Assembly (NCBI GenBank): GCA_036261915.1
Contig: DATAJX010000005.1
Coordinates: 8,689-72,688, forward strand
Origin: Alphaproteobacteria bacterium
GTDB taxonomy: Bacteria; Pseudomonadota; Alphaproteobacteria; UBA2136; UBA6156
Direction: 5' to 3'
DNA: 64,000 nucleotides
The first letter of the stretch is position 1; each line of letters opens with the position of its first letter. Of the stretch, positions 1 to 64,000 are shown piece by piece. The notes below the pieces were generated by a model. It was not told where the DNA came from. It did not search any database and worked only from the letters and a program-made list of their open reading frames with translations. Made by a program: the position numbers and the translations under genes.

Positions 1-984
1 CACCACGCCGGGCCAAAAATCCTCCTCGCCATACACCACCTCGGTGTGCAGCGCGCCCACCTGCCTGGCCAGCGTGCGTGCAACGGCACTTTCATCCTTG
101 GCTCCATCAACGCTAAAGCGCGCAGTGAAGCTCCGTACCTCCACACCCAGGTCGCGCAGCGCCAGCACCATGTTGGTGCTGTCCAACCCGCCGGACAGAA
201 ACGCCCCCACCCCCACCTCGCCCTGCAAATGCCGCCGCATCGCGGCCTTCATCAGCGCGTCAAACTGTTCCAGCGCCGCTTCATCGCCGCGCGCCACGGG
301 CGCCGCCAAAGGCGCCAGCCTGCGCCCGCGCCGTACGATCTTTCCTTCCTTCACCACCAGCCATTCGCCGGGCATCAGGCGCTTCACCCCGGCAAACAGG
401 GTCGCGTCGCCGGGGCTGTCATGAAAGCCCAACACAACCCCCAGCGCCTCGCGGTTCATCTCGCGCGCCACCCAACCGGCAGCCAGCAACGCACGCGGTT
501 CGCTGGCGCAGGCAAAGCCCTTGGCGGTCTCGGCGTAGTACAGCGGCTTGATGCCAAAGCAATCGCGCGCCACAACCATGGTGCCGTCACGCGTGTCAGC
601 CAGCACCAGCCCGTACATGCCCTGCAATTTATCAAAGGCCGAAACCCCTTCCCGCCCATACAGCCACAGCGGCGGCTCGCAATCGCTGCGGGTGGAAAGC
701 CTCACCCCCGCCGCACGCAATTCGGTTTGAAGCTCGGGGTAATTATAGATCTCGCCATTGGCGGCCAGCGCCACTTCGCCGTCCGGAAATTTCGCCACCA
801 GCGGCTGCGCGCCACCGGCCACATCCACAATGGCCAACCGGGTATGAACCAGCCCCAACCCGCCCTCGGCCCACACCGCTTCGCCATCGGGCCCACGGTG
901 GGCCAGTGCCTTGGCCAGGGGCGCCAAAAGCCCGGCGCTCACCTTCGCCTTGCCCGCTAAACAAATGCCCGCGATCCCACACAT
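1..984 (-). CDS. asnB: asparagine synthetase (glutamine-hydrolysing), N-terminal ~328 codons; 3' end lies beyond the window
   Basis: Reverse translation from ATG at 984-982 gives MCGIAGICLAGKAK (Cys2 Ntn amidotransferase). In the same frame, nt ~150-240 give MRRHLQGEVGVGAFLSGGLDSTNMV (SGGxDS PP-loop). The frame is open to the window edge, so it is absent from the ORF track. Confidence 0.8.
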   Translation of the reverse strand, partial: MCGIAGICLAGKAKVSAGLLAPLAKALAHRGPDGEAVWAEGGLGLVHTRLAIVDVAGGAQPLVAKFPDGEVALAANGEIYNYPELQTELRAAGVRLSTRSDCEPPLWLYGREGVSAFDKLQGMYGLVLADTRDGTMVVARDCFGIKPLYYAETAKGFACASEPRALLAAGWVAREMNREALGVVLGFHDSPGDATLFAGVKRLMPGEWLVVKEGKIVRRGRRLAPLAAPVARGDEAALEQFDALMKAAMRRHLQGEVGVGAFLSGGLDSTNMVLALRDLGVEVRSFTARFSVDGAKDESAVARTLARQVGALHTEVVYGEEDFWPGVV

Positions 985-990
985 GATTTT

Positions 991-1650
991 TTATCGTAGC
1001 GCACTTAAGTCGCGGCCGGGAGCCGTGTAGCACAAAGTACGCACAACCACGCTGGCGGCCCCGGCACGCCGCAACGCCAGCGCGCAGGCCCGCACGGTGG
1101 CCCCGGTGGTGAAGATATCATCCACCAAAATCACATGCTCACCCGCCACCGCAGGCAAAGCCACAAAATCAGCCCCACTCAACTTCTGCCGTTGCGCACG
1201 GGTCTTGGCGGCCTGAAAACCCCCATCGCGCACCTTGCGCAAACTCAGCACATCCACTTCAAGCCCGCTCATTTTCCCCAGCGCCTGAACCAGCAAGGCG
1301 GCATGGTTATAGGTACGCACGCGCAGCTTTTTGGGGTGAAGCGGCACCGGCACCAGCAACCCTTCCTTCGGCAAGCGGTCAACCATCAGCCGGGCCAGCG
1401 CGGCCGAATACTGCGGGTGGTCGGCAAACTTCCATTGGAGGATCACCTCGCGCAAAAGGCCCTCATACAAAAACGGCGCGGCAAACCCGCTTACCCCGGC
1501 GGGCAGCTGGGGCGGCAACACACCGGTCTTGTCCCACCACGGCAATTTCGCATAACAATCAGGGCAAAAGGCCACCGGCTCGGCAGCGGGCAAACGCGCG
1601 TGGCAGGCCACGCAGGCGGGCGGCAAAATCGCGCCAAAGGCGCGTTTCAT
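991..1650 (-). CDS. comF: ComF-family phosphoribosyltransferase-domain protein
   Basis: ORF 991..1722. Cys pairs PPACVACHARL and FCPDCY, and PRTase motif VILVDDIFTTGAT. Start placed at Met25 (1650) because codons 1-24 lie inside a dispersed repeat; 1722 remains possible. Confidence 0.75.
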   Translation of the reverse strand: MKRAFGAILPPACVACHARLPAAEPVAFCPDCYAKLPWWDKTGVLPPQLPAGVSGFAAPFLYEGLLREVILQWKFADHPQYSAALARLMVDRLPKEGLLVPVPLHPKKLRVRTYNHAALLVQALGKMSGLEVDVLSLRKVRDGGFQAAKTRAQRQKLSGADFVALPAVAGEHVILVDDIFTTGATVRACALALRRAGAASVVVRTLCYTAPGRDLSALR

Positions 1651-1701
1651 AAGCGCCAGGCCAAAGCGAGCGACAAAGGCCGCAGGCCGTGCGAAGCGAG
1701 A
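1628..1701 (-). repeat. Family-A dispersed repeat (CTTATGAAR + GC hairpin), copy 1
   Basis: Minus strand reads ..gaggcctctcgcttcgcacggcctgcggcctttgtcgctcgctttggcctggcgCTTATGAAAcgcgcctttggcgcg. Alignable with the copies at 10501, 17842 and 41181. Confidence 0.7.
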
Positions 1702-1825
1702 GGCCTCTTTTTCCGGATTCATAACCCTTTATACACTCTTTACGAACGAAGCGCCCTTCCCCACCGCAAACTTACACCGAAGCGGCTAGAATTTCCCGGT
1801 TACATGAACAAAGGAGAATACGGCC

Positions 1826-2077
1826 ATGAATAAAGCATTTCTGATCGTCCCCATCGCCACCTCGCTGGCGCTGGGCGGGTGCACCACCACCGACTGGATG
1901 AATACCAAAACCGTCGCAGGCGGCGCAGCCGTGGGCGCGCTGGTGGGTACGGGCCTGGGTGTGGGTGTGGCGGCCCTCGCCAGCACCAACCTCTGGACCG
2001 GCGCCCTGGTCGGTGCCGGTGTCGGCGGCGCACTGGGCGCGGCCGGCGGCGCGGCGGCCAACCAGCCGATGTACTAG
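1826..2077 (+). CDS. small glycine-zipper lipoprotein
   Basis: AGGAG RBS, lipobox LALGGC, and a G/A/V zipper GGAAVGALVGTGLGVGVAAL. Confidence 0.75.
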   Translation: MNKAFLIVPIATSLALGGCTTTDWMNTKTVAGGAAVGALVGTGLGVGVAALASTNLWTGALVGAGVGGALGAAGGAAANQPMY

Positions 2078-2103
2078 GCAAAGGCAAAAAAGGAGAAAAG
2101 ACC

Positions 2104-2355
2104 ATGAAGCATAACCTCGCTCCCAAACTCACCCTCGGCGCCCTCGCCGTGGTGTCGGCGCTGGCCCTGTCGGCCTGCGGCGAAAGCGTGGCCGACCGCA
2201 GCATCTCCGGCGCCGGTATCGGTGCCGGGGTCGGTGCCGGTGCTGCGGCCCTTACCGGCGGCAACCCGTGGACGGGCGCCATCGTCGGCGGTGCCGTCGG
2301 CGGCGTGGGCGGTGCGGCCACCGCACCCCGCTACCGCCATTACGATGGCTACTAA
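2104..2355 (+). CDS. small glycine-zipper lipoprotein, tandem paralogue
   Basis: Internal ATG of ORF 1879..2355 preceded by AAGGAGAA. Lipobox ALSAC and zipper GAGIGAGVGAGAAALTGG. Confidence 0.7.
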   Translation: MKHNLAPKLTLGALAVVSALALSACGESVADRSISGAGIGAGVGAGAAALTGGNPWTGAIVGGAVGGVGGAATAPRYRHYDGY

Positions 2356-2491
2356 GGGTTTCCGAACAGGTTTACTCATCGGAGACACCTATCCTGAAAG
2401 GGCCCACGGGGGCCCTTTTGTTATGGGTTGCCATGGTCGCCGCCAGCCGCTACAACCCTTTCAACTTCAGCTCTCTAGCGGAGACACCTCC

Positions 2492-3211
2492 ATGCTTCCT
2501 GCCTACAAACCCCACACGCCCTGCGTGGTCGTCTACGACCTCGACGACGTGCTGGTGCAAACCCAAACCGCCGCGGTGCAGGCCTTCGCCCATTGCTTCG
2601 CCGCCAATCTCGATATCACCTACGACGAAGCCGAACACCTCACGCTCAACTACTTCCACCAGCACGGCGACAGCACGCGCTACATGGCCGAACGCTTCGG
2701 AAAGGACGACGCGTGGATAGCCAAATGCCAGCACGACATCCACCAGCGGCTCATCGACCAGGCCGCCGGTTTCGTCATGCCAGACCAGCCGCTGCGCCAA
2801 CAGCTCGAACATGCCGGCGCCGCGGGCCACACGCAGGCGGTGCTCACGTTCAGCCAAAACAACTACGCCCACCACATGCTCGGCCTCGCCGGCATCCGCC
2901 CGCTGTTCGTGCCCGAACTGGTGCTTACCCACCAGTGCGTCGAAGGCCACAGCAAACGCACGCCCGAGCCCTACCTGCGCCTGCTGCAGCGGCTCACCCA
3001 CGTGGCCGCCAGCCACCCGCACATCATGGTCGAAGACCAGCCGGGCAACCTCAAACCGGCGGCCCAACTGGGCTTCACCACCGTGCTGGTGGGCGAGGCC
3101 GCAAGGGCCAACACCGACGGTTTCATCCATGCGCGTTACCCCCGCGTGCATGATTTCCTCACGGCGTTCCTCGCGGGCACCTTCACTCCAAACCTCGAAC
3201 ATGCAGCATAA
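2492..3211 (+). CDS. HAD-superfamily hydrolase (pyrimidine 5'-nucleotidase-like)
   Basis: In-frame ATG of ORF 2222..3211 after GGAG. HAD motif I is VVYDLDDVL. A terminator follows. Confidence 0.7.
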   Translation: MLPAYKPHTPCVVVYDLDDVLVQTQTAAVQAFAHCFAANLDITYDEAEHLTLNYFHQHGDSTRYMAERFGKDDAWIAKCQHDIHQRLIDQAAGFVMPDQPLRQQLEHAGAAGHTQAVLTFSQNNYAHHMLGLAGIRPLFVPELVLTHQCVEGHSKRTPEPYLRLLQRLTHVAASHPHIMVEDQPGNLKPAAQLGFTTVLVGEAARANTDGFIHARYPRVHDFLTAFLAGTFTPNLEHAA

Positions 3212-3218
3212 TAAAAAA

Positions 3219-3249
3219 AACGGCCCCGGATATCCCCGGGGCCGTTTTC
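3219..3249 (+). terminator. rho-independent terminator
   Basis: Hairpin aacggccccgg-atat-ccccggggccgtt followed by a T run, directly after the HAD stop codon. Confidence 0.8.
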
Positions 3250-3317
3250 GTCGTCTGCTCGGCAAAGCGACACCAGCGCATCACTCCTGCATCATCTGCG
3301 CTCGTTTTCGGCCCCAA

Positions 3318-3356
3318 ATGCGACACAAGTGTACAGTCAACCGACAGCAAAGCATC
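3318..3356. repeat. left arm of a 39-nt imperfect inverted repeat
   Basis: atgcgacacaagtgtacagtcaaccgacagcaaagcatc is the reverse complement (33/39 by hand count) of 4540-4578. Confidence 0.75.
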
Positions 3357-4027
3357 ACTTGCGCACACCCCGCAATGGCCTCATGCTCGGGGCCATGAAA
3401 ACCCAGGCCCAGCCTGTCTTTAACGAGATCGCACGGCGTCTGGCCGACCGGCTCGATGACCTGCTGCGCAAGCCCACCCGGGCTCTTATAACGGGCACCG
3501 AAGCGCCTATTTCTCATATTATTCAACAGCAATATCAGCATATTGCCATTTTATCTTCAACCGACACAAGTCTTCAAACCGAGCCCGCCAATCTGCTTAT
3601 CGGCCACCTGCCGCTGAGCGCCGATGTGGCGCAGGTACTGGCGCAGGCCACCCCCCTGCTCGCCCCGGACAGCCCCGTCATCCTCACCCTGCTAGGCCTC
3701 GGCAGCTTTGCCGAAACCCAAAGCCCCCCGCCACTTCCCGATGTGCGCGACATCGGCGACCTGCCCGGGATCCGCAAGCTTTCGTTGCCGGTGATCGACC
3801 GTGACCGCCTTACCCTCACCTTCGAGAATGAGGCCGCCCTCCATCGCACCTTCGAGGCCCACGGCTGGCCCCTCGCCGCCCTCAGCAACATGAATATAAA
3901 CAAACTAACCATTGAAATCATTTATATTCACGGGCACACCAAAGGCCCCAACCAGCCGCAACCCGCCAAACGCGGCAGCGGCAAGGTATCAATGGTCAAA
4001 ATTTTGCACACCAATTCAGAGAGTTAG
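3329..4027 (+). CDS. hypothetical protein
   Basis: 232-codon ORF with coding-like composition. Alternative starts Met19/Met23 (3383/3395) avoid the repeat arm. No motif recognised. Confidence 0.5.
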   Translation: MYSQPTAKHHLRTPRNGLMLGAMKTQAQPVFNEIARRLADRLDDLLRKPTRALITGTEAPISHIIQQQYQHIAILSSTDTSLQTEPANLLIGHLPLSADVAQVLAQATPLLAPDSPVILTLLGLGSFAETQSPPPLPDVRDIGDLPGIRKLSLPVIDRDRLTLTFENEAALHRTFEAHGWPLAALSNMNINKLTIEIIYIHGHTKGPNQPQPAKRGSGKVSMVKILHTNSES

Positions 4028-4085
4028 CTTTACAATTTGCGCGCCGCCCGTACACTTGGACCATTCAAACAGAAAGGGTAAAAAC

Positions 4086-4475
4086 GTGAGTTTTGTTAAC
4101 GAATTCAAAAGCTTCATCATGCGCGGCAACGTCGTCGACCTGGCCGTGGGTGTGGTAATCGGGACTGCTTTTGGCAAGATTGTAAGTAGTTTGGTGGACA
4201 GCATCATCATGCCGGTGGTGGGTTTTTTGGTGAGCGGGGTGAACATCAGCGACCTGGCTTTTAACACCAGCACCATTCCGGGGGCGCCCAGCGTGCTGAT
4301 CCCATACGGTAAATTTGCGCAGAGCTGCGTTGATTTTTTGATTGTGGCCTTTGTGATTTTCATGGTGGTGAAGACCATGGCGCACTTTATGCCCAAGCCC
4401 AAGCCCGCGCCCAAGGGGCCGAGCGCTGAAGAGCTTTTGACGCAGATCCGCGACCTGTTGAAGAAGAAAAAGTAG
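4086..4475 (+). CDS. mscL: large-conductance mechanosensitive channel
   Basis: GTG start in the frame of ORF 3912..4475 gives (M)SFVNEFKSFIMRGNVVDLAVGVVIGTAFGKIV, the canonical MscL N-terminus and TM1. Confidence 0.9.
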   Translation: MSFVNEFKSFIMRGNVVDLAVGVVIGTAFGKIVSSLVDSIIMPVVGFLVSGVNISDLAFNTSTIPGAPSVLIPYGKFAQSCVDFLIVAFVIFMVVKTMAHFMPKPKPAPKGPSAEELLTQIRDLLKKKK

Positions 4476-4539
4476 GCTCTGGAATGATGCGCCAGTGGCT
4501 CTGGGATGGCGCTTTTGTGTAGCGCCGATGTCGCATTTT

Positions 4540-4578
4540 GATGCGCGGCTGTCGGTTGGCTGTACACTTTTGACGCAT
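4540..4578. repeat. right arm of the 39-nt imperfect inverted repeat
   Basis: gatgcgcggctgtcggttggctgtacacttttgacgcat pairs with 3318-3356. Confidence 0.75.
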
Positions 4579-4582
4579 GACG

Positions 4583-4620
4583 CAAAAAACACCCCCGCGA
4601 ACGGGGGTGTTTTGCTTTTG
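4583..4620. terminator. bidirectional rho-independent terminator
   Basis: aaaaaacacccccg-cgaa-cgggggtgtttt lies between convergent mscL and the J-domain gene. Confidence 0.8.
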
Positions 4621-4624
4621 TGCC

Positions 4625-5836
4625 CTAGGCGGCGTGGCCGTACGGCTTGAGGCCGAGGGTGACGCGCCGCTTGTTGATGGCGGGGGTGATGCCCACGAAC
4701 AGGTGGTCGAGTTCGGGGTCGATGGTAATGGCCAGGACGTCGTGCGGGAACGACATGGCCGCCAGTTGCGCCACGGTTTTGCCGAGGCCCTCGTGGCTAT
4801 CGTTGCTGCCGGCATTGGGCGAGGCATCGTTACCCGTGACCGCCATGACGGCCACAGGCTCTTCGCCCTTGCGGCCGAGCATGAGCATGAGCGTGAAATC
4901 GCCCACCCGGCCCGGCTGCGGCGTGAGCCATGTGAGGTCGGACAGGTTGACCAGCTCCTCCAGCACGGCCTGCTTGCGCAGCGAGGCCTGATACAGTTCG
5001 CCCTGCCGTTGTTGCAACCGCCCGCGGGCCACTTCGACAAGGTCTTCGACCCGGACATCGTCGAGCCGCGTAGGCAGCTTTGAGGTTGCGGGGTCGGCGC
5101 CCGGCGGGGCCAGCAGCAGGGCCGCGGGGGCCATGCCGATGCGCGCCAGACCGAGCGTGCTGCCCAACTGGGCCGACAGGTCTTCGTCGATCAGGCGGCC
5201 GAGTTCGAGCTGCGCCATTTCGGCGTAGTCGGCAGGGTCGTTGAGCGCTTCGCTGACCTTGTTGCGCTTGTTGGCGATGCCGACCGTTTGGTAGGCGTCT
5301 TCCTCCAGCGCATCGAGGTAGAGCATCTCGGCCCGCAGGGCCTCGACGAGCATGGCGCGCACCCCGGCATCGGTTGGGGCGGCCATGTAGAGCCGCCGCA
5401 GCGTGTCGGTTTTATCGGGGTTATAGCCCGAGAGCATGCGGGCGTGGGCCAGCACGGCCTCGTCGCGCCCAGTGCCTTCGGCCTGCCCCAACAGGACGGG
5501 CACGTCGAAATGCTGGGCGTCGAGCACGATGAGCGGCGTGCCGTCGGTGCAGATGGCGCGCGGGCGCTGCTGCGTGAACTCGGCCAGCCTGGCATCGAAG
5601 TAGGCCTTGCGTTGGGGGTTGAGCAGCATGTGCTCGCAGTCGGCCAGCCGTTGCAGAATGCCTTGCGCGGTGGCCTGCACCTCGGGGCCCGCGTTGGTGA
5701 GCCTATCGGGGTGGTTGGCGACGCGCTTGGTTTTGATGGCGGCCTTGATGGCCTCGGGCGAGGCATCGGCGGGCAGGCCGAGGTAGGCGTAGCGGTTGAA
5801 GATGTAGTCGATCGTTTCGAGGGGGTTCCAGGGCAT
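4625..5836 (-). CDS. J-domain (DnaJ-like) protein with an uncharacterised ~320-aa C-terminal region
   Basis: N-terminal J domain YAYLGLPADASPEAIKAAIKTKRVANHPDRL with the HPD tripeptide. GGAG RBS. Confidence 0.75.
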   Translation of the reverse strand: MPWNPLETIDYIFNRYAYLGLPADASPEAIKAAIKTKRVANHPDRLTNAGPEVQATAQGILQRLADCEHMLLNPQRKAYFDARLAEFTQQRPRAICTDGTPLIVLDAQHFDVPVLLGQAEGTGRDEAVLAHARMLSGYNPDKTDTLRRLYMAAPTDAGVRAMLVEALRAEMLYLDALEEDAYQTVGIANKRNKVSEALNDPADYAEMAQLELGRLIDEDLSAQLGSTLGLARIGMAPAALLLAPPGADPATSKLPTRLDDVRVEDLVEVARGRLQQRQGELYQASLRKQAVLEELVNLSDLTWLTPQPGRVGDFTLMLMLGRKGEEPVAVMAVTGNDASPNAGSNDSHEGLGKTVAQLAAMSFPHDVLAITIDPELDHLFVGITPAINKRRVTLGLKPYGHAA

Positions 5837-5930
5837 GGAAAGCTCCGGTTTGAGGACGGGAAACGGGACGTGTGATGGCCCGTATTAGCACCGCCCGCCC
5901 ATGGGAGCAAGTTATTAGATTATATGGGTT

Positions 5931-6011
5931 TTACCCCCAGAGGAGCCAGCCGATGCCGAGGCCGATAAGGACCCCATACAAAGCCATGAGGGCGAGGCCG
6001 ACTGCGTTCAT
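5931..6011 (-). CDS. possible 26-aa hydrophobic micro-protein
   Basis: ATG at 6011-6009 preceded by GGAAGGAGAA. Encodes MNAVGLALMALYGVLIGLGIGWLLWG then TAA. Below the ORF-track length cut-off. Confidence 0.35.
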   Translation of the reverse strand: MNAVGLALMALYGVLIGLGIGWLLWG

Positions 6012-6248
6012 ATTTGTTCTCCTTCCCATACAAAACGGCCCCCTGAAAATCAGAGAGCCGGGAAGCTAATAACCGTTACGAGAACGGCGCAGCGTATTGA
6101 CGCTTGCGCGCTGTTTTATTCCGCCGCCTTCCCAGCATATGGAAAGCGACAGTTTGGTGACGGCTGATGTCGCAGCCGCTCGTATTTGGGGTTATTAGGT
6201 CCCGGGCGCTTTTGCGCTTGGGGTTACATTAGCAAAATTTTGGGGCTG

Positions 6249-7235
6249 CTACACTAGATTTGTTTGGTCATCTCTATAACCAATGACATCTATTACTTTT
6301 AGAATATCGAATTCTTCATCTTTCAAAAGCCCGTTAGTGTCATAAAATGAAGTCACTTCTACTAAACATCGTAATGAATCGCCGGGGTTAATTGTGACCT
6401 GCCTGTTATGAAATTTATCAAGCCACGGTTTATCTTTTATTGAAGCTGCAACTGTCTTTGTTCCATGCTTTAACTCCCACATAGAATTACCAAGAAAATC
6501 AGGTTTCTTTACGGCAAATATCATTGGTTGAGGGCCCGATTTCAAAATTTCTTTGACCCCAATCTCCCTCAGTTCGCCTTCGGTATATTTTGAAGATAAG
6601 TTGATATTATGAGTATGCCCATCTTCAAGAAAGCTAGCTCCATCACTTTCAATTAAGTGCCCCTTAGCCTCTGATATTTGCCTTACTGCTTGAACAATAT
6701 TTGCGTCTAGTAAGGGGGTGGAGAATTCGCTTGCTCCGCTTTCACTCGCCAAACGACGAATATCAGCTTTAAACCCTTCGATATCGAACTTGTTTTGGTT
6801 AGTATTTCGAATAAATGATTCTTTACCCTTTACTAAATATCCACCAAGAATTCTTTTCCAGTCAAAATTTTTGATGTCCTCATTATCCGCTCCCTTTAAC
6901 AAATTACGAAAGAAGGACAACAATGACCCAGATTTGGTTTCTTCAAGTACCAAGTCTGCATGAATATTTACATTTAATGAACGGGCTAGTTCGATATCTA
7001 TAGTTTCTAGCGAAGCCACAAAACCGGCCATTGCTTTAAAAACTCTTTTGGGATCACCCTTACCAGGCTGGTATTCAATCTTCAGCCCAAAATATCCCTC
7101 TTGGGGGTGCTTAATTAAGCTAATGTCATTGTTAGACAACATGTTGAAATATAAAATTATTAAAGTTATTTGCCAATAGAAAGCCGCTTCGCTTAAATCG
7201 ATTTGCGGCTTTGGGGTTTGGCGCGGTGGGGCCAT
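6249..7235 (-). CDS. hypothetical protein encoded on an AT-rich islet (probable start Met32 at 7142)
   Basis: The only long ORF in a stretch where sampled 60-nt lines count 25-33% G+C, against more than 50-65% in the flanks. No motif recognised. Confidence 0.65.
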   Translation of the reverse strand: MAPPRQTPKPQIDLSEAAFYWQITLIILYFNMLSNNDISLIKHPQEGYFGLKIEYQPGKGDPKRVFKAMAGFVASLETIDIELARSLNVNIHADLVLEETKSGSLLSFFRNLLKGADNEDIKNFDWKRILGGYLVKGKESFIRNTNQNKFDIEGFKADIRRLASESGASEFSTPLLDANIVQAVRQISEAKGHLIESDGASFLEDGHTHNINLSSKYTEGELREIGVKEILKSGPQPMIFAVKKPDFLGNSMWELKHGTKTVAASIKDKPWLDKFHNRQVTINPGDSLRCLVEVTSFYDTNGLLKDEEFDILKVIDVIGYRDDQTNLV

Positions 7236-7240
7236 TCGCT

Positions 7241-7338
7241 GGCGGGTGACGATTTTTCATTTTATCCGACGACCGAGCAGCGCAAGCGTACACTTTGGTA
7301 CGTGCGCAGCGCAGGGCTAGGAAAAATGAAAAAGCGGC
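7241..7338 (+). repeat. Family-B ~98-bp MITE-like palindromic repeat, copy 1
   Basis: ggcgggtgacgatttttcattttatccgacgaccgagcagcgcaagcgtacac...gcgcagggctaggaaaaatgaaaaagcggcc. Ends are inverted (tttttcatttt / aaaaatgaaaaa). Alignable along its length with 53512-53609. Confidence 0.7.
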
Positions 7339-7354
7339 CGCGCCAGTAGAGTGG

Positions 7355-8653
7355 CTACGAGGCTTTTTTGGACTTGGTGGTGGGGGCTTCGGCGTAAATT
7401 TTGAGAGGCTCGGTTTGGCCGCTGACCACCTTTTTGTTGATGACGACCTCTTCCAAATTCTTTTCGGCGGGGATGTCGAACATGGTGTCGAGCAGGATGT
7501 TCTCGAGAATGGCGCGCAGGCCGCGGGCGCCGGTTTTGCGCGTGATGGCTTGCTTGGCGACCTCTTCGAGTGCGTCCTTGGCGAAGGTGAGGCGCACGTT
7601 CTCCATGCCGAACAGGGCCTGGTATTGCTTGGTGAGCGCGTTTTTGGGCGCGGTGAGGATTTCGATGAGCGCGGCCTCGTCGAGGTCTTCGAGCATGGCG
7701 AGCACCGGCAGGCGGCCGACGAATTCGGGGATGAGGCCGAACTTGACCAGGTCTTCGGGCTCGGCGTGCTGGAACAGTTCGCCCACGCCGCGTTTGTCTT
7801 CGGAATTCACCTCGGCGTTAAAGCCGATGCTGCGCTTGCGCAGGCGTTGGCCGATGACCTTTTCGAGCCCCGAGAACGCGCCGCCGCAGATGAACATGAT
7901 GTTGGAAGTATCGACCTGCAGGAACTCTTGCTGCGGGTGCTTGCGGCCGCCCTGCGGGGGCACGCTGGCCACGGTGCCTTCGATGAGCTTGAGCAGCGCC
8001 TGCTGCACGCCCTCGCCGCTGACATCGCGCGTGATGGAGGGGTTATCGCCCTTGCGGGAAATCTTGTCGATCTCGTCGATATAGACGATGCCGCGTTGCG
8101 CGCGCTCGACGTTGTAATCGGACGCCTGCAGCAGTTTGAGGATGATGTTTTCGACGTCTTCGCCCACGTAGCCGGCTTCGGTGAGCGTGGTGGCGTCGGC
8201 CATGGTGAAGGGGACATCGAGAATGCGGGCCAGCGTTTGCGCCAGCAGCGTTTTGCCCGAGCCGGTGGGCCCGATAAGCAGGATGTTGGACTTTTGGATT
8301 TCGACCTCGGGCTTGTTGCCGGCGGCCAGGGCGGCGGACATGTGTTCCATCCGCTTATAATGGTTGTAGACCGCGACCGACAGGATGCGTTTGGCGCGCG
8401 TTTGGCCGATGACGTAGTCGTCGAGCGTTTTGCGGATTTCCTGAGGCGTGGGCAGGCCTTGTTTGCCTTCGCCCTTGCGGGTTGCGGCGGCCGGGCTGGC
8501 TTCTTCTTCGCGGATGATATCCATGCACAGGCGCACGCATTCGTCGCACACAAACACTGTTGGGCCTGCGATCAGTTTACGGACTTCGTGCTGGCTTTTG
8601 CCGCAAAAGCTGCAATACAGCGTGCCGCCGGTGGGGTCGGATTTTTTTGCCAT
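7355..8653 (-). CDS. clpX: ATP-dependent Clp protease ATP-binding subunit ClpX
   Basis: Met25 of ORF 7355..8725. Zinc ribbon [29 protein letters not shown] and Walker [16 protein letters not shown]. Confidence 0.95.
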
Positions 8654-8815
8654 GGGTGATGCAAGGTTAGGCATTGGCGGGATGGTGTCAAGCCTTGTAT
8701 GGGCGGTTTTGTGCTTTGCGTGCAACCGGCTTGCGCCCCTGTGGCAACACGGCCTATAGAGAGGCTACTGAGAGATACCTGTTTGTTTTGGCCCCTGTTT
8801 TTGGAGGATATTCCA

Positions 8816-9739
8816 ATGCGTTTAACCCCCCTGGCCCTTGCGGCCCTGCTGGCCACGGCCCTGCCCGCCGCTGCGCTTGCCGACGACGATGTGGACGTGC
8901 CGGGCATCTCGCCTTACTTCTGCCGGGCGCTGGAAGGGACGCCCACCGGCAATAGTTGCACAGCCCCCTATGTACCCTACAGCGGCGACGCCTGCGGCGT
9001 TTACGACGACGTGGACGATAAGAACCCCGCCACGGAGCGGTGGCTCGATGACAACAAGAACTCGTGCAGCGCCGACGTGGTGGAGCAGGCCAAGAGCATG
9101 ACCCTGAAGGCCAGGGCCAAGTTGCGCGGCTACATGACCGCCGGAGGCGACGAAACCCGCAACGACCCCGTGTTCAACCAAAGCTACCGCCCCAATGGCG
9201 CCGCCCTTGACGCCGGGACCCAGTACTTTGCCGCCGAGTGCGTGGTGAAGACCTGCGGCGGCAGCGGCGGCGACCCGGCCCCACCACGCCGCGACAGCGA
9301 CGACGAGGACCAGGACACCGCGCCTCCCCCGCCGCCGCGCCGCCAGCCGCCGCCCTACACCCCGGCACCCAAACCGCTGGTGCCACCGACCTTCATGTTC
9401 ACGGTGTGCAACGAGACCAACCATCCTGTGCTGGTGGCGACCTCGGACCGCAACAGCATCACCCAGCTGTTCACCACCCGGGGCTGGTGGCGCGTAAACG
9501 CCAACACCTGCCTGCGGCTGGGGCCCTATGTGGCGGGCCACTTTTACTTTTTCGGCACCTACCGGGCCCCCGGCCTGGCCAGGGTGTACGTGGCCGGCGC
9601 CGAAACCCTGAGCCTGTGCGTGGAGCCCGAGCAGTTCAACTTCGTGCGCGGCTCGCGCGATGCCTGTACCAGCGGGCAACGCCGGGACTTCAGCCACATC
9701 AACACCTACAGCGACTTCACCTGGACCATCCGGGACTGA
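8816..9739 (+). CDS. secreted protein with Pro-rich linker and DUF1036-like C-terminal domain
   Basis: Met40 of ORF 8699..9739 after GGAGGA. Signal peptide MRLTPLALAALLATALPAAALA. C-terminal FTVCNETNHPV...RGWWRVNANTCL pattern; the family name is from memory. Confidence 0.65.
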   Translation: MRLTPLALAALLATALPAAALADDDVDVPGISPYFCRALEGTPTGNSCTAPYVPYSGDACGVYDDVDDKNPATERWLDDNKNSCSADVVEQAKSMTLKARAKLRGYMTAGGDETRNDPVFNQSYRPNGAALDAGTQYFAAECVVKTCGGSGGDPAPPRRDSDDEDQDTAPPPPPRRQPPPYTPAPKPLVPPTFMFTVCNETNHPVLVATSDRNSITQLFTTRGWWRVNANTCLRLGPYVAGHFYFFGTYRAPGLARVYVAGAETLSLCVEPEQFNFVRGSRDACTSGQRRDFSHINTYSDFTWTIRD

Positions 9740-9756
9740 AGGACTGCCGGACCGGC

Positions 9757-9785
9757 CGGCCCCCGCTTTTGCGGGGGCCGTTTTC
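9757..9785 (+). terminator. rho-independent terminator
   Basis: cggcccccgc-tttt-gcgggggccg followed by tttt. Confidence 0.8.
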
Positions 9786-9847
9786 TTGCCTATGTTGTTT
9801 TTGGCGTTTGGTCTGTTACACTCGCGCCCAACAGAAAGAATACTTGC

Positions 9848-10462
9848 ATGTCTTATTTAGTGCCCATGGTGATCGAACAGACCGCGCGCGGCGAGCGCAG
9901 CTACGACATTTACAGCCGGTTGCTGAAGGAACGCGTCATTTTTGTGAGCGGCCAGGTTGAAGACCACATGGCCAACCTGATCGTGGCGCAGCTGCTGTTC
10001 CTTGAATCGGAAAACCCGGAAGCCGATATCAGCATGTACATCAACAGCCCCGGCGGCGTGGTGACCGCCGGCATGGCGATCTTGGACACCATGCGTTACA
10101 TCAAGTGCGACGTGAGCACCATTTGCGTTGGTTTGGCCGCGAGCATGGGCAGCCTGCTTTTGGCGGGCGGCACCAAGGGCAAGCGCTTTGCGCTGAACAA
10201 TGCCAAGGTGATGATCCACCAGCCGCTGGGCGGCGCGCAGGGGCAGGCCAGCGACATTGCCATTGCCGCCAAGAATATTCTGGAGACCCGCGACCTGGTG
10301 AACCGTATTCTGGCCGACTGCACCGGGCAGAAAATTGAACGCATCGAGAAAGACACCGACCGCGACAACTACATGACCGCCGCCGATGCCAAGGCTTACG
10401 GCCTTATCGACCATGTGCTGACCCACCGCGACGACGCCAAGGGCAAAAAGAAGGCGGCTTAA
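9848..10462 (+). CDS. clpP: ATP-dependent Clp protease proteolytic subunit
   Basis: [26 protein letters not shown], catalytic Ser context [11 protein letters not shown], and His in VMIHQPLGG. Confidence 0.95.
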
Positions 10463-10473
10463 TTGCTGCTGGC

Positions 10474-10500
10474 AAAAAAGCGCCGAAGAGGCGCTTTTTT
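10474..10500 (+). terminator. rho-independent terminator after clpP
   Basis: aaaaaagcgcc-gaaga-ggcgctttttt. Confidence 0.8.
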
Positions 10501-10586
10501 GTGGCGCTCGGTCCCCTCGCTGGCCCGCTGCGGCGGGCCGTCGCTTCGCGATTTTCAGCGCTTATGAAGCGCGCCTTTGGCGCGAC
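10501..10586 (+). repeat. Family-A dispersed repeat, copy 2
   Basis: ..ctcgctggcccgctgcggcgggccgtcgcttcgcgattttcagcgCTTATGAAGcgcgcctttggcgcgac, ending exactly where the duplicated clpP 3' segment begins. Confidence 0.7.
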
Positions 10587-10696
10587 ACACCGACCGCGAC
10601 AACTACATGACCGCCGCCGATGCCAAGGCTTACGGCCTTATCGACCACGTGCTGACCCACCGCGACGATGCCAAGGGCAAGAAGAAGGCGGCTTAA
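10587..10696 (+). pseudogene. orphan duplicate of the last 110 nt of clpP, including the stop codon
   Basis: 107/110 identical to 10353-10462. The three differences are all synonymous in the clpP frame. There is no upstream coding continuation. Confidence 0.85.
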
Positions 10697-10705
10697 GCCG
10701 CGTAA

Positions 10706-10739
10706 ATAAAAACGCCCCCGGACAGGGGGCGTTTTTTTA
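10706..10739. terminator. bidirectional rho-independent terminator
   Basis: aaaaacgccccc-ggaca-gggggcgttttttt. Confidence 0.8.
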
Positions 10740-11258
10740 TTGGGCCTGCAAAAGCTGCGGGCGTTGCGCGAGGTTGGCCGGGCTGTGGGCCTTGAGCAGC
10801 ATTTGCAGGCCGGACCAGGTCTGGTCTTCGAGGTTGCTTTGCTCATACAGCCTGGCCACCACGTGAAGGTTGGTGCCCGGCTGGATGACCCGCAAAGCCG
10901 CTCGCGCGAAGGCGGCGGGGCGGTCGGTGCCGTGGTCGTAGAAGCGCATGAGGATGGCCGAGAACTCGACCGGGAAATTGTAGCGCCGCCGGGCTTCGTG
11001 GAAGGCAGCCGAATGGCCCGTTTTGCCGGTGAGCAGGTAAAACAGGCAGCCGCAGCGCTCGTATCCCGCGGCCCTGCCCGGCCAGAACCGCCACGAGCGG
11101 AACCAGCCGCGGCGCTTGCGCGTGTTCTTTTTCCAGCACTTCTGGATGAACATATGGTTGGGCGTATTGTCGAGCAGCGCGACGGCCTGCCGATGGATGT
11201 TGGGCGAACCGAAAAAGGCTCCGGGGGATTGGGGGGTGAAGTTTCGTTCGTGTCGCAT
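10737..11258 (-). CDS. hypothetical protein (173 aa)
   Basis: The ORF ends at the bidirectional terminator and has balanced amino-acid composition. The overlapping 272-aa and 187-aa ORFs look like GC-shadow frames. Confidence 0.55.
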   Translation of the reverse strand: MRHERNFTPQSPGAFFGSPNIHRQAVALLDNTPNHMFIQKCWKKNTRKRRGWFRSWRFWPGRAAGYERCGCLFYLLTGKTGHSAAFHEARRRYNFPVEFSAILMRFYDHGTDRPAAFARAALRVIQPGTNLHVVARLYEQSNLEDQTWSGLQMLLKAHSPANLAQRPQLLQAQ

Positions 11259-11380
11259 GGCAAAACCCTTTGCTTGTGCGGGAAAAAAGAACGCTTCAGA
11301 TAGCGGGAGTATAGCCGAGCGGCGGGTAAAATAAAGGGGGCCGCCAGATGGTTTTGGCGACCCCCTTCTGGTTCGACCAC

Positions 11381-11917
11381 TTAAACGGTGGTGATGTCTT
11401 TTTCCTTGTTGGTCAGCAGGGCATCGACCTGCGCCATGAAGCCGGAAACCTCTTTTTCAAACGCTTCGGTGGCACGCTTGTGCGCGTCTTCGCCTTCTTC
11501 TTCCTTGACCGTTTTGAGCGCGTCGAGGCCGTCGCGGCGCACGTTGCGCAGCGCGATGCGGGCGTCTTCGGCGTACTTTTTGGCGAGCTTGACCAGCTCG
11601 GCCCGGCGTTGCTCGTTCAGTTCGGGCAGCGGAATGCGGATGAGCTGGCCGTCGACCGCCGGGTTGAGGCCGAGGCCTGCGTCGCGGATGGCTTTTTCGG
11701 TGGCCGCGACCAATGAGCCGTCCCACACCTGCACGGTGAGCAGGCGGGCTTCGGCCACGTTGATGTTGCCCACCTGGTTGATGGGCATTTTGCTGCCGTA
11801 GGCGTCGACCATGACCGGGTTGAGCAGGTCGGTGGTGGCGCGGCCGGTGCGCAGGCTCGCGAATTCCTGTTTAAGCGCCGCGATGGCGCCGTTCATGCGT
11901 TGGGTGATATCTGACAT
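11381..11917 (-). CDS. frr: ribosome recycling factor
   Basis: Met13 of ORF 11381..11953: MSDITQRMNGAIAALKQEFASLRTGRA...LNPAVDGQLIRIPLPELNEQRR. Confidence 0.9.
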   Translation of the reverse strand: MSDITQRMNGAIAALKQEFASLRTGRATTDLLNPVMVDAYGSKMPINQVGNINVAEARLLTVQVWDGSLVAATEKAIRDAGLGLNPAVDGQLIRIPLPELNEQRRAELVKLAKKYAEDARIALRNVRRDGLDALKTVKEEEGEDAHKRATEAFEKEVSGFMAQVDALLTNKEKDITTV

Positions 11918-12063
11918 AGGCCGGAACGTGCCTTTAAACCCGTGCCGCGTCAAGCTGTTGACAAAACCCCCGCCCGGCCTTTTGATGCGCCACTTGTTTT
12001 TGTTGCGTCACCTCAACACGTTTATTCCCCCTGCCCTGCAACCCCCTGCCTTACGGACAAGCC

Positions 12064-12312
12064 ATGAGCACCCAACAGGAATTCGACCAATCGAGTGCTG
12101 TCATAAATGCGCTGTGCCGGCACTTTGGAAACGCCCCCACCAGCAAGCCCTTTACCGGCGAACCGCCCGGAAAACTGCTGTGCTTTGCCCAGGAGCCCGA
12201 GCCGGGCAAGCGGCCCCCGCGCCGGTTGAACGACTTTGAGGACCAGGTGAGGTCGAACGAACGGCCGGTGTACCCGCCCGGGCGGCAAGACGACCGCGGC
12301 GACCGGCTGTAA
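12064..12312 (+). CDS. possible small hypothetical protein (82 aa)
   Basis: ORF only, with no motif. It is followed within 10 nt by a second small ORF. Confidence 0.3.
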   Translation: MSTQQEFDQSSAVINALCRHFGNAPTSKPFTGEPPGKLLCFAQEPEPGKRPPRRLNDFEDQVRSNERPVYPPGRQDDRGDRL

Positions 12313-12322
12313 CGGAGTACCC

Positions 12323-12532
12323 ATGCCCACCATGCAAGAGCTGGCGCAGGCCCTGATGGCCCTGCCCTGTAGCGGTTACGACCCTGCCCCGGCTTTTGCC
12401 CCGACGGTTAACGTTGAGGCGGACCGGTGCCGGGCCACGACATTGCTGCCGCCCAACTTTGGCGGCCGCACCCCACGGGTGATGGACGACGAACCGGCGG
12501 TGCCCGTGTTCCTCTTCCGCTACACATCGTGA
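12323..12532 (+). CDS. possible small hypothetical protein (69 aa)
   Basis: ORF only. A hairpin gggcagc-ttcg-gctgctc plus T run lies at 12541-12567, just downstream. Confidence 0.3.
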   Translation: MPTMQELAQALMALPCSGYDPAPAFAPTVNVEADRCRATTLLPPNFGGRTPRVMDDEPAVPVFLFRYTS

Positions 12533-12585
12533 CGGCAAAAAGGGCAGCTTCGGCTGCTCTTTTTTTGTTGGCGTATGGTTGGGGG

Positions 12586-13293
12586 ATGGTCCGCCAACTG
12601 GGATTGCTTGCCGAACTGAACCTGCACCGCGAGGCGTGGCAGCCGGTTTTGATTTTGCTGGCCGGCGTGTTTTTGCTGAGCGCCACACCGCTGCGTGTTC
12701 CCTTCAAGTGGGCCGAGACCTTTTACCACGAGTTTTCACACGGGCTGGCCGCTCTGCTCACCGGCGGGCGCATCGGGCGGATTCAACTGCGCTTTGACGG
12801 CAGCGGCGTGTGCACCACCCGTGGCGGCAGCCGCACGTTGATATTGCTGGCGGGTTACGCCGGGGCCGCGTTGTGGGGCGGCATGCTGTACCTGATCGGC
12901 GGCGGGTTGACGCCGGAAGCCACCCAGATGTGGCTTATTGCCGAGCTGACCTTGCTGGGCATTGTGTTTGTGCTGTGGGCGCGCGACCCGCAGACGTGGC
13001 TTATTCTTCTGGTGATCGCGGGGGTATATGCGCTGGGGTTGTGGTTGCCTGACAGCCGTGTGCTGCCGTGGCTGTTCCGGATCATCGGGCTATATGTGTT
13101 GTGCAACGCGCTGAAGGCGCCGCTGGTGCTGATAGACGGCCAGAGCGTGGGCGACGGCGCCGATTTGCAGCGGCTTTACTGGATCATCCCCGAAATTGTG
13201 TGGGTGATGCTGTGGTTTGTGTTTGCGCTGGCGGTGCTGGTGTACTGCATGGCGCGCACCGTGCCCGGCGTGGGTTGGGCACTGGGGATTTAA
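12586..13293 (+). CDS. M50B-like integral-membrane metallopeptidase
   Basis: Met54 of ORF 12427..13293, downstream of a terminator-like hairpin. Multi-pass membrane protein with the HEFSH zinc motif. Confidence 0.65.
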   Translation: MVRQLGLLAELNLHREAWQPVLILLAGVFLLSATPLRVPFKWAETFYHEFSHGLAALLTGGRIGRIQLRFDGSGVCTTRGGSRTLILLAGYAGAALWGGMLYLIGGGLTPEATQMWLIAELTLLGIVFVLWARDPQTWLILLVIAGVYALGLWLPDSRVLPWLFRIIGLYVLCNALKAPLVLIDGQSVGDGADLQRLYWIIPEIVWVMLWFVFALAVLVYCMARTVPGVGWALGI

Positions 13294-13319
13294 AAAGGCC
13301 CCCGCAGGGGGCCTTTTTT
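13292..13319. terminator. bidirectional rho-independent terminator
   Basis: aaaaaggccccc-gca-gggggcctttttt. Confidence 0.8.
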
Positions 13320-13331
13320 GCAGTTTGGTGG

Positions 13332-13886
13332 TCAGGGCATTTTTTGCAACGTGGGGCTCCAACCTGCCAGCAGGTGCGCCAGGCAGGCCAGGCCAAGCGT
13401 GGGATTGACCCGGGCCACCAGTGTTTCGGCACCCTTCTGGAACAGGTAATACTCGTAGGCCGGGTTGCCCTGGCCGTCCATGAACGCGGCGACCTGCTTG
13501 TGGCCGTCGCGCGCCAGGTTGTTGGCCAGGACGGCCGTGGGTTGACCACCGGTGCCGTCGGGCATGCAGAGCAGGTCGCTTCCGTCGGGGCGGCCCTTGG
13601 GCAGGGTGTTGACCGCCGACATGGGCCACGCGTTGACCAGCCACCGGCTGCCCACGGCAAGCGTGGTGAAGGTGCCGCCGGGGTGGGTATAGGCGATGGT
13701 CCAGACCTGATTGCCGTTGAGCATGGTGACAGCCGATATTTTCATTTTATCGGTGGCGCCAGGCATGGCGGCCTCTCCCACGTAGACCGCGACGATATCT
13801 TCGGACGGCGATGCAGGCTGGGCCGATGCGGCGGCAGGGAATAAGAGAAAGAAAAGAGCGGTTAACTGGCGAAACGAGGGCAGCAT
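13332..13886 (-). CDS. secreted hypothetical protein
   Basis: Met15 of ORF 13332..13928. Signal peptide MLPSFRQLTALFFLLFPAAASA. Confidence 0.6.
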   Translation of the reverse strand: MLPSFRQLTALFFLLFPAAASAQPASPSEDIVAVYVGEAAMPGATDKMKISAVTMLNGNQVWTIAYTHPGGTFTTLAVGSRWLVNAWPMSAVNTLPKGRPDGSDLLCMPDGTGGQPTAVLANNLARDGHKQVAAFMDGQGNPAYEYYLFQKGAETLVARVNPTLGLACLAHLLAGWSPTLQKMP

Positions 13887-13967
13887 GGGGAGACTCCGTT
13901 GGCTGCGTGGAAATGTAGTAACCGCCATATAGGCAAGGGCGGTGGCCTTTACCAGCCCCCTGCCCGA

Positions 13968-13996
13968 TAAAAAAACCGCCCGGAGGCGGTTTTTTT
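13968..13996. terminator. bidirectional rho-independent terminator overlapping the nusG stop
   Basis: aaaaaaaccgcc-cgga-ggcggttttttt. Confidence 0.8.
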
Positions 13997-14753
13997 AGGC
14001 CTTTTCGACCTGCGAGAAGTCGAGCTCGATGGGTGTGGCTCGGCCGAAGATGGACACGCTGACGGTGAGGCGTTCCTTGTCGTCGTCGACGATCTCGACC
14101 ATGCCCTGGAAGTTGGCGAACGGCCCTTCCATGACGCGCACTTCTTCGCCGATCTCGAACTTGACCAGGCTGCGGGGCTTGTCGGCGCCGTGCTGCATCT
14201 GGTTGAGGATGCGCTCGGCCTCGGACGAGCTGATGGGCAGCGGCTTGCGGCCCTGCTCGGCGCCCATGAAGGCGGTGACGTGCGGGGTGTGGCGGATCAG
14301 GTGCCAGACGTCGTCGATCATCAGGCACTTGATGAGCACGTAGCCGGGGAAGAACTTGCGTTCGCCGGACACCTTCTGGCCCTTTTTGACCTCGACCACC
14401 GGCTCCATCGGGATGAGCACGTCTTCGACGCTTTTTTGCATGCCTTGCAGCAGGATCTGCTCGCGGATGAGCATTTGCACGCGCTTTTCGTAGTTGGAGG
14501 CGGTTTGAATGACGTACCAGCGCGAGCCTTCGACCGGTTGCGGGTTCCAGGTGATGCGGCTGGCGCTTTCGGCCAAAATTTTGCGGTGGCTGATCTTGGC
14601 CTTTTTGGCCTTGGCTTTGGGCTTGGCGGGCTCCTTCGCCTTTTTGGCGGCCTTGGCCAGCTTGGCCTCGACGGCCTTGCGTTCGCGGATGCCCGACTTG
14701 CCGCCGGCGCTGGCGGAAGTGGCTTGGGCGGAAGTGAGTTTTTTACCAGCCAT
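13995..14753 (-). CDS. nusG: transcription termination/antitermination factor NusG with a K/A-rich N-terminal extension
   Basis: NGN segment SRWYVIQTASNYEKRV and KOW motif GEEVRVMEGPFANFQGMVEIV. GAAGGA RBS. Lies directly downstream of secE. Confidence 0.9.
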   Translation of the reverse strand: MAGKKLTSAQATSASAGGKSGIRERKAVEAKLAKAAKKAKEPAKPKAKAKKAKISHRKILAESASRITWNPQPVEGSRWYVIQTASNYEKRVQMLIREQILLQGMQKSVEDVLIPMEPVVEVKKGQKVSGERKFFPGYVLIKCLMIDDVWHLIRHTPHVTAFMGAEQGRKPLPISSSEAERILNQMQHGADKPRSLVKFEIGEEVRVMEGPFANFQGMVEIVDDDKERLTVSVSIFGRATPIELDFSQVEKA

Positions 14754-14776
14754 GATGTTTATCCTTCAATTACCAA

Positions 14777-14977
14777 TTACACGTTGAGGCCGAGCAGCCA
14801 GTTGAGGGCCGCGCCGATGCCGAGATCGACCGCCACCAAAAACAGCGCCACAATGCTGACCAGGATGAAGACCATCACGGTCATCTGGCGGGTTTCGCGC
14901 CCGGACGGCCATGTGATGCGCAGGGCCTCGGCTTTGACTTCCCGCGCGAATTTGGCGACGTCGGCAAAGTTTGGCAT
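14777..14977 (-). CDS. secE: preprotein translocase subunit SecE
   Basis: 66 aa: FAREVKAEALRITWPSGRET followed by a single TM. Sits in the conserved position upstream of nusG. Confidence 0.85.
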   Translation of the reverse strand: MPNFADVAKFAREVKAEALRITWPSGRETRQMTVMVFILVSIVALFLVAVDLGIGAALNWLLGLNV

Positions 14978-15077
14978 GCGGTGGGCCTTTCTGTTTCTCA
15001 GGTTAGTGGACAGCCGAAAGTATCGGCCGAGCCGTTGGGTTGGGGTTTAGCGCGGGGGGCTGCCCCGGTCAAGCGGA

Positions 15078-16538
15078 TTAGGCCTTATCTATCGCTTCTT
15101 TAAGCAGGCGGTTGACCACTTCGGGATTAGCCTGGCCCTTGGTTTCGGCCATCACCTTGCCCACGAAGCTGCCGAAAATACGCTCGTTGCCGCCCTTGTA
15201 CTTGGCCACGAGGTCGAGGTTTTCGGCGATGACCTTGCTGCAGATGGCCCCCAGCGCGCCTTCGTCGGATATCTGGCCCATACCGGATTCGGCCACGATG
15301 GCGCCGGCGGCCTTGCCGGTTTCGAGCATGGTGGCGAACACCTGCTTGGCCATTTTGCCGGAAATTTTGCCCGAAGAGATGAGATCGACCAGCTCGCCCA
15401 GTTGTTGGGGTTTGAGGGGTGCATTTTCGAGTTCGGTGCCGGTTTTGTTGAGCGCGCCGAACAGCTCGACCATCATCCAGTTGGCGGCCAGCTTGGCGTC
15501 GCGGCCCTGCGCCAGGTCGTTGAAATAATCGACGTAGGCTTTGTCGGACGTGAGCAGCGTGGCGTCGCCTTCGCTCAGGCCCATGGCCAGGAACTCGGCC
15601 TTCAGCACGTCGGGCAGCTTGGGCATTTTTTCCTTGATGTCGAAAATGCGCTTGACGCTGATGTTGAGCGGCAGCAGGTCGGGGCACGGGAAATAGCGGT
15701 AATCGTGCGCGTCTTCTTTACTCCGCAGCGGGCGGGTCTCTTCCTTGTCCGGGTCCCACAGGCGGGTTTCCTGGTCGACGGTGCCCCCGCTTTCCCACAC
15801 GCTCACGTGCCGTTCGGCCTCGTGCTGGATGGCGTGCATGACGTGGCGGATGCTGTTCAAATTCTTGATTTCACAACGGGTTCGGAGCTTATCTTCACCC
15901 ACTTTACGAACCGAGACATTGGCGTCGCAGCGGAGGTTGCCTTTTTCCATGTCGCCGTCGCAGATACCGAGGAAGCGCAGCAGGGTGCGCATCTTCTTCA
16001 TGTAGGCGCCGGCTTCTTCGGGCGTGCGGATGTCGGGCTCGGACACGATCTCCATCAGCGGCACCCCTGCCCGGTTCAAATCGACGTAGCTGACCGTGGC
16101 GGGGCCGAGGTCGTGGATGCTTTTACCGGCGTCTTCCTCGAGGTGCATGCGGGTGATTTTGATGAGCTTTTGGCTGCCGTCGGGCAGGTCGATGTTCAGC
16201 TCGCCGAACTCGACGATGGGCTGGTCGAACTGCGAGATTTGATAGCCCTTGGGCAGGTCGGGGTAAAAATAGTTTTTACGCGCGAACACGCTGGTTTGAT
16301 TGATCTGCGCGTTGATGGCGAGGCCCAGCTTGATGCCCGCATCGACCGCGCCCGCGTTGAGCACCGGCAGCATGCCGGGCATGCCCAGATCGATCGTGCT
16401 GGCCTGGGTGTTGGGCTCGGCCCCGAAGGCCGTGCTGCTGCCGCTGAACAGCTTTGATCTGGTGGTGATCTGGGCGTGGACTTCGAGCCCGATGACCATT
16501 TCGTAACCGTGGGGCAACAAGGGTGCTTTTTCGCTCAT
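15078..16538 (-). CDS. gatB: Asp/Glu-tRNA(Asn/Gln) amidotransferase subunit B
   Basis: Met6 of ORF 15078..16553: YEMVIGLEVHAQITTRSKLF...NRAGVPLMEIVSEPD. Confidence 0.92.
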   Translation of the reverse strand: MSEKAPLLPHGYEMVIGLEVHAQITTRSKLFSGSSTAFGAEPNTQASTIDLGMPGMLPVLNAGAVDAGIKLGLAINAQINQTSVFARKNYFYPDLPKGYQISQFDQPIVEFGELNIDLPDGSQKLIKITRMHLEEDAGKSIHDLGPATVSYVDLNRAGVPLMEIVSEPDIRTPEEAGAYMKKMRTLLRFLGICDGDMEKGNLRCDANVSVRKVGEDKLRTRCEIKNLNSIRHVMHAIQHEAERHVSVWESGGTVDQETRLWDPDKEETRPLRSKEDAHDYRYFPCPDLLPLNISVKRIFDIKEKMPKLPDVLKAEFLAMGLSEGDATLLTSDKAYVDYFNDLAQGRDAKLAANWMMVELFGALNKTGTELENAPLKPQQLGELVDLISSGKISGKMAKQVFATMLETGKAAGAIVAESGMGQISDEGALGAICSKVIAENLDLVAKYKGGNERIFGSFVGKVMAETKGQANPEVVNRLLKEAIDKA

Positions 16539-16552
16539 GCGGCGGTTATACA

Positions 16553-16579
16553 CAAAAAAGCGGGCCTTGATAAGCCCGC
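16553..16579 (-). terminator. rho-independent terminator (minus strand)
   Basis: Minus strand reads gcgggc-ttatcaag-gcccgc then tttttt, after the 16608..16973 gene. Confidence 0.65.
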
Positions 16580-16607
16580 CCCGGCCGTGCCGGCACTTTT
16601 TTGGCGG

Positions 16608-16973
16608 CTATTTGCCGCGGCCCACCCGGCTGCGGAACAGGCGCCGGTGGCTGAAATAAACCCCGGCGGTGAGCAGCAGGTAAATGGCGCTGTGGGTGGT
16701 TTGGCGCACCGCGTTGATGTGCTGGTTGCGGGCCTCTTGCTTTTGGCGCACCGAGAGTTCGGCTTCGGTCATCGGGCGGGGGGCTTCGCTGCCCGGGCTG
16801 TAGACCACGGGGTCGATGTAATTGGGGCGCGGCATGGCCCAATCGAGCCCATTGTTGATGAGGCTGCCCACTAAAATAACGCTGACCAGCAGCGACACCG
16901 CGCACACCAGGGCGAGGTAGACGCTGTAAATGATATCGACCCACGGAGTGGCGGTGGCGGTTTTGGCGGCCAT
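16608..16973 (-). CDS. small membrane protein, hypothetical
   Basis: 121 aa with two hydrophobic segments: IIYSVYLALVCAVSLLVSVILVG and AIYLLLTAGVYF. Confidence 0.55.
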   Translation of the reverse strand: MAAKTATATPWVDIIYSVYLALVCAVSLLVSVILVGSLINNGLDWAMPRPNYIDPVVYSPGSEAPRPMTEAELSVRQKQEARNQHINAVRQTTHSAIYLLLTAGVYFSHRRLFRSRVGRGK

Positions 16974-17008
16974 GTGTTTTTCCTTTTTATATACAGCCAG
17001 TTAACCAC

Positions 17009-17038
17009 AAAAAAGCGGGCTTACAAAGCCCGCTTTTT
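17009..17038. terminator. bidirectional rho-independent terminator
   Basis: aaaaagcgggc-ttacaaa-gcccgcttttt. Confidence 0.75.
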
Positions 17039-17044
17039 AAAGAA

Positions 17045-17112
17045 TGGATCCCCGCCTTCGCGGGGATAAATTCGTCTAGGGATTTTGCGAAGGGCAAAAC
17101 CCCAGACATCAT
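17045..17112 (+). repeat. Family-C intergenic repeat (cccgccttcgcgggg core), copy 1
   Basis: tggatccccgccttcgcggggataaattcgtctag...agacatcatt, collinear with 20314-20379. Confidence 0.65.
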
Positions 17113-17736
17113 TTACATCCCGTTGGCGAATTTGGCGTTGCTGGCGTGGCCTTTGGCACGCACGGCCTTCATCGGCTCGATATAATCCTCGAGCTGGGTC
17201 AGGTTCCAGTGCAGGCGCTCGGTGACGATGGCGTCGGCCTCGGCAGCCTCGGGCTTGGGGGCACCCGTGAACATGTTGCCGGCATCGCGGATGGCCAAAT
17301 GGTCGGGCAGGAACAGCATGCGGTTGTTTTTGGAACCGTTGAGCCGCAACTGGCTGACCGGGTAGAGCCCGCCGGTGCTGGCCGACACCCCGATGAGCAG
17401 CGCGGGCTTGTGCGACACCAGGGTGCCATTGCCCAGCAACATCAGCAGGTTTTGCAACGCGCTAGGCACCATGCCGTGGTATTCGGGCGCCAGGATGACC
17501 AGGCCGTCGGCCTTTTCGAGCTGTTCGGCCAGCGGCGCCCACACCTTGCCCCACTTCTCATCCAGCGGTTTGACGCCCCACGTGCCTTCGTCCCACAGCG
17601 GCAGGACGGTTTCGGCCAGATCAATCAGGTGCGTGTTGTGCTTGCGGGATTTGAGTTCTTTTTCGACCACGCGGGCGATGCGCGGGGTATTACCGGACGG
17701 GCGCATGCCGCCCGAGATGATGACGATGTTGGACAT
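17113..17736 (-). CDS. NAD(P)H-dependent FMN reductase-family flavoprotein
   Basis: MSNIVIISGGMRPSGNTPRIA...GLVILAPEYHGMVPSALQNLL. AAGGAG RBS. Confidence 0.8.
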   Translation of the reverse strand: MSNIVIISGGMRPSGNTPRIARVVEKELKSRKHNTHLIDLAETVLPLWDEGTWGVKPLDEKWGKVWAPLAEQLEKADGLVILAPEYHGMVPSALQNLLMLLGNGTLVSHKPALLIGVSASTGGLYPVSQLRLNGSKNNRMLFLPDHLAIRDAGNMFTGAPKPEAAEADAIVTERLHWNLTQLEDYIEPMKAVRAKGHASNAKFANGM

Positions 17737-17841
17737 GGGTTTTTCTCCTTTGTATGGAGTGCTTATAACATGGCTATTTCAATATTTCAAGATAATTGAA
17801 ATATAATTTATTGTTGCCGCAGGCACTTTGGACGCGCGAGC

Positions 17842-17925
17842 GGTTTTGCCGAACGGCAAACTTCATAAGGATAGGCCGTAACGAGCAACAGGCCGCAGAG
17901 GCCGTGCGAAGTGGGAGGCCCTTTT
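17842..17925 (-). repeat. Family-A dispersed repeat, copy 3
   Basis: Minus strand reads gggcctcccacttcgcacggcctctgcggcctgttgctcgttacggcctatcCTTATGAAGtttgccgttcggcaaaacc. Closely collinear with copy 1. Confidence 0.7.
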
Positions 17926-17940
17926 AAATCTAAACGACTA

Positions 17941-17990
17941 CTGGATTGGCTGCGCCGGTCTTCGGCTCCCGCCTTCGCGGGAATGGAGCC
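17941..17990. repeat. Family-C-related core repeat (partial)
   Basis: Shares only the cccgccttcgcggg core with 17045 and 20314. Confidence 0.4.
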
Positions 17991-17999
17991 TTCGGTTGG

Positions 18000-19454
18000 C
18001 TAGGCCTTGAACGCCGGTTGGGCGAGTTTGGCCAGTTGCTCGTGTGCGTAGGCCACTTGCAAAATCTTGCCTTCGTCGAACCGCTTGCCGATGATCTGCA
18101 GGCCCACGGGCAGGCCGTCGACCAGCCCCGCCCCCACCGACAGGCCCGGCAGGCCCGCCATGCTGGTGGGAATGGTGAACACGTCATTCAGGTACATGGC
18201 CACCGGGTCGGCGGTCTTTTCGCCGATCTTGAACGCCGGTGTGGGCGCCGTGGGGCTGAAGATGACATCGACCTTTTTGAAGGCCTCGTCGAAATCGCGC
18301 GCGATGAGGCTGCGCACCTTCATGGCCTTGGTGTAGTAGGCGTCGTAGTAGCCGCTGGACAGCGTGTAGTTGCCCACCATGATGCGGCGCTTGACCTCGG
18401 CCCCGAACCCGGCGGTGCGGGTGTTGGTGTAGGTTTCCATTAAATTCTTGCCCTCGACGCGGAGGCCGAAGCGCATGCCGTCGTAACGGCTGAGGTTGCT
18501 GGAAGCCTCGGCCGGCGCGACGATATAATAGGTGCTGGGCGCCGCGGCGGTGTGCGGCAGCGAAATGTCGACCACCTCGGCGCCTTCGGCCTCGAAGCGT
18601 TTGACCGCGTCCATCACCAGTTGCTTGATGGCGGGGTTGAGGCCTTCGATGAAGTACTCTTTCGGCAGGCCGATCTTGAGGCCTTTGAGGCTGAGGGTTT
18701 TAAGCCCTTCGCTCCAGTTGGGCACCGGCAGGTTGGCGCTGGTGCTGTCTTTTGCGTCGTGCCCGCTCATGGTGTGCAGCATCAGCGCGGCGTCTTCGAC
18801 CGTGCGGGCGAACATGCCGGCCTGGTCGAGGCTGCTGGCGAACGCCACCATGCCCCAGCGCGAGCAGCGGCCGTAGGTGGGCTTGATGCCGACCAGCCCG
18901 GTGTAGGCGGCGGGCTGGCGGATGGAGCCGCCGGTGTCGGAGCCGGTGGCGCCGAAGCATTGGTAGTCGGCCACCGCGGCGGCGGAGCCGGAACTGCTGC
19001 CGCCGGGCACGAGGCTTTCATCCCACGGGTTTTTGGTGGCGCCGTAGTAGCTGGTTTCGCCGCTGCCGCCCATGGCGAATTCGTCCATGTTCAGCTTGCC
19101 CACGCCCACCGCACCCGCCTGCCACAGCTTGGCGGTGACGGTGCTTTCATACGTCGGCTTGAAGCCGTCGAGGATGTGCGACGCGGCGGTGGTAAGGATG
19201 CCTTCAGTGCAGAACAGGTCTTTCACGCCCAGCGGCAGGCCGAGCAAGGCGCCCTTCTCTCCGGCGGCGATCTTTTTGTCGGCTTCGGCGGCCTGCTTGA
19301 GGGCGTGCTCGGCGGTGACCGTGATGAAGGCGTTGAGGTGCTTGCGCTTTTCGATGCGCGACAGCGTGGCCTGCGTGAGCTCGACGCTGCTTACTTCTTT
19401 ATTGGCGAGCTTTTTAAGGGCTTCGGTGGCGGTGAGTTGAAGGATGTCGCTCAT
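18000..19454 (-). CDS. gatA: Glu-tRNA(Gln) amidotransferase subunit A
   Basis: Met62 of ORF 18000..19637, with an ATGA overlap with the upstream gene. Amidase signature [12 protein letters not shown]. Confidence 0.92.
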
Positions 19455-20005
19455 GATATCTTGCTTAACAGTTCGTTCGCTTTTTGGGGGTTGAAGGCGG
19501 AATGGATGAGGCCGCGCAGCACGCTGTCGCGGAAGGCCGGGTGGGCGATGACCTCGGTGACCAGCTGTTGCGGCGTGCAGCTTTTGACCATGATCTTTTC
19601 GCCGGCGTCGAGGTTCTGTTCGGCTACTTTTTGGCAATTGCGCGCCACGTAAAAATAGGCGGTGTGCTCGATGCGGCCGGCGGTTTGCGGCATTTGATAG
19701 AGCAGTTGCCAGTTGTCGGACGCCAGGCCCGACTCTTCAAGCAGTTCGCGCTTGGCGGCCTCGAGCGGGTCTTCGCCGTTTTCGATGCGGCCGCCGAACA
19801 TGCTGATGAACGGCGCGCGGCCCGGTTGCTCCTGCTCGGCATAATAGGCCAACCCGTCGGCCCCGATGGCGATGACGGTGGCGGTGTCGGCCCGTTTGAG
19901 GCCCTCGAACACCATGGTGCTGCCGTCGTAGCCCTGCTCGGGCCACTGGAAGACGTCGAACAGTACGCCCTCGAACACCTTTTTGGCGGTGGCGGGAATG
20001 GCCAT
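19451..20005 (-). CDS. NUDIX hydrolase
   Basis: Nudix box [23 protein letters not shown]. Translationally coupled to gatC (TAATG) and gatA (ATGA). Confidence 0.85.
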
Positions 20006-20295
20006 TATTCGACGATCCGGGGCACGACGTAAAAGCCCATTTCGGTTTTGGGCGCGATGCTCTGGTTGATGTCGCGGCGGTCGGTTTCGGTCACCACGTC
20101 GGGGCGCTCGGGCGTGCCACCCGCGGCCACCGTGCTGGTTAGGGGCTGCACGCCGTCGGTGTTGACCGCCTGGATCTGCTCGACGAACTTGATGATGTTG
20201 GCGAACTGCGCCTGGAACGCGGCCAGTTGGTCGTCTTCGAACTTCAGCCGCGAGAGGGTGGCGAGTTTCTGGATTTGTTTGGTGTCGATGCTCAT
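20005..20295 (-). CDS. gatC: Asp/Glu-tRNA amidotransferase subunit C
   Basis: 96 aa: KLATLSRLKFEDDQLAAFQAQFANIIKFVEQIQAVNTDGVQP. Confidence 0.88.
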   Translation of the reverse strand: MSIDTKQIQKLATLSRLKFEDDQLAAFQAQFANIIKFVEQIQAVNTDGVQPLTSTVAAGGTPERPDVVTETDRRDINQSIAPKTEMGFYVVPRIVE

Positions 20296-20313
20296 TATTT
20301 ACCCCGTTTAGCG

Positions 20314-20379
20314 TGGATACCCGCCTGCGCGGGCATCAATTCATCTAAGCTTTTTTAAGAAAAAAAGCTAGATATCATT
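20314..20379 (+). repeat. Family-C intergenic repeat, copy 2
   Basis: tggatacccgcctgcgcgggcatcaattcatctaag-[hairpin cttttttaagaaaaaaag]-ctagatatcatt. Confidence 0.65.
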
Positions 20380-20412
20380 GACTTTCTATGGCCCGGAACC
20401 TACCCCATACGT

Positions 20413-20889
20413 ATGTTGACGCGCAACCCCGCTGATTTACCCGCCCAAGGCCGCATCGCCGCGTTCGATTACGGCACCCGCACCGTGGGCGTGGCGCTGA
20501 GCACCAGCGACCAGAAAAGCTGCGCCAGCGCCGCCCCGCTGCAGCCGCAGGGCGGGTTTGAGGGCGTGCTGAACGCCTTTAAGGCCGCCTACGGCAGCGC
20601 CATTGTGGGCGCCGTGGTGGGCCTGCCCCTGAACATGGACGGCACCGTGGGCAAAAGCGCCGACGCCGCCCGCAGCTTTGCCGGGGTGGTGGCCAAGGTG
20701 CTGGGCGTGCCCGTTTTGCTGTGGGACGAGCGGCTGACCAGCCGGCAATCGGAAGCCGCGTTTTTTGAACAGCGCGAAGGCCGCCAGACACGGGGCAGCA
20801 AAAAGGCCAGCGGCGGCAAAACCGACAGCGGCGCCGCGGTGCTGATTTTGCAGAGTGCGCTGGACACCCGCGCCACCGACCGGCGTTAA
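20413..20889 (+). CDS. ruvX: Holliday-junction resolvase-like / pre-16S rRNA nuclease (YqgF family)
   Basis: IAAFDYGTRTVGVALS...VVGLPLNMDGT...WDERLTS. Confidence 0.85.
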   Translation: MLTRNPADLPAQGRIAAFDYGTRTVGVALSTSDQKSCASAAPLQPQGGFEGVLNAFKAAYGSAIVGAVVGLPLNMDGTVGKSADAARSFAGVVAKVLGVPVLLWDERLTSRQSEAAFFEQREGRQTRGSKKASGGKTDSGAAVLILQSALDTRATDRR

Positions 20890-21006
20890 GCCCTTTTTTT
20901 GCGCGTGGCGCTTGCGTGGGGCCGGGTGCGGGTTTAGCTTGATTTCAACACCATTCACCGCCTTGGCGGCCTCGTTTTACATATTCCTCACGTCTGGGAG
21001 ATTCCC

Positions 21007-21600
21007 ATGAACACCATCATCACCCCCACAGTGCCGGTGGCGCTGGAAGTGCGCCTGCGCGTATCGTCGATAGACGACCGCCTGCGCGAAGCCGGCAAGC
21101 GGCCCGACACCCTTGCGCCCAACTGCGCGTTGCTGCTGCAGGAAGCCATTGCCAGGTTTCCGGTGGCACTTGGCAACTTCAGCCCCTGCCTGATCGAGCA
21201 GGTGATACGCCCGGCAGGCAAGGTGGCACAGGCCACCGTTTGGCCCTGGCGCGGCACCGTGGCCTGCCTGCCCGGTGGCCTGAGCCTGCTGGATGTTTAT
21301 ACTATGGCCTCGGATGCGCTGCACCCGATCGTCAATTTCATCAACCCCCTGCAGCTGTGCCTGACCGACAGCCCCGAGCCGCTGTACTGCCTGAACCTTG
21401 ACGCCAAGGCCGTGATGCTGCCGGGCGCCGAACCCGGGGCGTTGAAGAACGCCACCTTCATGGCCCGCATGCGCGAGCACTTTGACCACTCGACCGGCTG
21501 GGAACGCGCCACCAACCCCGGCACGTTGCCGCAGGCCGAATGCCTGCTGCCGCTAAAGCCCGAACCGCCCCGCAGCGGCACCGTGGTGCAGTTGCGCTAG
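21007..21600 (+). CDS. hypothetical protein
   Basis: 197-codon ORF followed by a strong terminator. No motif recognised. Confidence 0.6.
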   Translation: MNTIITPTVPVALEVRLRVSSIDDRLREAGKRPDTLAPNCALLLQEAIARFPVALGNFSPCLIEQVIRPAGKVAQATVWPWRGTVACLPGGLSLLDVYTMASDALHPIVNFINPLQLCLTDSPEPLYCLNLDAKAVMLPGAEPGALKNATFMARMREHFDHSTGWERATNPGTLPQAECLLPLKPEPPRSGTVVQLR

Positions 21601-21616
21601 GCCTTAAAACATCGAC

Positions 21617-21648
21617 AGCCCCGGAGATTTATCTCCGGGGCTTTTTTT
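21617..21648 (+). terminator. rho-independent terminator
   Basis: agccccggagat-tt-atctccggggct followed by ttttttt. Confidence 0.85.
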
Positions 21649-21666
21649 GTGTGCTATGAGCAGGGT

Positions 21667-23088
21667 ATGAAAACGATCGTATGGTTCAGGCAGGATTTGC
21701 GGCTGGCGGACAACCCCGCCCTTAACTGGGCGGCAGAACGCGGCGACGTTGTGCCGGTGTATGTGCTTGACGACGACACCCCTCCCCCCGCCCTGCGCAT
21801 GGGTGCGGCCAGCCGCTGGTGGCTGTACCACAGCCTTGCGGCCCTGAACGCGAGTTTGGGTGGCAAGCTGGTGTTCAGGCGCGGTAAGGCCGCCGATGTG
21901 ATCCCCGCGCTGGCCGCCGAGGTGGGCGCCGATGCCGTGGCATTTAACCGCGCGTATGAAGAATGGAACATCAAGGGCGACAAGGCGCTGAAGGAAGCGC
22001 TGGGCAAAGCGGGCGTTACGGTTGAAAGCTTCAACGGCGCGCTGCTGTTCGAGCCGTGGGAGATCAAGACCAAAATGGGCGGCGACTACAAGGTGTTCAC
22101 GCCCTTTTGGGCCGAGTGCGAACGCCGTTTGCCCACCGCAAACATACAGCCCACCGAGGCGCCGAAGCTGAACCTGCTTGGGGTGATGGGCGATAGTTTG
22201 GACAGCCTGCACCTGCTACCCCCCAAACCGTGGGCCGACGGCTGGCTGGAGCTGTGGACGCCGGGCGAAGCCGGGGCCGAAGCGCGGCTGGACGAATTTT
22301 TGGCTACGGGTTTAAGCAACTACGCCAACGGCCGCAACGTGCCGAATGCCGAGGCCACCACCCGGCTTTCGGCCCACCTGCACTTTGGCGAAATTTCGCC
22401 CCGGCAGGTTTTTGCCGCGCTGGCGGGCCAATCGCTTATTAAGGGGGGCGGCCACAACGTGGATACGCTGAAGCGCGAACTCGGCTGGCGGGAATTTTGC
22501 AACCACCTGATCTATACCTTCCCCAAAATGGCCATCCAGAACTGGCGCGAAGAGTTCAACCACTACCCGTGGCAGGCCGACGAGGAAGGTTACGACCTTT
22601 GGCAAAAGGGCCAAACCGGCTACCCGCTGGTGGACGCCGGGATGCGCGAACTGTGGGCCACCGGCTATATGCACAACCGCGTGCGCATGGTGGCGGCGAG
22701 CTTTCTCATCAAGCACCTGCGCATTGACTGGCGCAACGGCGAAAAATGGTTTTGGGACACGCTGGTGGACGCCGACCTGGCCAACAACGCCTGCGGCTGG
22801 CAGTGGGTGGCGGGTTCCGGCGCCGACGCCGCGCCGTACTTCCGCATCTTCAACCCGGTGGAGCAGGGCAAAAAGTTCGACCCCGATGGTGCCTATGTGC
22901 GCAAGTGGTGCCCCGAACTGAAGGACCTGCCGGACGCTTTTATTCACGCGCCGTGGACCGCGCCGGAACATATATTGCGGCAAGCGGGCGTAAAGTTGGG
23001 CGACTCGTACCCCGGCCCGCTGGTGGACCACCAGCAGGCCCGCGAGGCCGCCCTGCACGGCTACCGCAAGATCGCGCGGCAGCATTAA
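21667..23088 (+). CDS. phr: deoxyribodipyrimidine photolyase
   Basis: Met7 gives MKTIVWFRQDLRLADNPAL. FAD-binding C-terminus DADLANNACGWQWVAGSGADAAPYFRIFNP. Confidence 0.92.
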   Translation: MKTIVWFRQDLRLADNPALNWAAERGDVVPVYVLDDDTPPPALRMGAASRWWLYHSLAALNASLGGKLVFRRGKAADVIPALAAEVGADAVAFNRAYEEWNIKGDKALKEALGKAGVTVESFNGALLFEPWEIKTKMGGDYKVFTPFWAECERRLPTANIQPTEAPKLNLLGVMGDSLDSLHLLPPKPWADGWLELWTPGEAGAEARLDEFLATGLSNYANGRNVPNAEATTRLSAHLHFGEISPRQVFAALAGQSLIKGGGHNVDTLKRELGWREFCNHLIYTFPKMAIQNWREEFNHYPWQADEEGYDLWQKGQTGYPLVDAGMRELWATGYMHNRVRMVAASFLIKHLRIDWRNGEKWFWDTLVDADLANNACGWQWVAGSGADAAPYFRIFNPVEQGKKFDPDGAYVRKWCPELKDLPDAFIHAPWTAPEHILRQAGVKLGDSYPGPLVDHQQAREAALHGYRKIARQH

Positions 23089-23091
23089 GCG

Positions 23092-23122
23092 CAAAAAAGC
23101 CCCGGATCGCTCCGGGGCTTTT
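23092..23122. terminator. bidirectional rho-independent terminator
   Basis: aaaaaagccccgg-atcgct-ccggggcttttt. Confidence 0.8.
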
Positions 23123-23127
23123 TATTG

Positions 23128-23613
23128 CTAGGCCGTACGCGGCTGCGGGTAAGGCATGGCTTCGGCAATGTGCTGCACCTTGAACCGTACCAGTTCGAGC
23201 CCCTGCCTGCTGCGCGGGCTGAGTTCGAGCTGGAGCAGCCGTTCGATGCGGTGCCACTGGAAGGTGTGCATTTCAGGCGTATCGAGCGGAAAGAACTGCC
23301 CGCACACCCGCGCAATGCCGATGTGCGCCTGCAGGTGCTTATCGGCACAGGCGAACTGCCACACGTACTGCGGCAGCACCTTGATGGCGAGGCCGGTTTC
23401 TTCGAAGGTTTCGCGCACGATGGCGTCGACGGGGCTTTCGCCTTCGTCGATACCGCCGCCGGGCAACCCGCGCTGGCCTTTTTTGCCGTTGCCGGACCCA
23501 TAGATGCCGGTCAGCACGCGGCCGTAGGCATCCATGACCACGCCCATGGCGTGGGGGCGTTTTATTTTTTGCCGTACCGGCTGGCTTCTCTCGAAAACAT
23601 GGGCTTCGGACAT
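23128..23613 (-). CDS. NUDIX hydrolase
   Basis: Met14 of ORF 23128..23652. Nudix box PGGGIDEGESPVDAIVRETFEETG. Confidence 0.85.
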   Translation of the reverse strand: MSEAHVFERSQPVRQKIKRPHAMGVVMDAYGRVLTGIYGSGNGKKGQRGLPGGGIDEGESPVDAIVRETFEETGLAIKVLPQYVWQFACADKHLQAHIGIARVCGQFFPLDTPEMHTFQWHRIERLLQLELSPRSRQGLELVRFKVQHIAEAMPYPQPRTA

Positions 23614-23713
23614 TGCTGTCTCCGTAAAAACGTCAAATGAGGTAAGGCACATATAGGCCCAACGACCCGGGGTTACAACCGGGGAGGCGCATTTTGCCGC
23701 AGCCGCCGTGTGG

Positions 23714-24640
23714 CTAGTGCTTGAGCGGTTTGAACTCGGCGTGCACGTGGCTACCCTTGCGGGTGAGCTGCGCCACGCCGTACACGTCGCCTTCCAGCTG
23801 GCGCTTAAGGATATTCAGGGCGCTTTCAGTGGTATCGCCGTTGAGCATCACGCGGTTGATGACGGCATCGACCGCCGCGGCCGGGTTGTTGGCGTGCACG
23901 GTCGTCATGCTGCCAGCGTGGCCGGTGTTGATGGCGGAACAGAACGTGAAGGCGTTCTCCTTGCGGATCTCGCCCATGATGATGCGGTCGGGCCGCAGGC
24001 GCAGTGTGGCGTTGAGCAGGTCGTTGATGCCCACCCCGCCCTTGCCGGTGTTGGAAAACAGAAAGTGGCAGGTGTTGTCGTGCGGGATCTTCAGCTCGGG
24101 CACGTCCTCGAGCACCACCAGCCGGTCGGTAAGCTGCACCTGCTTGAGGCAGGCGTTCATGAAGCTGGTTTTACCCGTGCCGGTGCCGCCGGAAATGAGG
24201 ATGGTCTTGCGCCCTTTGATGGCTTCTATCAGCGCATTGCGCTCGGCATCGTCCATCACATAGTGGCTCAGCTCGAACTCGTGCTCCTGCGCCAAACGCA
24301 CGCACAGCGTGAACTTGCGGGCGTTCTGCTGCCCGGCCACAAATTGCGCGCGGTGCCCGCCCGGCAGTTTTACCGAAAGGATGGGGTTGAGCATGCTGTA
24401 GGTTTGGCCGGTGCGCTCGGCCAGCAGGTTGAGGATGGACAGCAGGCTGTCGAGCGTCATGTCGGGCGCGGGCATGAACTGCCAGGTGCCGTCGAAGGCT
24501 TCGAAGCCGACCTCGCCCGGCTTGTTGACCACAAGCTCTTTTTTGCCCTTCAGGTGTTCGCCGTCGAGCCAGCGCAGCAGCGGCTGCGCCATTTGTTTTT
24601 CGGCGGGGCTTAAGATCAGTTCGGCGCGTTCGGTAGCCAT
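23714..24640 (-). CDS. VirB11/TrbB-family secretion ATPase (orphan)
   Basis: Met16 of ORF 23714..24685. Walker A ILISGGTGTGKTSF, RPDRIIMGEIR, and His box GHAGSMTTVHAN. Confidence 0.8.
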   Translation of the reverse strand: MATERAELILSPAEKQMAQPLLRWLDGEHLKGKKELVVNKPGEVGFEAFDGTWQFMPAPDMTLDSLLSILNLLAERTGQTYSMLNPILSVKLPGGHRAQFVAGQQNARKFTLCVRLAQEHEFELSHYVMDDAERNALIEAIKGRKTILISGGTGTGKTSFMNACLKQVQLTDRLVVLEDVPELKIPHDNTCHFLFSNTGKGGVGINDLLNATLRLRPDRIIMGEIRKENAFTFCSAINTGHAGSMTTVHANNPAAAVDAVINRVMLNGDTTESALNILKRQLEGDVYGVAQLTRKGSHVHAEFKPLKH

Positions 24641-24699
24641 CGGTTCTCTTGTTATTTGAGTGACGTTGTACCATACAGCCGTCACAGGAGAAAAACACC

Positions 24700-24966
24700 A
24701 TGCCCGCCAAAGTGGAAATTTATACCAAGGACTATTGCCCTTATTGCACCAAGGCCAAGCTGCTGCTGCAACAGCTGGGCGCAGATTTCACCGAAATAGA
24801 CTTGAGCGTGACCCCCGAAAAAATGGCCGAACTGCTGGGCCGCCGCCCCGAGGCCCGCACCGTGCCGCAGATATTCATTGACGGCACCGGCATTGGCGGC
24901 GCCGACGACCTGTATGCCCTGCACGCCCAGGGCAAACTCAAACCCCTGCTGGGGCTTGGCGGCTAG
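24700..24966 (+). CDS. grxC: glutaredoxin 3
   Basis: AGGAG RBS, VEIYTKDYCPYCTKAK active site, and TVPQIFIDG. Confidence 0.9.
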   Translation: MPAKVEIYTKDYCPYCTKAKLLLQQLGADFTEIDLSVTPEKMAELLGRRPEARTVPQIFIDGTGIGGADDLYALHAQGKLKPLLGLGG

Positions 24967-25670
24967 GGCCGCAGGGTCAGGCTCATTAAGTAGCGGGTGC
25001 CGTGGGGGGCGCTTTGCCAGCCCGCCGGGCGTATTTTAAACCGCAGCCAGCGCACCTTGCGGCTGAAAAAGCCCTGCGCCTCGGCCATTTTTTTAAGCTG
25101 CTCGGGGCGGAACAGGCTGTTCCAGCCGCGTTTTTCGGCCGGCACGCGGCCATATATATAGCTGCTGAGCAGCACGTGCAGCACCCACGCCCACGGCGTG
25201 CGGCTGATGGCCGACACCAGCAACAGGCCGTCGGGCTTCAGCAACTGGCGGCACACCCACAGCAGCTTGGCGGGGTCGGGGTGCTCTTCGAGCACGTCGA
25301 GCGCCAGCACCACATCGTATTTTTGGGGGCTGTGGATAAGGTCTTCGGCCCGGGTCTCGACAAAATTGATGGGCGTGCCGAAGGCCTCGGCCGCCGCGCG
25401 GGCGTGGGCCAGCAGCGCGGGGTTGGGGTCGATGGCCGTGACATCGGCGCCCGCCAGCGCCACGAACTGCGACATGGGCGACACGCCGCAGCCCAGATCG
25501 AGCACGGTTTTGCCGTATAAGGGGGCCGGGTCGTCTTCGCGCGCCTTGTAAAAGCCGCTGACGGCGTCGAGTATCTGCAACTGGCAGATTTGCACATATT
25601 GGCCGTAAAGCGCCGAAACAGGCGGCGGGTTACGCAATGCGGCAAGCAAACTGGCAATGCGTTTGGGCAT
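24963..25670 (-). CDS. class I SAM-dependent methyltransferase (UbiG-like)
   Basis: SAM motif [28 protein letters not shown]. Confidence 0.75.
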
Positions 25671-25814
25671 AGGCGGCTAAACTACGCCCAAGCCCCCTTC
25701 ATAAGCAAGCTCCCCCGTAAAAAGGCCTTGCGCCGGGTGGGGTTTTCTGGCAGAAGAACCAGACCTTTAGGGCAAACAAGCGCTAAAGCAACGAAATTAA
25801 AAGGATTATTGATA

Positions 25815-26021
25815 GTGAGCACGGTCCGCGTAGACGTTCGCGAAAACGATGTAGAGCAGGCGCTGCGTCGCCTGAAGAAGCTGATGAACCGCGAAGGTTT
25901 GTTCCGCGAGCTGCGTCAACGCCGCCACTACGAAAAGCCGTTTGAAAAGCGCGCCCGCGAAAAGCGCGAAGGTATTAGCCGCAGCCGCAAGGCCGCCCGC
26001 AAGCGCGAAAACGAAATGTAG
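25815..26021 (+). CDS. rpsU: 30S ribosomal protein S21
   Basis: GTG start in the frame of ORF 25590..26021: (M)[41 protein letters not shown]. Confidence 0.88.
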
Positions 26022-26051
26022 TTCGTTTCGCCAAAACGAAATGTAGTTTGC

Positions 26052-26081
26052 AAAAAGCTCCCCCACCGGGGAGCTTTTTTT
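26052..26081 (+). terminator. rho-independent terminator
   Basis: aaaaagctcccc-accg-gggagcttttttt. Confidence 0.85.
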
Positions 26082-26096
26082 GATATAAGAGCGGTT

Positions 26097-27407
26097 ATGA
26101 GCAGCAAATTAGTTTCCCCCCTCACCGGCGCGGCCTCGGGCTTCCCCGAATACACCCCCGCCCAGCAGCGCGCCTTCGAGGCCGCCGTGGCCATCATTAA
26201 AGGCGTGTACGAAAGCTTCGGCTTCACCCCGCTGGAAACCAGCGCGGTGGAAAAGCTGGATACGCTGGAAAGCAAGGGCATTTCGGCCAAAGAGGTTTAC
26301 GGCATTAGGCGCCTGAACGTGGCCGAAGGCGAAGACGGCGGCAAAGACCTGGCCCTGCGCTTTGACCTGACCGTGCCCACCGCCCGCTACGTGGTGGCCA
26401 ACCAGGGCGCCCTCACCTTTCCGTTCCGCCGCTACCAGGTACAGCCGGTGTGGCGCGGCGAGCGCGCTCAGGCCGGTCGCTACCGCCAGTTTTACCAGTT
26501 CGATATCGATACCATCGGCGACGGCAGCCTGCCGCTGGTGGCCGATGCCGAGGTGCTGGCCGCGGGCTTTAAAGCGCTGGAAGCGCTGGGGGTGGGCGAT
26601 TTCACCATGCGCATCAACAACCGCAAACTGCTGCAAGGGCTGCTGGAATGGGCCGGTTTGGGCGCGCACCAGCAGGCCGCCATCAAGCTGATCGATGACG
26701 CTGAAAAGGTGGGCTGGGATAAAACCGCCGACGGCCTGCGCGACCTGAACGGCAAGGCCAAGGTGAGCCAACTGGTGGAACTGCTGCAAGGTGCCGGTCC
26801 CGACGAACTGGGCGAGCTGGACCTGAACGGTGACGGCAAGCTGGGACTCGACGAGCTGACCGAGGTGATGAACCTGGCCACCCGCATGGTGGGCAAAAGC
26901 AATGCCGAGCTGAAAGTAGACCTGACCATTGCCCGCGGGCTGGATTATTACACCGGCACGGTGGTGGAAACCACGCTGCACGGCGCGCCCGAGTTGGGCA
27001 GCATCATGAGCGGCGGGCGCTACGAAGATTTGGCGGCTAGTTTGGGTAAAAAGAAGATGCCGGGGGTGGGGATTTCCATCGGCCTGAGCCGTTTGATGGC
27101 CTACCTGCTGAGCCTGCACCACTATGCCAAGCTGGCCGCCGCGCCTGCCGATGTGCTGGTGGCTGTGGCCGATGAAGACGCCCTGCCCGCCATGGCCGAA
27201 CTGGCGCAAAAGCTGCGCGATGTTGGGGTGAAGGCCGAGCTGGCCTTCCCCGCCAAGGGGCTTGGCCAGCAGCTTCAGGCCGCCGAAAAACGCGGCCTGC
27301 AGTGGGCCGTGGTGGGTATGGAAGGCGACAAGCTCAAGCTGCGGAACTTTGCCAGCCGCGCCGATACGCTGGTGGCGCTGGCCGATGTGAAGGCGGCCAT
27401 CCAATAA
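26097..27407 (+). CDS. hisS: histidine--tRNA ligase (class II; RFDLTVP-type)
   Basis: Motif 2 region FRRYQVQPVWRGERAQAGRYRQFYQFDID and motif 3 region GGRYEDL...GVGISIGLSRL. The insertion domain carries an EF-hand-like loop. Confidence 0.85.
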   Translation: MSSKLVSPLTGAASGFPEYTPAQQRAFEAAVAIIKGVYESFGFTPLETSAVEKLDTLESKGISAKEVYGIRRLNVAEGEDGGKDLALRFDLTVPTARYVVANQGALTFPFRRYQVQPVWRGERAQAGRYRQFYQFDIDTIGDGSLPLVADAEVLAAGFKALEALGVGDFTMRINNRKLLQGLLEWAGLGAHQQAAIKLIDDAEKVGWDKTADGLRDLNGKAKVSQLVELLQGAGPDELGELDLNGDGKLGLDELTEVMNLATRMVGKSNAELKVDLTIARGLDYYTGTVVETTLHGAPELGSIMSGGRYEDLAASLGKKKMPGVGISIGLSRLMAYLLSLHHYAKLAAAPADVLVAVADEDALPAMAELAQKLRDVGVKAELAFPAKGLGQQLQAAEKRGLQWAVVGMEGDKLKLRNFASRADTLVALADVKAAIQ

Positions 27408-27410
27408 AAT

Positions 27411-27435
27411 AAAACCCCCGCCTAGGCGGGGGTTT
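27411..27435. terminator. bidirectional rho-independent terminator
   Basis: aaaacccccgcc-tag-gcgggggtttt. Confidence 0.8.
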
Positions 27436-27967
27436 TGATTTGGACATCCAGAGGCATCCAGCCTTCGGGCGTGCTGCCGGGTTCAACCCCCAGGGCACGC
27501 AGCGTCAACACAAACAGTTTCCAGGTGGTTTCGCCCACGCCTTCGGCGTTGCGGAACCCCTCGGGGTAGGTCATGCGGCCCTTGTTATAGTAGGGCGAGC
27601 GGCTGTAATTTTCCCACCTGTAACAATACGGGCTGGTGAACTGCGGATGGGCCAGTATGCCCAGGTGGATGCAGGGTGTGCGCTTGTCACGGTAAGGCGG
27701 GTGCCGCAACCTCAGCGGCATCCATGCCAGGGCCGAGTAGTTGATCAGGAGGTTGAGCATCCGCCCGGCGTCGCGCGGCAGGTGGCCAAGGCTTTTGGCA
27801 ATGGCACGCAGTTCGGTAAGCGTGACCAGCCGGTTGTAAACCTCGGGGCTGGCTGGGGGCAGCGGGTGACGCTTCAGGTTGTTCAGCAGCGTTTTTTCGC
27901 GGCTTTTGAGGCTGGCGATGTTTTTGCGGATATCGACCAGCGCGTGGGCAGGGTTGGCGGTGGGCAT
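27422..27967 (-). CDS. hypothetical protein
   Basis: Met26 of ORF 27422..28042, preceded by GGAGG. No motif recognised. Confidence 0.55.
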   Translation of the reverse strand: MPTANPAHALVDIRKNIASLKSREKTLLNNLKRHPLPPASPEVYNRLVTLTELRAIAKSLGHLPRDAGRMLNLLINYSALAWMPLRLRHPPYRDKRTPCIHLGILAHPQFTSPYCYRWENYSRSPYYNKGRMTYPEGFRNAEGVGETTWKLFVLTLRALGVEPGSTPEGWMPLDVQIKTPA

Positions 27968-28070
27968 GGGTGCCTCCAAACGGGTGCGGTGAAGCTGAAT
28001 TGGCCCTGTTATAGGGCCATGGGCGCTTATTGCAAGTGACAATCCGCCCTAAATCGGGTATTTCCGGGCC

Positions 28071-29165
<1,095 letters not shown>

Positions 29166-29167
29166 CC

Positions 29168-30007
29168 ATGCCCACCGTTGGCGCCGCTTGGCGGCTGGCC
29201 CAAAAAACGCTTGAAGACGGTGGCATCTTCCCCGCCCCGCGCGAGGGCCAGCGCATTGTGGCGCACCTGCTGGGGCGCGAGCTGATGCAGCTGCAGGAGG
29301 TGGAGCGGCAGGAGCTTTCGCCGCAGAACGACTACCTGCTGGATGAGATATTGGAGCGCCGCCTGAAGCGCGAACCGCTGGCCTACATTTTGGGCTACGC
29401 CGACTTTTACGGCCACACGTGGGCCGTGGGGCCGCAGGTGCTGATACCCCGGCATGATACCGAAACGCTGGTGGAAGCCGCGCTGAAAGCCCTGAAGGAC
29501 GGCAACCTGATTGTGGAAGTGGGCGTGGGCAGCGGCGCGGTGCTGGGCAGCATTTTGCTGGCGCGCCCGGCCGTGCGCGGCGTGGGGATAGATATTTCGC
29601 CCGAGGCCCGCACCATGGCCATCGACAACCTCGAGGCCGTCAAGGTGCTGCACCGCTGCAAGCTGCTGCTGGGCGATACGCTGGCGCCGTTCGAGGGCAT
29701 GGCGGATGTGATTATTAGTAACCCGCCCTACATCGCCGAGGCCGAGTGGGCCGCGCTGGAACCCGACGTGCGCGATTTTGAACCCAAGCTGGCGCTGGCT
29801 GCCGGGGTTGATGGCCTGGGCGTTTATCGCAACCTCGTTCCTCAGGCGTTCGCCAAGCTCAAGCCCGGCGGCACGCTGCTGGTGGAGATCGGTGCCAACC
29901 AAAGCCTGCCGGTCGGCGCGCTGTTCACGCAGGCGGGCTTTACCAACGTGCGCACCCTGCCCGACCTGGCCGGGCGCGACCGCGTGGTGATGGGCCGCAA
30001 GCCCTAG
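29168..30007 (+). CDS. prmC: release-factor glutamine N5-methyltransferase
   Basis: IISNPPYI motif. Lies immediately downstream of prfA. Confidence 0.9.
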   Translation: MPTVGAAWRLAQKTLEDGGIFPAPREGQRIVAHLLGRELMQLQEVERQELSPQNDYLLDEILERRLKREPLAYILGYADFYGHTWAVGPQVLIPRHDTETLVEAALKALKDGNLIVEVGVGSGAVLGSILLARPAVRGVGIDISPEARTMAIDNLEAVKVLHRCKLLLGDTLAPFEGMADVIISNPPYIAEAEWAALEPDVRDFEPKLALAAGVDGLGVYRNLVPQAFAKLKPGGTLLVEIGANQSLPVGALFTQAGFTNVRTLPDLAGRDRVVMGRKP

Positions 30008-30009
30008 GC

Positions 30010-30045
30010 AAAAAAAGCCGGAGATTTCTCTCCGGGCTTTTTTTG
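30010..30045 (+). terminator. rho-independent terminator
   Basis: aaaaaaagccggaga-tttc-tctccgggcttttttt. Confidence 0.85.
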
Positions 30046-30137
30046 CGGCAGCACGCTTGCAAAAGGCCCGGCGCTTGCGTAGCTTGGCAGGTAATCTTCA
30101 CCCGCTCTTTTTTGACTGTTTCAAAAGGACACTCGCC

Positions 30138-30821
30138 ATGAACGTCCACTTTGTCGTCATCGAGCCGAAGCCCTATGCCCCCCACCGCGATATCATTGCC
30201 AAAATGATGCAAAAGATGCCCCAAACCGGCCCCCACCGCGATATCCACGCGGTGAAAAAGGAGGTCGATGCCGGCGCCACGCTCGACGCCGCCTACCGCA
30301 ACGTGGCGCAAGCCCGGGGCGTGCGGTGGCAACACGTGCTGTACAACGTGGCGGTGTATGCCCCCACCAGGCTCAAGCAATACCTTGGCCTGCCGTGTAA
30401 AAACACCCAGCCCCTGCAACAAACCCGCGTGCGGCCGGTAACCTCGGCACGGGCAGCAGCCATACTTGACTGCATGACGACCGGCGCCGGCCTTAAACTG
30501 GCCCATGAGGTGAAACTTGAGCTTGCCCGCCACGGCGGACGCCTCAAGCTTCATGATATTTGCCAGCAGGTGGCCCGCAAAAACCACGTGTACTTTGAAG
30601 TGGTCCACCTGGCATGGTCCAGGCTGCGTTTCGACGAGGCCCGAATGGTGGGCATCCCGCAGCCGCAACGGGTGAAGTACTCGCCCCAGCCTTATGTTGC
30701 GGCCGAACACAGGCTGGAGCAATGGTGCCACATCACCATTCCGGCCGATGACCTGCCGCCCGAAGAAAAAGCCCGCCGCGACGATGTGCTGCGGCGGCGC
30801 TACCCCCACCACGCCAACTAG
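30138..30821 (+). CDS. hypothetical protein
   Basis: Met28 of ORF 30057..30821 after AAGGA. A hairpin terminator follows at 30826-30862. Confidence 0.6.
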   Translation: MNVHFVVIEPKPYAPHRDIIAKMMQKMPQTGPHRDIHAVKKEVDAGATLDAAYRNVAQARGVRWQHVLYNVAVYAPTRLKQYLGLPCKNTQPLQQTRVRPVTSARAAAILDCMTTGAGLKLAHEVKLELARHGGRLKLHDICQQVARKNHVYFEVVHLAWSRLRFDEARMVGIPQPQRVKYSPQPYVAAEHRLEQWCHITIPADDLPPEEKARRDDVLRRRYPHHAN

Positions 30822-30912
30822 TGCATCAGGCCCGGTTCTGCAAAGAACCGGGCCTGATTGTTTGGGTAGCACCGCGTTAGGGGTTTGCCGGCGGCGGCGC
30901 TAGAATACGCCC

Positions 30913-31467
30913 ATGAAAAAGACAATAACCGCCGCCCTGCTGCTGGCTACGCTGGCCGGTTGCGCCCCGCCCCCGCCGCCCACGCCCCTGCCCTACCGCT
31001 TTGTGCTGGCCGATATTACCGACGGGCGCTTGACCCCCGAACAGGGCGGCACCGACCCGCTTTACGACATGTACCCGTTCGATACGCAGGCCATCGCCAT
31101 GTCGTTCAGCAACAACCTGGTGGCCCCGGTGTTCGGCGCGCGCGAGGCCAAGCTGCACCTGAAGGTGACCCACTACCAGGCCACCACCAGCGACGGCAGC
31201 TGGGCCGTCAGCATCGCCATGGAAGGCTACGCGCAGGACGACAGCGCCAGGCCGCGCACCATCGGCATCTTCAACGCCACCTGCAACCGGGTGGAGCGCG
31301 AAGGCTTTGCGCTTGATGCTTTTGCAACCGACAGCTGGCAGCAAAAATCGCTGAAGCCGTTGACGCCCGACGGCCGCAATACAAGAATGTTCGGCATTGC
31401 GCTTAACAACTGCACCCGCGACCTGGCCCGCCAGTTTGGCGCCAGCCTTGCGGCAAAAGGAGATTAA
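30913..31467 (+). CDS. lipoprotein, hypothetical
   Basis: MKKTITAALLLATLAGC lipobox. Confidence 0.7.
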   Translation: MKKTITAALLLATLAGCAPPPPPTPLPYRFVLADITDGRLTPEQGGTDPLYDMYPFDTQAIAMSFSNNLVAPVFGAREAKLHLKVTHYQATTSDGSWAVSIAMEGYAQDDSARPRTIGIFNATCNRVEREGFALDAFATDSWQQKSLKPLTPDGRNTRMFGIALNNCTRDLARQFGASLAAKGD

Positions 31468-31468
31468 A

Positions 31469-32197
31469 ATGGCTTTACGTCAAAATGTGTTGATGGCCGT
31501 GGCTGCCGCCATACTGCTGGGCGGTTGCGGCGCCAGCCGCTACGACGAATACCCCCCTTACGAAGGCGCCGGGTTTGAAGAACGCGGCACCACCCAAAAG
31601 GAACGCCTGATCGCCCGCAGCGACTTCAGCGTTGAGCTGGTGCGGCTGACCGACAACCGCAACCCGCGCACCGAAGCCAGTGACCCCGGCGACAACAAAA
31701 TCTACCAGTACGAACCCGACGTGCTGATGCAGGGCGTGAGCACCCGCCTGCCCGTGCTGTTCAACAAATACCTGGCCTACCGCCCGCGCATGGCCAAGCA
31801 CTACAAAACCGAGATCGAGATCACCCGCTTTAAAACGCAGATCCTCAACGGCACGCTGCTGAGCGGCGAGTTCGGCCGCTACGCGGTAGACCTTGAAGCC
31901 CGCGTGATCGCCCGCCGCAGCGACAGCACCGTGGCCATCAACCGCCCGTACAGCATCGTCATCGAGCAGCGCCGCAAAACCTACAACGGCCGCAGCCCCA
32001 GCGTTGAAATGGACCGCACCCGCATGTACGACCTGGCCGAAGACGCCGTGCGCCAGATGAGCCAGGAGATCGGCTGGGACCTGCGCCGCGCCGACGCGCA
32101 CGTATGGACGCCCGAAGTGGTGAGCGGCACCATTCCACCCGCAGAGTTTACGGTGCCCAGCCCCACCACCCCGCCGGTCATTGACTGGCAAGGCTAA
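31469..32197 (+). CDS. lipoprotein, hypothetical
   Basis: Met25 of ORF 31397..32197 after AAGGAG. Lipobox AAILLGGC. Starts 1 nt after the previous stop. Confidence 0.7.
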   Translation: MALRQNVLMAVAAAILLGGCGASRYDEYPPYEGAGFEERGTTQKERLIARSDFSVELVRLTDNRNPRTEASDPGDNKIYQYEPDVLMQGVSTRLPVLFNKYLAYRPRMAKHYKTEIEITRFKTQILNGTLLSGEFGRYAVDLEARVIARRSDSTVAINRPYSIVIEQRRKTYNGRSPSVEMDRTRMYDLAEDAVRQMSQEIGWDLRRADAHVWTPEVVSGTIPPAEFTVPSPTTPPVIDWQG

Positions 32198-32222
32198 AAA
32201 ACCGCCCAAGGGCGGTTTTTTT
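32196..32222. terminator. bidirectional rho-independent terminator
   Basis: aaaaaaccgccc-aa-gggcggttttttt. Confidence 0.8.
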
Positions 32223-32781
32223 ACATGGCGGCGCGGCGCTCGCTGAAGTCGGTAAGAATTTGATAGGCTACATTAATGCGCTTGATATGCTCGGCAGCCT
32301 CGGGCGTTTTGTTGACGTCCGGGTGGTTCTTTTTCACCAGGTTAAGGTAGCGCGGCTTCAGTTCGGCGCCCGGCAGCGGCTCGGGGATGCTGAAAATGGC
32401 GCAGGCCTCCTTCACGTCGGCGGGCAGGCCAATGGTGCTGGGCAGCGGCTCTTCGGCTTTTTTCTGGCCGCGCTTTTCGGCCTTGATGCGCTGCTGGAAA
32501 AACCCGAACAGGTCTTGCGCGGTGGCAAAGGGCTGGGTTTCGACCCGCGCGCCGCTGGCGCCGTTCAGGCCTTCCATCCACACCGGGCGCTGCCATACGG
32601 CACTGCCGCTTTGGATGCCCCAGAGCTCTGACTGGTCGAAGCCTTTCAACCCGTCCCAGCTCTTGTTGAATTCCTTGATATGCGGCTGGCAGAAATACTG
32701 GCGCTCACGCAAATTGCGCGGGCTTTTGGGGGCGGGGAAAGTCCCCTCCGCCGTACAACCGGGCCAGTTACATTTGTGCAT
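32221..32781 (-). CDS. J-domain protein with Cys-rich N-terminus (C-terminal J domain)
   Basis: Met62 of ORF 32221..32964: MHKCNWPGCTAEG...YFCQPHIKEFNKSW, with C-terminal LVKKNHPDVN (HPD). Its start overlaps the peptidase stop (TAATG). Confidence 0.7.
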   Translation of the reverse strand: MHKCNWPGCTAEGTFPAPKSPRNLRERQYFCQPHIKEFNKSWDGLKGFDQSELWGIQSGSAVWQRPVWMEGLNGASGARVETQPFATAQDLFGFFQQRIKAEKRGQKKAEEPLPSTIGLPADVKEACAIFSIPEPLPGAELKPRYLNLVKKNHPDVNKTPEAAEHIKRINVAYQILTDFSERRAAM

Positions 32782-33398
32782 TACAGGGCAAACATGGGAC
32801 GCAACAGGCCTTCCGGCAAGTGGGGGAAGGCAATTATTAATGCCCAGCCCACCAGGAGCGGGGCGCCAAAAGGCTGCGGGGTTTTGGGCCGCCAGAACGC
32901 CAGCGGCAACCACAAAAAGCAGCCAATGGCCACCGCAAACGCGGCGGCATTGAGAGGCAACCACGCCAATAATGCGGCCAGCAGTTTAAAATCGCCCCCG
33001 CCCAAACCACGGGTGATGGGGAAGCGCGGCGCCAGCGGGGCCAGCACCAGCAAGGCCATGGCCAAACCCACCTGCGCGAACTGCTGTTCCAGCGCGGCGG
33101 CGGCCAGCCCCACCGCCAGCAGCGGCAGGGTGTAGATGTCGGGCAGCGTATAGGTGGTTAAATCGAGCGCCAGCATGCGAGCAAACACCATGGCAGTGGC
33201 CAGCGCCGCCAGCGGCGGCAGGGCAAGCGCCAGCGGCGCCAACAGCAGCAGCGCAAACAGCGCGGTGAACGCCGGGTGGCGGTTCACCGGCAGCCAGCCG
33301 GGCAGCCACAGGTCGCGGGCCTTGAGGGTGGCTTTTTCCCACGGCAGCAGGGTTTTATGGGCAGCGACGGTGGCGGCGACGATGGCTTTGTTCTTCAT
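32781..33398 (-). CDS. A24-family prepilin peptidase (no methyltransferase domain)
   Basis: Polytopic membrane protein with the two catalytic Asp contexts DLTTYTLPD and GGGDFKLLAAL. Confidence 0.8.
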   Translation of the reverse strand: MKNKAIVAATVAAHKTLLPWEKATLKARDLWLPGWLPVNRHPAFTALFALLLLAPLALALPPLAALATAMVFARMLALDLTTYTLPDIYTLPLLAVGLAAAALEQQFAQVGLAMALLVLAPLAPRFPITRGLGGGDFKLLAALLAWLPLNAAAFAVAIGCFLWLPLAFWRPKTPQPFGAPLLVGWALIIAFPHLPEGLLRPMFAL

Positions 33399-33452
33399 GC
33401 GGTAACGATAGCCCTTTACAGGCCCAGCGTCATCCCCTGCCCGGGGCGCGGG

Positions 33453-34355
33453 TTATTTGGTGAAGCAGTTCTCGCCGTACGAAAAGCAGATGCTGGCCGA
33501 AAACGGCGGGTCGGCACGGCCGGTGACGTTGCTGTGGTATTGCAGCAGGCGGCCCCAGGGGTCGTGCGCGTAGGTTTCGGGCAGGCCCAGGTCGGTGATG
33601 AGCTGCTTCATGTCGTTCTCGTCGCCGCTGTTGTAGGCTGCCCTGTTGAGCACGCGCGTGGCGTAATACACCACCTCGTTGCTTTTATCGGCGCTGCTGG
33701 GCGGGTAAAAATTGAATTGCGTGAAGTTTTTGTTGTCGGTGTTGGTGCACCATTCGGGCGGCTTGGTACCCGAGCAGGTGCCCTGGGCTTCAATGTACGC
33801 GCTGTTCTCGGCGGTCTGCAGTTTGTCGATGATCAGCTGCGCGCGGGCACGGTAGTCTTCCAGCCGGGCCATTTCAATGTCGCGCGTGCTCACCTTGCTG
33901 CCCACGTCGTCGTTCAGGGGTTCCCACTGGGCGTAGTCGTTGTCTGACATCAGGCTGGGGCTGTTGGCCACGCCGTCCTTCCCGGCGCTGTACACCACGG
34001 CGTAGTGCACGGTCACGGGGTTGCCTTCCAGCGATACCGCCGATGAAAAACGCTCGTAATACCAAGGGTTGCCCCAGGGGTCTTTTTTCACGCCCGGGTC
34101 GTTCATCACACCGCTTTTCATCAGGGTGTCGATACTGTCGGGCAGTTGGTTGATGCCGATGGTCTGGTAGTATTTCAAAATACCTTCGCGCAGGGTCTGG
34201 GCACCCTGCTCGGCCTGCTCCACCTTGCTGCGCTCCAGCCGGCTCATGATGGTGATGCCCCCGGCGGCGGTCAGAATGGCCGCCACGATCAACGCAATGC
34301 GGGCGTCCATGCCGAACATGGCGCCGCGTTGGCTCAGGCGAGTGAACAAACCCAT
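33453..34355 (-). CDS. GspG-like (pseudo)pilin with a long C-terminal extension
   Basis: N-terminal hydrophobic helix ARIALIVAAILTAAGGITIM after QRGAMFG. GspG-type signature KKDPWGNPWYY...VVYSAGKDG. Confidence 0.7.
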   Translation of the reverse strand: MGLFTRLSQRGAMFGMDARIALIVAAILTAAGGITIMSRLERSKVEQAEQGAQTLREGILKYYQTIGINQLPDSIDTLMKSGVMNDPGVKKDPWGNPWYYERFSSAVSLEGNPVTVHYAVVYSAGKDGVANSPSLMSDNDYAQWEPLNDDVGSKVSTRDIEMARLEDYRARAQLIIDKLQTAENSAYIEAQGTCSGTKPPEWCTNTDNKNFTQFNFYPPSSADKSNEVVYYATRVLNRAAYNSGDENDMKQLITDLGLPETYAHDPWGRLLQYHSNVTGRADPPFSASICFSYGENCFTK

Positions 34356-34356
34356 T

Positions 34357-35145
34357 CTATTTTTTTTCTTCCGTGCCGCTTATGGCGTTGTCGGTTACTG
34401 TGGCCTGGCTGTTGTCGCGCAGGTTCAGCTTTTGAGTATAAGTGTAATTCCATGGCGTGGTAAACTGCAGTGCCGCATTTTCGCCATCGGTAAATATATA
34501 GTCGAACTTCTGCCCCCAGGCATCATGGAAGTCGAATTTACCGGCCAGCTCGGTGTACTCGCTGCCGCTGGGGAAGCGCATGTGCCCGGCATAAAACGCA
34601 TAAACCTGCTCGGCCATCCCTTCCAGCCCGCTTATGCTGTTCTTCATCTGCCGGGTGCGGATGGCCGAGGTATCGAACGTGACCACCGTGCCGCTTTGCG
34701 CCGCCAGCCTGTTCAATTCGGCTGCGCTGGCCGCGCGGTACACCTGCGAGCGCTTCAGAATATCGTCCGACGTCGTCACTCCCACGCGCTGGTTGCCGGC
34801 GCCAAAACTGCCTTTGGCGTCAACATCCTGCACGTTCACCAGCACGCGCTCACCGCCGCGGGTTTTGCCGGTGGCCAGGCTGGTGTATTGCATGGCGCGT
34901 TTCAGATCGAGGTCTTCGCGGTAGGTGCCGTTGGTTTCGGTGAGTAACGAAAACTCCATGGCGTGCGCCAGGTCTTCGGCCTGCGCCTTTTCCTGTGCGG
35001 CGCGCAGGGCGTTCTGGCGGGCCATTTCCTGCTTGGCCCATTGCATGCTCAGCACCGAAAACACGCTCATGCCCATGATGAGCCCGAACATGAAAGGGGA
35101 GAGTGCTCCCCTTTGATTACATGGCGAACGGGATTGCGAGGTCAT
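34357..35145 (-). CDS. pilin-like protein (atypical)
   Basis: The N-terminus QRGALSPFMFGLIMGMSVFSVLSMQW resembles the neighbouring pseudopilin leader. The stop lies 1 nt before the next start. Confidence 0.55.
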   Translation of the reverse strand: MTSQSRSPCNQRGALSPFMFGLIMGMSVFSVLSMQWAKQEMARQNALRAAQEKAQAEDLAHAMEFSLLTETNGTYREDLDLKRAMQYTSLATGKTRGGERVLVNVQDVDAKGSFGAGNQRVGVTTSDDILKRSQVYRAASAAELNRLAAQSGTVVTFDTSAIRTRQMKNSISGLEGMAEQVYAFYAGHMRFPSGSEYTELAGKFDFHDAWGQKFDYIFTDGENAALQFTTPWNYTYTQKLNLRDNSQATVTDNAISGTEEKK

Positions 35146-35995
35146 AGGTCACGCCGTTGAATTCGAGGGTGACTTTGCGCGACTGGATGGCCCGCACCGT
35201 GACCGGCAGCGTGAATGTGCGCTGGTACTGCCCTGGGTTGGTTTTGCGCTGGGCGGCCAGCGTGGCCACGGTCTGCTCGTACACGTCAAAGTACGCCTGC
35301 GCCTGCTCTTTGGTGACCGTGCCTTCGGCGGGCAACTGGTCTTCCAGCACCGCGATCAGCTCGGGGTCGGAGGGCGCGATGGTAACGGTGGCCTTGATCT
35401 GGTCGCCCACCGCATAGGTGGTGCCATTGATGATGGCGCGGCGCTCGGGCGAGGTCATCACCCCGTTCAGCGCCAGCCCGCGCAGCAGGTAGCTCAATTC
35501 AAACGTGCGCAGGTCAGGGTGCCAGTTCTGCATGTATTCGGCCAGCCGTTGCGCCATGCCGCTGCGGAACTCGCGCAGGTCGAGGCTTTCGGGCACGTTC
35601 AGCGCGGGCAGCGTGCTGCTGGTCAGGGGCTCGCCCGAAGGGCCGTACTGCACGTTGCCGCCGTCATCGGCGGTGCCGCTTACCGTGGTGCCGCTGGGGC
35701 CCACCGCCACCTGGGTCAGCCGCAGGGGGTCCAGCGGCACGTCTTCCAGCAGGTCAGAAAGCACGGGCACGGCCAGCGGCTTGCCCTTGTTCTGCTTGGC
35801 GCTGTCCTCGATCACCTCGCTGCGCGAAAATTCAAAGTCGGGCTGGCCCGCAAACGTGCGCGGCCAGTTCAGGCGGCTGCCACTTGCCGCCGGCGTGGGG
35901 GCCTGGTTAAGCACTTGCGCGTCGGCACCCGCCGCCAGCAGCAGCGCCGCCACAAACATGATGGCCTTAATAAAGCGTGCTGGGGTCATATACAT
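35117..35995 (-). CDS. secreted protein of unknown function in the filament operon
   Basis: Met31 of ORF 35117..36085. Signal peptide ARFIKAIMFVAALLLAAGADA. Overlaps both neighbouring genes. Confidence 0.6.
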   Translation of the reverse strand: MYMTPARFIKAIMFVAALLLAAGADAQVLNQAPTPAASGSRLNWPRTFAGQPDFEFSRSEVIEDSAKQNKGKPLAVPVLSDLLEDVPLDPLRLTQVAVGPSGTTVSGTADDGGNVQYGPSGEPLTSSTLPALNVPESLDLREFRSGMAQRLAEYMQNWHPDLRTFELSYLLRGLALNGVMTSPERRAIINGTTYAVGDQIKATVTIAPSDPELIAVLEDQLPAEGTVTKEQAQAYFDVYEQTVATLAAQRKTNPGQYQRTFTLPVTVRAIQSRKVTLEFNGVTYDLAIPFAM

Positions 35996-36467
35996 ACAGG
36001 TAGCCTTCGATTTGGACCATGCGCTGGTCGGAGGGCGTGCCCTTGGGCGCAAGGCCGCAGGCATAGCAAAAACGGTAGGGCACAAAACCGGGCAGCGTCA
36101 CCAGGCGGCGCATCAGCTCCTGGCTTTTGGCAAAGGTGCTGGGCCCCACGATGCGGAAGGTGTGGCGGTACAGCGTGCGGGTGCCGCCGGTGATGCGCGG
36201 CTGGCCCACAAAGCGCCACTCCATGCCGGGCGCGCCGATGTCGAGCAGGCGTTCGATGGTGAACTTCTGGTCGTCGCCGCTGGCCATGCTTTGCGCGCGC
36301 ACCTTTTTGATGCGCAGGTTCAGGTCCAGCCCTTCCTCGCGTTTGGCCACGGCGTCTTCGAGGCCTGCTTTTTTGGCCTGATACTGGCTGGCCTGGTCGA
36401 ACCACTGCCACGTGCCGATGATCAGCGTCAGCACCATCAAGGCCAAGCCGGCGGCAAAGCGTATCAT
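35967..36467 (-). CDS. PilO/GspM-like bitopic assembly protein
   Basis: N-terminal TM FAAGLALMVLTLIIGTW followed by a coiled-coil-like segment. ATGA overlap with the upstream gene. Assignment is by topology only. Confidence 0.5.
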   Translation of the reverse strand: MIRFAAGLALMVLTLIIGTWQWFDQASQYQAKKAGLEDAVAKREEGLDLNLRIKKVRAQSMASGDDQKFTIERLLDIGAPGMEWRFVGQPRITGGTRTLYRHTFRIVGPSTFAKSQELMRRLVTLPGFVPYRFCYACGLAPKGTPSDQRMVQIEGYLYVYDPSTLY

Positions 36468-37873
36468 TGGGCGCCTCCTTCGCTGCGGTCGGGGCTGGCG
36501 GTGCCGGTTTTGCCCGCGGGTTTATCGGTGGTGGTGGCGGGCAAGCTGGCGGCATCGGGTGCCGGGGTGGTGCGCCCAACGGCGGCCTTGCCCGGTTGCC
36601 TGGCGGCAATCTTCTGGTAATCGCGCCAGGCGGCGTTCAGCGGAATAAGCCCTTCCAGCTTGTACAAGGCGCTGGGCTGCTTGCGCACGGCGGCCACCAG
36701 CGCGCTGTTCAGCACAAAACCTTTTGCGGCAGGTTCTTCCTGCAGCCAACCGTTGTAGGCGTCGCGCTTGGCTTCCAGCGTTACCAGCAACTGCTCGGGC
36801 GGGGTGTCGGCGTCGGTGTTCTTCACCTCAAAACTTTCGGCCTTGAAGTTGCTCAGCTCGATAGCGCGGCTGGTGTCCTTCACCGCCAGGTAAAACAGTT
36901 CGCGCTTTTGCATCATGCGTTCCTGCTCGGTCACCACGCGCTCAAGGTCGGCAAACTTGCCGCCGCGGGGTATCTGCTGTTCCACCACGCGCAGCTGTTC
37001 GTTCATGTCGTCGATGCGGCGGCCGTTCAGGGTCAAAATCCCCCACGCGGTGGCCACCATCATCAGGCCCAGCACCATAATAAGCGTGCCGTACTGTTCC
37101 TGGAAGGTGGGGCGGTTAAGCCAGGTGTTGGGGTCCAGCGGCAGCTCGCGCAGGCCGCGCACGGTAATGCGGTCGTTGGCCTGCAGCAGGTCGGTTTCCC
37201 AGGCGGTATAAACATTGGCGCGGGTGGTGCGCGGGTAGCTTTTCAGCACGCTGTCAAGGTCGCGTACCCAGGTGGCGGCGGCGGTGGGCAGCACGTAGTT
37301 GTCCTTCACGTCCCAATGGAACAGCACGTCGGCGGCGATGAGGATGTTAATGGTGTTGGGCGTGGCGGGCGCCATGCGGCACAGGTCGATCAGCGGCAGC
37401 GCGCCCAGTTGCTGCGCGGCCATGGCCTGCATGTTGGCGTCGGCAACTTCGTCGCCGCTGCCGGCGATCTCGCCGGTCAAGAACAGGTAGGGGTCCACCG
37501 GGCGGCCGTCGGTGCCGCGCGGGGCAAAAAACATCAGGGCCATGCCGCGGCGCAGGCTTTCGTCAACCAGCTCCTGCCAGCTGTCGGCAAACACCGGGGT
37601 CTTTTCGCCGCCCAGCAAAAGTTCGCTGCGGTTAAGGCCCACCACGCACAGGCTGCGGAACACATCGCCCACCTGCCCCAGCCGGCGCACCTGCACCAGG
37701 TGGCCAAAACGGTCCTTGAACATACCGATGAACGGCTGGGCCTTTTTGATGTATGGGCGCACCTCGTCCATCATCGGGCGCAGGCTGTCGCGCACGGTAA
37801 AGTAATGCTCCTTCACCTGCGGCGGTATCTTGTCGGTGACCGGTTTCAGCAACTGGGCGAGTTGTTCGTTCAT
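36464..37873 (-). CDS. GspL-like or fused PilM-PilN-like bitopic assembly protein
   Basis: Met23 of ORF 36464..37939. ~285-aa cytoplasmic part, central TM YGTLIMVLGLMMVATAWGILTL, coiled coil, and P/T/A-rich tail. Assignment is by topology and context. Confidence 0.5.
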   Translation of the reverse strand: MNEQLAQLLKPVTDKIPPQVKEHYFTVRDSLRPMMDEVRPYIKKAQPFIGMFKDRFGHLVQVRRLGQVGDVFRSLCVVGLNRSELLLGGEKTPVFADSWQELVDESLRRGMALMFFAPRGTDGRPVDPYLFLTGEIAGSGDEVADANMQAMAAQQLGALPLIDLCRMAPATPNTINILIAADVLFHWDVKDNYVLPTAAATWVRDLDSVLKSYPRTTRANVYTAWETDLLQANDRITVRGLRELPLDPNTWLNRPTFQEQYGTLIMVLGLMMVATAWGILTLNGRRIDDMNEQLRVVEQQIPRGGKFADLERVVTEQERMMQKRELFYLAVKDTSRAIELSNFKAESFEVKNTDADTPPEQLLVTLEAKRDAYNGWLQEEPAAKGFVLNSALVAAVRKQPSALYKLEGLIPLNAAWRDYQKIAARQPGKAAVGRTTPAPDAASLPATTTDKPAGKTGTASPDRSEGGAQ

Positions 37874-37875
37874 GG

Positions 37876-38982
37876 CTAGGCCTGGCTCATCACGATCGAA
37901 AGCATGTCCAGCATCATCACCGCGCCGCCCAGCACCCACAGTATGCTCGAGAACACCGCAATGAACTTGCTGTGGGTATCCACCAGAATGCGCTCGAGGA
38001 TATTGTGCGCGTGGTTCATCCCCTCGATCAGCACGTCGTTCACGTTGCCGTCGGTGGGCGCGTAGTGTTCGGCCACGCTCACCGGCGTCACGATCAGTTC
38101 GGGGAAGCCCGCGCGCGTCATCGCCTCGGCCAGCGTGCCACCGGTGGTGATGACGTGGTTGAACGCATCGATCTTGCGCTTGAGCACCGTGTTGGTGGTC
38201 AGCGCTTCCATAATGGGAATGAGCTGCTTGGGCTTCACCCCGCTGGCAATAAGGTAGGGGAAGTACAGCAGCATCTGGTTATAGGTGTGGTACGTCAGGT
38301 AGCGGCCGTAAATGGGCATGGCCAGCTTCATCTTATCGAGCGTGCCCCTGCCCTGCGGGCTGCCGTACAACGTAAAAATGACAATGCCGAACACCACCAG
38401 CACCGCCACGAACAGGTACCAGTAATGGGCGCAAAACTGCGTGGTGTACATAATACCGCCGGGCAGCAGGCCAATGGGCTTGCCCTGCGATTCCTGCAAC
38501 TTCACCATCACCGGCAAGGTGTTCAACCCGGTGTTGAAAATACTCACGCAGCTCAGCACCAGCATCAGCAGCGGGGTGAGCATTTCGCTCATGCCCGCGC
38601 GCGAGCTGGCAATGGCCTTGTCTTCGAGCACGCGCAGCACTTCAAAACTTTTTTGCATGTTGTTGCTGGCCTCGCCGGCCAGAATGGCGGCGCGGTGCAC
38701 GTCCGAAAACATCTGGCGCTCACCCAGCATGCTCTGGCTGAGCGACTTACCCTGCGAAACCTTCTGCGCAATGCCCATCAACGCGCTGGCAATGCCTTCC
38801 TGCTTTTCCGAGCGGAAGGCCTTGGCCACGCTGCGCAGGCTGTCGGCGGTGGTCTGGCCGGTCTTCATCATCATGGCCATGAAAAAGAACAGGCGCTCGC
38901 GGTCGCGCGGGCTGATGGTGGCACGACCACCGCTGCCGCCGAAGCTGGCCATCATGTTACCGGTGGCGGCAGGGGCGGCCAT
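37876..38982 (-). CDS. type II secretion / type IV pilus platform protein (GspF/PilC family)
   Basis: Three-TM architecture with a duplicated T2SSF-like segment (SLSQSMLGERQMFSDVHRAAILAGEASNNMQKSFEVL). A 1-nt overlap with the ATPase stop. Confidence 0.8.
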   Translation of the reverse strand: MAAPAATGNMMASFGGSGGRATISPRDRERLFFFMAMMMKTGQTTADSLRSVAKAFRSEKQEGIASALMGIAQKVSQGKSLSQSMLGERQMFSDVHRAAILAGEASNNMQKSFEVLRVLEDKAIASSRAGMSEMLTPLLMLVLSCVSIFNTGLNTLPVMVKLQESQGKPIGLLPGGIMYTTQFCAHYWYLFVAVLVVFGIVIFTLYGSPQGRGTLDKMKLAMPIYGRYLTYHTYNQMLLYFPYLIASGVKPKQLIPIMEALTTNTVLKRKIDAFNHVITTGGTLAEAMTRAGFPELIVTPVSVAEHYAPTDGNVNDVLIEGMNHAHNILERILVDTHSKFIAVFSSILWVLGGAVMMLDMLSIVMSQA

Positions 38983-40682
38983 CAGCGCAGCACTTCCAGT
39001 TCGGCGCTGAACAGGTTTTCAAGTTCGTCGATGGAGGTGATGCCGTTCTTCACGTGCCGCAGCCCGTTGGTGAGCATGTCTTTTTGCCCGGCGGCGCGGG
39101 CCTGTTCGCGCATCACATCCAGCCAATCGGGGCGCAGGCGGCTGCCCGCCCACACGTTGCGGGAAATCTCGCGGCGCCACATTTCCAGAATTTCCTCCAT
39201 GGCAATACGCCCGGTGTAGCCGCGGTAGTGGCACAGCTCGCAGCCGTTGCGGTTGGGGCGGTAAATGGTGTCGCCCTGCTTCCAGCCCAGCGGGCGGATC
39301 TTTTCCAGCTGGCCGATGGTTTCGGCATCAAGCTCGTGCGGCACCTTGCACTTGGGGCACAGGCGGCGCACCAGGCGCTGCGAAATGACGCCGCGCAGGT
39401 TGGAAAAGATCAGTTCGGGCGGCACACCGCGCTGCAGCAGGCGGTCCAGCGTCATAAAGCTATCATTCGCGTGCATGGTGGTAATAACAAGGTGGCCCAG
39501 GTTACCGGCGTCGATGACGCGGCGAGTGTCTTCGGGGCTACGCACTTCGCCGATGAACAGCACGTCCGGGTCCAAACCCAGCGCGGCGTACATGAAGCTT
39601 TCCAGGTTCACACCGGCGCTCAGGTCCTCCTCGGTCTGAATGACGTTGCCCATGCGCTCTTCGATCTGCTTTTCATACGCGATCACGTTCTGGCCGGGGC
39701 GCTGGCCGCGGCGGATCATCAACCGGCAGGCGGTACTTTTACCGCTACCGGTGGGCCCGGCAAAAATGATGACGCCTTCTTCAAAGCGCATCAGCTGGTC
39801 GATCTTATCAATGCTCTCGTCGGTGTAACCGAAGGTATCCATGCTGCCTTCAAACGGACGCAAAAAGCGCATGGCGATCTTGGCGGTGTTCTCCAGCGTG
39901 ATGGGCTGCGTGGTGTAACGGATATCGACGCTCTGGCGGTTGGTCAGCTCGAACGTCATCCGGCCGTACAGCGGCTTTTTAAAGTTTTCGGCGCTCACGC
40001 CGGCCATGTGGCGCAGGCGGCCGATCACGCGGTCGTACACTTCGCTGGGCAGCGCCACCAGTTCTTCCAGCTCGTTGTCGATACGCGCCATCACCGTGGG
40101 CTTGCGGTTCAGAATTTCGACGTGCAAGTCGCTCGCGCCGTTCTTGTACGCAGTACGGATGATCTCATCGACCAGGTTGATGATGGCGTCGTCGTTCCCG
40201 GCATTGATCTGCGCATAGGCGTTTTCGACCAGAAACTTCAGGCTGTGACCTTCGCGCTTGTTCATCCGCTCCAGCGCGGTTTCGATGCTTTTGGGGCTGG
40301 CCCACACAAAGTGATGGCTGTTCTTGCGGTTGCGCAGCAAAATTTCGGAGTGCAGGCGCTTGTTGGGCAGGTCGGCACTGGCCCACAACACCTGGCCACG
40401 GCCCAGCTCGATGGGGCACGCGGTGTGGAAATGCATGAATTCGCGGTCGATACCCTCCACCTGGTGGGGGGTCACCTTGGCCATCTCTTCGTCGTTCTTC
40501 ACCGGGTATTCGTAGGCAATGGCCTTGTAGCGGCCCTGCTGGGTGGCCGAAAGCTTGCCCGCCTTGCCCAGCGCCTCGATGAGCGCATCGGCATCCTTTT
40601 GCACCACTACAGGCAGGTTATGCAGGTCGGAGATGCCGATCACGTGATCGGCAATCATCAAATCGACAATATCCATAGCCAT
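38982..40682 (-). CDS. GspE/PilB-family type IV filament assembly ATPase
   Basis: Walker A FAGPTGSGKSTAC, Walker B DPDVLFIGEVR, His box LVITTMHAN, and tetracysteine CPKC...CELC. Confidence 0.9.
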   Translation of the reverse strand: MAMDIVDLMIADHVIGISDLHNLPVVVQKDADALIEALGKAGKLSATQQGRYKAIAYEYPVKNDEEMAKVTPHQVEGIDREFMHFHTACPIELGRGQVLWASADLPNKRLHSEILLRNRKNSHHFVWASPKSIETALERMNKREGHSLKFLVENAYAQINAGNDDAIINLVDEIIRTAYKNGASDLHVEILNRKPTVMARIDNELEELVALPSEVYDRVIGRLRHMAGVSAENFKKPLYGRMTFELTNRQSVDIRYTTQPITLENTAKIAMRFLRPFEGSMDTFGYTDESIDKIDQLMRFEEGVIIFAGPTGSGKSTACRLMIRRGQRPGQNVIAYEKQIEERMGNVIQTEEDLSAGVNLESFMYAALGLDPDVLFIGEVRSPEDTRRVIDAGNLGHLVITTMHANDSFMTLDRLLQRGVPPELIFSNLRGVISQRLVRRLCPKCKVPHELDAETIGQLEKIRPLGWKQGDTIYRPNRNGCELCHYRGYTGRIAMEEILEMWRREISRNVWAGSRLRPDWLDVMREQARAAGQKDMLTNGLRHVKNGITSIDELENLFSAELEVLR

Positions 40683-40794
40683 AAGTGCGTAATTTCTCCT
40701 GCGGCAGCTTACCTAAAAGCGCGCGGATTATCAGGGGTTATACTGAATACACAGCAATTACGGCACAGCATGTGTGGCCGAAAAGACAGGGGCT

Positions 40795-40823
40795 GAAAAA
40801 ACCGCCCCGGAAGGGGCGGTTTA
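40795..40823 (-). terminator. rho-independent terminator after tRNA-Asp
   Basis: Minus strand reads aaaccgcccc-ttcc-ggggcggtttttt. Confidence 0.7.
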
Positions 40824-40828
40824 ATTTC

Positions 40829-40905
40829 TGGCGGAAGCGACGGGACTCGAACCCGCGACCCTCGGCGTGACAAGCCGATACTCTAACCAACTGAGCTACG
40901 CCTCC
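40829..40905 (-). tRNA. tRNA-Asp (GTC)
   Basis: Reverse complement ggaggcgtagctcagttggttagagtatcggcttGTCacgccgagggtcgcgggttcgagtcccgtcgcttccgcca folds as a cloverleaf with encoded CCA. Confidence 0.9.
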
Positions 40906-40988
40906 GCGCGGGGTGGGTTATATGGGCTTGAAGGGGGCGGGTCAAGGGGCTTGGCAGGGTGTCGTTTGCCCTATATACGGGTTGCCGT

Positions 40989-41063
40989 GGGCGATTAGCT
41001 CAGCGGTAGAGCGTCTCCTTTACACGGAGAGGGTCGGGAGTTCAATCCTCTCATCGCCCACCA
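40989..41063 (+). tRNA. tRNA-Val (TAC)
   Basis: gggcgattagctcagcggtagagcgtctcctttTACacggagagggtcgggagttcaatcctctcatcgcccacca. All four stems pair, and CCA is encoded. Confidence 0.9.
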
Positions 41064-41107
41064 TAGATTTTCCCACACCCAGCAAAATTAAAGGCCCTGC
41101 GGGCCTT

Positions 41108-41178
41108 CTTTACACGGAGCGCTTATGCAGCGCGCCTTTGGCGCGACGTCGGGAGTTCAATCCCCTCATCGCCCACCA
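41108..41178 (+). pseudogene. partial duplicate of the tRNA-Val 3' half, interrupted by a 28-nt family-A hairpin unit
   Basis: ctttacacggag + [cgCTTATGCAGcgcgcctttggcgcgac] + gtcgggagttcaatcccctcatcgcccacca. The 5' half is missing and the T stem has one mismatch. Confidence 0.8.
41120..41147 (+). repeat. Family-A repeat, short copy (hairpin end only)
   Basis: cgCTTATGCAGcgcgcctttggcgcgac, near-identical to the 3' end of copy 2 at 10559-10586. Confidence 0.7.
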
Positions 41179-41180
41179 TA

Positions 41181-41265
41181 AATCGCACCGCAGGTGCGTT
41201 TCATAAGCGCAGGGCCGGGCAAACCCAAAGGCCGCAGGCCGGGGCACCGCAACAGGCTTCTTTTT
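41181..41265 (-). repeat. Family-A dispersed repeat, copy 5
   Basis: Minus strand reads gaagcctgttgcggtgccccggcctgcggcctttgggtttgcccggccctgcgCTTATGAAAcgcacctgcggtgcgat. Confidence 0.65.
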
Positions 41266-41339
41266 TTCCTCCCTTGCCTTCCCCCGCCGCTTCGACTAAA
41301 TATCTGATATCGTTGACGCACCAGAGCGAGGTTTCCCCC

Positions 41340-41777
41340 ATGACCATCACCCGTATCCACGTTTCGCGCGTGCTTGTGCAGTCGCCCGGCCCCGGTTTTT
41401 TAAACCCCAGCCAGCTGGCCGGGCTCAAACGTGCCCTCCGGCAGCTTTTCCCGTCGCTGGAGCGGCAGGTCGATAAAGCCATCGACACCATCAGCCCCAC
41501 CACTGCCGACCTTAAAAACGCGCTGGTGGCCCTGGTGGTGCCCAGCGGCAATGCCCTGAAGGGCGGCCGCTTCAACACCGGCCCCATCGAAGCCGCGGGC
41601 GGCCTGCCGGTGGCGGTGCTGTTCACCTGCGAGCGGCCCGAAAAACGCGCCCTTTCGCTGATGTACGGCAACTGCCGCTATTACTACGAAGAACACTGCT
41701 ACGACGGCCGCTGGCACCCCAACAGCAACCAGCCCCCGGCCCACAACAGGTGCTGGCCCGAGGTTTATGCCGCCTGA
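41340..41777 (+). CDS. hypothetical protein (Cys/aromatic-rich C-terminus)
   Basis: Met23 of ORF 41274..41777 after GAGG. C-terminus reads NCRYYYEEHCYDGRWHPN...NRCWPEVY. Confidence 0.55.
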   Translation: MTITRIHVSRVLVQSPGPGFLNPSQLAGLKRALRQLFPSLERQVDKAIDTISPTTADLKNALVALVVPSGNALKGGRFNTGPIEAAGGLPVAVLFTCERPEKRALSLMYGNCRYYYEEHCYDGRWHPNSNQPPAHNRCWPEVYAA

Positions 41778-41784
41778 ACATACG

Positions 41785-41812
41785 AAAAAGCCCGCAGCGA
41801 TGCGGGCTTTTT
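41785..41812. terminator. bidirectional rho-independent terminator
   Basis: aaaaagcccgca-gcga-tgcgggcttttt. Confidence 0.8.
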
Positions 41813-42179
41813 ATTTTGGTTCGGGGTTCAGTTCACGCTCGGTGGCCTTGATGTCGGCGGGCTTGAGGCCGGCTTTTTCAAGGTGATAACGCACCTGCCT
41901 GGCATGACGCACCAGCTTGTACAGGGCGCTGCCGTCGGGCAGCTTGCGCAATGCCTCCAGCCAACTCAACGCGGCATTGTAGTGGCCAAGCTGGTCCAGC
42001 TTGCGCACTTCAAAGTCGCTGGTGCCCAGCCTTTCCAGCGTAATGCCGTGCGGCTTGCACATGCGCTCCAGCTGGTCGGCCAGGTCGGTCACGCCCTGGT
42101 CGTTGTGGCGGGCCACCTTCAGGCGGTCCAGCGCACCCTGCAGGGCGCGCTGGGCCTCGCGGCTCAGTTCCTTACTCAT
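41811..42179 (-). CDS. hypothetical helical protein, tandem paralogue A
   Basis: Met52 of ORF 41811..42332 after GAGG. Shares ..QL..MC....TL..L.T...EVRKLD and YHL..AGL.P..I.AT.REL with paralogue B. Confidence 0.6.
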   Translation of the reverse strand: MSKELSREAQRALQGALDRLKVARHNDQGVTDLADQLERMCKPHGITLERLGTSDFEVRKLDQLGHYNAALSWLEALRKLPDGSALYKLVRHARQVRYHLEKAGLKPADIKATERELNPEPK

Positions 42180-42254
42180 GTAAAACCTCATGGGGTCAGA
42201 TGCTTCGGCAATGTACTTAAAGTATACATAACCCGTAAAACGCCTATGGCCAAC

Positions 42255-42281
42255 AAAAAACCCCGCCGAAGCGGGGTTTTT
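42255..42281. terminator. bidirectional rho-independent terminator
   Basis: aaaaaaccccgc-cgaa-gcggggttttt. Confidence 0.8.
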
Positions 42282-42282
42282 C

Positions 42283-42648
42283 TTAGTCGTCGGGCGGCAA
42301 TTGCAGTTCGCGCCGGGTGGCGCCAATGGCATTGGGCTCCAGCCCGGCCCGTTGCAGGTGGTACAGCGTCATGCGCACGCACAAATCGCGTGAAGTGGCC
42401 GGGGCCGGGCGGCGCAAGCCTTCCAGCCCAAAGGCGGCGGCATGGCGGTTGCCTTCCCTATCCAGCTTGCGCACCTCATCTTCGCCGGTGCGCAGCTGTT
42501 GCAGCGTAAAATTGTAAGTGCTGCACATGCCCTTCAGCTGTTCGGCCAAACCGGGCACGCCGTAATGCTCACGGGCGGCGGCCAGCCAGCCCAGGGCATC
42601 GGCAAAGGCCTGGCGGCGTTTCTTTTCGTATTCCTCGAGAGTGTTCAT
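42283..42648 (-). CDS. hypothetical helical protein, tandem paralogue B
   Basis: Met35 of ORF 42283..42750. Alignable with 41811..42179. Confidence 0.6.
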   Translation of the reverse strand: MNTLEEYEKKRRQAFADALGWLAAAREHYGVPGLAEQLKGMCSTYNFTLQQLRTGEDEVRKLDREGNRHAAAFGLEGLRRPAPATSRDLCVRMTLYHLQRAGLEPNAIGATRRELQLPPDD

Positions 42649-42711
42649 GAGAAAACCTTGGGTAAGATGGGCCAGATATACGTGCATACCCCGCCCCTGC
42701 CCCGCCGGGCA

Positions 42712-42735
42712 ACAAAAAAGCCCGCCAATGGCGGG
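42712..42735 (-). terminator. rho-independent terminator after hupB
   Basis: Minus strand reads gcccgcc-attg-gcgggc followed by tttttt. Confidence 0.7.
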
Positions 42736-42754
42736 CCCTTGTAACCGCAAAAGA

Positions 42755-43027
42755 CTAGTTAACGGCGTCTTTCAGGCTCTTACCAGCTTGGAACTTCGGC
42801 GAGTTCTTGGCCGAGATCTTGATGGTTTGGCCGGTGCGCGGGTTGCGGCCGGTGGTGGCCTTGCGCTTGGCGATCTTGAAGGTGCCGAAGCCGGTCAGGC
42901 GAACTTCGCCGCCCTTCTTCAGTTCTTTGGTGATGGCTTCGATCAGGCCATCGACCAGGGCGCCGGCTTGCGATTTGCTTACCTTGGCGCCAGTCGCCAG
43001 CTTGGCGATCAGATCTTGTTTGTTCAT
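42755..43027 (-). CDS. hupB: HU-family DNA-binding protein
   Basis: MNKQDLIAKLA...GFGTFKIAKRKATTGRNPRTGQTIKI. GAGGA RBS. Confidence 0.93.
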   Translation of the reverse strand: MNKQDLIAKLATGAKVSKSQAGALVDGLIEAITKELKKGGEVRLTGFGTFKIAKRKATTGRNPRTGQTIKISAKNSPKFQAGKSLKDAVN

Positions 43028-43289
43028 AGGAGTCGATCCTCGTTTTTGGGTTATCCCTCACGGCGTAAGTGGGTTTACTTAAGCCGCCTCCCCGCGGTTT
43101 CCTTACGGAGCTGCGGGACGGCTGCGATTTCACCGGCTGTGGGCCTATGTTGTCAAGCATTGACGCCATCGATTTTGTTGTTCTCTGCGGCTTTAAGCCG
43201 GTTTTGCATAATTATTCATCACAAAAGCCTGTAAAAAACACTAAGGCTGGCAAGGGTTTTAGAGAACCGGCGGGTATTTTAATTCGACA

Positions 43290-43691
43290 TCAGACGAACA
43301 GCGGCAGGCAAAAAATGCCGATATTGAACAGCAGCCCCATGCCCCACACCGCGCTGCGCAGGCCGGGGCGGTTGCCCAGGTACGCCCATATATAGGCAAT
43401 GCGGGCAGCAATGTAGCCCCACGCCAGCAGGGTAATGTACGGCGCGCTGGCGCCGTGCATCTCGGCCAGTATGATGGCACCGATGAAAAACGGCAGGCCT
43501 TCAAGGCTGTTGATATGGGCGCCCTGCGCACGGGCCGGCAAGCCGCTTTTGTAAAATGCTGGGTCGCGCGGGTTGGCGTTATCGAAACCCTTTTGCCGCT
43601 TGGCCACGCCCAAAACGCCGTACGCCAGCAGAACGGCGGCAAGGATGCTCCATTCTGCTGGCGCCAAACCACCCATCAGGGGGCCGTGCAT
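43290..43691 (-). CDS. MAPEG-family membrane protein
   Basis: 133 aa with four hydrophobic helices: NPRDP...RAQGAHINSLEGLPFF...RIAYIWAY. The family call is from pattern memory. Confidence 0.6.
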   Translation of the reverse strand: MHGPLMGGLAPAEWSILAAVLLAYGVLGVAKRQKGFDNANPRDPAFYKSGLPARAQGAHINSLEGLPFFIGAIILAEMHGASAPYITLLAWGYIAARIAYIWAYLGNRPGLRSAVWGMGLLFNIGIFCLPLFV

Positions 43692-43693
43692 GC

Positions 43694-46216
43694 CTATTTA
43701 CCGGCGTGCATGGGCGCGGGGCCGCGGGTGGGCAAACCGCTGCGCACCTTGCCCTTGGCCGGTTTCTCTTTTTTGCCGGGCTTGCCGCTGGCACCGCCGC
43801 CCTTAAAGGGGCTGCGCACCAGCGCCTTGGCCAGCACTTCGTCAACGCTGTCCACGGCAATGATCTCCAGGCCTTCCTTGATGTTTTTAGGCATGTCGGC
43901 CAGGTCCTTCACGTTCTCGCGCGGCAGGAACACGGTTTTGATGCCCCCGCGCAGCGCGGCCAGCAGCTTTTCCTTCAGGCCGCCAATTTGCATAGCGCGG
44001 CCACGCAGGCTCACTTCGCCGGTCATGGCAATATCGTGCCTCACGGGAATACCGGTCAGCGCGCTTACTAAGGCGGTCACCATCGCCAAACCTGCGCTGG
44101 GGCCGTCCTTCGGCGTGGCGCCGTCGGGCACGTGCACGTGCACGTCCTTTTCCTCGTAGAACTTGCCCGTAATGCCCATGTCGTCGGCCTTGCGGCGCAC
44201 GTAGCTGCTGGCGGCATGAATGCTCTCCTGCATCACTTCGCCCAGCTTACCGGTGGTGATGAGCTTGCCCTTGCCCGGCAGCACGGTGGCTTCGATGGGC
44301 AGGATATCGCCGCCCACTTCGGTCCAGGCCAGGCCGGTCACAAGCCCAACCTGCGCGTCCTGTTCCTTCATGCCAAAGGTGAACTGGCGCACGCCGAGGT
44401 ACTTATCGAGGTTGTCGAGGGTGATATGGATCTTTTCCTTCACCTTGGTCTTTTCTTTCCCCTTGGCTGCAGCGGCCCTGGCTTTTTGGGCCTTGATGGT
44501 TTTGCCACCGGTGGCTTCGCCGCTCACCAGTTCCTTCACGGCCTTGCGGCATAGCGCATCGATGCTGCGCTTCAGGCTGCGCACACCAGCCTCGCGGGTG
44601 TAGTAGCGGATGATGCCTTGCAGTGCATCGCTGTCTATCTTCACCTCGCCGGGGCGGATACCGCTGTCGGCCATGGCGCGCTTCACCAGGTGCGTCTTGG
44701 CAATTTCCAGCTTCTCGTCCTCGGTGTAACCGGCCAGGCGGATGACCTCCATGCGGTCGAGCAGCGCGGGCGGAATGTTGAGCGTGTTGGACGTGCACAG
44801 GAACATCACGTCGCTCAGGTCCACATCAAGCTCAAGGTAGTGGTCGTTGAAGGTGTGGTTCTGCGCGGGGTCCAGCACTTCCAGCAAAGCGCTCGAAGGG
44901 TCGCCCCTGAAATCCATGCCCAGCTTGTCGATCTCGTCGAGCAAAAACAGCGGGTTCATGGTGCCGGCCTTGCGCACGTTCTGGATGATCTTACCCGGCA
45001 GCGCGCCAATATAGGTACGGCGGTGGCCGCGGATCTCCGCTTCGTCGCGCACGCCACCCAGGGCCATGCGCACGTACTCGCGGCCGGTGGCCTTGGCAAT
45101 GCTTTCGGCCAGGCTGGTCTTACCCACGCCGGGCGGGCCTACCAGGCACAAAATCGGGCCCTTCAACTGGTCCACGCGCGATTGCACGGCCAGGTATTCC
45201 ACAATGCGTTCCTTCACCTTTTCCAAACCGAAGTGGTCTTCGTTCAGCACCTTTTCGGCAAACGCGAGGTCCTTCTTCAGCTTGCTCTTTTTGCCCCACG
45301 GCAGACCCAGCAGCACATCAAGGTAGTTGCGCACCACGGTGGCCTCGGCGCTCATGGGGCTCATCATCTTGAGCTTTTTAATTTCGCCTTCGGCCTTTTC
45401 CTTGGCTTCCTTGCTCAGCTTCAGCTCTTTAATTTTCTTTTCGTACTCGGCAAAGTCGCCTTCCTCGCCCTCGCCCAGTTCTTTCTGGATGGCCTTCATC
45501 TGCTCATTCAGGTAGTACTCGCGCTGGCTCTTTTCCATCTGCTTCTTCACGCGGTTGCGGATGCGGCGCTCGACCTGCAGCAGGCCGATTTCATTTTCCA
45601 TCAGCTGGTACAGTTTTTCCAACCGGTCATCCACCAGGTCAATTTCCAGCAGCTCCTGCTTCTGGTCGATCTTCAAATTCAGGTGGCTGGCAATGGTGTC
45701 GGCAAGCCGCGCGGGCTCGTCGATGGCCGAAAGACTTACAAGAACTTCCGGAGGTATCTTCTTGTTAAGCTTCACATATTCTTCAAACTCAGCAACCACC
45801 GTGCGTTGCAAGGCTTCCAGTTCGTTCTCGTCGCCTTCGCGCTCGATGAACTCGACCGCCTTGGCCGTGAACATGGTGCCGGTGTCCACCAGATCGGTAA
45901 TGCGCACGCGGGTCTGGCCTTCCACCAGCACCTTTACGGTGCCGTCGGGCAGCTTCAGCATTTGCAGCACGTTGCCCAGGCAACCCACGCGGTACAAACC
46001 GTCCAGGTTCGGGTCGTCCTGCGTTTCATCGCGCTGGGCCACCAGCACGATCTGCTTGCTGGCCTGCATCACTTCCTCAAGCGCCTTCACACTCTTCTCT
46101 CGGCCGACGAACAGCGGCACGATCATGTGCGGAAACACCACGATATTGCGCAGCGGCAATACGGGCAGGTTCTGCTTGGGGTTGGACGATGCGGTTTCGA
46201 CGATGCTACGGGACAT
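43694..46216 (-). CDS. lon: ATP-dependent Lon protease
   Basis: Met23 of ORF 43694..46282 after AAGGAAA. LPVLPLRNIVVFPHMIVPLFVGR, Walker A GPPGVGKTSLAESIA, and catalytic PKDGPSAGLAMV. Confidence 0.95.
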   Translation of the reverse strand: MSRSIVETASSNPKQNLPVLPLRNIVVFPHMIVPLFVGREKSVKALEEVMQASKQIVLVAQRDETQDDPNLDGLYRVGCLGNVLQMLKLPDGTVKVLVEGQTRVRITDLVDTGTMFTAKAVEFIEREGDENELEALQRTVVAEFEEYVKLNKKIPPEVLVSLSAIDEPARLADTIASHLNLKIDQKQELLEIDLVDDRLEKLYQLMENEIGLLQVERRIRNRVKKQMEKSQREYYLNEQMKAIQKELGEGEEGDFAEYEKKIKELKLSKEAKEKAEGEIKKLKMMSPMSAEATVVRNYLDVLLGLPWGKKSKLKKDLAFAEKVLNEDHFGLEKVKERIVEYLAVQSRVDQLKGPILCLVGPPGVGKTSLAESIAKATGREYVRMALGGVRDEAEIRGHRRTYIGALPGKIIQNVRKAGTMNPLFLLDEIDKLGMDFRGDPSSALLEVLDPAQNHTFNDHYLELDVDLSDVMFLCTSNTLNIPPALLDRMEVIRLAGYTEDEKLEIAKTHLVKRAMADSGIRPGEVKIDSDALQGIIRYYTREAGVRSLKRSIDALCRKAVKELVSGEATGGKTIKAQKARAAAAKGKEKTKVKEKIHITLDNLDKYLGVRQFTFGMKEQDAQVGLVTGLAWTEVGGDILPIEATVLPGKGKLITTGKLGEVMQESIHAASSYVRRKADDMGITGKFYEEKDVHVHVPDGATPKDGPSAGLAMVTALVSALTGIPVRHDIAMTGEVSLRGRAMQIGGLKEKLLAALRGGIKTVFLPRENVKDLADMPKNIKEGLEIIAVDSVDEVLAKALVRSPFKGGGASGKPGKKEKPAKGKVRSGLPTRGPAPMHAGK

Positions 46217-46488
46217 TCGGGTCGGTTTTCCTTTTCTTTTACTCAACACGCCCGGGGCGTGATGACGAAGGCACCTTAGCACTCAATAGCAATGAGTGAC
46301 AAGAACTTTCGATACTCACCAGTACTCTTATTCAACAAAGGCATGATGCTCGCCCCAAACCCCCTAAAGCAAGGCATGTGCCACCGCGTTGGGCGGGTGG
46401 GGATAAAACCCTGCTTATTCCCCGGGCCGGTGTGACACAAAAACGAACGCTTACCTAAAAACAAGGCACAGCCTGCCTTTTTAAAAAG

Positions 46489-46830
46489 CTACATGCGCAC
46501 CTTGCCGCCCTGCCCGATGGTGCCGGGCGGGCATTTACTGCCAAAACAGAACACCGGGTCGGTGAACAGATAAGCCTGCGCGGGCTCGGGGTCGTGCCAG
46601 TGGCAGCGCCCGTTGCGGCAGGTCATCAGCTTGGCCGGAACGTAGGTAACCTGTCCGCAGCCGGCCATCGGCGCAAACTGCGGCGGCTCGGCCGGCGCCT
46701 GCCCGCCTGCCTGGGCGACGGCGCCAGGCGCCAGCCCCATAAAAACAGCAACCAGCCATACAGGTAGCGCACCACGCCCAGCCCGTAGGTCAGCACCGCC
46801 TCGCTGAAGCTCATACCCTGCCCCCCTCAT
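46489..46830 (-). CDS. small secreted CX4C-repeat protein
   Basis: Signal-like LPVWLVAVFMGLAPGAVAQA. The mature part carries CRNGRC and CFGSKC. The start is uncertain. Confidence 0.5.
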   Translation of the reverse strand: MRGAGYELQRGGADLRAGRGALPVWLVAVFMGLAPGAVAQAGGQAPAEPPQFAPMAGCGQVTYVPAKLMTCRNGRCHWHDPEPAQAYLFTDPVFCFGSKCPPGTIGQGGKVRM

Positions 46831-46838
46831 GGCCCAAC

Positions 46839-47171
46839 CTAGCGGCGGCAGCCGCTGTTGTTACACACAGTGGTGGGCCCGGCCTGGCGCGGCGTGGGGT
46901 ACTGCAGCTGGCAACCGGCGCCGATGCAATACACGCTGGCGGCCTGCGGCTTGCTCCAGTCGCGCACATTGGAAGGATTGTTCGGGTCGGGGCGGACCAC
47001 CGGCGGCTGGGGCCGGGGCTGCGGATGGTAACCGCCACCATGGCCGCCACCGCCCTGCCAGCCATAGTTAACATGGCGACCCTGCGGCTGGTTGAACTCC
47101 CGCCCCCCGGCATAGGCCATCGACGAAACCGCCAGACCGGCGGCAACCAGCAGAAAACCAAACTTTTTCAT
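46839..47171 (-). CDS. small secreted G/P-rich CX4C-repeat protein
   Basis: AGGAGG RBS. Signal peptide MKKFGFLLVAAGLAVSSMAYA. Carries CIGAGC and CNNSGC. Confidence 0.65.
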   Translation of the reverse strand: MKKFGFLLVAAGLAVSSMAYAGGREFNQPQGRHVNYGWQGGGGHGGGYHPQPRPQPPVVRPDPNNPSNVRDWSKPQAASVYCIGAGCQLQYPTPRQAGPTTVCNNSGCRR

Positions 47172-47244
47172 GTTGTTATCCCTCCTGTTACAGCGGCCAG
47201 CCTACGCTGGGGTTTGTTAAAAATCAGTTAGATAATGCCCCAAC

Positions 47245-47272
47245 AAAAAAGCCCCCTTGCGGGGGCCTTTTT
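47245..47272 (-). terminator. rho-independent terminator ~70 nt downstream of the 16S 3' end
   Basis: Minus strand reads aaaaaggccccc-gcaa-gggggctttttt. Confidence 0.8.
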
Positions 47273-47282
47273 GGCTTCGACA

Positions 47283-47317
47283 CATACGCAATTCATATAC
47301 CAAGCATTTGGCGAGGC
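47283..47317 (-). other. 16S trailer arm of the rRNA processing stem
   Basis: As RNA, cctcgccaaatgcttggtatatgaattgcgtatg pairs with the leader arm at 49161-49197 in blocks of 15 + 7 + 9 bp. Confidence 0.7.
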
Positions 47318-47340
47318 TCAGAGCGAACACTTTTCCATAG

Positions 47341-48830
<1,490 letters not shown>

Positions 48831-49160
48831 TGTGTGTCCGAAGACAAAATCCAAGTCGGTCCGATCACTAGCTTTAACCGTTGTTTCTCGCTAAGAGTCG
48901 CAACGGCATCTACTGTTCGTCGTATATACTTAATAATAACTAGGGATTCGGACTCAATGCCTCTTGCGAGGCTTCGAATTGCCGAACCTTACTTTTTACT
49001 ACAATAGACCTCGTTCATTACTGAACGAGTCTTGTACATAAGACAGTTAGTGAGATTCAATCGAAACGCTCGCGCGCTTCAATCTCTAGTGTCGGCCGAC
49101 CGGTTAAGAGTCGATTTTGCCCCTACACGTGAGTGTGGGGCGGGTCTGGCATTCACCTGA

Positions 49161-49197
49161 ACCTCGCCAACTGCTTGGTTGTTATGAATTGCGTATG
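49161..49197 (-). other. 16S leader arm of the rRNA processing stem
   Basis: As RNA, catacgcaattcataacaaccaagcagttggcgaggt is complementary to the trailer arm at 47283-47317. Confidence 0.7.
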
Positions 49198-49250
49198 AAA
49201 TTGTCAAAGAGCTCTGCCTTGATGTCCTCCCGAACCCTCGGCGTGGGCGG

Positions 49251-49279
49251 TGTTTAGGTCATCCCCACCACCCTGTCAA
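49251..49279 (-). promoter_or_regulatory. candidate rrs promoter with an A-tract UP-like element upstream
   Basis: Minus strand reads aaaaaaggctaaaaaagaatgatacgaagtg-TTGACA-17 nt-TAAACA-ccgccc. Good -35, weak -10, GC discriminator. Confidence 0.45.
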
Positions 49280-49370
49280 CACTTCGTATCATTCTTTTTT
49301 AGCCTTTTTTGCGCGTCATTTGTAACCCCTTCAAATCGTTTATTTATATCCGGCAGATTATTCTGGCCCC

Positions 49371-49682
49371 ATGCCGATTATCACGCCCGATGGCCGTTAT
49401 ATCGTCGTCAACGGGCGGCTGTGGCGTGCCTCGAACCCGCATTTGCCGGAAGAGGAACGCCGGCAACTGGTCAGTCAACTCATGCAAGCCCGCCGCGCGG
49501 TGGGCACAGCCCTTAAAGGCAAAAACGCCCCGGCCCTCAAACAGGCCCGGGCGGCGGTGCAAAAGGCCAAGGTGGCCTTGGGCGAACGCGGCCTCCCCTG
49601 GTGGCCCGAAACCGAAGGCCCCGACTACAACCGGCACCTGGTTAAAAACACTCCTTATATAGAGTGGTTCAACAGCCAATAA
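49371..49682 (+). CDS. conserved hypothetical protein
   Basis: MPIITPDGRYIVVNGRLWRASNPHLPEEERRQLV...ALGERGLPWW...NTPYIEWF. I recall this pattern as a widespread uncharacterised family. Confidence 0.65.
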   Translation: MPIITPDGRYIVVNGRLWRASNPHLPEEERRQLVSQLMQARRAVGTALKGKNAPALKQARAAVQKAKVALGERGLPWWPETEGPDYNRHLVKNTPYIEWFNSQ

Positions 49683-49727
49683 AAAAGGCCACCATTGCTG
49701 GCGGCCTTTCATTTTCGTTTGGGGTGG

Positions 49728-49934
49728 TCAATCGGCGTCAACCGGTTCGGCGCTCACATGAAGCACCACCACCGATACTTCCATGCCTGCAGCTGCGGGC
49801 AACAGCCTGTCGGCCGCGGTCAGGGTAGTATGGGCGCGGTGGGCTTTTCGGTTGTGCTCGGTCATTTTCATGACCGACGCACTGCCCGCAAGCACCAAGG
49901 CAACCAGCAATAAAACATTCTTCAACTGCATCAT
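49728..49934 (-). CDS. possible small secreted protein
   Basis: The N-terminus MMQLKNVLLLVALVLAGSASV is signal-like. ORF evidence only. Confidence 0.4.
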   Translation of the reverse strand: MMQLKNVLLLVALVLAGSASVMKMTEHNRKAHRAHTTLTAADRLLPAAAGMEVSVVVLHVSAEPVDAD

Positions 49935-50119
49935 ATTTCTCCAAAAGGACGACTGGCGGCGCCAGCGATGACGTTACCCTCTCCATATGGGCCAAAAACC
50001 CGCTTTTTCAAGCCACCGCCTCGCTTGCTGGCTCAAGCGCCACACCCCCACCCCGCCGTGTGCAAAAAATAAGGTGTCAAGCTTGTTTATATACATTTTT
50101 ACCTCCATTAAGCTCGTCA

Positions 50120-51505
50120 ATGAGGGTCCCTCTCGCTATTCCTTTGGCTATGCCTGCGGGCGTCATCCGGCGCATCGGGCTGGGCATTTTGCCGCTGCTG
50201 GCCCTGCCTTTGCTGGCCGGTTTCGCCAAAATGCCGCACAGCGCCACCCCCCAGGCCGCCACCCCCGCCACCGAACAGTCGGCCGAAGCCGCCCCCGTGG
50301 CCCAAACCGTGGTGCTGGCCAAGCCCGATAACGGCCAACCGGCAGCCCTGGCCCTGCCCGCCCCGGCCCCCGCCGCCCTTACAACCGAAGGCATTCCCGC
50401 CCTGTCGGTCGAACGCACGCTTACCCTGCAACGCGGCCAAAGCTTCAAGGCCGCCTTGCAAAACGCAGGTTTCAACACCACGCAGGTGCAAAGCATCGTC
50501 AACGCGCTGGCGGGCCAACACCTCGATGCCGGCAAGATCAAACCGGGCCAAACCGTCACCCTCAGCTATACCGAAAGCGCGCCCTATCAAATCGGCAGCG
50601 CCAGCCTGGCCCTGCGCGCCAGCATGGAAAAAACCGCCAAACTGAGCGTAACCGGCGATAAAACCACCGCCCAGATCGAAAGCAAACCCATCGCCCAAAC
50701 CGCCGCCGTGGCCGTGGGCCATATTTCCGGCAGCCTGTGGGAAGACGCCACCGACGCCGGCCTGCCCGCCAACCTCATCAAGCCGTTCGTCGACCTGTTC
50801 AGCTGGGACGTCGACTTCACGCGCGAAATACAACCGGGCGACACCTTCAAGGTGCAGTTCGAGGCCTGGCAGGACGAACACGGCGTCACCTACAAAACCG
50901 GCCGCATCACCGCCGCCGAGCTTATCGCCAAAGGCAAGCGCCGCACGGCCTTTTTGTATAACGGCGACTATTACGACGAAAAGGGCGAAACCAAGCGCAA
51001 ACTGCTGCTGCGCACCCCGCTCGAGGTGTTCCGCATTTCCTCGGGTTTCGGCGCCCGCCGCCACCCGGTGCTGGGCTATAGCCGCATGCACAAGGGAACC
51101 GACTTTGCCGCCCCCATGGGCACCCCCATCAAGGCCAGCGGCGACGGCGTGGTGGCCTTCCAGGGCTGGCACGGCGGCCACGGCAACTACATTTTAGTGC
51201 GCCACACCGGCGTGTACGAAACCGGCTACGCGCACATCTCCCGCTTCGCCAAGGGCGTCAAGCTGGGCAGCCGCGTCAAGCAGGGGCAGATCATCGCTTA
51301 CGTAGGCTCCACCGGCCTTTCCACCGGCCCGCACCTGCACTACGAAGTGCACGTCAAGGGCCAGGCGGTCGACCCCATGAACACCAAGCTGCCCACCAGC
51401 GTCATGCTGGCCGGCGCGGCCAAAACCAAGTTCTTCAACATGGTCGGGCAGGTGCAAACCGCCTGGGCCAAGGCTTTCCAGCAGATCCAGGTGGCCAGCC
51501 GATAA
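50120..51505 (+). CDS. M23-family metallopeptidase
   Basis: Met21 of ORF 50060..51505. HKGTDFAAPMGTPI and STGPHLHYEV zinc-ligand motifs. Confidence 0.88.
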   Translation: MRVPLAIPLAMPAGVIRRIGLGILPLLALPLLAGFAKMPHSATPQAATPATEQSAEAAPVAQTVVLAKPDNGQPAALALPAPAPAALTTEGIPALSVERTLTLQRGQSFKAALQNAGFNTTQVQSIVNALAGQHLDAGKIKPGQTVTLSYTESAPYQIGSASLALRASMEKTAKLSVTGDKTTAQIESKPIAQTAAVAVGHISGSLWEDATDAGLPANLIKPFVDLFSWDVDFTREIQPGDTFKVQFEAWQDEHGVTYKTGRITAAELIAKGKRRTAFLYNGDYYDEKGETKRKLLLRTPLEVFRISSGFGARRHPVLGYSRMHKGTDFAAPMGTPIKASGDGVVAFQGWHGGHGNYILVRHTGVYETGYAHISRFAKGVKLGSRVKQGQIIAYVGSTGLSTGPHLHYEVHVKGQAVDPMNTKLPTSVMLAGAAKTKFFNMVGQVQTAWAKAFQQIQVASR

Positions 51506-51527
51506 CCCTGTTCCGTCTCCAATCCAA

Positions 51528-51556
51528 CAAAAAGGCCCCGCAATGCGGGGCCTTTT
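51528..51556. terminator. bidirectional rho-independent terminator
   Basis: aaaaaggccccg-caat-gcggggcctttt. Confidence 0.8.
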
Positions 51557-51561
51557 CGTCG

Positions 51562-52044
51562 TCAGGTGATTTGCAGCTTGCTTACCGTTTCGCCCGAACA
51601 ATCGGCCGCCACGATATAAAAGGGCTTGTCGCCAAGGCTGGCCTCGACACGCAACTCGTCCTTCAGGGGGGCCGGGCATCCACTCTTCAGCTTCTCCACC
51701 AATTTGCGGATATAATCGGTCACCCCTTCAGTCCAGCAGCTGTCGTGGTCGGCCAAAAATTGCCAACTTTCTTCAGGCACTTCAGTCGGATAAATCCAAC
51801 AGTTATCCGGACCACTTTCAGCGGCACCGAAAACAGCGATGTAGCTGCGGCCGCGCGAACTGGCCAGCAGGTAAGACCTGCAAAAAGCCGAGTACTCGCC
51901 GCCGTCATCGTTGTAGGCCGAGGCCCGTACATGAAGGCAAACCATAACGCCCTGAAACAGGCCGTTGTCCCGACGGGCCGCCGACCCTTTCACCAGCAGG
52001 TGACGAAACAGGGTATTCACAGTATTCGCAGCATCCATTTGCAT
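51562..52044 (-). CDS. hypothetical protein (lower-G+C gene)
   Basis: 160-codon ORF between two terminator/intergenic regions. No motif recognised. Confidence 0.55.
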   Translation of the reverse strand: MQMDAANTVNTLFRHLLVKGSAARRDNGLFQGVMVCLHVRASAYNDDGGEYSAFCRSYLLASSRGRSYIAVFGAAESGPDNCWIYPTEVPEESWQFLADHDSCWTEGVTDYIRKLVEKLKSGCPAPLKDELRVEASLGDKPFYIVAADCSGETVSKLQIT

Positions 52045-52213
52045 GGTGTTGTCCTCAAAAGCGGGGGTTAACCCGGGTGAATCAAAACCTACGCTCTATA
52101 TGGGTCGCAAACGGCATTTTTCAATCCCACCAAGCCAAAACCCGCAACCGGGCGCTGGGGGGCCTTATCGGGTATCCCTTGGCCAACATTCAAGGTAGTG
52201 CTAGGTTGCGGGC

Positions 52214-53005
52214 ATGAACACAGCACTCCCCCCTCTCCTGGCCGGCAAAAAAGGTTTAATCATGGGCGTGGCCAACGATTTTTCGCTGGCCTGGTACATC
52301 GCGCAGGCGGCCAGCCAAGCGGGGGCCGAACTGGCCTTCACCTACGCCCTGCCCCAGCTCGAGCGGCGGGTGCAGCCGCTGGCCGAGAGTTTAGGCAGCA
52401 GCATGATCTACCCCTGCGACGTGCAAAACGACGAACAGATGGCCGAAGTCTTCAGCAAGCTCGAACAGGCCTGGGGCAAGCTCGATTTCGTGGTGCACGC
52501 CATCGCGTTTGCCAACAAGGATGAGCTGAAAGGCGGCATCACCGCCACCACCCGCGGCGGGTTCGACCTCGCCATGCAAGTGTCCTGCTATTCCTTCATC
52601 CACACCGCCAAACTGGCCAAGCCCTTAATGGCCGAAGGCGGCAGCCTGCTGACGCTGACGTACGAAGGCAGCCAAAAAGTGGTGCCCAACTATAACGTCA
52701 TGGGCGTGGCCAAGGCCGGGCTCGAGGCCGCCACCCGCTACCTGGCGGCCGAACTGGGCGAAACCGGCATCCGCGTCAACGCCCTGTCGGCCGGGCCGGT
52801 CAACACGCTGGCCGCGCGCGGCATCTCCGACTTCCCCGCCATGCTCAAGCACCACGCCGCCACCGCCCCCCTCAAGCGGCTGGTCGAGGCCGAAGAAGTG
52901 GGCAAAGCCGCCGTTTACCTGCTGTCGGGCCTCGCCAGCGGCGTCACCGGCGAGGTCCACAACGTCGATACCGGCGCGCATGCGCTGGGGCCCACCCCCT
53001 TTTAA
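52214..53005 (+). CDS. fabI: enoyl-[acyl-carrier-protein] reductase (NADH)
   Basis: LAGKKGLIMGVANDFSLAW...YNVMGVAKAGLEAATRYLA...VNALSAGPVNTLAA. Confidence 0.93.
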   Translation: MNTALPPLLAGKKGLIMGVANDFSLAWYIAQAASQAGAELAFTYALPQLERRVQPLAESLGSSMIYPCDVQNDEQMAEVFSKLEQAWGKLDFVVHAIAFANKDELKGGITATTRGGFDLAMQVSCYSFIHTAKLAKPLMAEGGSLLTLTYEGSQKVVPNYNVMGVAKAGLEAATRYLAAELGETGIRVNALSAGPVNTLAARGISDFPAMLKHHAATAPLKRLVEAEEVGKAAVYLLSGLASGVTGEVHNVDTGAHALGPTPF

Positions 53006-53071
53006 CGCCTTCACTTCGGGCGCTAGACCTCTGAATTGATAAAGATTTTATAAAGACCCACCCCCGGGGGG

Positions 53072-53100
53072 TTGAAAAAATCCGCCTTCTGGTCTATATC
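53072..53100 (+). promoter_or_regulatory. candidate sigma70-type promoter
   Basis: TTGAAA, a 17-nt spacer, then TATATC, immediately upstream of the non-coding structured segment. Confidence 0.4.
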
Positions 53101-53104
53101 GTGC

Positions 53105-53476
53105 AGACCGAATTCATAACGTTTCCAAATTTACACAGGTTTCATCAACACTATGCGAACCGGAGTGGTTCGCACAGGTTGGCAAGGTAGCCGGGCGGAA
53201 GCCCGGTGAAAGCGAGGGGGCTTATAATCCCTTTGCCGGCATAGAGGTATGTTAGCGGCCCCGCCCGAAAGCATATGCGTACCTCATGCCTTGCCCGGAA
53301 CGGGCGGTCATACTCCTGCTGCTGTCCAACTTCAGCCAGACCCCTACCCTTTGGGTTAAGAGCCACGGTTCACGCCGGTGGATGTTGTCTGGATCGAACT
53401 GAACAAGCGCAGTCGAGCATACCGTTCGTACTGATTCAAAAAGCCCCGGTTTCCAATGTGGAAACCGGGGCTTTTT
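53105..53476 (+). ncRNA. unclassified structured ncRNA candidate (~370 nt; strand uncertain)
   Basis: Bounded by a promoter-like element and a strong 17-bp-stem terminator. No credible ORF. Several perfect hairpins: 53155-53173, 53191-53206 (GGAA loop), 53293-53305, and a long-range ccgcccg/cgggcgg pairing. Confidence 0.45.
53437..53476. terminator. bidirectional rho-independent terminator
   Basis: aaaaagccccggtttcc-aatgt-ggaaaccggggcttttt. Confidence 0.85.
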
Positions 53477-53511
53477 GCCATTCTTCATCTTCTTTTTTAT
53501 TGAACGCATCC

Positions 53512-53609
53512 GGCGGGATGAGTGTTTCGTTTTCTCCGACGCCCGAGCATCGCAGCGCACACTGTCAGTGCGTGAGAAGCGCAGGGCTAGGAAAAATGAA
53601 ACAATCGCC
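53512..53609 (+). repeat. Family-B ~98-bp MITE-like palindromic repeat, copy 2
   Basis: cggcgggatgagtgtttcgttttctccgacgcccgagcatcgcagcgcacac...gcgcagggctaggaaaaatgaaacaatcgcc, collinear with 7241-7338. Confidence 0.7.
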
Positions 53610-53621
53610 CGCCCGGGGCGT

Positions 53622-54731
53622 TCAACCCCGGGTCCGGTTCCAAACCGCCTGCACAAACCCCGCCACACTCGCGGTATCGTTCAGCGGCTGGCGCTGTTTG
53701 CGCAGAGTCAGCTTGCCTTCCCACTTGGCGGCGTAGCCCAGCTTCTGCATCAGGGCAAAAAAGCGCTTGTTGAATTTGGTTTCTTTCAGGTCGCTGCCCA
53801 TGGCGGTCAGGTACACCGGCTTCCCGGCGCTGGCGCCCTCGCTCACCATGCTCACGCTGTCGGCGGTGGCCACCACGGCTTCGGCCACGGCCAGATAGGC
53901 AAAATACGGGTTGTCGCGGTGGTGCGGGTCGTCCGGGCTCCAAAAGTGGAAGGGCACGGCCTTGGCATCGCGCGGCTGGTTCTCCAAACGCTCGCGGGCA
54001 AACCTGGTCAGTTCCTCGCCGGTGCGGCGGCTGGTGCTCACCAGCAAACTGCCGCCGTTGTTGGCGGCCCAGTGCAGGGTGCTGTCCAGCAGGTGCTTCA
54101 CCTGCTTTTCGGTCATGGTGCTGCGCTTGGTGCTGCCACCGATCATCACCGCCAACCGCGGCTCGCGGCACCCCTTCAAACGGCCGCTCCAGCGGTCGGC
54201 CTCGCGCGCCAGCATGGCGGGGGTCACGCGGTTGGTGGCCCCGGCGGTCACGATCACATTCGGCCCCGGCTTCCACACCCCACCCACGTCGTGTTGGGGA
54301 AAGCTCACCACGTCGTAGTCGGCGGGCCGGGTCCACGCCGCCGGGCGCATCAGCTGAATGGTGAACAGCTGCGGCCGTTCCTTTTTCAGCCGCGCCAGAA
54401 TGCGGCTGCCGTCCCAGCCGGTGCCGATCACCACACCCACGCGGGCATCGGGCCAGTTGCTGTACTGCCAGCGCACGGGCACAAAGGTACGCCACTTGCG
54501 CAGCCAGCGCGGCTGCAGGTTCCAAATTTCAGGGTTCTTCCAGCCCATGGCCTCGGCCAGTCCCAAACTCTGGGCCAGGTTGCCGGTGCGGCCGTCAAAC
54601 AAAATGGTGCAGGGCTGGCTGGTGATGCTGCTGGTCGCCTCGCCTTCCGGCACCATCAGCACCAGCGGCTGCCGCACCGGGGTCTTCGGCGACGGTTTTT
54701 TGGCGGCGGTTTTTTTCTTTTTCTGGATCAC
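53622..54731 (-). CDS. ELM1/DUF1022-like predicted glycosyltransferase-fold protein
   Basis: K-rich N-terminus, then ...RLAVMIGGSTKRSTMTEKQVKHLLD...LLVSTSRRTGEEL. The family call is from pattern memory. Confidence 0.6.
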   Translation of the reverse strand: MIQKKKKTAAKKPSPKTPVRQPLVLMVPEGEATSSITSQPCTILFDGRTGNLAQSLGLAEAMGWKNPEIWNLQPRWLRKWRTFVPVRWQYSNWPDARVGVVIGTGWDGSRILARLKKERPQLFTIQLMRPAAWTRPADYDVVSFPQHDVGGVWKPGPNVIVTAGATNRVTPAMLAREADRWSGRLKGCREPRLAVMIGGSTKRSTMTEKQVKHLLDSTLHWAANNGGSLLVSTSRRTGEELTRFARERLENQPRDAKAVPFHFWSPDDPHHRDNPYFAYLAVAEAVVATADSVSMVSEGASAGKPVYLTAMGSDLKETKFNKRFFALMQKLGYAAKWEGKLTLRKQRQPLNDTASVAGFVQAVWNRTRG

Positions 54732-54737
54732 CGGGTT

Positions 54738-55661
54738 CTACTTCTCTCTGGTTACCGCAAATTTCACGATCCAGCGGAGCGGATCGGCCTCGTCGCCAAA
54801 ATCCTCCAGCGCCTTCAGCGCGGCATTGGCCTCGGCCAGCGCCTGCTTTTTGGCGGCGGCCAGCCCCAGCACGGTCACAAAGGTTCGCTTGCCGGCGGCG
54901 GCGTCCTTGCCCTTGGTCTTGCCGGTCACTTCGGTTTCGCCTTCTTCGTCCAGCACGTCGTTATGGATCTGGTACGCCAGCCCCAAACCACCGGCATAGG
55001 CGGCCAGCGCGCGGCGCATGTCGGGCTTGGCACGCGCCAGCGCGGCCCCGCCCATCACGCTGGCATGGATCAGGGCACCGGTCTTCAGGTTACTCAACCG
55101 CGCCAGTTCGGTTTGGCCGACCTTGGTCTTCTGCCACTCCCACACCATGTCCACCATCTGCCCGGCCACCATGCCCAGGGCCCCCATGGCGCTAGAATAT
55201 ATCTTTATTAATTCACATCTTACATCAGCATCTTCATGCGTCATTTTATCGGCCAGCAACTCAAAGGCGCTGGCCTGCAACCCGTCGCTGGCCATCAGCG
55301 CGGTGGCTTCGTCGAACTTTTTATGCGCGGTGGCCACGCCGTGGCGCAGGGCGTCGTCGTCCATGCATGGCAGGTCGTCCTGAATGAGCGAGTACACATG
55401 GATCATCTCCATGGCGGCGCTGGCGCGCGCGGCCTGCAACCCGCTGGTGCCGCCGCACAGGTGGTGCGCCGCGTGCAGCAGCGCCGGGCGCAACCGCTTG
55501 CCGCCACTGAACACGCCGTAGCGCATGCATTCCCACAAACGGTCTTCGGGCAGGCCGGTGCCGTCGCGCGGCAACACCTCGGCCAGCACGTCGTCGGTGG
55601 CCCCGGCCACCTTGGCCAGCCAGTTCTTGAATTGTTTTTGTTCTTGCTCGGTCAGTTTCAT
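54738..55661 (-). CDS. ispA: farnesyl diphosphate synthase
   Basis: FARM motif LIQDDLPCMDDDALRHG and second Asp-rich motif IHNDVLDEEG. Confidence 0.9.
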   Translation of the reverse strand: MKLTEQEQKQFKNWLAKVAGATDDVLAEVLPRDGTGLPEDRLWECMRYGVFSGGKRLRPALLHAAHHLCGGTSGLQAARASAAMEMIHVYSLIQDDLPCMDDDALRHGVATAHKKFDEATALMASDGLQASAFELLADKMTHEDADVRCELIKIYSSAMGALGMVAGQMVDMVWEWQKTKVGQTELARLSNLKTGALIHASVMGGAALARAKPDMRRALAAYAGGLGLAYQIHNDVLDEEGETEVTGKTKGKDAAAGKRTFVTVLGLAAAKKQALAEANAALKALEDFGDEADPLRWIVKFAVTREK

Positions 55662-55664
55662 GCG

Positions 55665-55880
55665 CTATTCCTCAAACGGCTCCACATCGCCCTGCGCCGA
55701 CACGATTTTCTCCACCCGCATCTCATACCCCTGCAGCAGCTTCTTGGCGGCTTCCACCAGCTTCATGCCCTCGCCGTAGGCCTGCAACCCCTCCTCCAGC
55801 GGCACGTCGCCGCTTTCCAGGCGGCGCACCATGGTTTCCAGTTGCGCCATCAGTTCCTCAAAACTTTTTTCGTTACTCAT
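55665..55880 (-). CDS. xseB: exodeoxyribonuclease VII small subunit
   Basis: Met18 of ORF 55665..55931: SFEELMAQLETMVRRLESGDVPLEEGLQAYGEGMKL. Confidence 0.88.
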   Translation of the reverse strand: MSNEKSFEELMAQLETMVRRLESGDVPLEEGLQAYGEGMKLVEAAKKLLQGYEMRVEKIVSAQGDVEPFEE

Positions 55881-56982
55881 AATTATCCTCACTTCGAATA
55901 AGTCGCTCGTAATACTCCAGCCACAGGTCAACCACCACCCCGTCGGTGAATTTCTGCCGCCACGCCATGGTGCCGCCGTTGGCTATCTGCATGCCCAGCA
56001 CCCGGCGCTCGGTCACTTCCTTAATTTCGTTGGCCAGGTCGGCCACGCTGCCGGTGGTGGCCAACCGGCCGCTCACGCCATGCTCGATCAGGTGCAGCGG
56101 GCCCTTGGTGCGGCTGGCAATCACGGGTATGCCGTGCGCCCACGCATCCAGCACCACATTGCCCAGCGGCTCGTCGCGGCTGGGCACCAGCCACACGTCG
56201 GCGGCGCTGGCCCAACCGGAAATATTGCTTTGCCACCCGGCCCAGTGCACGCGGTCGGCCACCTTCAATTGCGCGGCCTGCGCCTTCAGGGCTTTTTCTT
56301 CCGGCCCGCTGCCCACCACCACCAAATGGTAACGCGGGTCCAGCCGCTCCAGCGCCTCAATGGCCAGGTCGATGCCCTTCACCTTGTGCAACCGCGCGGC
56401 CATGAACAGCACAATACCGTTGGGGGGTATCTTCAAAAACGCGCGCATGTCGCCGCGGCTGTTCTTCCAGCTGGGCGGCGGCGCGGGCACAAAGTTGGGC
56501 AGGTAATCCACGCGGTCGCCGGGCCAGCCGTTCTCGCGGGCGTAGTGGCAAATATCGGGCGTGTTGCACACCAGGTTCTTCACCCGGCCCTTAAAGTATT
56601 TCAGGTCGTAGTACCCGCCCAAGCGCCCCACGGTGGCCATGTTCACGCGGGGCGTGCAATGGCTGGCGCGCTTCATCCACGCGGTAATGGCATGGGCCTT
56701 CCAGTCGCGGGCCACCTTGGCCACCTTGGCGCGCGTGCCCCACGGCAGCCAGCGGCTGAAGCTCGCGGTCTCGTGCCGTATGCCCGCGCGGCGCAACTCG
56801 CCCGAGATCCAGCTGCCCTGCCGCACGACCGGGTACACCAGCGCATCACCAGGGCGCTGGGCCAAAGCCACCATCAACCGCAAAAAGAACTGCTCCGCCC
56901 CCCCCGCCTCGGCACTGGCCAGCACATGCACCAGCCGCAACTGCTGGCGTTGCACGGGCTTGGGCGGCATCGGGTTAGGCAT
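55873..56982 (-). CDS. GT4-family glycosyltransferase
   Basis: LRLVHVLASAEAGGAEQFFLRL N-terminus and C-terminal ...PSRDEPLGNVVLDAWAHGIPVIAS (EX7E-like region). Confidence 0.75.
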   Translation of the reverse strand: MPNPMPPKPVQRQQLRLVHVLASAEAGGAEQFFLRLMVALAQRPGDALVYPVVRQGSWISGELRRAGIRHETASFSRWLPWGTRAKVAKVARDWKAHAITAWMKRASHCTPRVNMATVGRLGGYYDLKYFKGRVKNLVCNTPDICHYARENGWPGDRVDYLPNFVPAPPPSWKNSRGDMRAFLKIPPNGIVLFMAARLHKVKGIDLAIEALERLDPRYHLVVVGSGPEEKALKAQAAQLKVADRVHWAGWQSNISGWASAADVWLVPSRDEPLGNVVLDAWAHGIPVIASRTKGPLHLIEHGVSGRLATTGSVADLANEIKEVTERRVLGMQIANGGTMAWRQKFTDGVVVDLWLEYYERLIRSEDNYE

Positions 56983-56988
56983 GGGCGC

Positions 56989-58266
56989 CTACTTTTTGCG
57001 GGCGCCGGTGGGCACCAGCGCTCGGCGCGGCAGCAACCGCTTGCGGCGGCGGGTGGCCACGTCGGGCCCGCCCCAGGCCACGCGCCAGCCCAAAATGCTG
57101 GTGAAGGCAAAAAACGTCAGCCACCACACGTTCACAATGCTGGTGTTGGCCAAGCCGGTCACCAAAAACGCGGCCAGGCTGGAGAGCGCCGCCACGCCGT
57201 AAATGTTGTTGCGCGAAAACTGGTAGAACCGCCAGCCGATCATCCCCAGCACGGCAAAGAATATCGCGGTGCCGATCAACCCGGTCTCCAGCAGCATCTG
57301 GATCAGCCAGTTGTGGGGGTGCATGTCCACGGCGCCGTTCAAAAAGCGGTAGTTCTGCAAGCCGATGCCCAACCATATGTCGTTGCCCAAGTGGCTGATG
57401 GCCGCCTGCCACACCTCAAGCCGGCCGCTCATGGGGCCGCGGCCGCCCTCATGCAGCACGGTAATGCGCTCGGCCATGAACTGCCAGCCGTTGGCAAAAC
57501 CATAAGCCACCACCCCGGTGGCCAGCGCAGCCAGCCCGGCCAGCCATTCGCGGCCGTGCAGCACCACGCGGTGGTGGGCCGCCAGCAACCAAATGAACAG
57601 CACACCGGCCACAAACGCGCCCACCCAGCCGGCGCGGCCGCCACACAGCACCAGGGTGAAAATGGTGAACAGGATGCCGGGGAAAACCACACGCTGGGCA
57701 AACGGCTCGCCCTCGCGGCTTTTAATCATCAAGCGCGCCCATATGTACGGCAGCAGCACGCTCAACGCGGCGCTAAAACTGTTCAACCGGTACGGCGTCA
57801 GCGATTTTTTGGTGCCATGCAACGCGGCCGAAAGCCGGGCATCGCCCAGCAGCGCATCAAGGACGGCCAGGCCCATCATGGCAAAGGCGCTGATGGCCAG
57901 GGCCTTCATCAAAATCTCAACATACTGGCCGGGCATTTCGCGCAACGTGAAAAACAGCAGCCCGCTGCCAAACACCACCGCCACAATCTCCATCCACTTG
58001 TGGAAAGCCATGTCCACATTAATGCCAATGGCAGCGCTTAAAAGCGTCACCAGCAGCAGGGCCACAATGGCCAGCAGCATCCAGCTTTGCAGCATCAGCC
58101 GCACGGTCACCCGCAGGCTTTCACCCTTGGTGGCGGCCAGGCCGGTCAAAATGCCCACGGCAATAAGGGCAAACATCACGCCGCGGCCCACCATCACAAA
58201 CGGCAGGGCCATGCCCAGCGTGGTGGCGCTAAAGCGCCAGAGCAGTTGTTTGTCTTCGGCTAACAT
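56989..58266 (-). CDS. O-antigen ligase-like (Wzy_C family) polytopic membrane protein
   Basis: About 10-12 hydrophobic segments with a periplasmic-loop H...NWLIQMLLETGLIG pattern. Adjacent to the glycosyltransferase. Confidence 0.6.
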   Translation of the reverse strand: MLAEDKQLLWRFSATTLGMALPFVMVGRGVMFALIAVGILTGLAATKGESLRVTVRLMLQSWMLLAIVALLLVTLLSAAIGINVDMAFHKWMEIVAVVFGSGLLFFTLREMPGQYVEILMKALAISAFAMMGLAVLDALLGDARLSAALHGTKKSLTPYRLNSFSAALSVLLPYIWARLMIKSREGEPFAQRVVFPGILFTIFTLVLCGGRAGWVGAFVAGVLFIWLLAAHHRVVLHGREWLAGLAALATGVVAYGFANGWQFMAERITVLHEGGRGPMSGRLEVWQAAISHLGNDIWLGIGLQNYRFLNGAVDMHPHNWLIQMLLETGLIGTAIFFAVLGMIGWRFYQFSRNNIYGVAALSSLAAFLVTGLANTSIVNVWWLTFFAFTSILGWRVAWGGPDVATRRRKRLLPRRALVPTGARKK

Positions 58267-58456
58267 TTTTATTCGTCCTCTTGCATCAATGGCTGGTCAA
58301 AAATTCGTGCCGCATACTGGCATACGGGGCCCCCGCCCGCCAACCCCCTGCCGCTTGGCCAAGCAGGCAAAAGCCATCATTTAGCGGGGCGGCGGGCTTA
58401 TTTGACAGCAATGTTATACATAAGCTAGTAAACACCTGCAAAATTAAGGAATTACC

Positions 58457-59839
58457 ATGCCCGCCAAAGATATGTCCGAACTCGTCAGCCTCTGCCAGCG
58501 CCGGGGTTTCATCTTTCAAAGCGCCGATATCTACGGCGGCATGAAAGGCCTGTACGATTTCGGCCCGCTGGGCGTCGAGCTGAAGAACAACCTCAAGGCC
58601 GCCTGGTGGCGCGCCATGGTGTACGAACGCGACGACATCGAGGGCATCGATAGCGCCATCATCGGCCCGCACGTCACCTTTGCGCAAAGCGGCCACGCCG
58701 ACACGTTCAACGACCCGCTGACCGAATGCCGCAAGTGCAAAACCCGCATGCGGACAGACAAGATGAAAGACCCGACGGTGTGCGAAAACTGCGGCAGCAA
58801 AGACCTGATGCCCCCCCGCGCCTTCAACATGATGTTCAAGATGCAGTTCGGCCCCATGGAAGACAGCTCGGCCACCGTCTACCTGCGCCCCGAAACCGCC
58901 CAGCACATCTTCATGAACTTCAAGAACGTGCTCGACACCACCGGCCGCAAGCCACCGTTCGGCATCGCGCAAATGGGCAAGGCGTTCCGCAATGAGATCA
59001 TCGCCCGCAACTTCATTTTCCGCGTGCGCGAGTTCGAGCAGATGGAACTCGAATTCTTCGTCGAACCCGGAACGGATGAAAAGTGGCACGAATACTGGCT
59101 CGAGCAGCGCCTCAAGTGGTGGGAAGCCCAGGGCCTGCCGCGCGACAAGATCAAGATCAACGACGTCGCGAAGGACGACCTCGCCCACTACAGCAAGCGC
59201 ACGTTCGACCTCGAATACCTGTACCCGCACGGGCACGACGAGATCGAGGGCATCGCCAACCGCACCGATTACGACCTCGGCAACCACACCCGCCACCAGG
59301 CCGAACTGAACCTGACCGCCAAGGTGCACCCCAACACCGAAAGCACGCAAAAGCTGGCGGTGTACGATGAGGAAAAGAAAAGCTGGTTCGTCCCCTACGT
59401 CATCGAGCCCTCGGCCGGTGTCGAACGCGGCGTGCTGGCGGTGCTGAACGAAGCCTACTTCGAAGAAGAGATCGGCACCGACGAAAAGACCGGCGAAAAG
59501 CGCACCCGCACGGTGCTCAAGCTCAAGCCGCATCTGTCGCCGCTCAAGGCCGCGGTCATTCCGCTGAAAAAGAACGAGCCGCGCATCGTCGCCATGGCCG
59601 AGCAGATCAAAAACGACCTGCAAAAACTCGGCCTCGGCCGCGTGCTGCTCGAAAACACCGGCAACATCGGCAAGGCCTACCGCAAGCACGACGAAGCCGG
59701 TACGCCCATGTGCGTCACGGTCGATTTCGAAAGCCTCGACGACGCCTCGGTCACCATCCGCGACCGCGACACCATGGCGCAGGAACGCGTCAAGGTGGCC
59801 GACCTCGCCGCCAAACTCACCGCCCTCATCCGCGGTTAA
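58457..59839 (+). CDS. glyQS: glycine--tRNA ligase, single-chain dimeric (GlyQS) type
   Basis: AAGGA RBS. LCQRRGFIFQSADIYGGMKGLYDFGPLGVELKNNLK...RPETAQHIFMNF...FRNEIIARNFIFRVREFEQMELEFF. Confidence 0.9.
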   Translation: MPAKDMSELVSLCQRRGFIFQSADIYGGMKGLYDFGPLGVELKNNLKAAWWRAMVYERDDIEGIDSAIIGPHVTFAQSGHADTFNDPLTECRKCKTRMRTDKMKDPTVCENCGSKDLMPPRAFNMMFKMQFGPMEDSSATVYLRPETAQHIFMNFKNVLDTTGRKPPFGIAQMGKAFRNEIIARNFIFRVREFEQMELEFFVEPGTDEKWHEYWLEQRLKWWEAQGLPRDKIKINDVAKDDLAHYSKRTFDLEYLYPHGHDEIEGIANRTDYDLGNHTRHQAELNLTAKVHPNTESTQKLAVYDEEKKSWFVPYVIEPSAGVERGVLAVLNEAYFEEEIGTDEKTGEKRTRTVLKLKPHLSPLKAAVIPLKKNEPRIVAMAEQIKNDLQKLGLGRVLLENTGNIGKAYRKHDEAGTPMCVTVDFESLDDASVTIRDRDTMAQERVKVADLAAKLTALIRG

Positions 59840-59854
59840 AGCAGCCCGCACGGC

Positions 59855-59886
59855 AAAAGGCTCTCACTTGTGAGAGCCTTTTGTTT
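59855..59886 (+). terminator. rho-independent terminator
   Basis: aaaaggctctca-cttg-tgagagcctttt followed by gtttt. Confidence 0.85.
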
Positions 59887-60215
59887 TAGGCTAACGCAAA
59901 TGTGACATAAACCATTGAATTTAAATAATATTTTTTAGAAATAAGGCTTGCAGCGAATGCGGGGCGCCCCATTTCGGAGGGGTCACGACGTATCTCGAAA
60001 GGTTTAAAAGCGCAGTCCGCCGTGACCCGCGTTACACGACTGCCCAGAGGTGATTATCTTGCCTGTCTAACTTCGCCGGCCAGGCGGCGGGAACCGCTGC
60101 CCGAAGGGCACCCATAAAAAAGGGACCGCCGTCCCCCTGTTAGAGCAGGGAAACGGCGGCCTTCGGCGGCGAACCTGGTTTCACCCAGGTTTTCAATCTC
60201 ATGAGGATCAAACCA

Positions 60216-60368
60216 ATGAGAAAGAAATTCGCCGACACCATCGCCGGTTATTACCGCCGATGGCAAGGAAAGAGCGAAGGAGAGCGGCTTGTGCTCGCCA
60301 TCCAGTACCTGACGGTGCTGACAATGGCGACCCAGCTCCTCCGGCTGCTTTTCCAACAAATGGGTTGA
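60216..60368 (+). CDS. possible 50-aa small protein
   Basis: ATG preceded by GAGGA (an in-frame ATG also exists at 60201): MRKKFADTIAGYYRRWQGKSEGERLVLAIQYLTVLTMATQLLRLLFQQMG. Followed by hairpin ggagggggc-aaaa-gccccctcc. Competes with a 106-aa antisense ORF. Confidence 0.3.
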   Translation: MRKKFADTIAGYYRRWQGKSEGERLVLAIQYLTVLTMATQLLRLLFQQMG

Positions 60369-60559
60369 GCACATTTAAGGCTTAACCACAAAAAAGGGAC
60401 CGGAGGGGGCAAAAGCCCCCTCCTTTCATTTGCAGGCCAAGCATAAGCTTCCAGCCCTCCTTTGTCAATATATTGTATACATTTCTGGGTGTTTCATCCC
60501 AACAGATTTTTTAACACCCCCGCCGTATCCTGAAAGTCAAAAAAAAGGGAGGGAACGAC

Positions 60560-60907
60560 ATGGCCACCGAAACACCCGCGCAGCAGCGCAAGGTCAAAAA
60601 AGTGATGCACGAATTCAAACGGGGCACGCTCAAGGGCGGCAAGGGCAAGCACCCCAAGGTCAAAAGCCGCAAACAGGCCATCGCCATCGCGCTGTCCGAA
60701 GCGAAAGTGAAACCCCGCCCCGGCGACAGCCGCGCCAAGGCGGGCAAAAAAAAGACCGCCGCCAAATCCTCGCCGCGCAAAACCACGCGCATCAAAACCA
60801 CGGCCAAAAAGGCTACGCGCAAACCGGCGGCCCGCAAAACCACAACCGCCCGCCGCCGCGCCGGGGCCAAAAAGAGCACAACCAAGCGCACCACCCGCAA
60901 GCGCTAA
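60560..60907 (+). CDS. small conserved-domain protein with a histone-H1-like K/A/T-rich tail
   Basis: GGGAGG RBS. N-terminal QRKVKKVMHEFKRGTLKGGKGKHPKVKSRKQAIAIALSEA, a conserved uncharacterised family as I recall it. The tail reads KKTAAKSSPRKTTRIKTTAKKATRKPAARK. Confidence 0.7.
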   Translation: MATETPAQQRKVKKVMHEFKRGTLKGGKGKHPKVKSRKQAIAIALSEAKVKPRPGDSRAKAGKKKTAAKSSPRKTTRIKTTAKKATRKPAARKTTTARRRAGAKKSTTKRTTRKR

Positions 60908-61055
60908 AGCGCGGCACCCCCCTTTACAACCGCAGCGGCCACCCGCTAGGGTTGGTGTTACACGCCTATCGGCCCGGGTAAAAACGGGCTTCGGCCCGCC
61001 CTTTTCCCCGCGCTTCCGGCGTGTTTCCAAGTCCTCGTTTTCAGGGAGACTTCAC

Positions 61056-61499
61056 ATGTCCAAAATCAGGTTTCTTTCCATGGCTGTGGCCATCGCCACG
61101 GTCGGGCTTGCCTTCGCCATCCCGCCCCCGGCGGCGGCCAGCGGAGGCCCCAAAACCGGGCCCATAGTCGGCAAGTCCACTACCACCATCGCTCCATCGC
61201 TCGCCGCCCTCGGCGTCAAACGTCCGGTCGTCCTCGTTCTCACGGAACCCACGGCTCTCGTCGGCAATGAGCGCCTCCTGGCCCGTGGATCGAGCAAGAA
61301 TGAACCGACGGTCGTCACCGAAAACGGGTTGCTCAGGCACCCCATCTCACCACTGGCACGGGCGGCCAACCAGGCCTTCCCCGGCGAAGGCCACACGGCC
61401 AAAGCCGACGGCGGCACCGAACTGATCGACGGCGGGTTCATTCTCGCCAGTACCGACGGCGGCGTGATCACCCGGTCACCCATCGATACGAGAATCTAG
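61056..61499 (+). CDS. secreted hypothetical protein
   Basis: GGGAG RBS. Signal peptide MSKIRFLSMAVAIATVGLAFA. Confidence 0.6.
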   Translation: MSKIRFLSMAVAIATVGLAFAIPPPAAASGGPKTGPIVGKSTTTIAPSLAALGVKRPVVLVLTEPTALVGNERLLARGSSKNEPTVVTENGLLRHPISPLARAANQAFPGEGHTAKADGGTELIDGGFILASTDGGVITRSPIDTRI

Positions 61500-61550
61500 C
61501 CGCCAGGCTGGTTCCAAAACCAAATGCCCCACCGCAAGGTGGGGCATTTT

Positions 61551-62075
61551 CTATTTGAGGGCCGCGTCCATCTTCGCCAGCATCTTCGGGTGGTTCCACT
61601 CGCGCGCGCCCGCCGCCACCAGCTTCACGGTGCCCGACACATCCAGCAGATAACTCGCCGGCAGCGCCCGGCTGCCAACAGCGGGCGTGGTCACCATGCC
61701 CAGGCTGTCCCACAGCACGGTCATGCCGGGGCCCAGGTTCTCGCGCTTCAAATAGGCACGAATATCCGCCGCATCCTTGTCGGTGCTTATCGCCACAACC
61801 GCATACTTCCCGCCCTGCCCCAGCGCGGCAAGGCTGGGCAACTCCTCGGTGCACGGCGCACACCACGTGGCCCACACGTTCAGCAGCACGGGCCTGCCCT
61901 GCGCCAGAATATCCTTCAGCGCCACCGTCTTGCCGTCTAAATCCTGCACGGTCAGCGCGGCCACGTTCCTGCCCACGTATTTCTGAAGATACGCACTCGC
62001 CGCCCCGTCGGCCGCGTTCTCGCACCCGGCCAACAGCACAGCTACCAGCAAAACAAAACTACGCAACGCTGGCAC
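61551..62075 (-). CDS. TlpA/ResA-like thiol:disulfide oxidoreductase lipoprotein
   Basis: GTG start (codon 35 of ORF 61551..62177) gives a lipobox VLLAGC. Thioredoxin motif NVWATWCAPC. Confidence 0.75.
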   Translation of the reverse strand: MPALRSFVLLVAVLLAGCENAADGAASAYLQKYVGRNVAALTVQDLDGKTVALKDILAQGRPVLLNVWATWCAPCTEELPSLAALGQGGKYAVVAISTDKDAADIRAYLKRENLGPGMTVLWDSLGMVTTPAVGSRALPASYLLDVSGTVKLVAAGAREWNHPKMLAKMDAALK

Positions 62076-62649
62076 CCGCGCGCAGCAGGCTATGAACCGC
62101 CAATTTCCACTTCGCCTCCATCGCCACCTGCGGCAACGCAAAGGCATAGGCCAGCGCGGTGCCCGCCACCAGGCCAAACATCAGCTCGGTGGCCTGTTCA
62201 GGCGTCACGTCGCGGGCCAGCAGGCCCTGCACTTCCATGGGTTTTAAAATCTGGAAAAGCTGCGCCCGCACCTTGCCGTTCAGCAGCTTCAGCCGCTCGG
62301 CCATGGGTGCGGCCTCGGTGCTGCCGCCGCCCAGCAGCATGCGCGCCAAACCGGGGTGCCCGGCCACAAAGGCCATCAACTGGCTGAACACGGTTTCCAG
62401 GCGCTTCACCAGGTCGGGTTCGGTCTGGGCGGCCTTGTTGAAGGGCCCCAGCAGGTTCACTTCCATGTAGCTGGCAATGGCCTCAAAAATCTCGTCCTTG
62501 CTTTTGTAGTGGCGGTAAATGGCGCCGTCGGTCACATGAATTTCCGCGGCAATGCGCTGCACGGTGATCTTGTTGGCGGGGTTTTCCAGCAGGCGCGCAA
62601 CCGCCTGCAAAATCCGCAGTTGCCCTTCGCTTAAGTCACCCATCGCCAT
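62059..62649 (-). CDS. TetR-family transcriptional regulator
   Basis: Met34 of ORF 62059..62748 after GAAGGA. HTH ITVQRIAAEIHVTDGAIYRHYKSKDEIF. Confidence 0.85.
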   Translation of the reverse strand: MAMGDLSEGQLRILQAVARLLENPANKITVQRIAAEIHVTDGAIYRHYKSKDEIFEAIASYMEVNLLGPFNKAAQTEPDLVKRLETVFSQLMAFVAGHPGLARMLLGGGSTEAAPMAERLKLLNGKVRAQLFQILKPMEVQGLLARDVTPEQATELMFGLVAGTALAYAFALPQVAMEAKWKLAVHSLLRAGASVA

Positions 62650-62789
62650 GCTTATTATTCCTTCTGATGTAAACAAACGCTTACCATTAAAAACCCCCTG
62701 CCAGCAAGCCCCTTGTAAGCGTAATTGCAAGGGCCTATATACCAGCAACTACACCAAGCCCCATCTGCGCAACCCGGAGTTTACAGCGC

Positions 62790-63200
62790 ATGTCACAGTT
62801 TAAAATCTCAATCCTGCTTAACCGCACCAAAGAGCTTATCGAGGGCGACCAGTGGTTTTCCTCCAGGCACCAAACGCTGGAACTGGCGCAGGCCGAATCC
62901 GACGGCGACACCCACCACGTCTTCGCGGTGTTCGAAAAGATCAGCCCCATCGCAGGCCACTACTTCGCCTTTTATCTCAACGGCGCCAAGGTCAAACGCT
63001 ACGAGGTCCGCAGCGGCACGCGCGTGCTGGCCAGCGGCACCACGGTCGACGAACTCGACACCCTCACCGAAAAAGCGCGCGACCTCTCGATGCGCGACAG
63101 CGGCATCACCCTCACCGACCTGCTGCAACGCCACCCCATGGTGTTCCGCAACGGCAAGGCCCTCAATCCCGATTTCAGCCCAGCCGAAAACGCCGCCTGA
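62790..63200 (+). CDS. hypothetical protein
   Basis: GGAG RBS. 136-codon ORF followed by a terminator. Confidence 0.6.
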   Translation: MSQFKISILLNRTKELIEGDQWFSSRHQTLELAQAESDGDTHHVFAVFEKISPIAGHYFAFYLNGAKVKRYEVRSGTRVLASGTTVDELDTLTEKARDLSMRDSGITLTDLLQRHPMVFRNGKALNPDFSPAENAA

Positions 63201-63203
63201 ACC

Positions 63204-63229
63204 AAAACGCGCCCCCCGGGGCGCGTTTT
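63204..63229. terminator. bidirectional rho-independent terminator
   Basis: aaaacgcgcccc-ccg-gggcgcgtttt. Confidence 0.8.
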
Positions 63230-63239
63230 GCATGGGCGG

Positions 63240-64000
63240 TTATTTGTCCTTCCGCAGCATGTAATATTGCTGGGCAACCGAAAGCACGTTGTTGCACAGC
63301 CAGTAAAACACCAACCCGGCCGGAAAGCTCAAAAACATCACGGTGAACATCACCGGCATCCACTTGAACACCATCTGCTGGGTCGGGTCGGCGGCGGGCG
63401 GCTGCAGTTGCATCTGCACGTACATGCTGGCGCCCATCAGCACTGGCAGCACGTAATACGGGTCCATCACGCTCAGGTCATGGATCCAAAAGCTCGTCAG
63501 CGGCGCATGGCGCAGTTCAAACGCCACCAGTACCACCTTGTACATGGCGAAGAAGATGGGGATCTGGATGAGCGTCGGCCAGCAGCCGCCCATCGGGTTC
63601 ACCTTTTCGCGGCTGTACAGTTCCATGGTCTTCAGCGCCAGCGCCTGCTGGTCGCCCGCGTGCTGTTCACGCAGGCGGGTGATCTCCGGCGTCAGCTTCT
63701 TCATCTTCGCCATGGCGCGGTAGCTCTTGTTGGCCAGGGGGAAGGTCGCCAGCTTCAGCAGCAGCGTAATGGCAAAAATGGCCAAACCCCAGCTGTGCAG
63801 CCAGCCGTGCAGCATCAGCAGCAGGGTGTGCAGCGGCTTGGCGATCACCGCAAACCAGCCCCAATCAATGGCGCGTTCCATGCCCTGCCCGGCGGCTTCC
63901 AGCAGCTCCTGCTGCTTCGGCCCGGCGTAAATCTTATAACGCACGTCGGCCTGCCCGCCGGCGGGCACGGTCACGTCGCGCTGCACGTTGGCGCTGTACA
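63240..64000 (-). CDS. yidC: membrane protein insertase YidC, C-terminal part; 5' end lies beyond the window
   Basis: GLAIFAITLLLKLATFPLANKSYRAMAKMKKLTPE...NPMGGCWPTLIQIPIFFAMY...PAGLVFYWLCNNVLSVAQQ. The frame stays open to the window edge. Confidence 0.92.
   Translation of the reverse strand, partial: YSANVQRDVTVPAGGQADVRYKIYAGPKQQELLEAAGQGMERAIDWGWFAVIAKPLHTLLLMLHGWLHSWGLAIFAITLLLKLATFPLANKSYRAMAKMKKLTPEITRLREQHAGDQQALALKTMELYSREKVNPMGGCWPTLIQIPIFFAMYKVVLVAFELRHAPLTSFWIHDLSVMDPYYVLPVLMGASMYVQMQLQPPAADPTQQMVFKWMPVMFTVMFLSFPAGLVFYWLCNNVLSVAQQYYMLRKDK

What the first reader, a model, noticed from the sequence alone, without database searches (positions are those of the whole stretch)
32221..40682. 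Compact, secretin-less type IV filament / T2SS-like operon with divergent non-ATPase parts
Nine minus-strand genes are packed with 1-29-nt overlaps or 1-2-nt gaps; the only larger gap is 54 nt. In order they are:
- a GspE/PilB ATPase (Walker A/B, His box, CPKC...CELC)
- a GspF/PilC platform protein
- a 469-aa bitopic protein with GspL or fused PilM-PilN topology
- a 166-aa PilO/GspM-like protein
- a ~290-aa signal-peptide protein with no recognisable motif
- two pilin-like proteins, one with the GspG signature KDPWGNPWYY plus a ~150-aa C-terminal extension
- an A24 prepilin peptidase
- a J-domain protein

Neither the operon nor its flanks contain a secretin (GspD/PilQ), a PilT-like retraction ATPase, a GspC/PilP homologue I can recognise, minor pseudopilins GspH-K, or a candidate substrate or adhesin. 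This gene set does not match the canonical layouts of T2SS, T4aP, T4bP, Tad, MSH or Com systems in a diderm. It may be an undescribed minimal member of the type IV filament superfamily.
Basis: partly seen in the sequence, partly recalled or inferred. Interest (0 to 1): 0.7.

Follow-up and report, generated by a model that had tools for sequence, protein, structure and literature searches.

The report
Divergent lineage-specific type IV filament operon
This is a real, tightly packed operon for a pilus- or secretion-type nanomachine, found only in one uncultured group of proteobacteria; most of its parts are too divergent for sequence searches to name, and no outer-membrane pore gene lies next to it.

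Summary
Nine co-oriented, translationally coupled genes lie at 32221-40682 (-).

**What the genes are**
- Pfam identifies a GspE/PilB-type ATPase, a GspF platform, an A24 prepilin peptidase and a J-domain protein.
- The 469-aa protein has no sequence relatives outside its own family: 27 hits among 1.84 billion representatives. Its AlphaFold model (pLDDT 88) matches GspL best.
- The 292-aa "motif-less" protein carries a GspC-HR/GspB-like domain.
- The 300-aa protein aligns to GspG across the QRG| cleavage site, with Asp+6 where Glu+5 is expected.
- The 262-aa protein shares the same leader sequence.
- The 166-aa protein remains unassigned.

**Conservation**
- The layout recurs in about 40 loci, all from uncultured MAGs labelled Alphaproteobacteria, Magnetococcales or MarineProteo1.
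- The ATPase is 67-93% identical within this group and at most 31% identical to anything on plasmids or in E. coli.

**Secretin**
- No secretin, PilT or GspH-K gene lies in the window or within ±10 kb of any locus.
- The HR-type domain is the kind that binds secretins, so an unlinked secretin is more likely than none. I could not scan whole genomes.

**Verdict:** a new, clade-restricted variant of the T2SS/T4P branch, a "generic" TFF in MacSyFinder terms. It is not shown to be secretin-independent.

The parts
38982..40682 (-). Assembly ATPase of the GspE/PilB type, 566 aa. It has Walker A, a CPKC...CELC tetracysteine motif, and a weak T2SSE_N/MshEN domain at residues 70-145.
   Evidence: Pfam T2SSE 1.5e-68 and MshEN 5.6e-4. 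NCBIfam GspE scores 241 bits and PilB 235 bits, against cut-offs of 630 and 676; the PilB model aligns over the full length, residues 6-556. PDB matches: PilB 7e-52, about equal to GspE 9e-52. It is 30% identical to E. coli GspE, at most 31% to any plasmid-borne homologue, and 67-93% identical within the clade.
37876..38982 (-). GspF/PilC-type polytopic inner-membrane platform protein, 368 aa.
   Evidence: Pfam T2SSF 5.5e-14 with two stretches. NCBIfam GspF 1.7e-28 (100 bits, cut-off 424) against PilC 1.8e-18. BLASTP does not detect it against E. coli GspF.
36464..37873 (-). GspL-like bitopic protein, 469 aa. From the model: a cytoplasmic actin-like domain, a long helix at residues 257-300 that contains the hydrophobic membrane-spanning stretch, a coiled coil, and a periplasmic alpha/beta domain. 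The N-terminal ~65 residues and the C-terminal tail are not conserved.
   Evidence: No Pfam, NCBIfam or PDB-sequence hit. AlphaFold2 pLDDT 87.8. Top Foldseek hits are GspL cytoplasmic domains: 4pht_Y (probability 0.98, E 1.4e-3), PulL 5tkw and EpsL 1w97/1yf5. Also PilO 3jc8_Oa and the PulL periplasmic domain 5hl8_C. An exhaustive HMM search found only 27 representatives, all from the same family.
35967..36467 (-). 166-aa bitopic protein with an N-terminal TM helix, a helical stretch and a C-terminal domain with an invariant CxxC. It is a candidate GspM/PilO-type partner of the GspL-like protein, but this is unproven.
   Evidence: Conserved in all loci long enough to show it, at 30-81% identity. 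No Pfam signal in any of 15 members, no PDB profile hit, and no hhalign match to E. coli GspM. The assignment rests on size, topology and position only.
35117..35995 (-). 292-aa periplasmic protein. It has a Sec signal peptide (…AGADA|Q), a conserved WPRTFxGQPDFxF motif, a variable disordered linker, and a C-terminal GspC-HR/GspB/PilP-type beta domain (about residues 175-290) interrupted by a helical insertion.
   Evidence: Pfam T2SSB 4.1e-5, below cut-off, but it recurs in 17 of 24 family members. AlphaFold2 gives pLDDT of about 90 for the C-terminal domain. Foldseek probability is 0.98 to GspB 4wfw and to GspC-HR 3oss_C (TM 0.75 over the target); the E-values are weak at 0.2-0.6.
34357..35145 (-). 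262-aa pilin-like protein. Leader …NQRG|ALSPFMFG…, no acidic residue near +5, and a C-terminal DAWGxxFxY motif.
   Evidence: Its N-terminus is homologous to the 300-aa pilin family (hhalign 87%, E 3.7e-6). No Pfam or PDB hit. Conserved in all loci.
33453..34355 (-). 300-aa GspG-like pseudopilin. Leader …SQRG|AMFGMDARIAL. The N-terminal GspG-like module (about residues 1-148) contains KDPWGNPWYY. A C-terminal extension of about 150 aa carries a second DPWG motif.
   Evidence: hhalign against E. coli GspG: 77%, E 2.1e-5, 120 columns covering GspG residues 5-139. The two QRG| cleavage sites align, and Asp+6 aligns with GspG Glu+5. Pfam T2SSG 1e-3, below cut-off. Invariant G11, A12, F14, D17, A18, R19.
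32781..33398 (-). Short A24 prepilin peptidase, 205 aa. It has the GGGDFKLL and LPD aspartate motifs and no N-terminal Cys-rich methyltransferase region.
   Evidence: Pfam Peptidase_A24 1.6e-11 at residues 71-166 and no other domain. The motif is visible in the sequence. It is absent from the locus in L004, L005 and L027.
32221..32781 (-). 186-aa J-domain protein. It has an N-terminal C-x4-C…C-x2-H zinc-finger-like region and a C-terminal J domain with HPD. Its start overlaps the peptidase stop by 1 nt.
   Evidence: Pfam DnaJ 4.4e-11 at residues 131-183. It sits immediately after the peptidase in almost every locus that has the peptidase, at 39-82% identity.
40683..40828 (-). Upstream intergenic region. 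It contains the terminator-like hairpin of tRNA-Asp (about 40797-40824), then about 115 nt with an AGGAG ribosome-binding site before the ATPase ATG. This is the presumed promoter region.
   Evidence: Read from the sequence and the tRNA calls. The consensus scan found no sigma-70-like promoter here, so the promoter is inferred, not shown.

Best explanation
This is a lineage-specific, highly divergent type IV filament (TFF) machine of the T2SS/T4aP branch.

**Proposed mechanism**
1. The two atypical prepilins (262 and 300 aa) are inserted into the inner membrane.
2. The short A24 peptidase cuts them after the Gly of Q-x-G|A. They are probably not N-methylated, because the peptidase lacks the methyltransferase region.
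3. The hexameric GspE/PilB-type ATPase docks on the GspF platform. The cytoplasmic actin-like domain of the GspL-like protein holds it there. The periplasmic domain of the GspL-like protein pairs with the 166-aa protein.
4. ATP hydrolysis polymerises the pilins into a short filament, a pseudopilus.
5. The soluble periplasmic HR-domain protein links this platform to an outer-membrane secretin encoded elsewhere in the genome. Periplasmic cargo is pushed through that secretin, as in a T2SS.
6. The co-transcribed J-domain protein recruits DnaK to some cytoplasmic step, such as ATPase or platform assembly or prepilin handling.

**Shown here**
- Family identity of the ATPase, platform, peptidase and J domain.
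- GspL-like and HR-like folds.
- GspG-like homology and the shared leader of the pilins.
- Operon conservation.

**Inferred**
- The interactions between components.
- The cleavage site.
- The lack of N-methylation.
- The existence of the unlinked secretin.
- Secretion as the output.
- The role of the J-protein.
For: - Pfam and NCBIfam identify the core parts.
- The platform scores higher with the GspF model than with PilC: 100 against 67 bits.
- GspL fold: pLDDT 87.8, and the top Foldseek hits are GspL, PulL and EpsL cytoplasmic domains.
- The ATPase has a weak T2SSE_N domain at residues 70-145, the domain type that binds GspL in T2SS.
- HR/GspB-type domain in the 292-aa protein.
- The 300-aa protein aligns with E. 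coli GspG over 120 columns, including the QRG| site. The 262-aa protein shares that leader.
- No PilT is present. The nearby extra ATPase is VirB11-like.
- The operon is under strong selection. The same order appears in about 40 loci, the ATPase is 67-93% identical, and the ORFs are intact and overlapping.
- The flanks are housekeeping genes, so this is not a mobile island.
Against: - No secretin was found in the window or within ±10 kb of 40 loci. The secretin partner is pure inference.
- There are no GspH-K minor pseudopilins and no identified substrate.
- Every NCBIfam equivalog score is far below cut-off.
- The ATPase is collinear with PilB over its full length rather than with GspE, and it is equidistant from both in the PDB.
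- Marine relatives carry a normal-sized pilin (about 170 aa) just upstream of the ATPase. That looks more like a pilus system.
- The HR-domain protein has a cleavable signal peptide and no membrane anchor, unlike GspC or PilP.
- Foldseek E-values for the HR domain are weak, at 0.2-0.6.
- The 166-aa protein is unassigned.
Confidence: 0.5

Rival explanations
1. It is a surface type IV pilus for adhesion, DNA uptake or contact with prey or host, not a secretion pseudopilus. The major pilin would be the small ~170-aa QxGA-leader pilin. That pilin sits upstream of the ATPase in marine relatives and would be encoded elsewhere in this genome. The 262-aa and 300-aa proteins would be minor or tip pilins. 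An unlinked secretin would still be needed.
For: The ATPase matches the full-length PilB model at residues 6-556 and M. xanthus PilB at residues 6-554. A small pilin with the same leader lies directly upstream of the ATPase in L013, L015-L022, L028, L034, L035, L038 and L039. The two pilins in the operon are large and multi-domain, as tip or minor pilins often are. A ComF-like gene is present in the window at 991-1722.
Against: There is no PilT/PilU. The PilM-PilN functions are fused in a GspL-type protein. The platform is closer to the GspF model than to PilC. The pilins carry the GspG-type DPWG signature and the GspG alignment. No small pilin was found in the window or in the freshwater-subclade loci.
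Confidence: 0.3
2. It is a truly secretin-independent, minimal TFF in a diderm. The filament would stay in the periplasm as an 'endopilus', or use a non-secretin outer-membrane partner contacted by the HR-like protein. This would make it a new functional class.
For: No secretin is linked in any of about 40 loci, even though the other genes are tightly clustered. The HR-like protein is soluble and atypical, with a helical insertion. The accessory proteins form families with no relatives outside the clade.
Against: HR/PilP/GspB domains are known as secretin-N0 binders (PMC9239104, PMC8134430). Secretin and peptidase genes are often unlinked in TFF systems (PMC6668835). Whole genomes could not be scanned here.
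Confidence: 0.15
3. It is a decaying relic of a T2SS or T4P that has lost its secretin and minor pilins and no longer functions.
For: Canonical components are missing, and sequence similarity to reference systems is very low.
Against: All nine ORFs are intact with coding-type GC3. They are translationally coupled. They are conserved in order across about 40 loci from at least 27 species-level genomes, with the ATPase at 67-93% identity and invariant motifs in every accessory protein.
Confidence: 0.02

Closest known systems
Type II secretion system (Gsp/Eps/Pul/Out)
   Same: GspE-type ATPase with a tetracysteine motif. GspF platform. GspL-type fused actin-like plus periplasmic protein. HR (GspC/GspB)-type periplasmic domain. 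GspG-type pseudopilin signature (QRG| leader, DPWGxxY). A24 peptidase. No retraction ATPase.
   Different: No linked secretin. No GspH-K. No PDZ domain or membrane anchor on the HR protein. The pilins lack Glu+5 (Asp+6 instead) and are 262-300 aa. The peptidase is short. The gene order is E-F-L-(M?)-C'-pilins-O-J rather than C-D-E-F-G-H-I-J-K-L-M-O. All NCBIfam scores are 2.6-fold or more below the equivalog cut-offs. A J-domain gene is co-transcribed.
Type IVa pilus (PilB/PilC/PilMNOPQ/PilT)
   Same: The ATPase has PilB length and is collinear with PilB. The platform is present. There is a PilP-like HR domain and an actin-like cytoplasmic component.
   Different: No PilT/PilU. No PilQ at the locus. 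PilM and PilN are fused rather than separate. No canonical Phe1/Glu5 pilin.
'Generic' or atypical TFF systems, for example the Chlamydiae T2SS-like system (Denise et al. 2019, PMC6668835)
   Same: It has the ATPase, platform and pilin core but fails the specific MacSyFinder-type definitions. Its accessory parts are divergent or missing.
   Different: The Chlamydial system lacks GspL/M but keeps a secretin. This one keeps a GspL-like protein and lacks a linked secretin.
Tad/Flp pilus
   Same: A short prepilin peptidase without the methyltransferase region, as in TadV/CpaA, and G|A-type cleavage.
   Different: The ATPase is not TadA/CpaF-type: the NCBIfam TadA-family match is 7.5e-6 against GspE 1.6e-71. 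There is one GspF-type platform rather than TadB/TadC. The pilins are large rather than ~50-80-aa Flp.
Mitochondrial T2SS-derived system (miT2SS; Horváthová et al. 2021, PMC8134430)
   Same: A reduced T2SS-like gene set, in a lineage discussed in connection with mitochondrial origins.
   Different: Mitochondrial GspE scores higher with E. coli GspE (69-97 bits) than with this ATPase (56-60 bits). miT2SS keeps a secretin and Glu+5 pilins and lacks GspL and GspO, which is the opposite pattern.

Membership tests
T2SS | Outer-membrane secretin GspD (PF00263) | tested here: not met
   Absent from the window (Pfam on every plausible ORF of 400 aa or more; phmmer with GspD and HofQ) and from ±10 kb of 40 related loci. 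Genome-wide presence could not be tested with these tools.
T2SS | GspE ATPase | tested here: inconclusive
   Pfam T2SSE 1.5e-68. TIGR02533 scores 241 bits against a cut-off of 630 and is not better than PilB at 235 bits. The PDB matches are equidistant.
T2SS | GspF platform | tested here: inconclusive
   Pfam T2SSF 5.5e-14, above the gathering score. TIGR02120 scores 100 bits against a cut-off of 424, but it is the best-scoring model.
T2SS | GspG major pseudopilin with a class III signal peptide and Glu+5 | tested here: inconclusive
   Pfam T2SSG 1e-3, below cut-off. hhalign to E. coli GspG: 77%, E 2e-5. The leader QRG| is conserved, but Glu+5 is replaced by Asp+6.
T2SS | Minor pseudopilins GspH, I, J, K | tested here: not met
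   No phmmer hits with E. coli GspH-K in the window or loci. Only two pilin-like genes are present in the window.
T2SS | GspL (cytoplasmic actin-like domain + TM + periplasmic domain) | tested here: inconclusive
   Fold-level match to GspL, PulL and EpsL. No sequence-level match by Pfam, NCBIfam, PDB profile or hhalign to E. coli GspL.
T2SS | GspM | tested here: inconclusive
   The 166-aa protein has the right size, topology and position, but no detectable similarity.
T2SS | GspC (TM anchor + HR domain + PDZ or coiled coil) | tested here: inconclusive
   An HR-type domain is present. The protein has a cleavable signal peptide and no PDZ domain.
T2SS / T4P | A24 prepilin peptidase | tested here: met
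   Pfam Peptidase_A24 1.6e-11, above cut-off, and the GGGDFKLL motif. The methyltransferase region is absent.
T4aP | Retraction ATPase PilT/PilU | tested here: not met
   None in the window. The only other T2SSE-superfamily ATPase (23714-24685) is VirB11-like at 3.8e-60, against pilT_fam at 4.1e-11. None in the loci flanks.
T4aP | Separate PilM, PilN, PilO and PilP plus the secretin PilQ | tested here: not met
   The PilM-like and PilN-like parts are fused in one protein. No HofM/N/O/P/Q hits.
Tad | TadA/CpaF-type ATPase, TadB/TadC platform pair, small Flp pilin | tested here: not met
   The NCBIfam TadA-family match is 7.5e-6 against GspE 1.6e-71. There is a single T2SSF protein with two repeats. 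The pilins are 262 and 300 aa.
MSH pilus | MshE ATPase clade and the mshI-Q gene set with the MshL secretin | not tested
   No MSH reference set was available. The gene order and the absence of a linked secretin do not resemble msh. The MshEN/T2SSE_N hit is weak at 5.6e-4.
miT2SS donor lineage | ATPase specifically closer to mitochondrial GspE than are ordinary bacterial GspE | tested here: not met
   Three mitochondrial GspE sequences score 69-97 bits with E. coli GspE and 56-60 bits with the window ATPase.

The most novel reading that the evidence does not exclude
The machine works without any secretin. It would be a self-contained, clade-defining type IV filament of a deep-branching, uncultured proteobacterial lineage (MarineProteo1 and its freshwater relatives). 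It would build a periplasmic filament, or one that exits through a non-secretin channel, from non-methylated pilins that lack Glu5. Its soluble HR-like adaptor and its dedicated J-domain co-chaperone would have no counterpart in known TFF systems.
Probability: 0.15. Interest if true: 0.8.

Novelty: new variant of a known kind. Interest (0 to 1): 0.45.

Why it matters
If the reading holds, it adds a distinct, clade-restricted branch to the type IV filament superfamily. Only the motor, platform and peptidase are recognisable by sequence. The GspL-like, HR-like and pilin parts have diverged beyond HMM reach.

The branch combines traits usually found in different systems:
- a PilB-length ATPase;
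- a GspL-type fusion;
- GspG-type pilins without Glu5;
- a Tad-like short peptidase.

This is useful for tracing how T2SS and T4P accessory proteins evolved, and for improving TXSScan-type models.

It also marks a conserved envelope machine in a lineage known only from metagenomes and cited in the debate on mitochondrial origins. I found no special link to the mitochondrial T2SS.

If a genome-wide search showed no secretin, the finding would become much more important.

Tried and rejected
**Searches that found nothing**
- Profile-against-PDB sequence searches for the 469-, 166-, 292-, 262- and 300-aa families returned only noise.
- hhalign of the family profiles against single E. coli sequences found nothing for GspL, GspM, GspC or GspB, or for the 262-aa family against GspG.
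- BLASTP of all nine proteins against E. coli Gsp and Hof proteins detected only the ATPase.
- A local hhalign batch timed out.
- A Pfam scan of all 15 members of the 166-aa family gave no recurrent family.
- Literature searches for MAG names and for a description of this system found nothing relevant. MarineProteo1 papers discuss phylogeny and respiration, not secretion.

**Ideas tested and rejected**
- Mitochondrial T2SS affinity: rejected.
- The VirB11-like ATPase at 23714-24685 as a possible retraction ATPase: rejected. It is VirB11-type and is not syntenic with the operon in other loci.
- The two lipoprotein genes at 30913-32197 as possible pilotin or outer-membrane partners. They are conserved next to the operon only in the freshwater subclade, on the opposite strand, with no family match. 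I left this open.

**Attempts that added little**
- Extending the contig beyond the window with the look-up of encoding contigs gave only about 2.5 kb of extra housekeeping genes.
- Cluster look-ups of distant GspL-like family members gave no taxon names.
- A genome-wide secretin search was not possible.

Full report
**1. Observation**

Their third-position GC is 0.71-0.86, as expected for genes in this 62% GC window.

The junctions are as described. There are overlaps of 1, 4, 29, 29 and 1 nt, gaps of 2 and 1 nt, and one 54-nt gap before the peptidase gene.

Upstream of the ATPase gene lie tRNA-Asp, a terminator-like hairpin, and about 115 nt ending in an AGGAG ribosome-binding site. The operon therefore probably has its own promoter there. 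The sigma-70 consensus scan found nothing convincing.

**2. Recognisable parts**

Pfam identifies four of the nine proteins above its gathering scores:
- T2SSE, 1.5e-68
- T2SSF, 5.5e-14, two repeats
- Peptidase_A24, 1.6e-11
- DnaJ, 4.4e-11

NCBIfam places the ATPase equally near GspE (241 bits) and PilB (235 bits). The platform is nearest GspF (100 bits, against 67 for PilC). Every score is far below the equivalog cut-offs of 424-850.

Against solved structures, the ATPase is equidistant from M. xanthus PilB (7e-52) and V. cholerae EpsE (9e-52). It is 30% identical to E. coli GspE and at most 31% identical to any homologue on 72,556 plasmids.

The PilB model aligns over the whole protein, residues 6-556. 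A weak T2SSE_N/MshEN match covers residues 70-145.

The peptidase is short at 205 aa. It has the GGGDFKLL catalytic motif but no second Pfam domain. Its first 70 residues contain no Cys pairs. I infer that it does not N-methylate its substrates.

**3. The parts with no name**

*The 469-aa protein.* It has no Pfam, NCBIfam or PDB-sequence match, even as an 18-sequence profile. A word-indexed search found 82 relatives, all 'hypothetical'. An exhaustive HMM search of 1.84 billion representative proteins found only 27, all from the same family.

Its AlphaFold2 model is confident (pLDDT 87.8). From N to C it shows:
- an alpha/beta cytoplasmic domain;
- a long helix at residues 257-300, which contains the hydrophobic membrane-spanning stretch;
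- a coiled coil;
- a small alpha/beta periplasmic domain.

The best Foldseek hits in the PDB are the cytoplasmic domains of GspL (4pht_Y, probability 0.98), PulL (5tkw) and EpsL (1w97, 1yf5). Lower hits include PilO and the PulL periplasmic domain, as well as generic actin-fold proteins. The E-values are modest, about 1e-3. The consistency of the hits makes 'GspL-like' the best reading.

*The 292-aa protein.* It has a Sec-type signal peptide, a conserved WPRTFxGQPDFxF motif, a variable linker and a conserved C-terminal region.
- The weak Pfam T2SSB match (4e-5) recurs in 17 of 24 family members.
- The C-terminal domain is modelled at a pLDDT of about 90.
- The only Foldseek hits with high probability (0.98) are Dickeya GspB (4wfw) and the GspC HR domain bound to GspD (3oss_C, TM 0.75 over the target). 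PulC-HR also appears lower down.

So the 'motif-less' protein carries an HR/PilP-type domain with a helical insertion. In known systems this domain contacts the secretin N0 domain (PMC8134430, PMC9239104).

*The 300-aa protein.* Its family aligns with E. coli GspG over 120 columns (hhalign 77%, E 2e-5). The alignment superposes QRG|AMFGMDARI on QRG|FTLLEIM. The cleavage site is therefore conserved, but Asp+6 stands where Glu+5 is expected. A second DPWG motif lies in the 150-aa C-terminal extension.

*The 262-aa protein.* It shares the QxGA leader and N-terminal helix (hhalign 87%) and has its own DAWGxxFxY motif.

*The 166-aa protein.* It has a TM helix, a helical stretch and a domain with an invariant CxxC. 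Nothing I ran links it to GspM or PilO. That label rests on size, topology and position only.

**4. Conservation and distribution**

A scan of one genome per GTDB species with the ATPase returned 29 loci. All are MAGs labelled Alphaproteobacteria, Proteobacteria, Magnetococcales or MarineProteo1, plus a few obvious mislabels. ATPase identity is 67-93%.

The seven genes from the ATPase to the 300-aa pilin are in the same order in every locus long enough to show it. The peptidase and J-domain pair follows in most loci. In L004, L005 and L027 that pair is missing from the locus; in L004, housekeeping genes follow instead.

Eleven more metagenome loci show the same layout.

The accessory proteins are only 22-60% identical across the clade but keep invariant motifs. 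The operon is therefore under purifying selection and is not a relic.

The marine subclade, including MarineProteo1_Bin2, has a tenth gene. It encodes a ~170-aa pilin with the same QxGA[LM]FG[LM]DARI leader, just upstream of the ATPase. This pilin is absent from the window and from the freshwater-subclade loci.

**5. What is not there**

The window's other genes are housekeeping: prfA, prmC, hisS, lon, clpX, clpP, gatA, gatB, nusG, yidC, a 16S rRNA gene and others.

- No plausible ORF of 400 aa or more is a secretin.
- phmmer with E. coli GspD, HofQ, GspC, GspH-M and HofM-P against all six-frame ORFs of the window and 40 loci found only the ATPase, platform and peptidase.
- No canonical G|FTLIE prepilin exists anywhere in this sequence set.
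- The flanks of a marine locus are also housekeeping.

The absence of a linked secretin, PilT and GspH-K is therefore solid.

Absence from the genome is untested. The tools gave me no way to scan whole MAGs. Unlinked secretin and peptidase genes are common in TFF systems (PMC6668835).

**6. Interpretation**

The gene set is best read as a divergent member of the T2SS/T4aP branch of the type IV filament superfamily, with a mosaic of traits:
- a PilB-length ATPase;
- a GspF-like platform;
- a GspL-type fusion;
- an HR-domain adaptor;
- GspG-type pilins lacking Glu5;
- a Tad-like short peptidase;
- a co-transcribed J-domain protein.

I favour a T2SS-like pseudopilus that works with an unlinked secretin (confidence about 0.5). 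The reasons are the GspL fusion, the GspG signature, the HR domain, the GspF preference and the lack of PilT.

The rivals are:
- A surface pilus, at about 0.3. The PilB collinearity and the small upstream pilin in marine relatives favour it.
- A truly secretin-independent machine, at about 0.15. This remains possible and would be the interesting outcome.
- A dead relic, which the conservation excludes.

A special relationship with the mitochondrial T2SS was tested and not found. Mitochondrial GspE proteins resemble E. coli GspE more than they resemble this ATPase.

**7. Novelty and score**

I found no description of this system. Its accessory proteins form families with no detectable relatives.

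However, TFF clusters that fail the canonical definitions are common. Denise et al. 2019 left 884 of 9,026 systems as 'generic'. The core machinery here is clearly of a known kind.

I rate it a new variant of a known kind, interest 0.45. It is worth a genome-wide secretin check and a proper ATPase and platform phylogeny. It is not yet evidence for a new class of machine.

Noticed in passing
window 47341-48829 (-): A complete 16S rRNA gene stands alone. No 23S, 5S or spacer tRNA genes appear anywhere in the 64-kb window. The lon gene (43694-46282) follows about 1 kb downstream, so the rRNA genes appear to be unlinked.
   Followed up: partly
window 23714-24685 (-): An orphan VirB11-like ATPase of 323 aa (NCBIfam VirB11 3.8e-60, below cut-off). 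It lies between a Nudix hydrolase gene and a methyltransferase gene, with no other type IV secretion genes nearby. It is not syntenic with the operon in other loci.
   Followed up: partly
window 41033-41068 and 41148-41183; ORFs 41274-42750: The 3' end of tRNA-Val is repeated 115 nt downstream (36 nt, 94% identical). Three small ORFs without Pfam matches follow. Two of them (41811-42332 and 42283-42750) are paralogues at 36% identity, E 1e-21. This may be the remnant of an element that integrated at the tRNA.
   Followed up: partly
L013, L015-L022, L028, L034, L035, L038, L039 (about 150-800 nt upstream of the ATPase gene): The marine subclade carries an extra pilin gene of about 170-200 aa, with the same QxGA[LM]FG[LM]DARI leader and a GW(S/N)GPY motif. 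L021 has two copies, plus a third large pilin after the 300-aa one. This pilin is absent from the window.
   Followed up: yes
L004, L005, L027 (downstream of the 300-aa pilin gene): In this sub-subclade the A24 peptidase and J-domain gene pair is not at the locus. In L004, citrate synthase and other housekeeping genes follow instead. The peptidase and J-domain pair therefore behaves as a separable module.
   Followed up: partly
window 30913-31467 (+) and 31397-32197 (+): Two adjacent lipoprotein genes (lipobox Cys, no family match) converge on the end of the operon. They keep this position in the freshwater-subclade loci L001, L002, L009 and L025. Any link to the machine is untested.
   Followed up: partly
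window 6001-7300: A low-GC patch: 0.486 in the 6001-8000 bin against about 0.62 elsewhere. It contains a 328-aa ORF (6249-7235, -) with no Pfam match, next to clpX.
   Followed up: no
window 4625-5836 (-): A second ORF with a weak J-domain match: 403 aa, DnaJ 1.6e-4, below cut-off, very high GC3 of 0.88. In the marine locus L018, a TerB plus DnaJ protein lies about 1.6 kb upstream of the operon ATPase gene.
   Followed up: no
window 991-1722 (-): A ComF-like protein with phosphoribosyltransferase and double zinc ribbon domains. This family is linked to DNA uptake in competent bacteria. It is weakly relevant to the idea that the filament serves as a competence pilus.
   Followed up: no
window 36464-37873 (-), residues 1-61 of the product: The freshwater subclade has an N-terminal extension of about 60 residues on the GspL-like protein, predicted as a long helix at high confidence. 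It is absent from the marine subclade, whose proteins are 363-390 aa.
   Followed up: no
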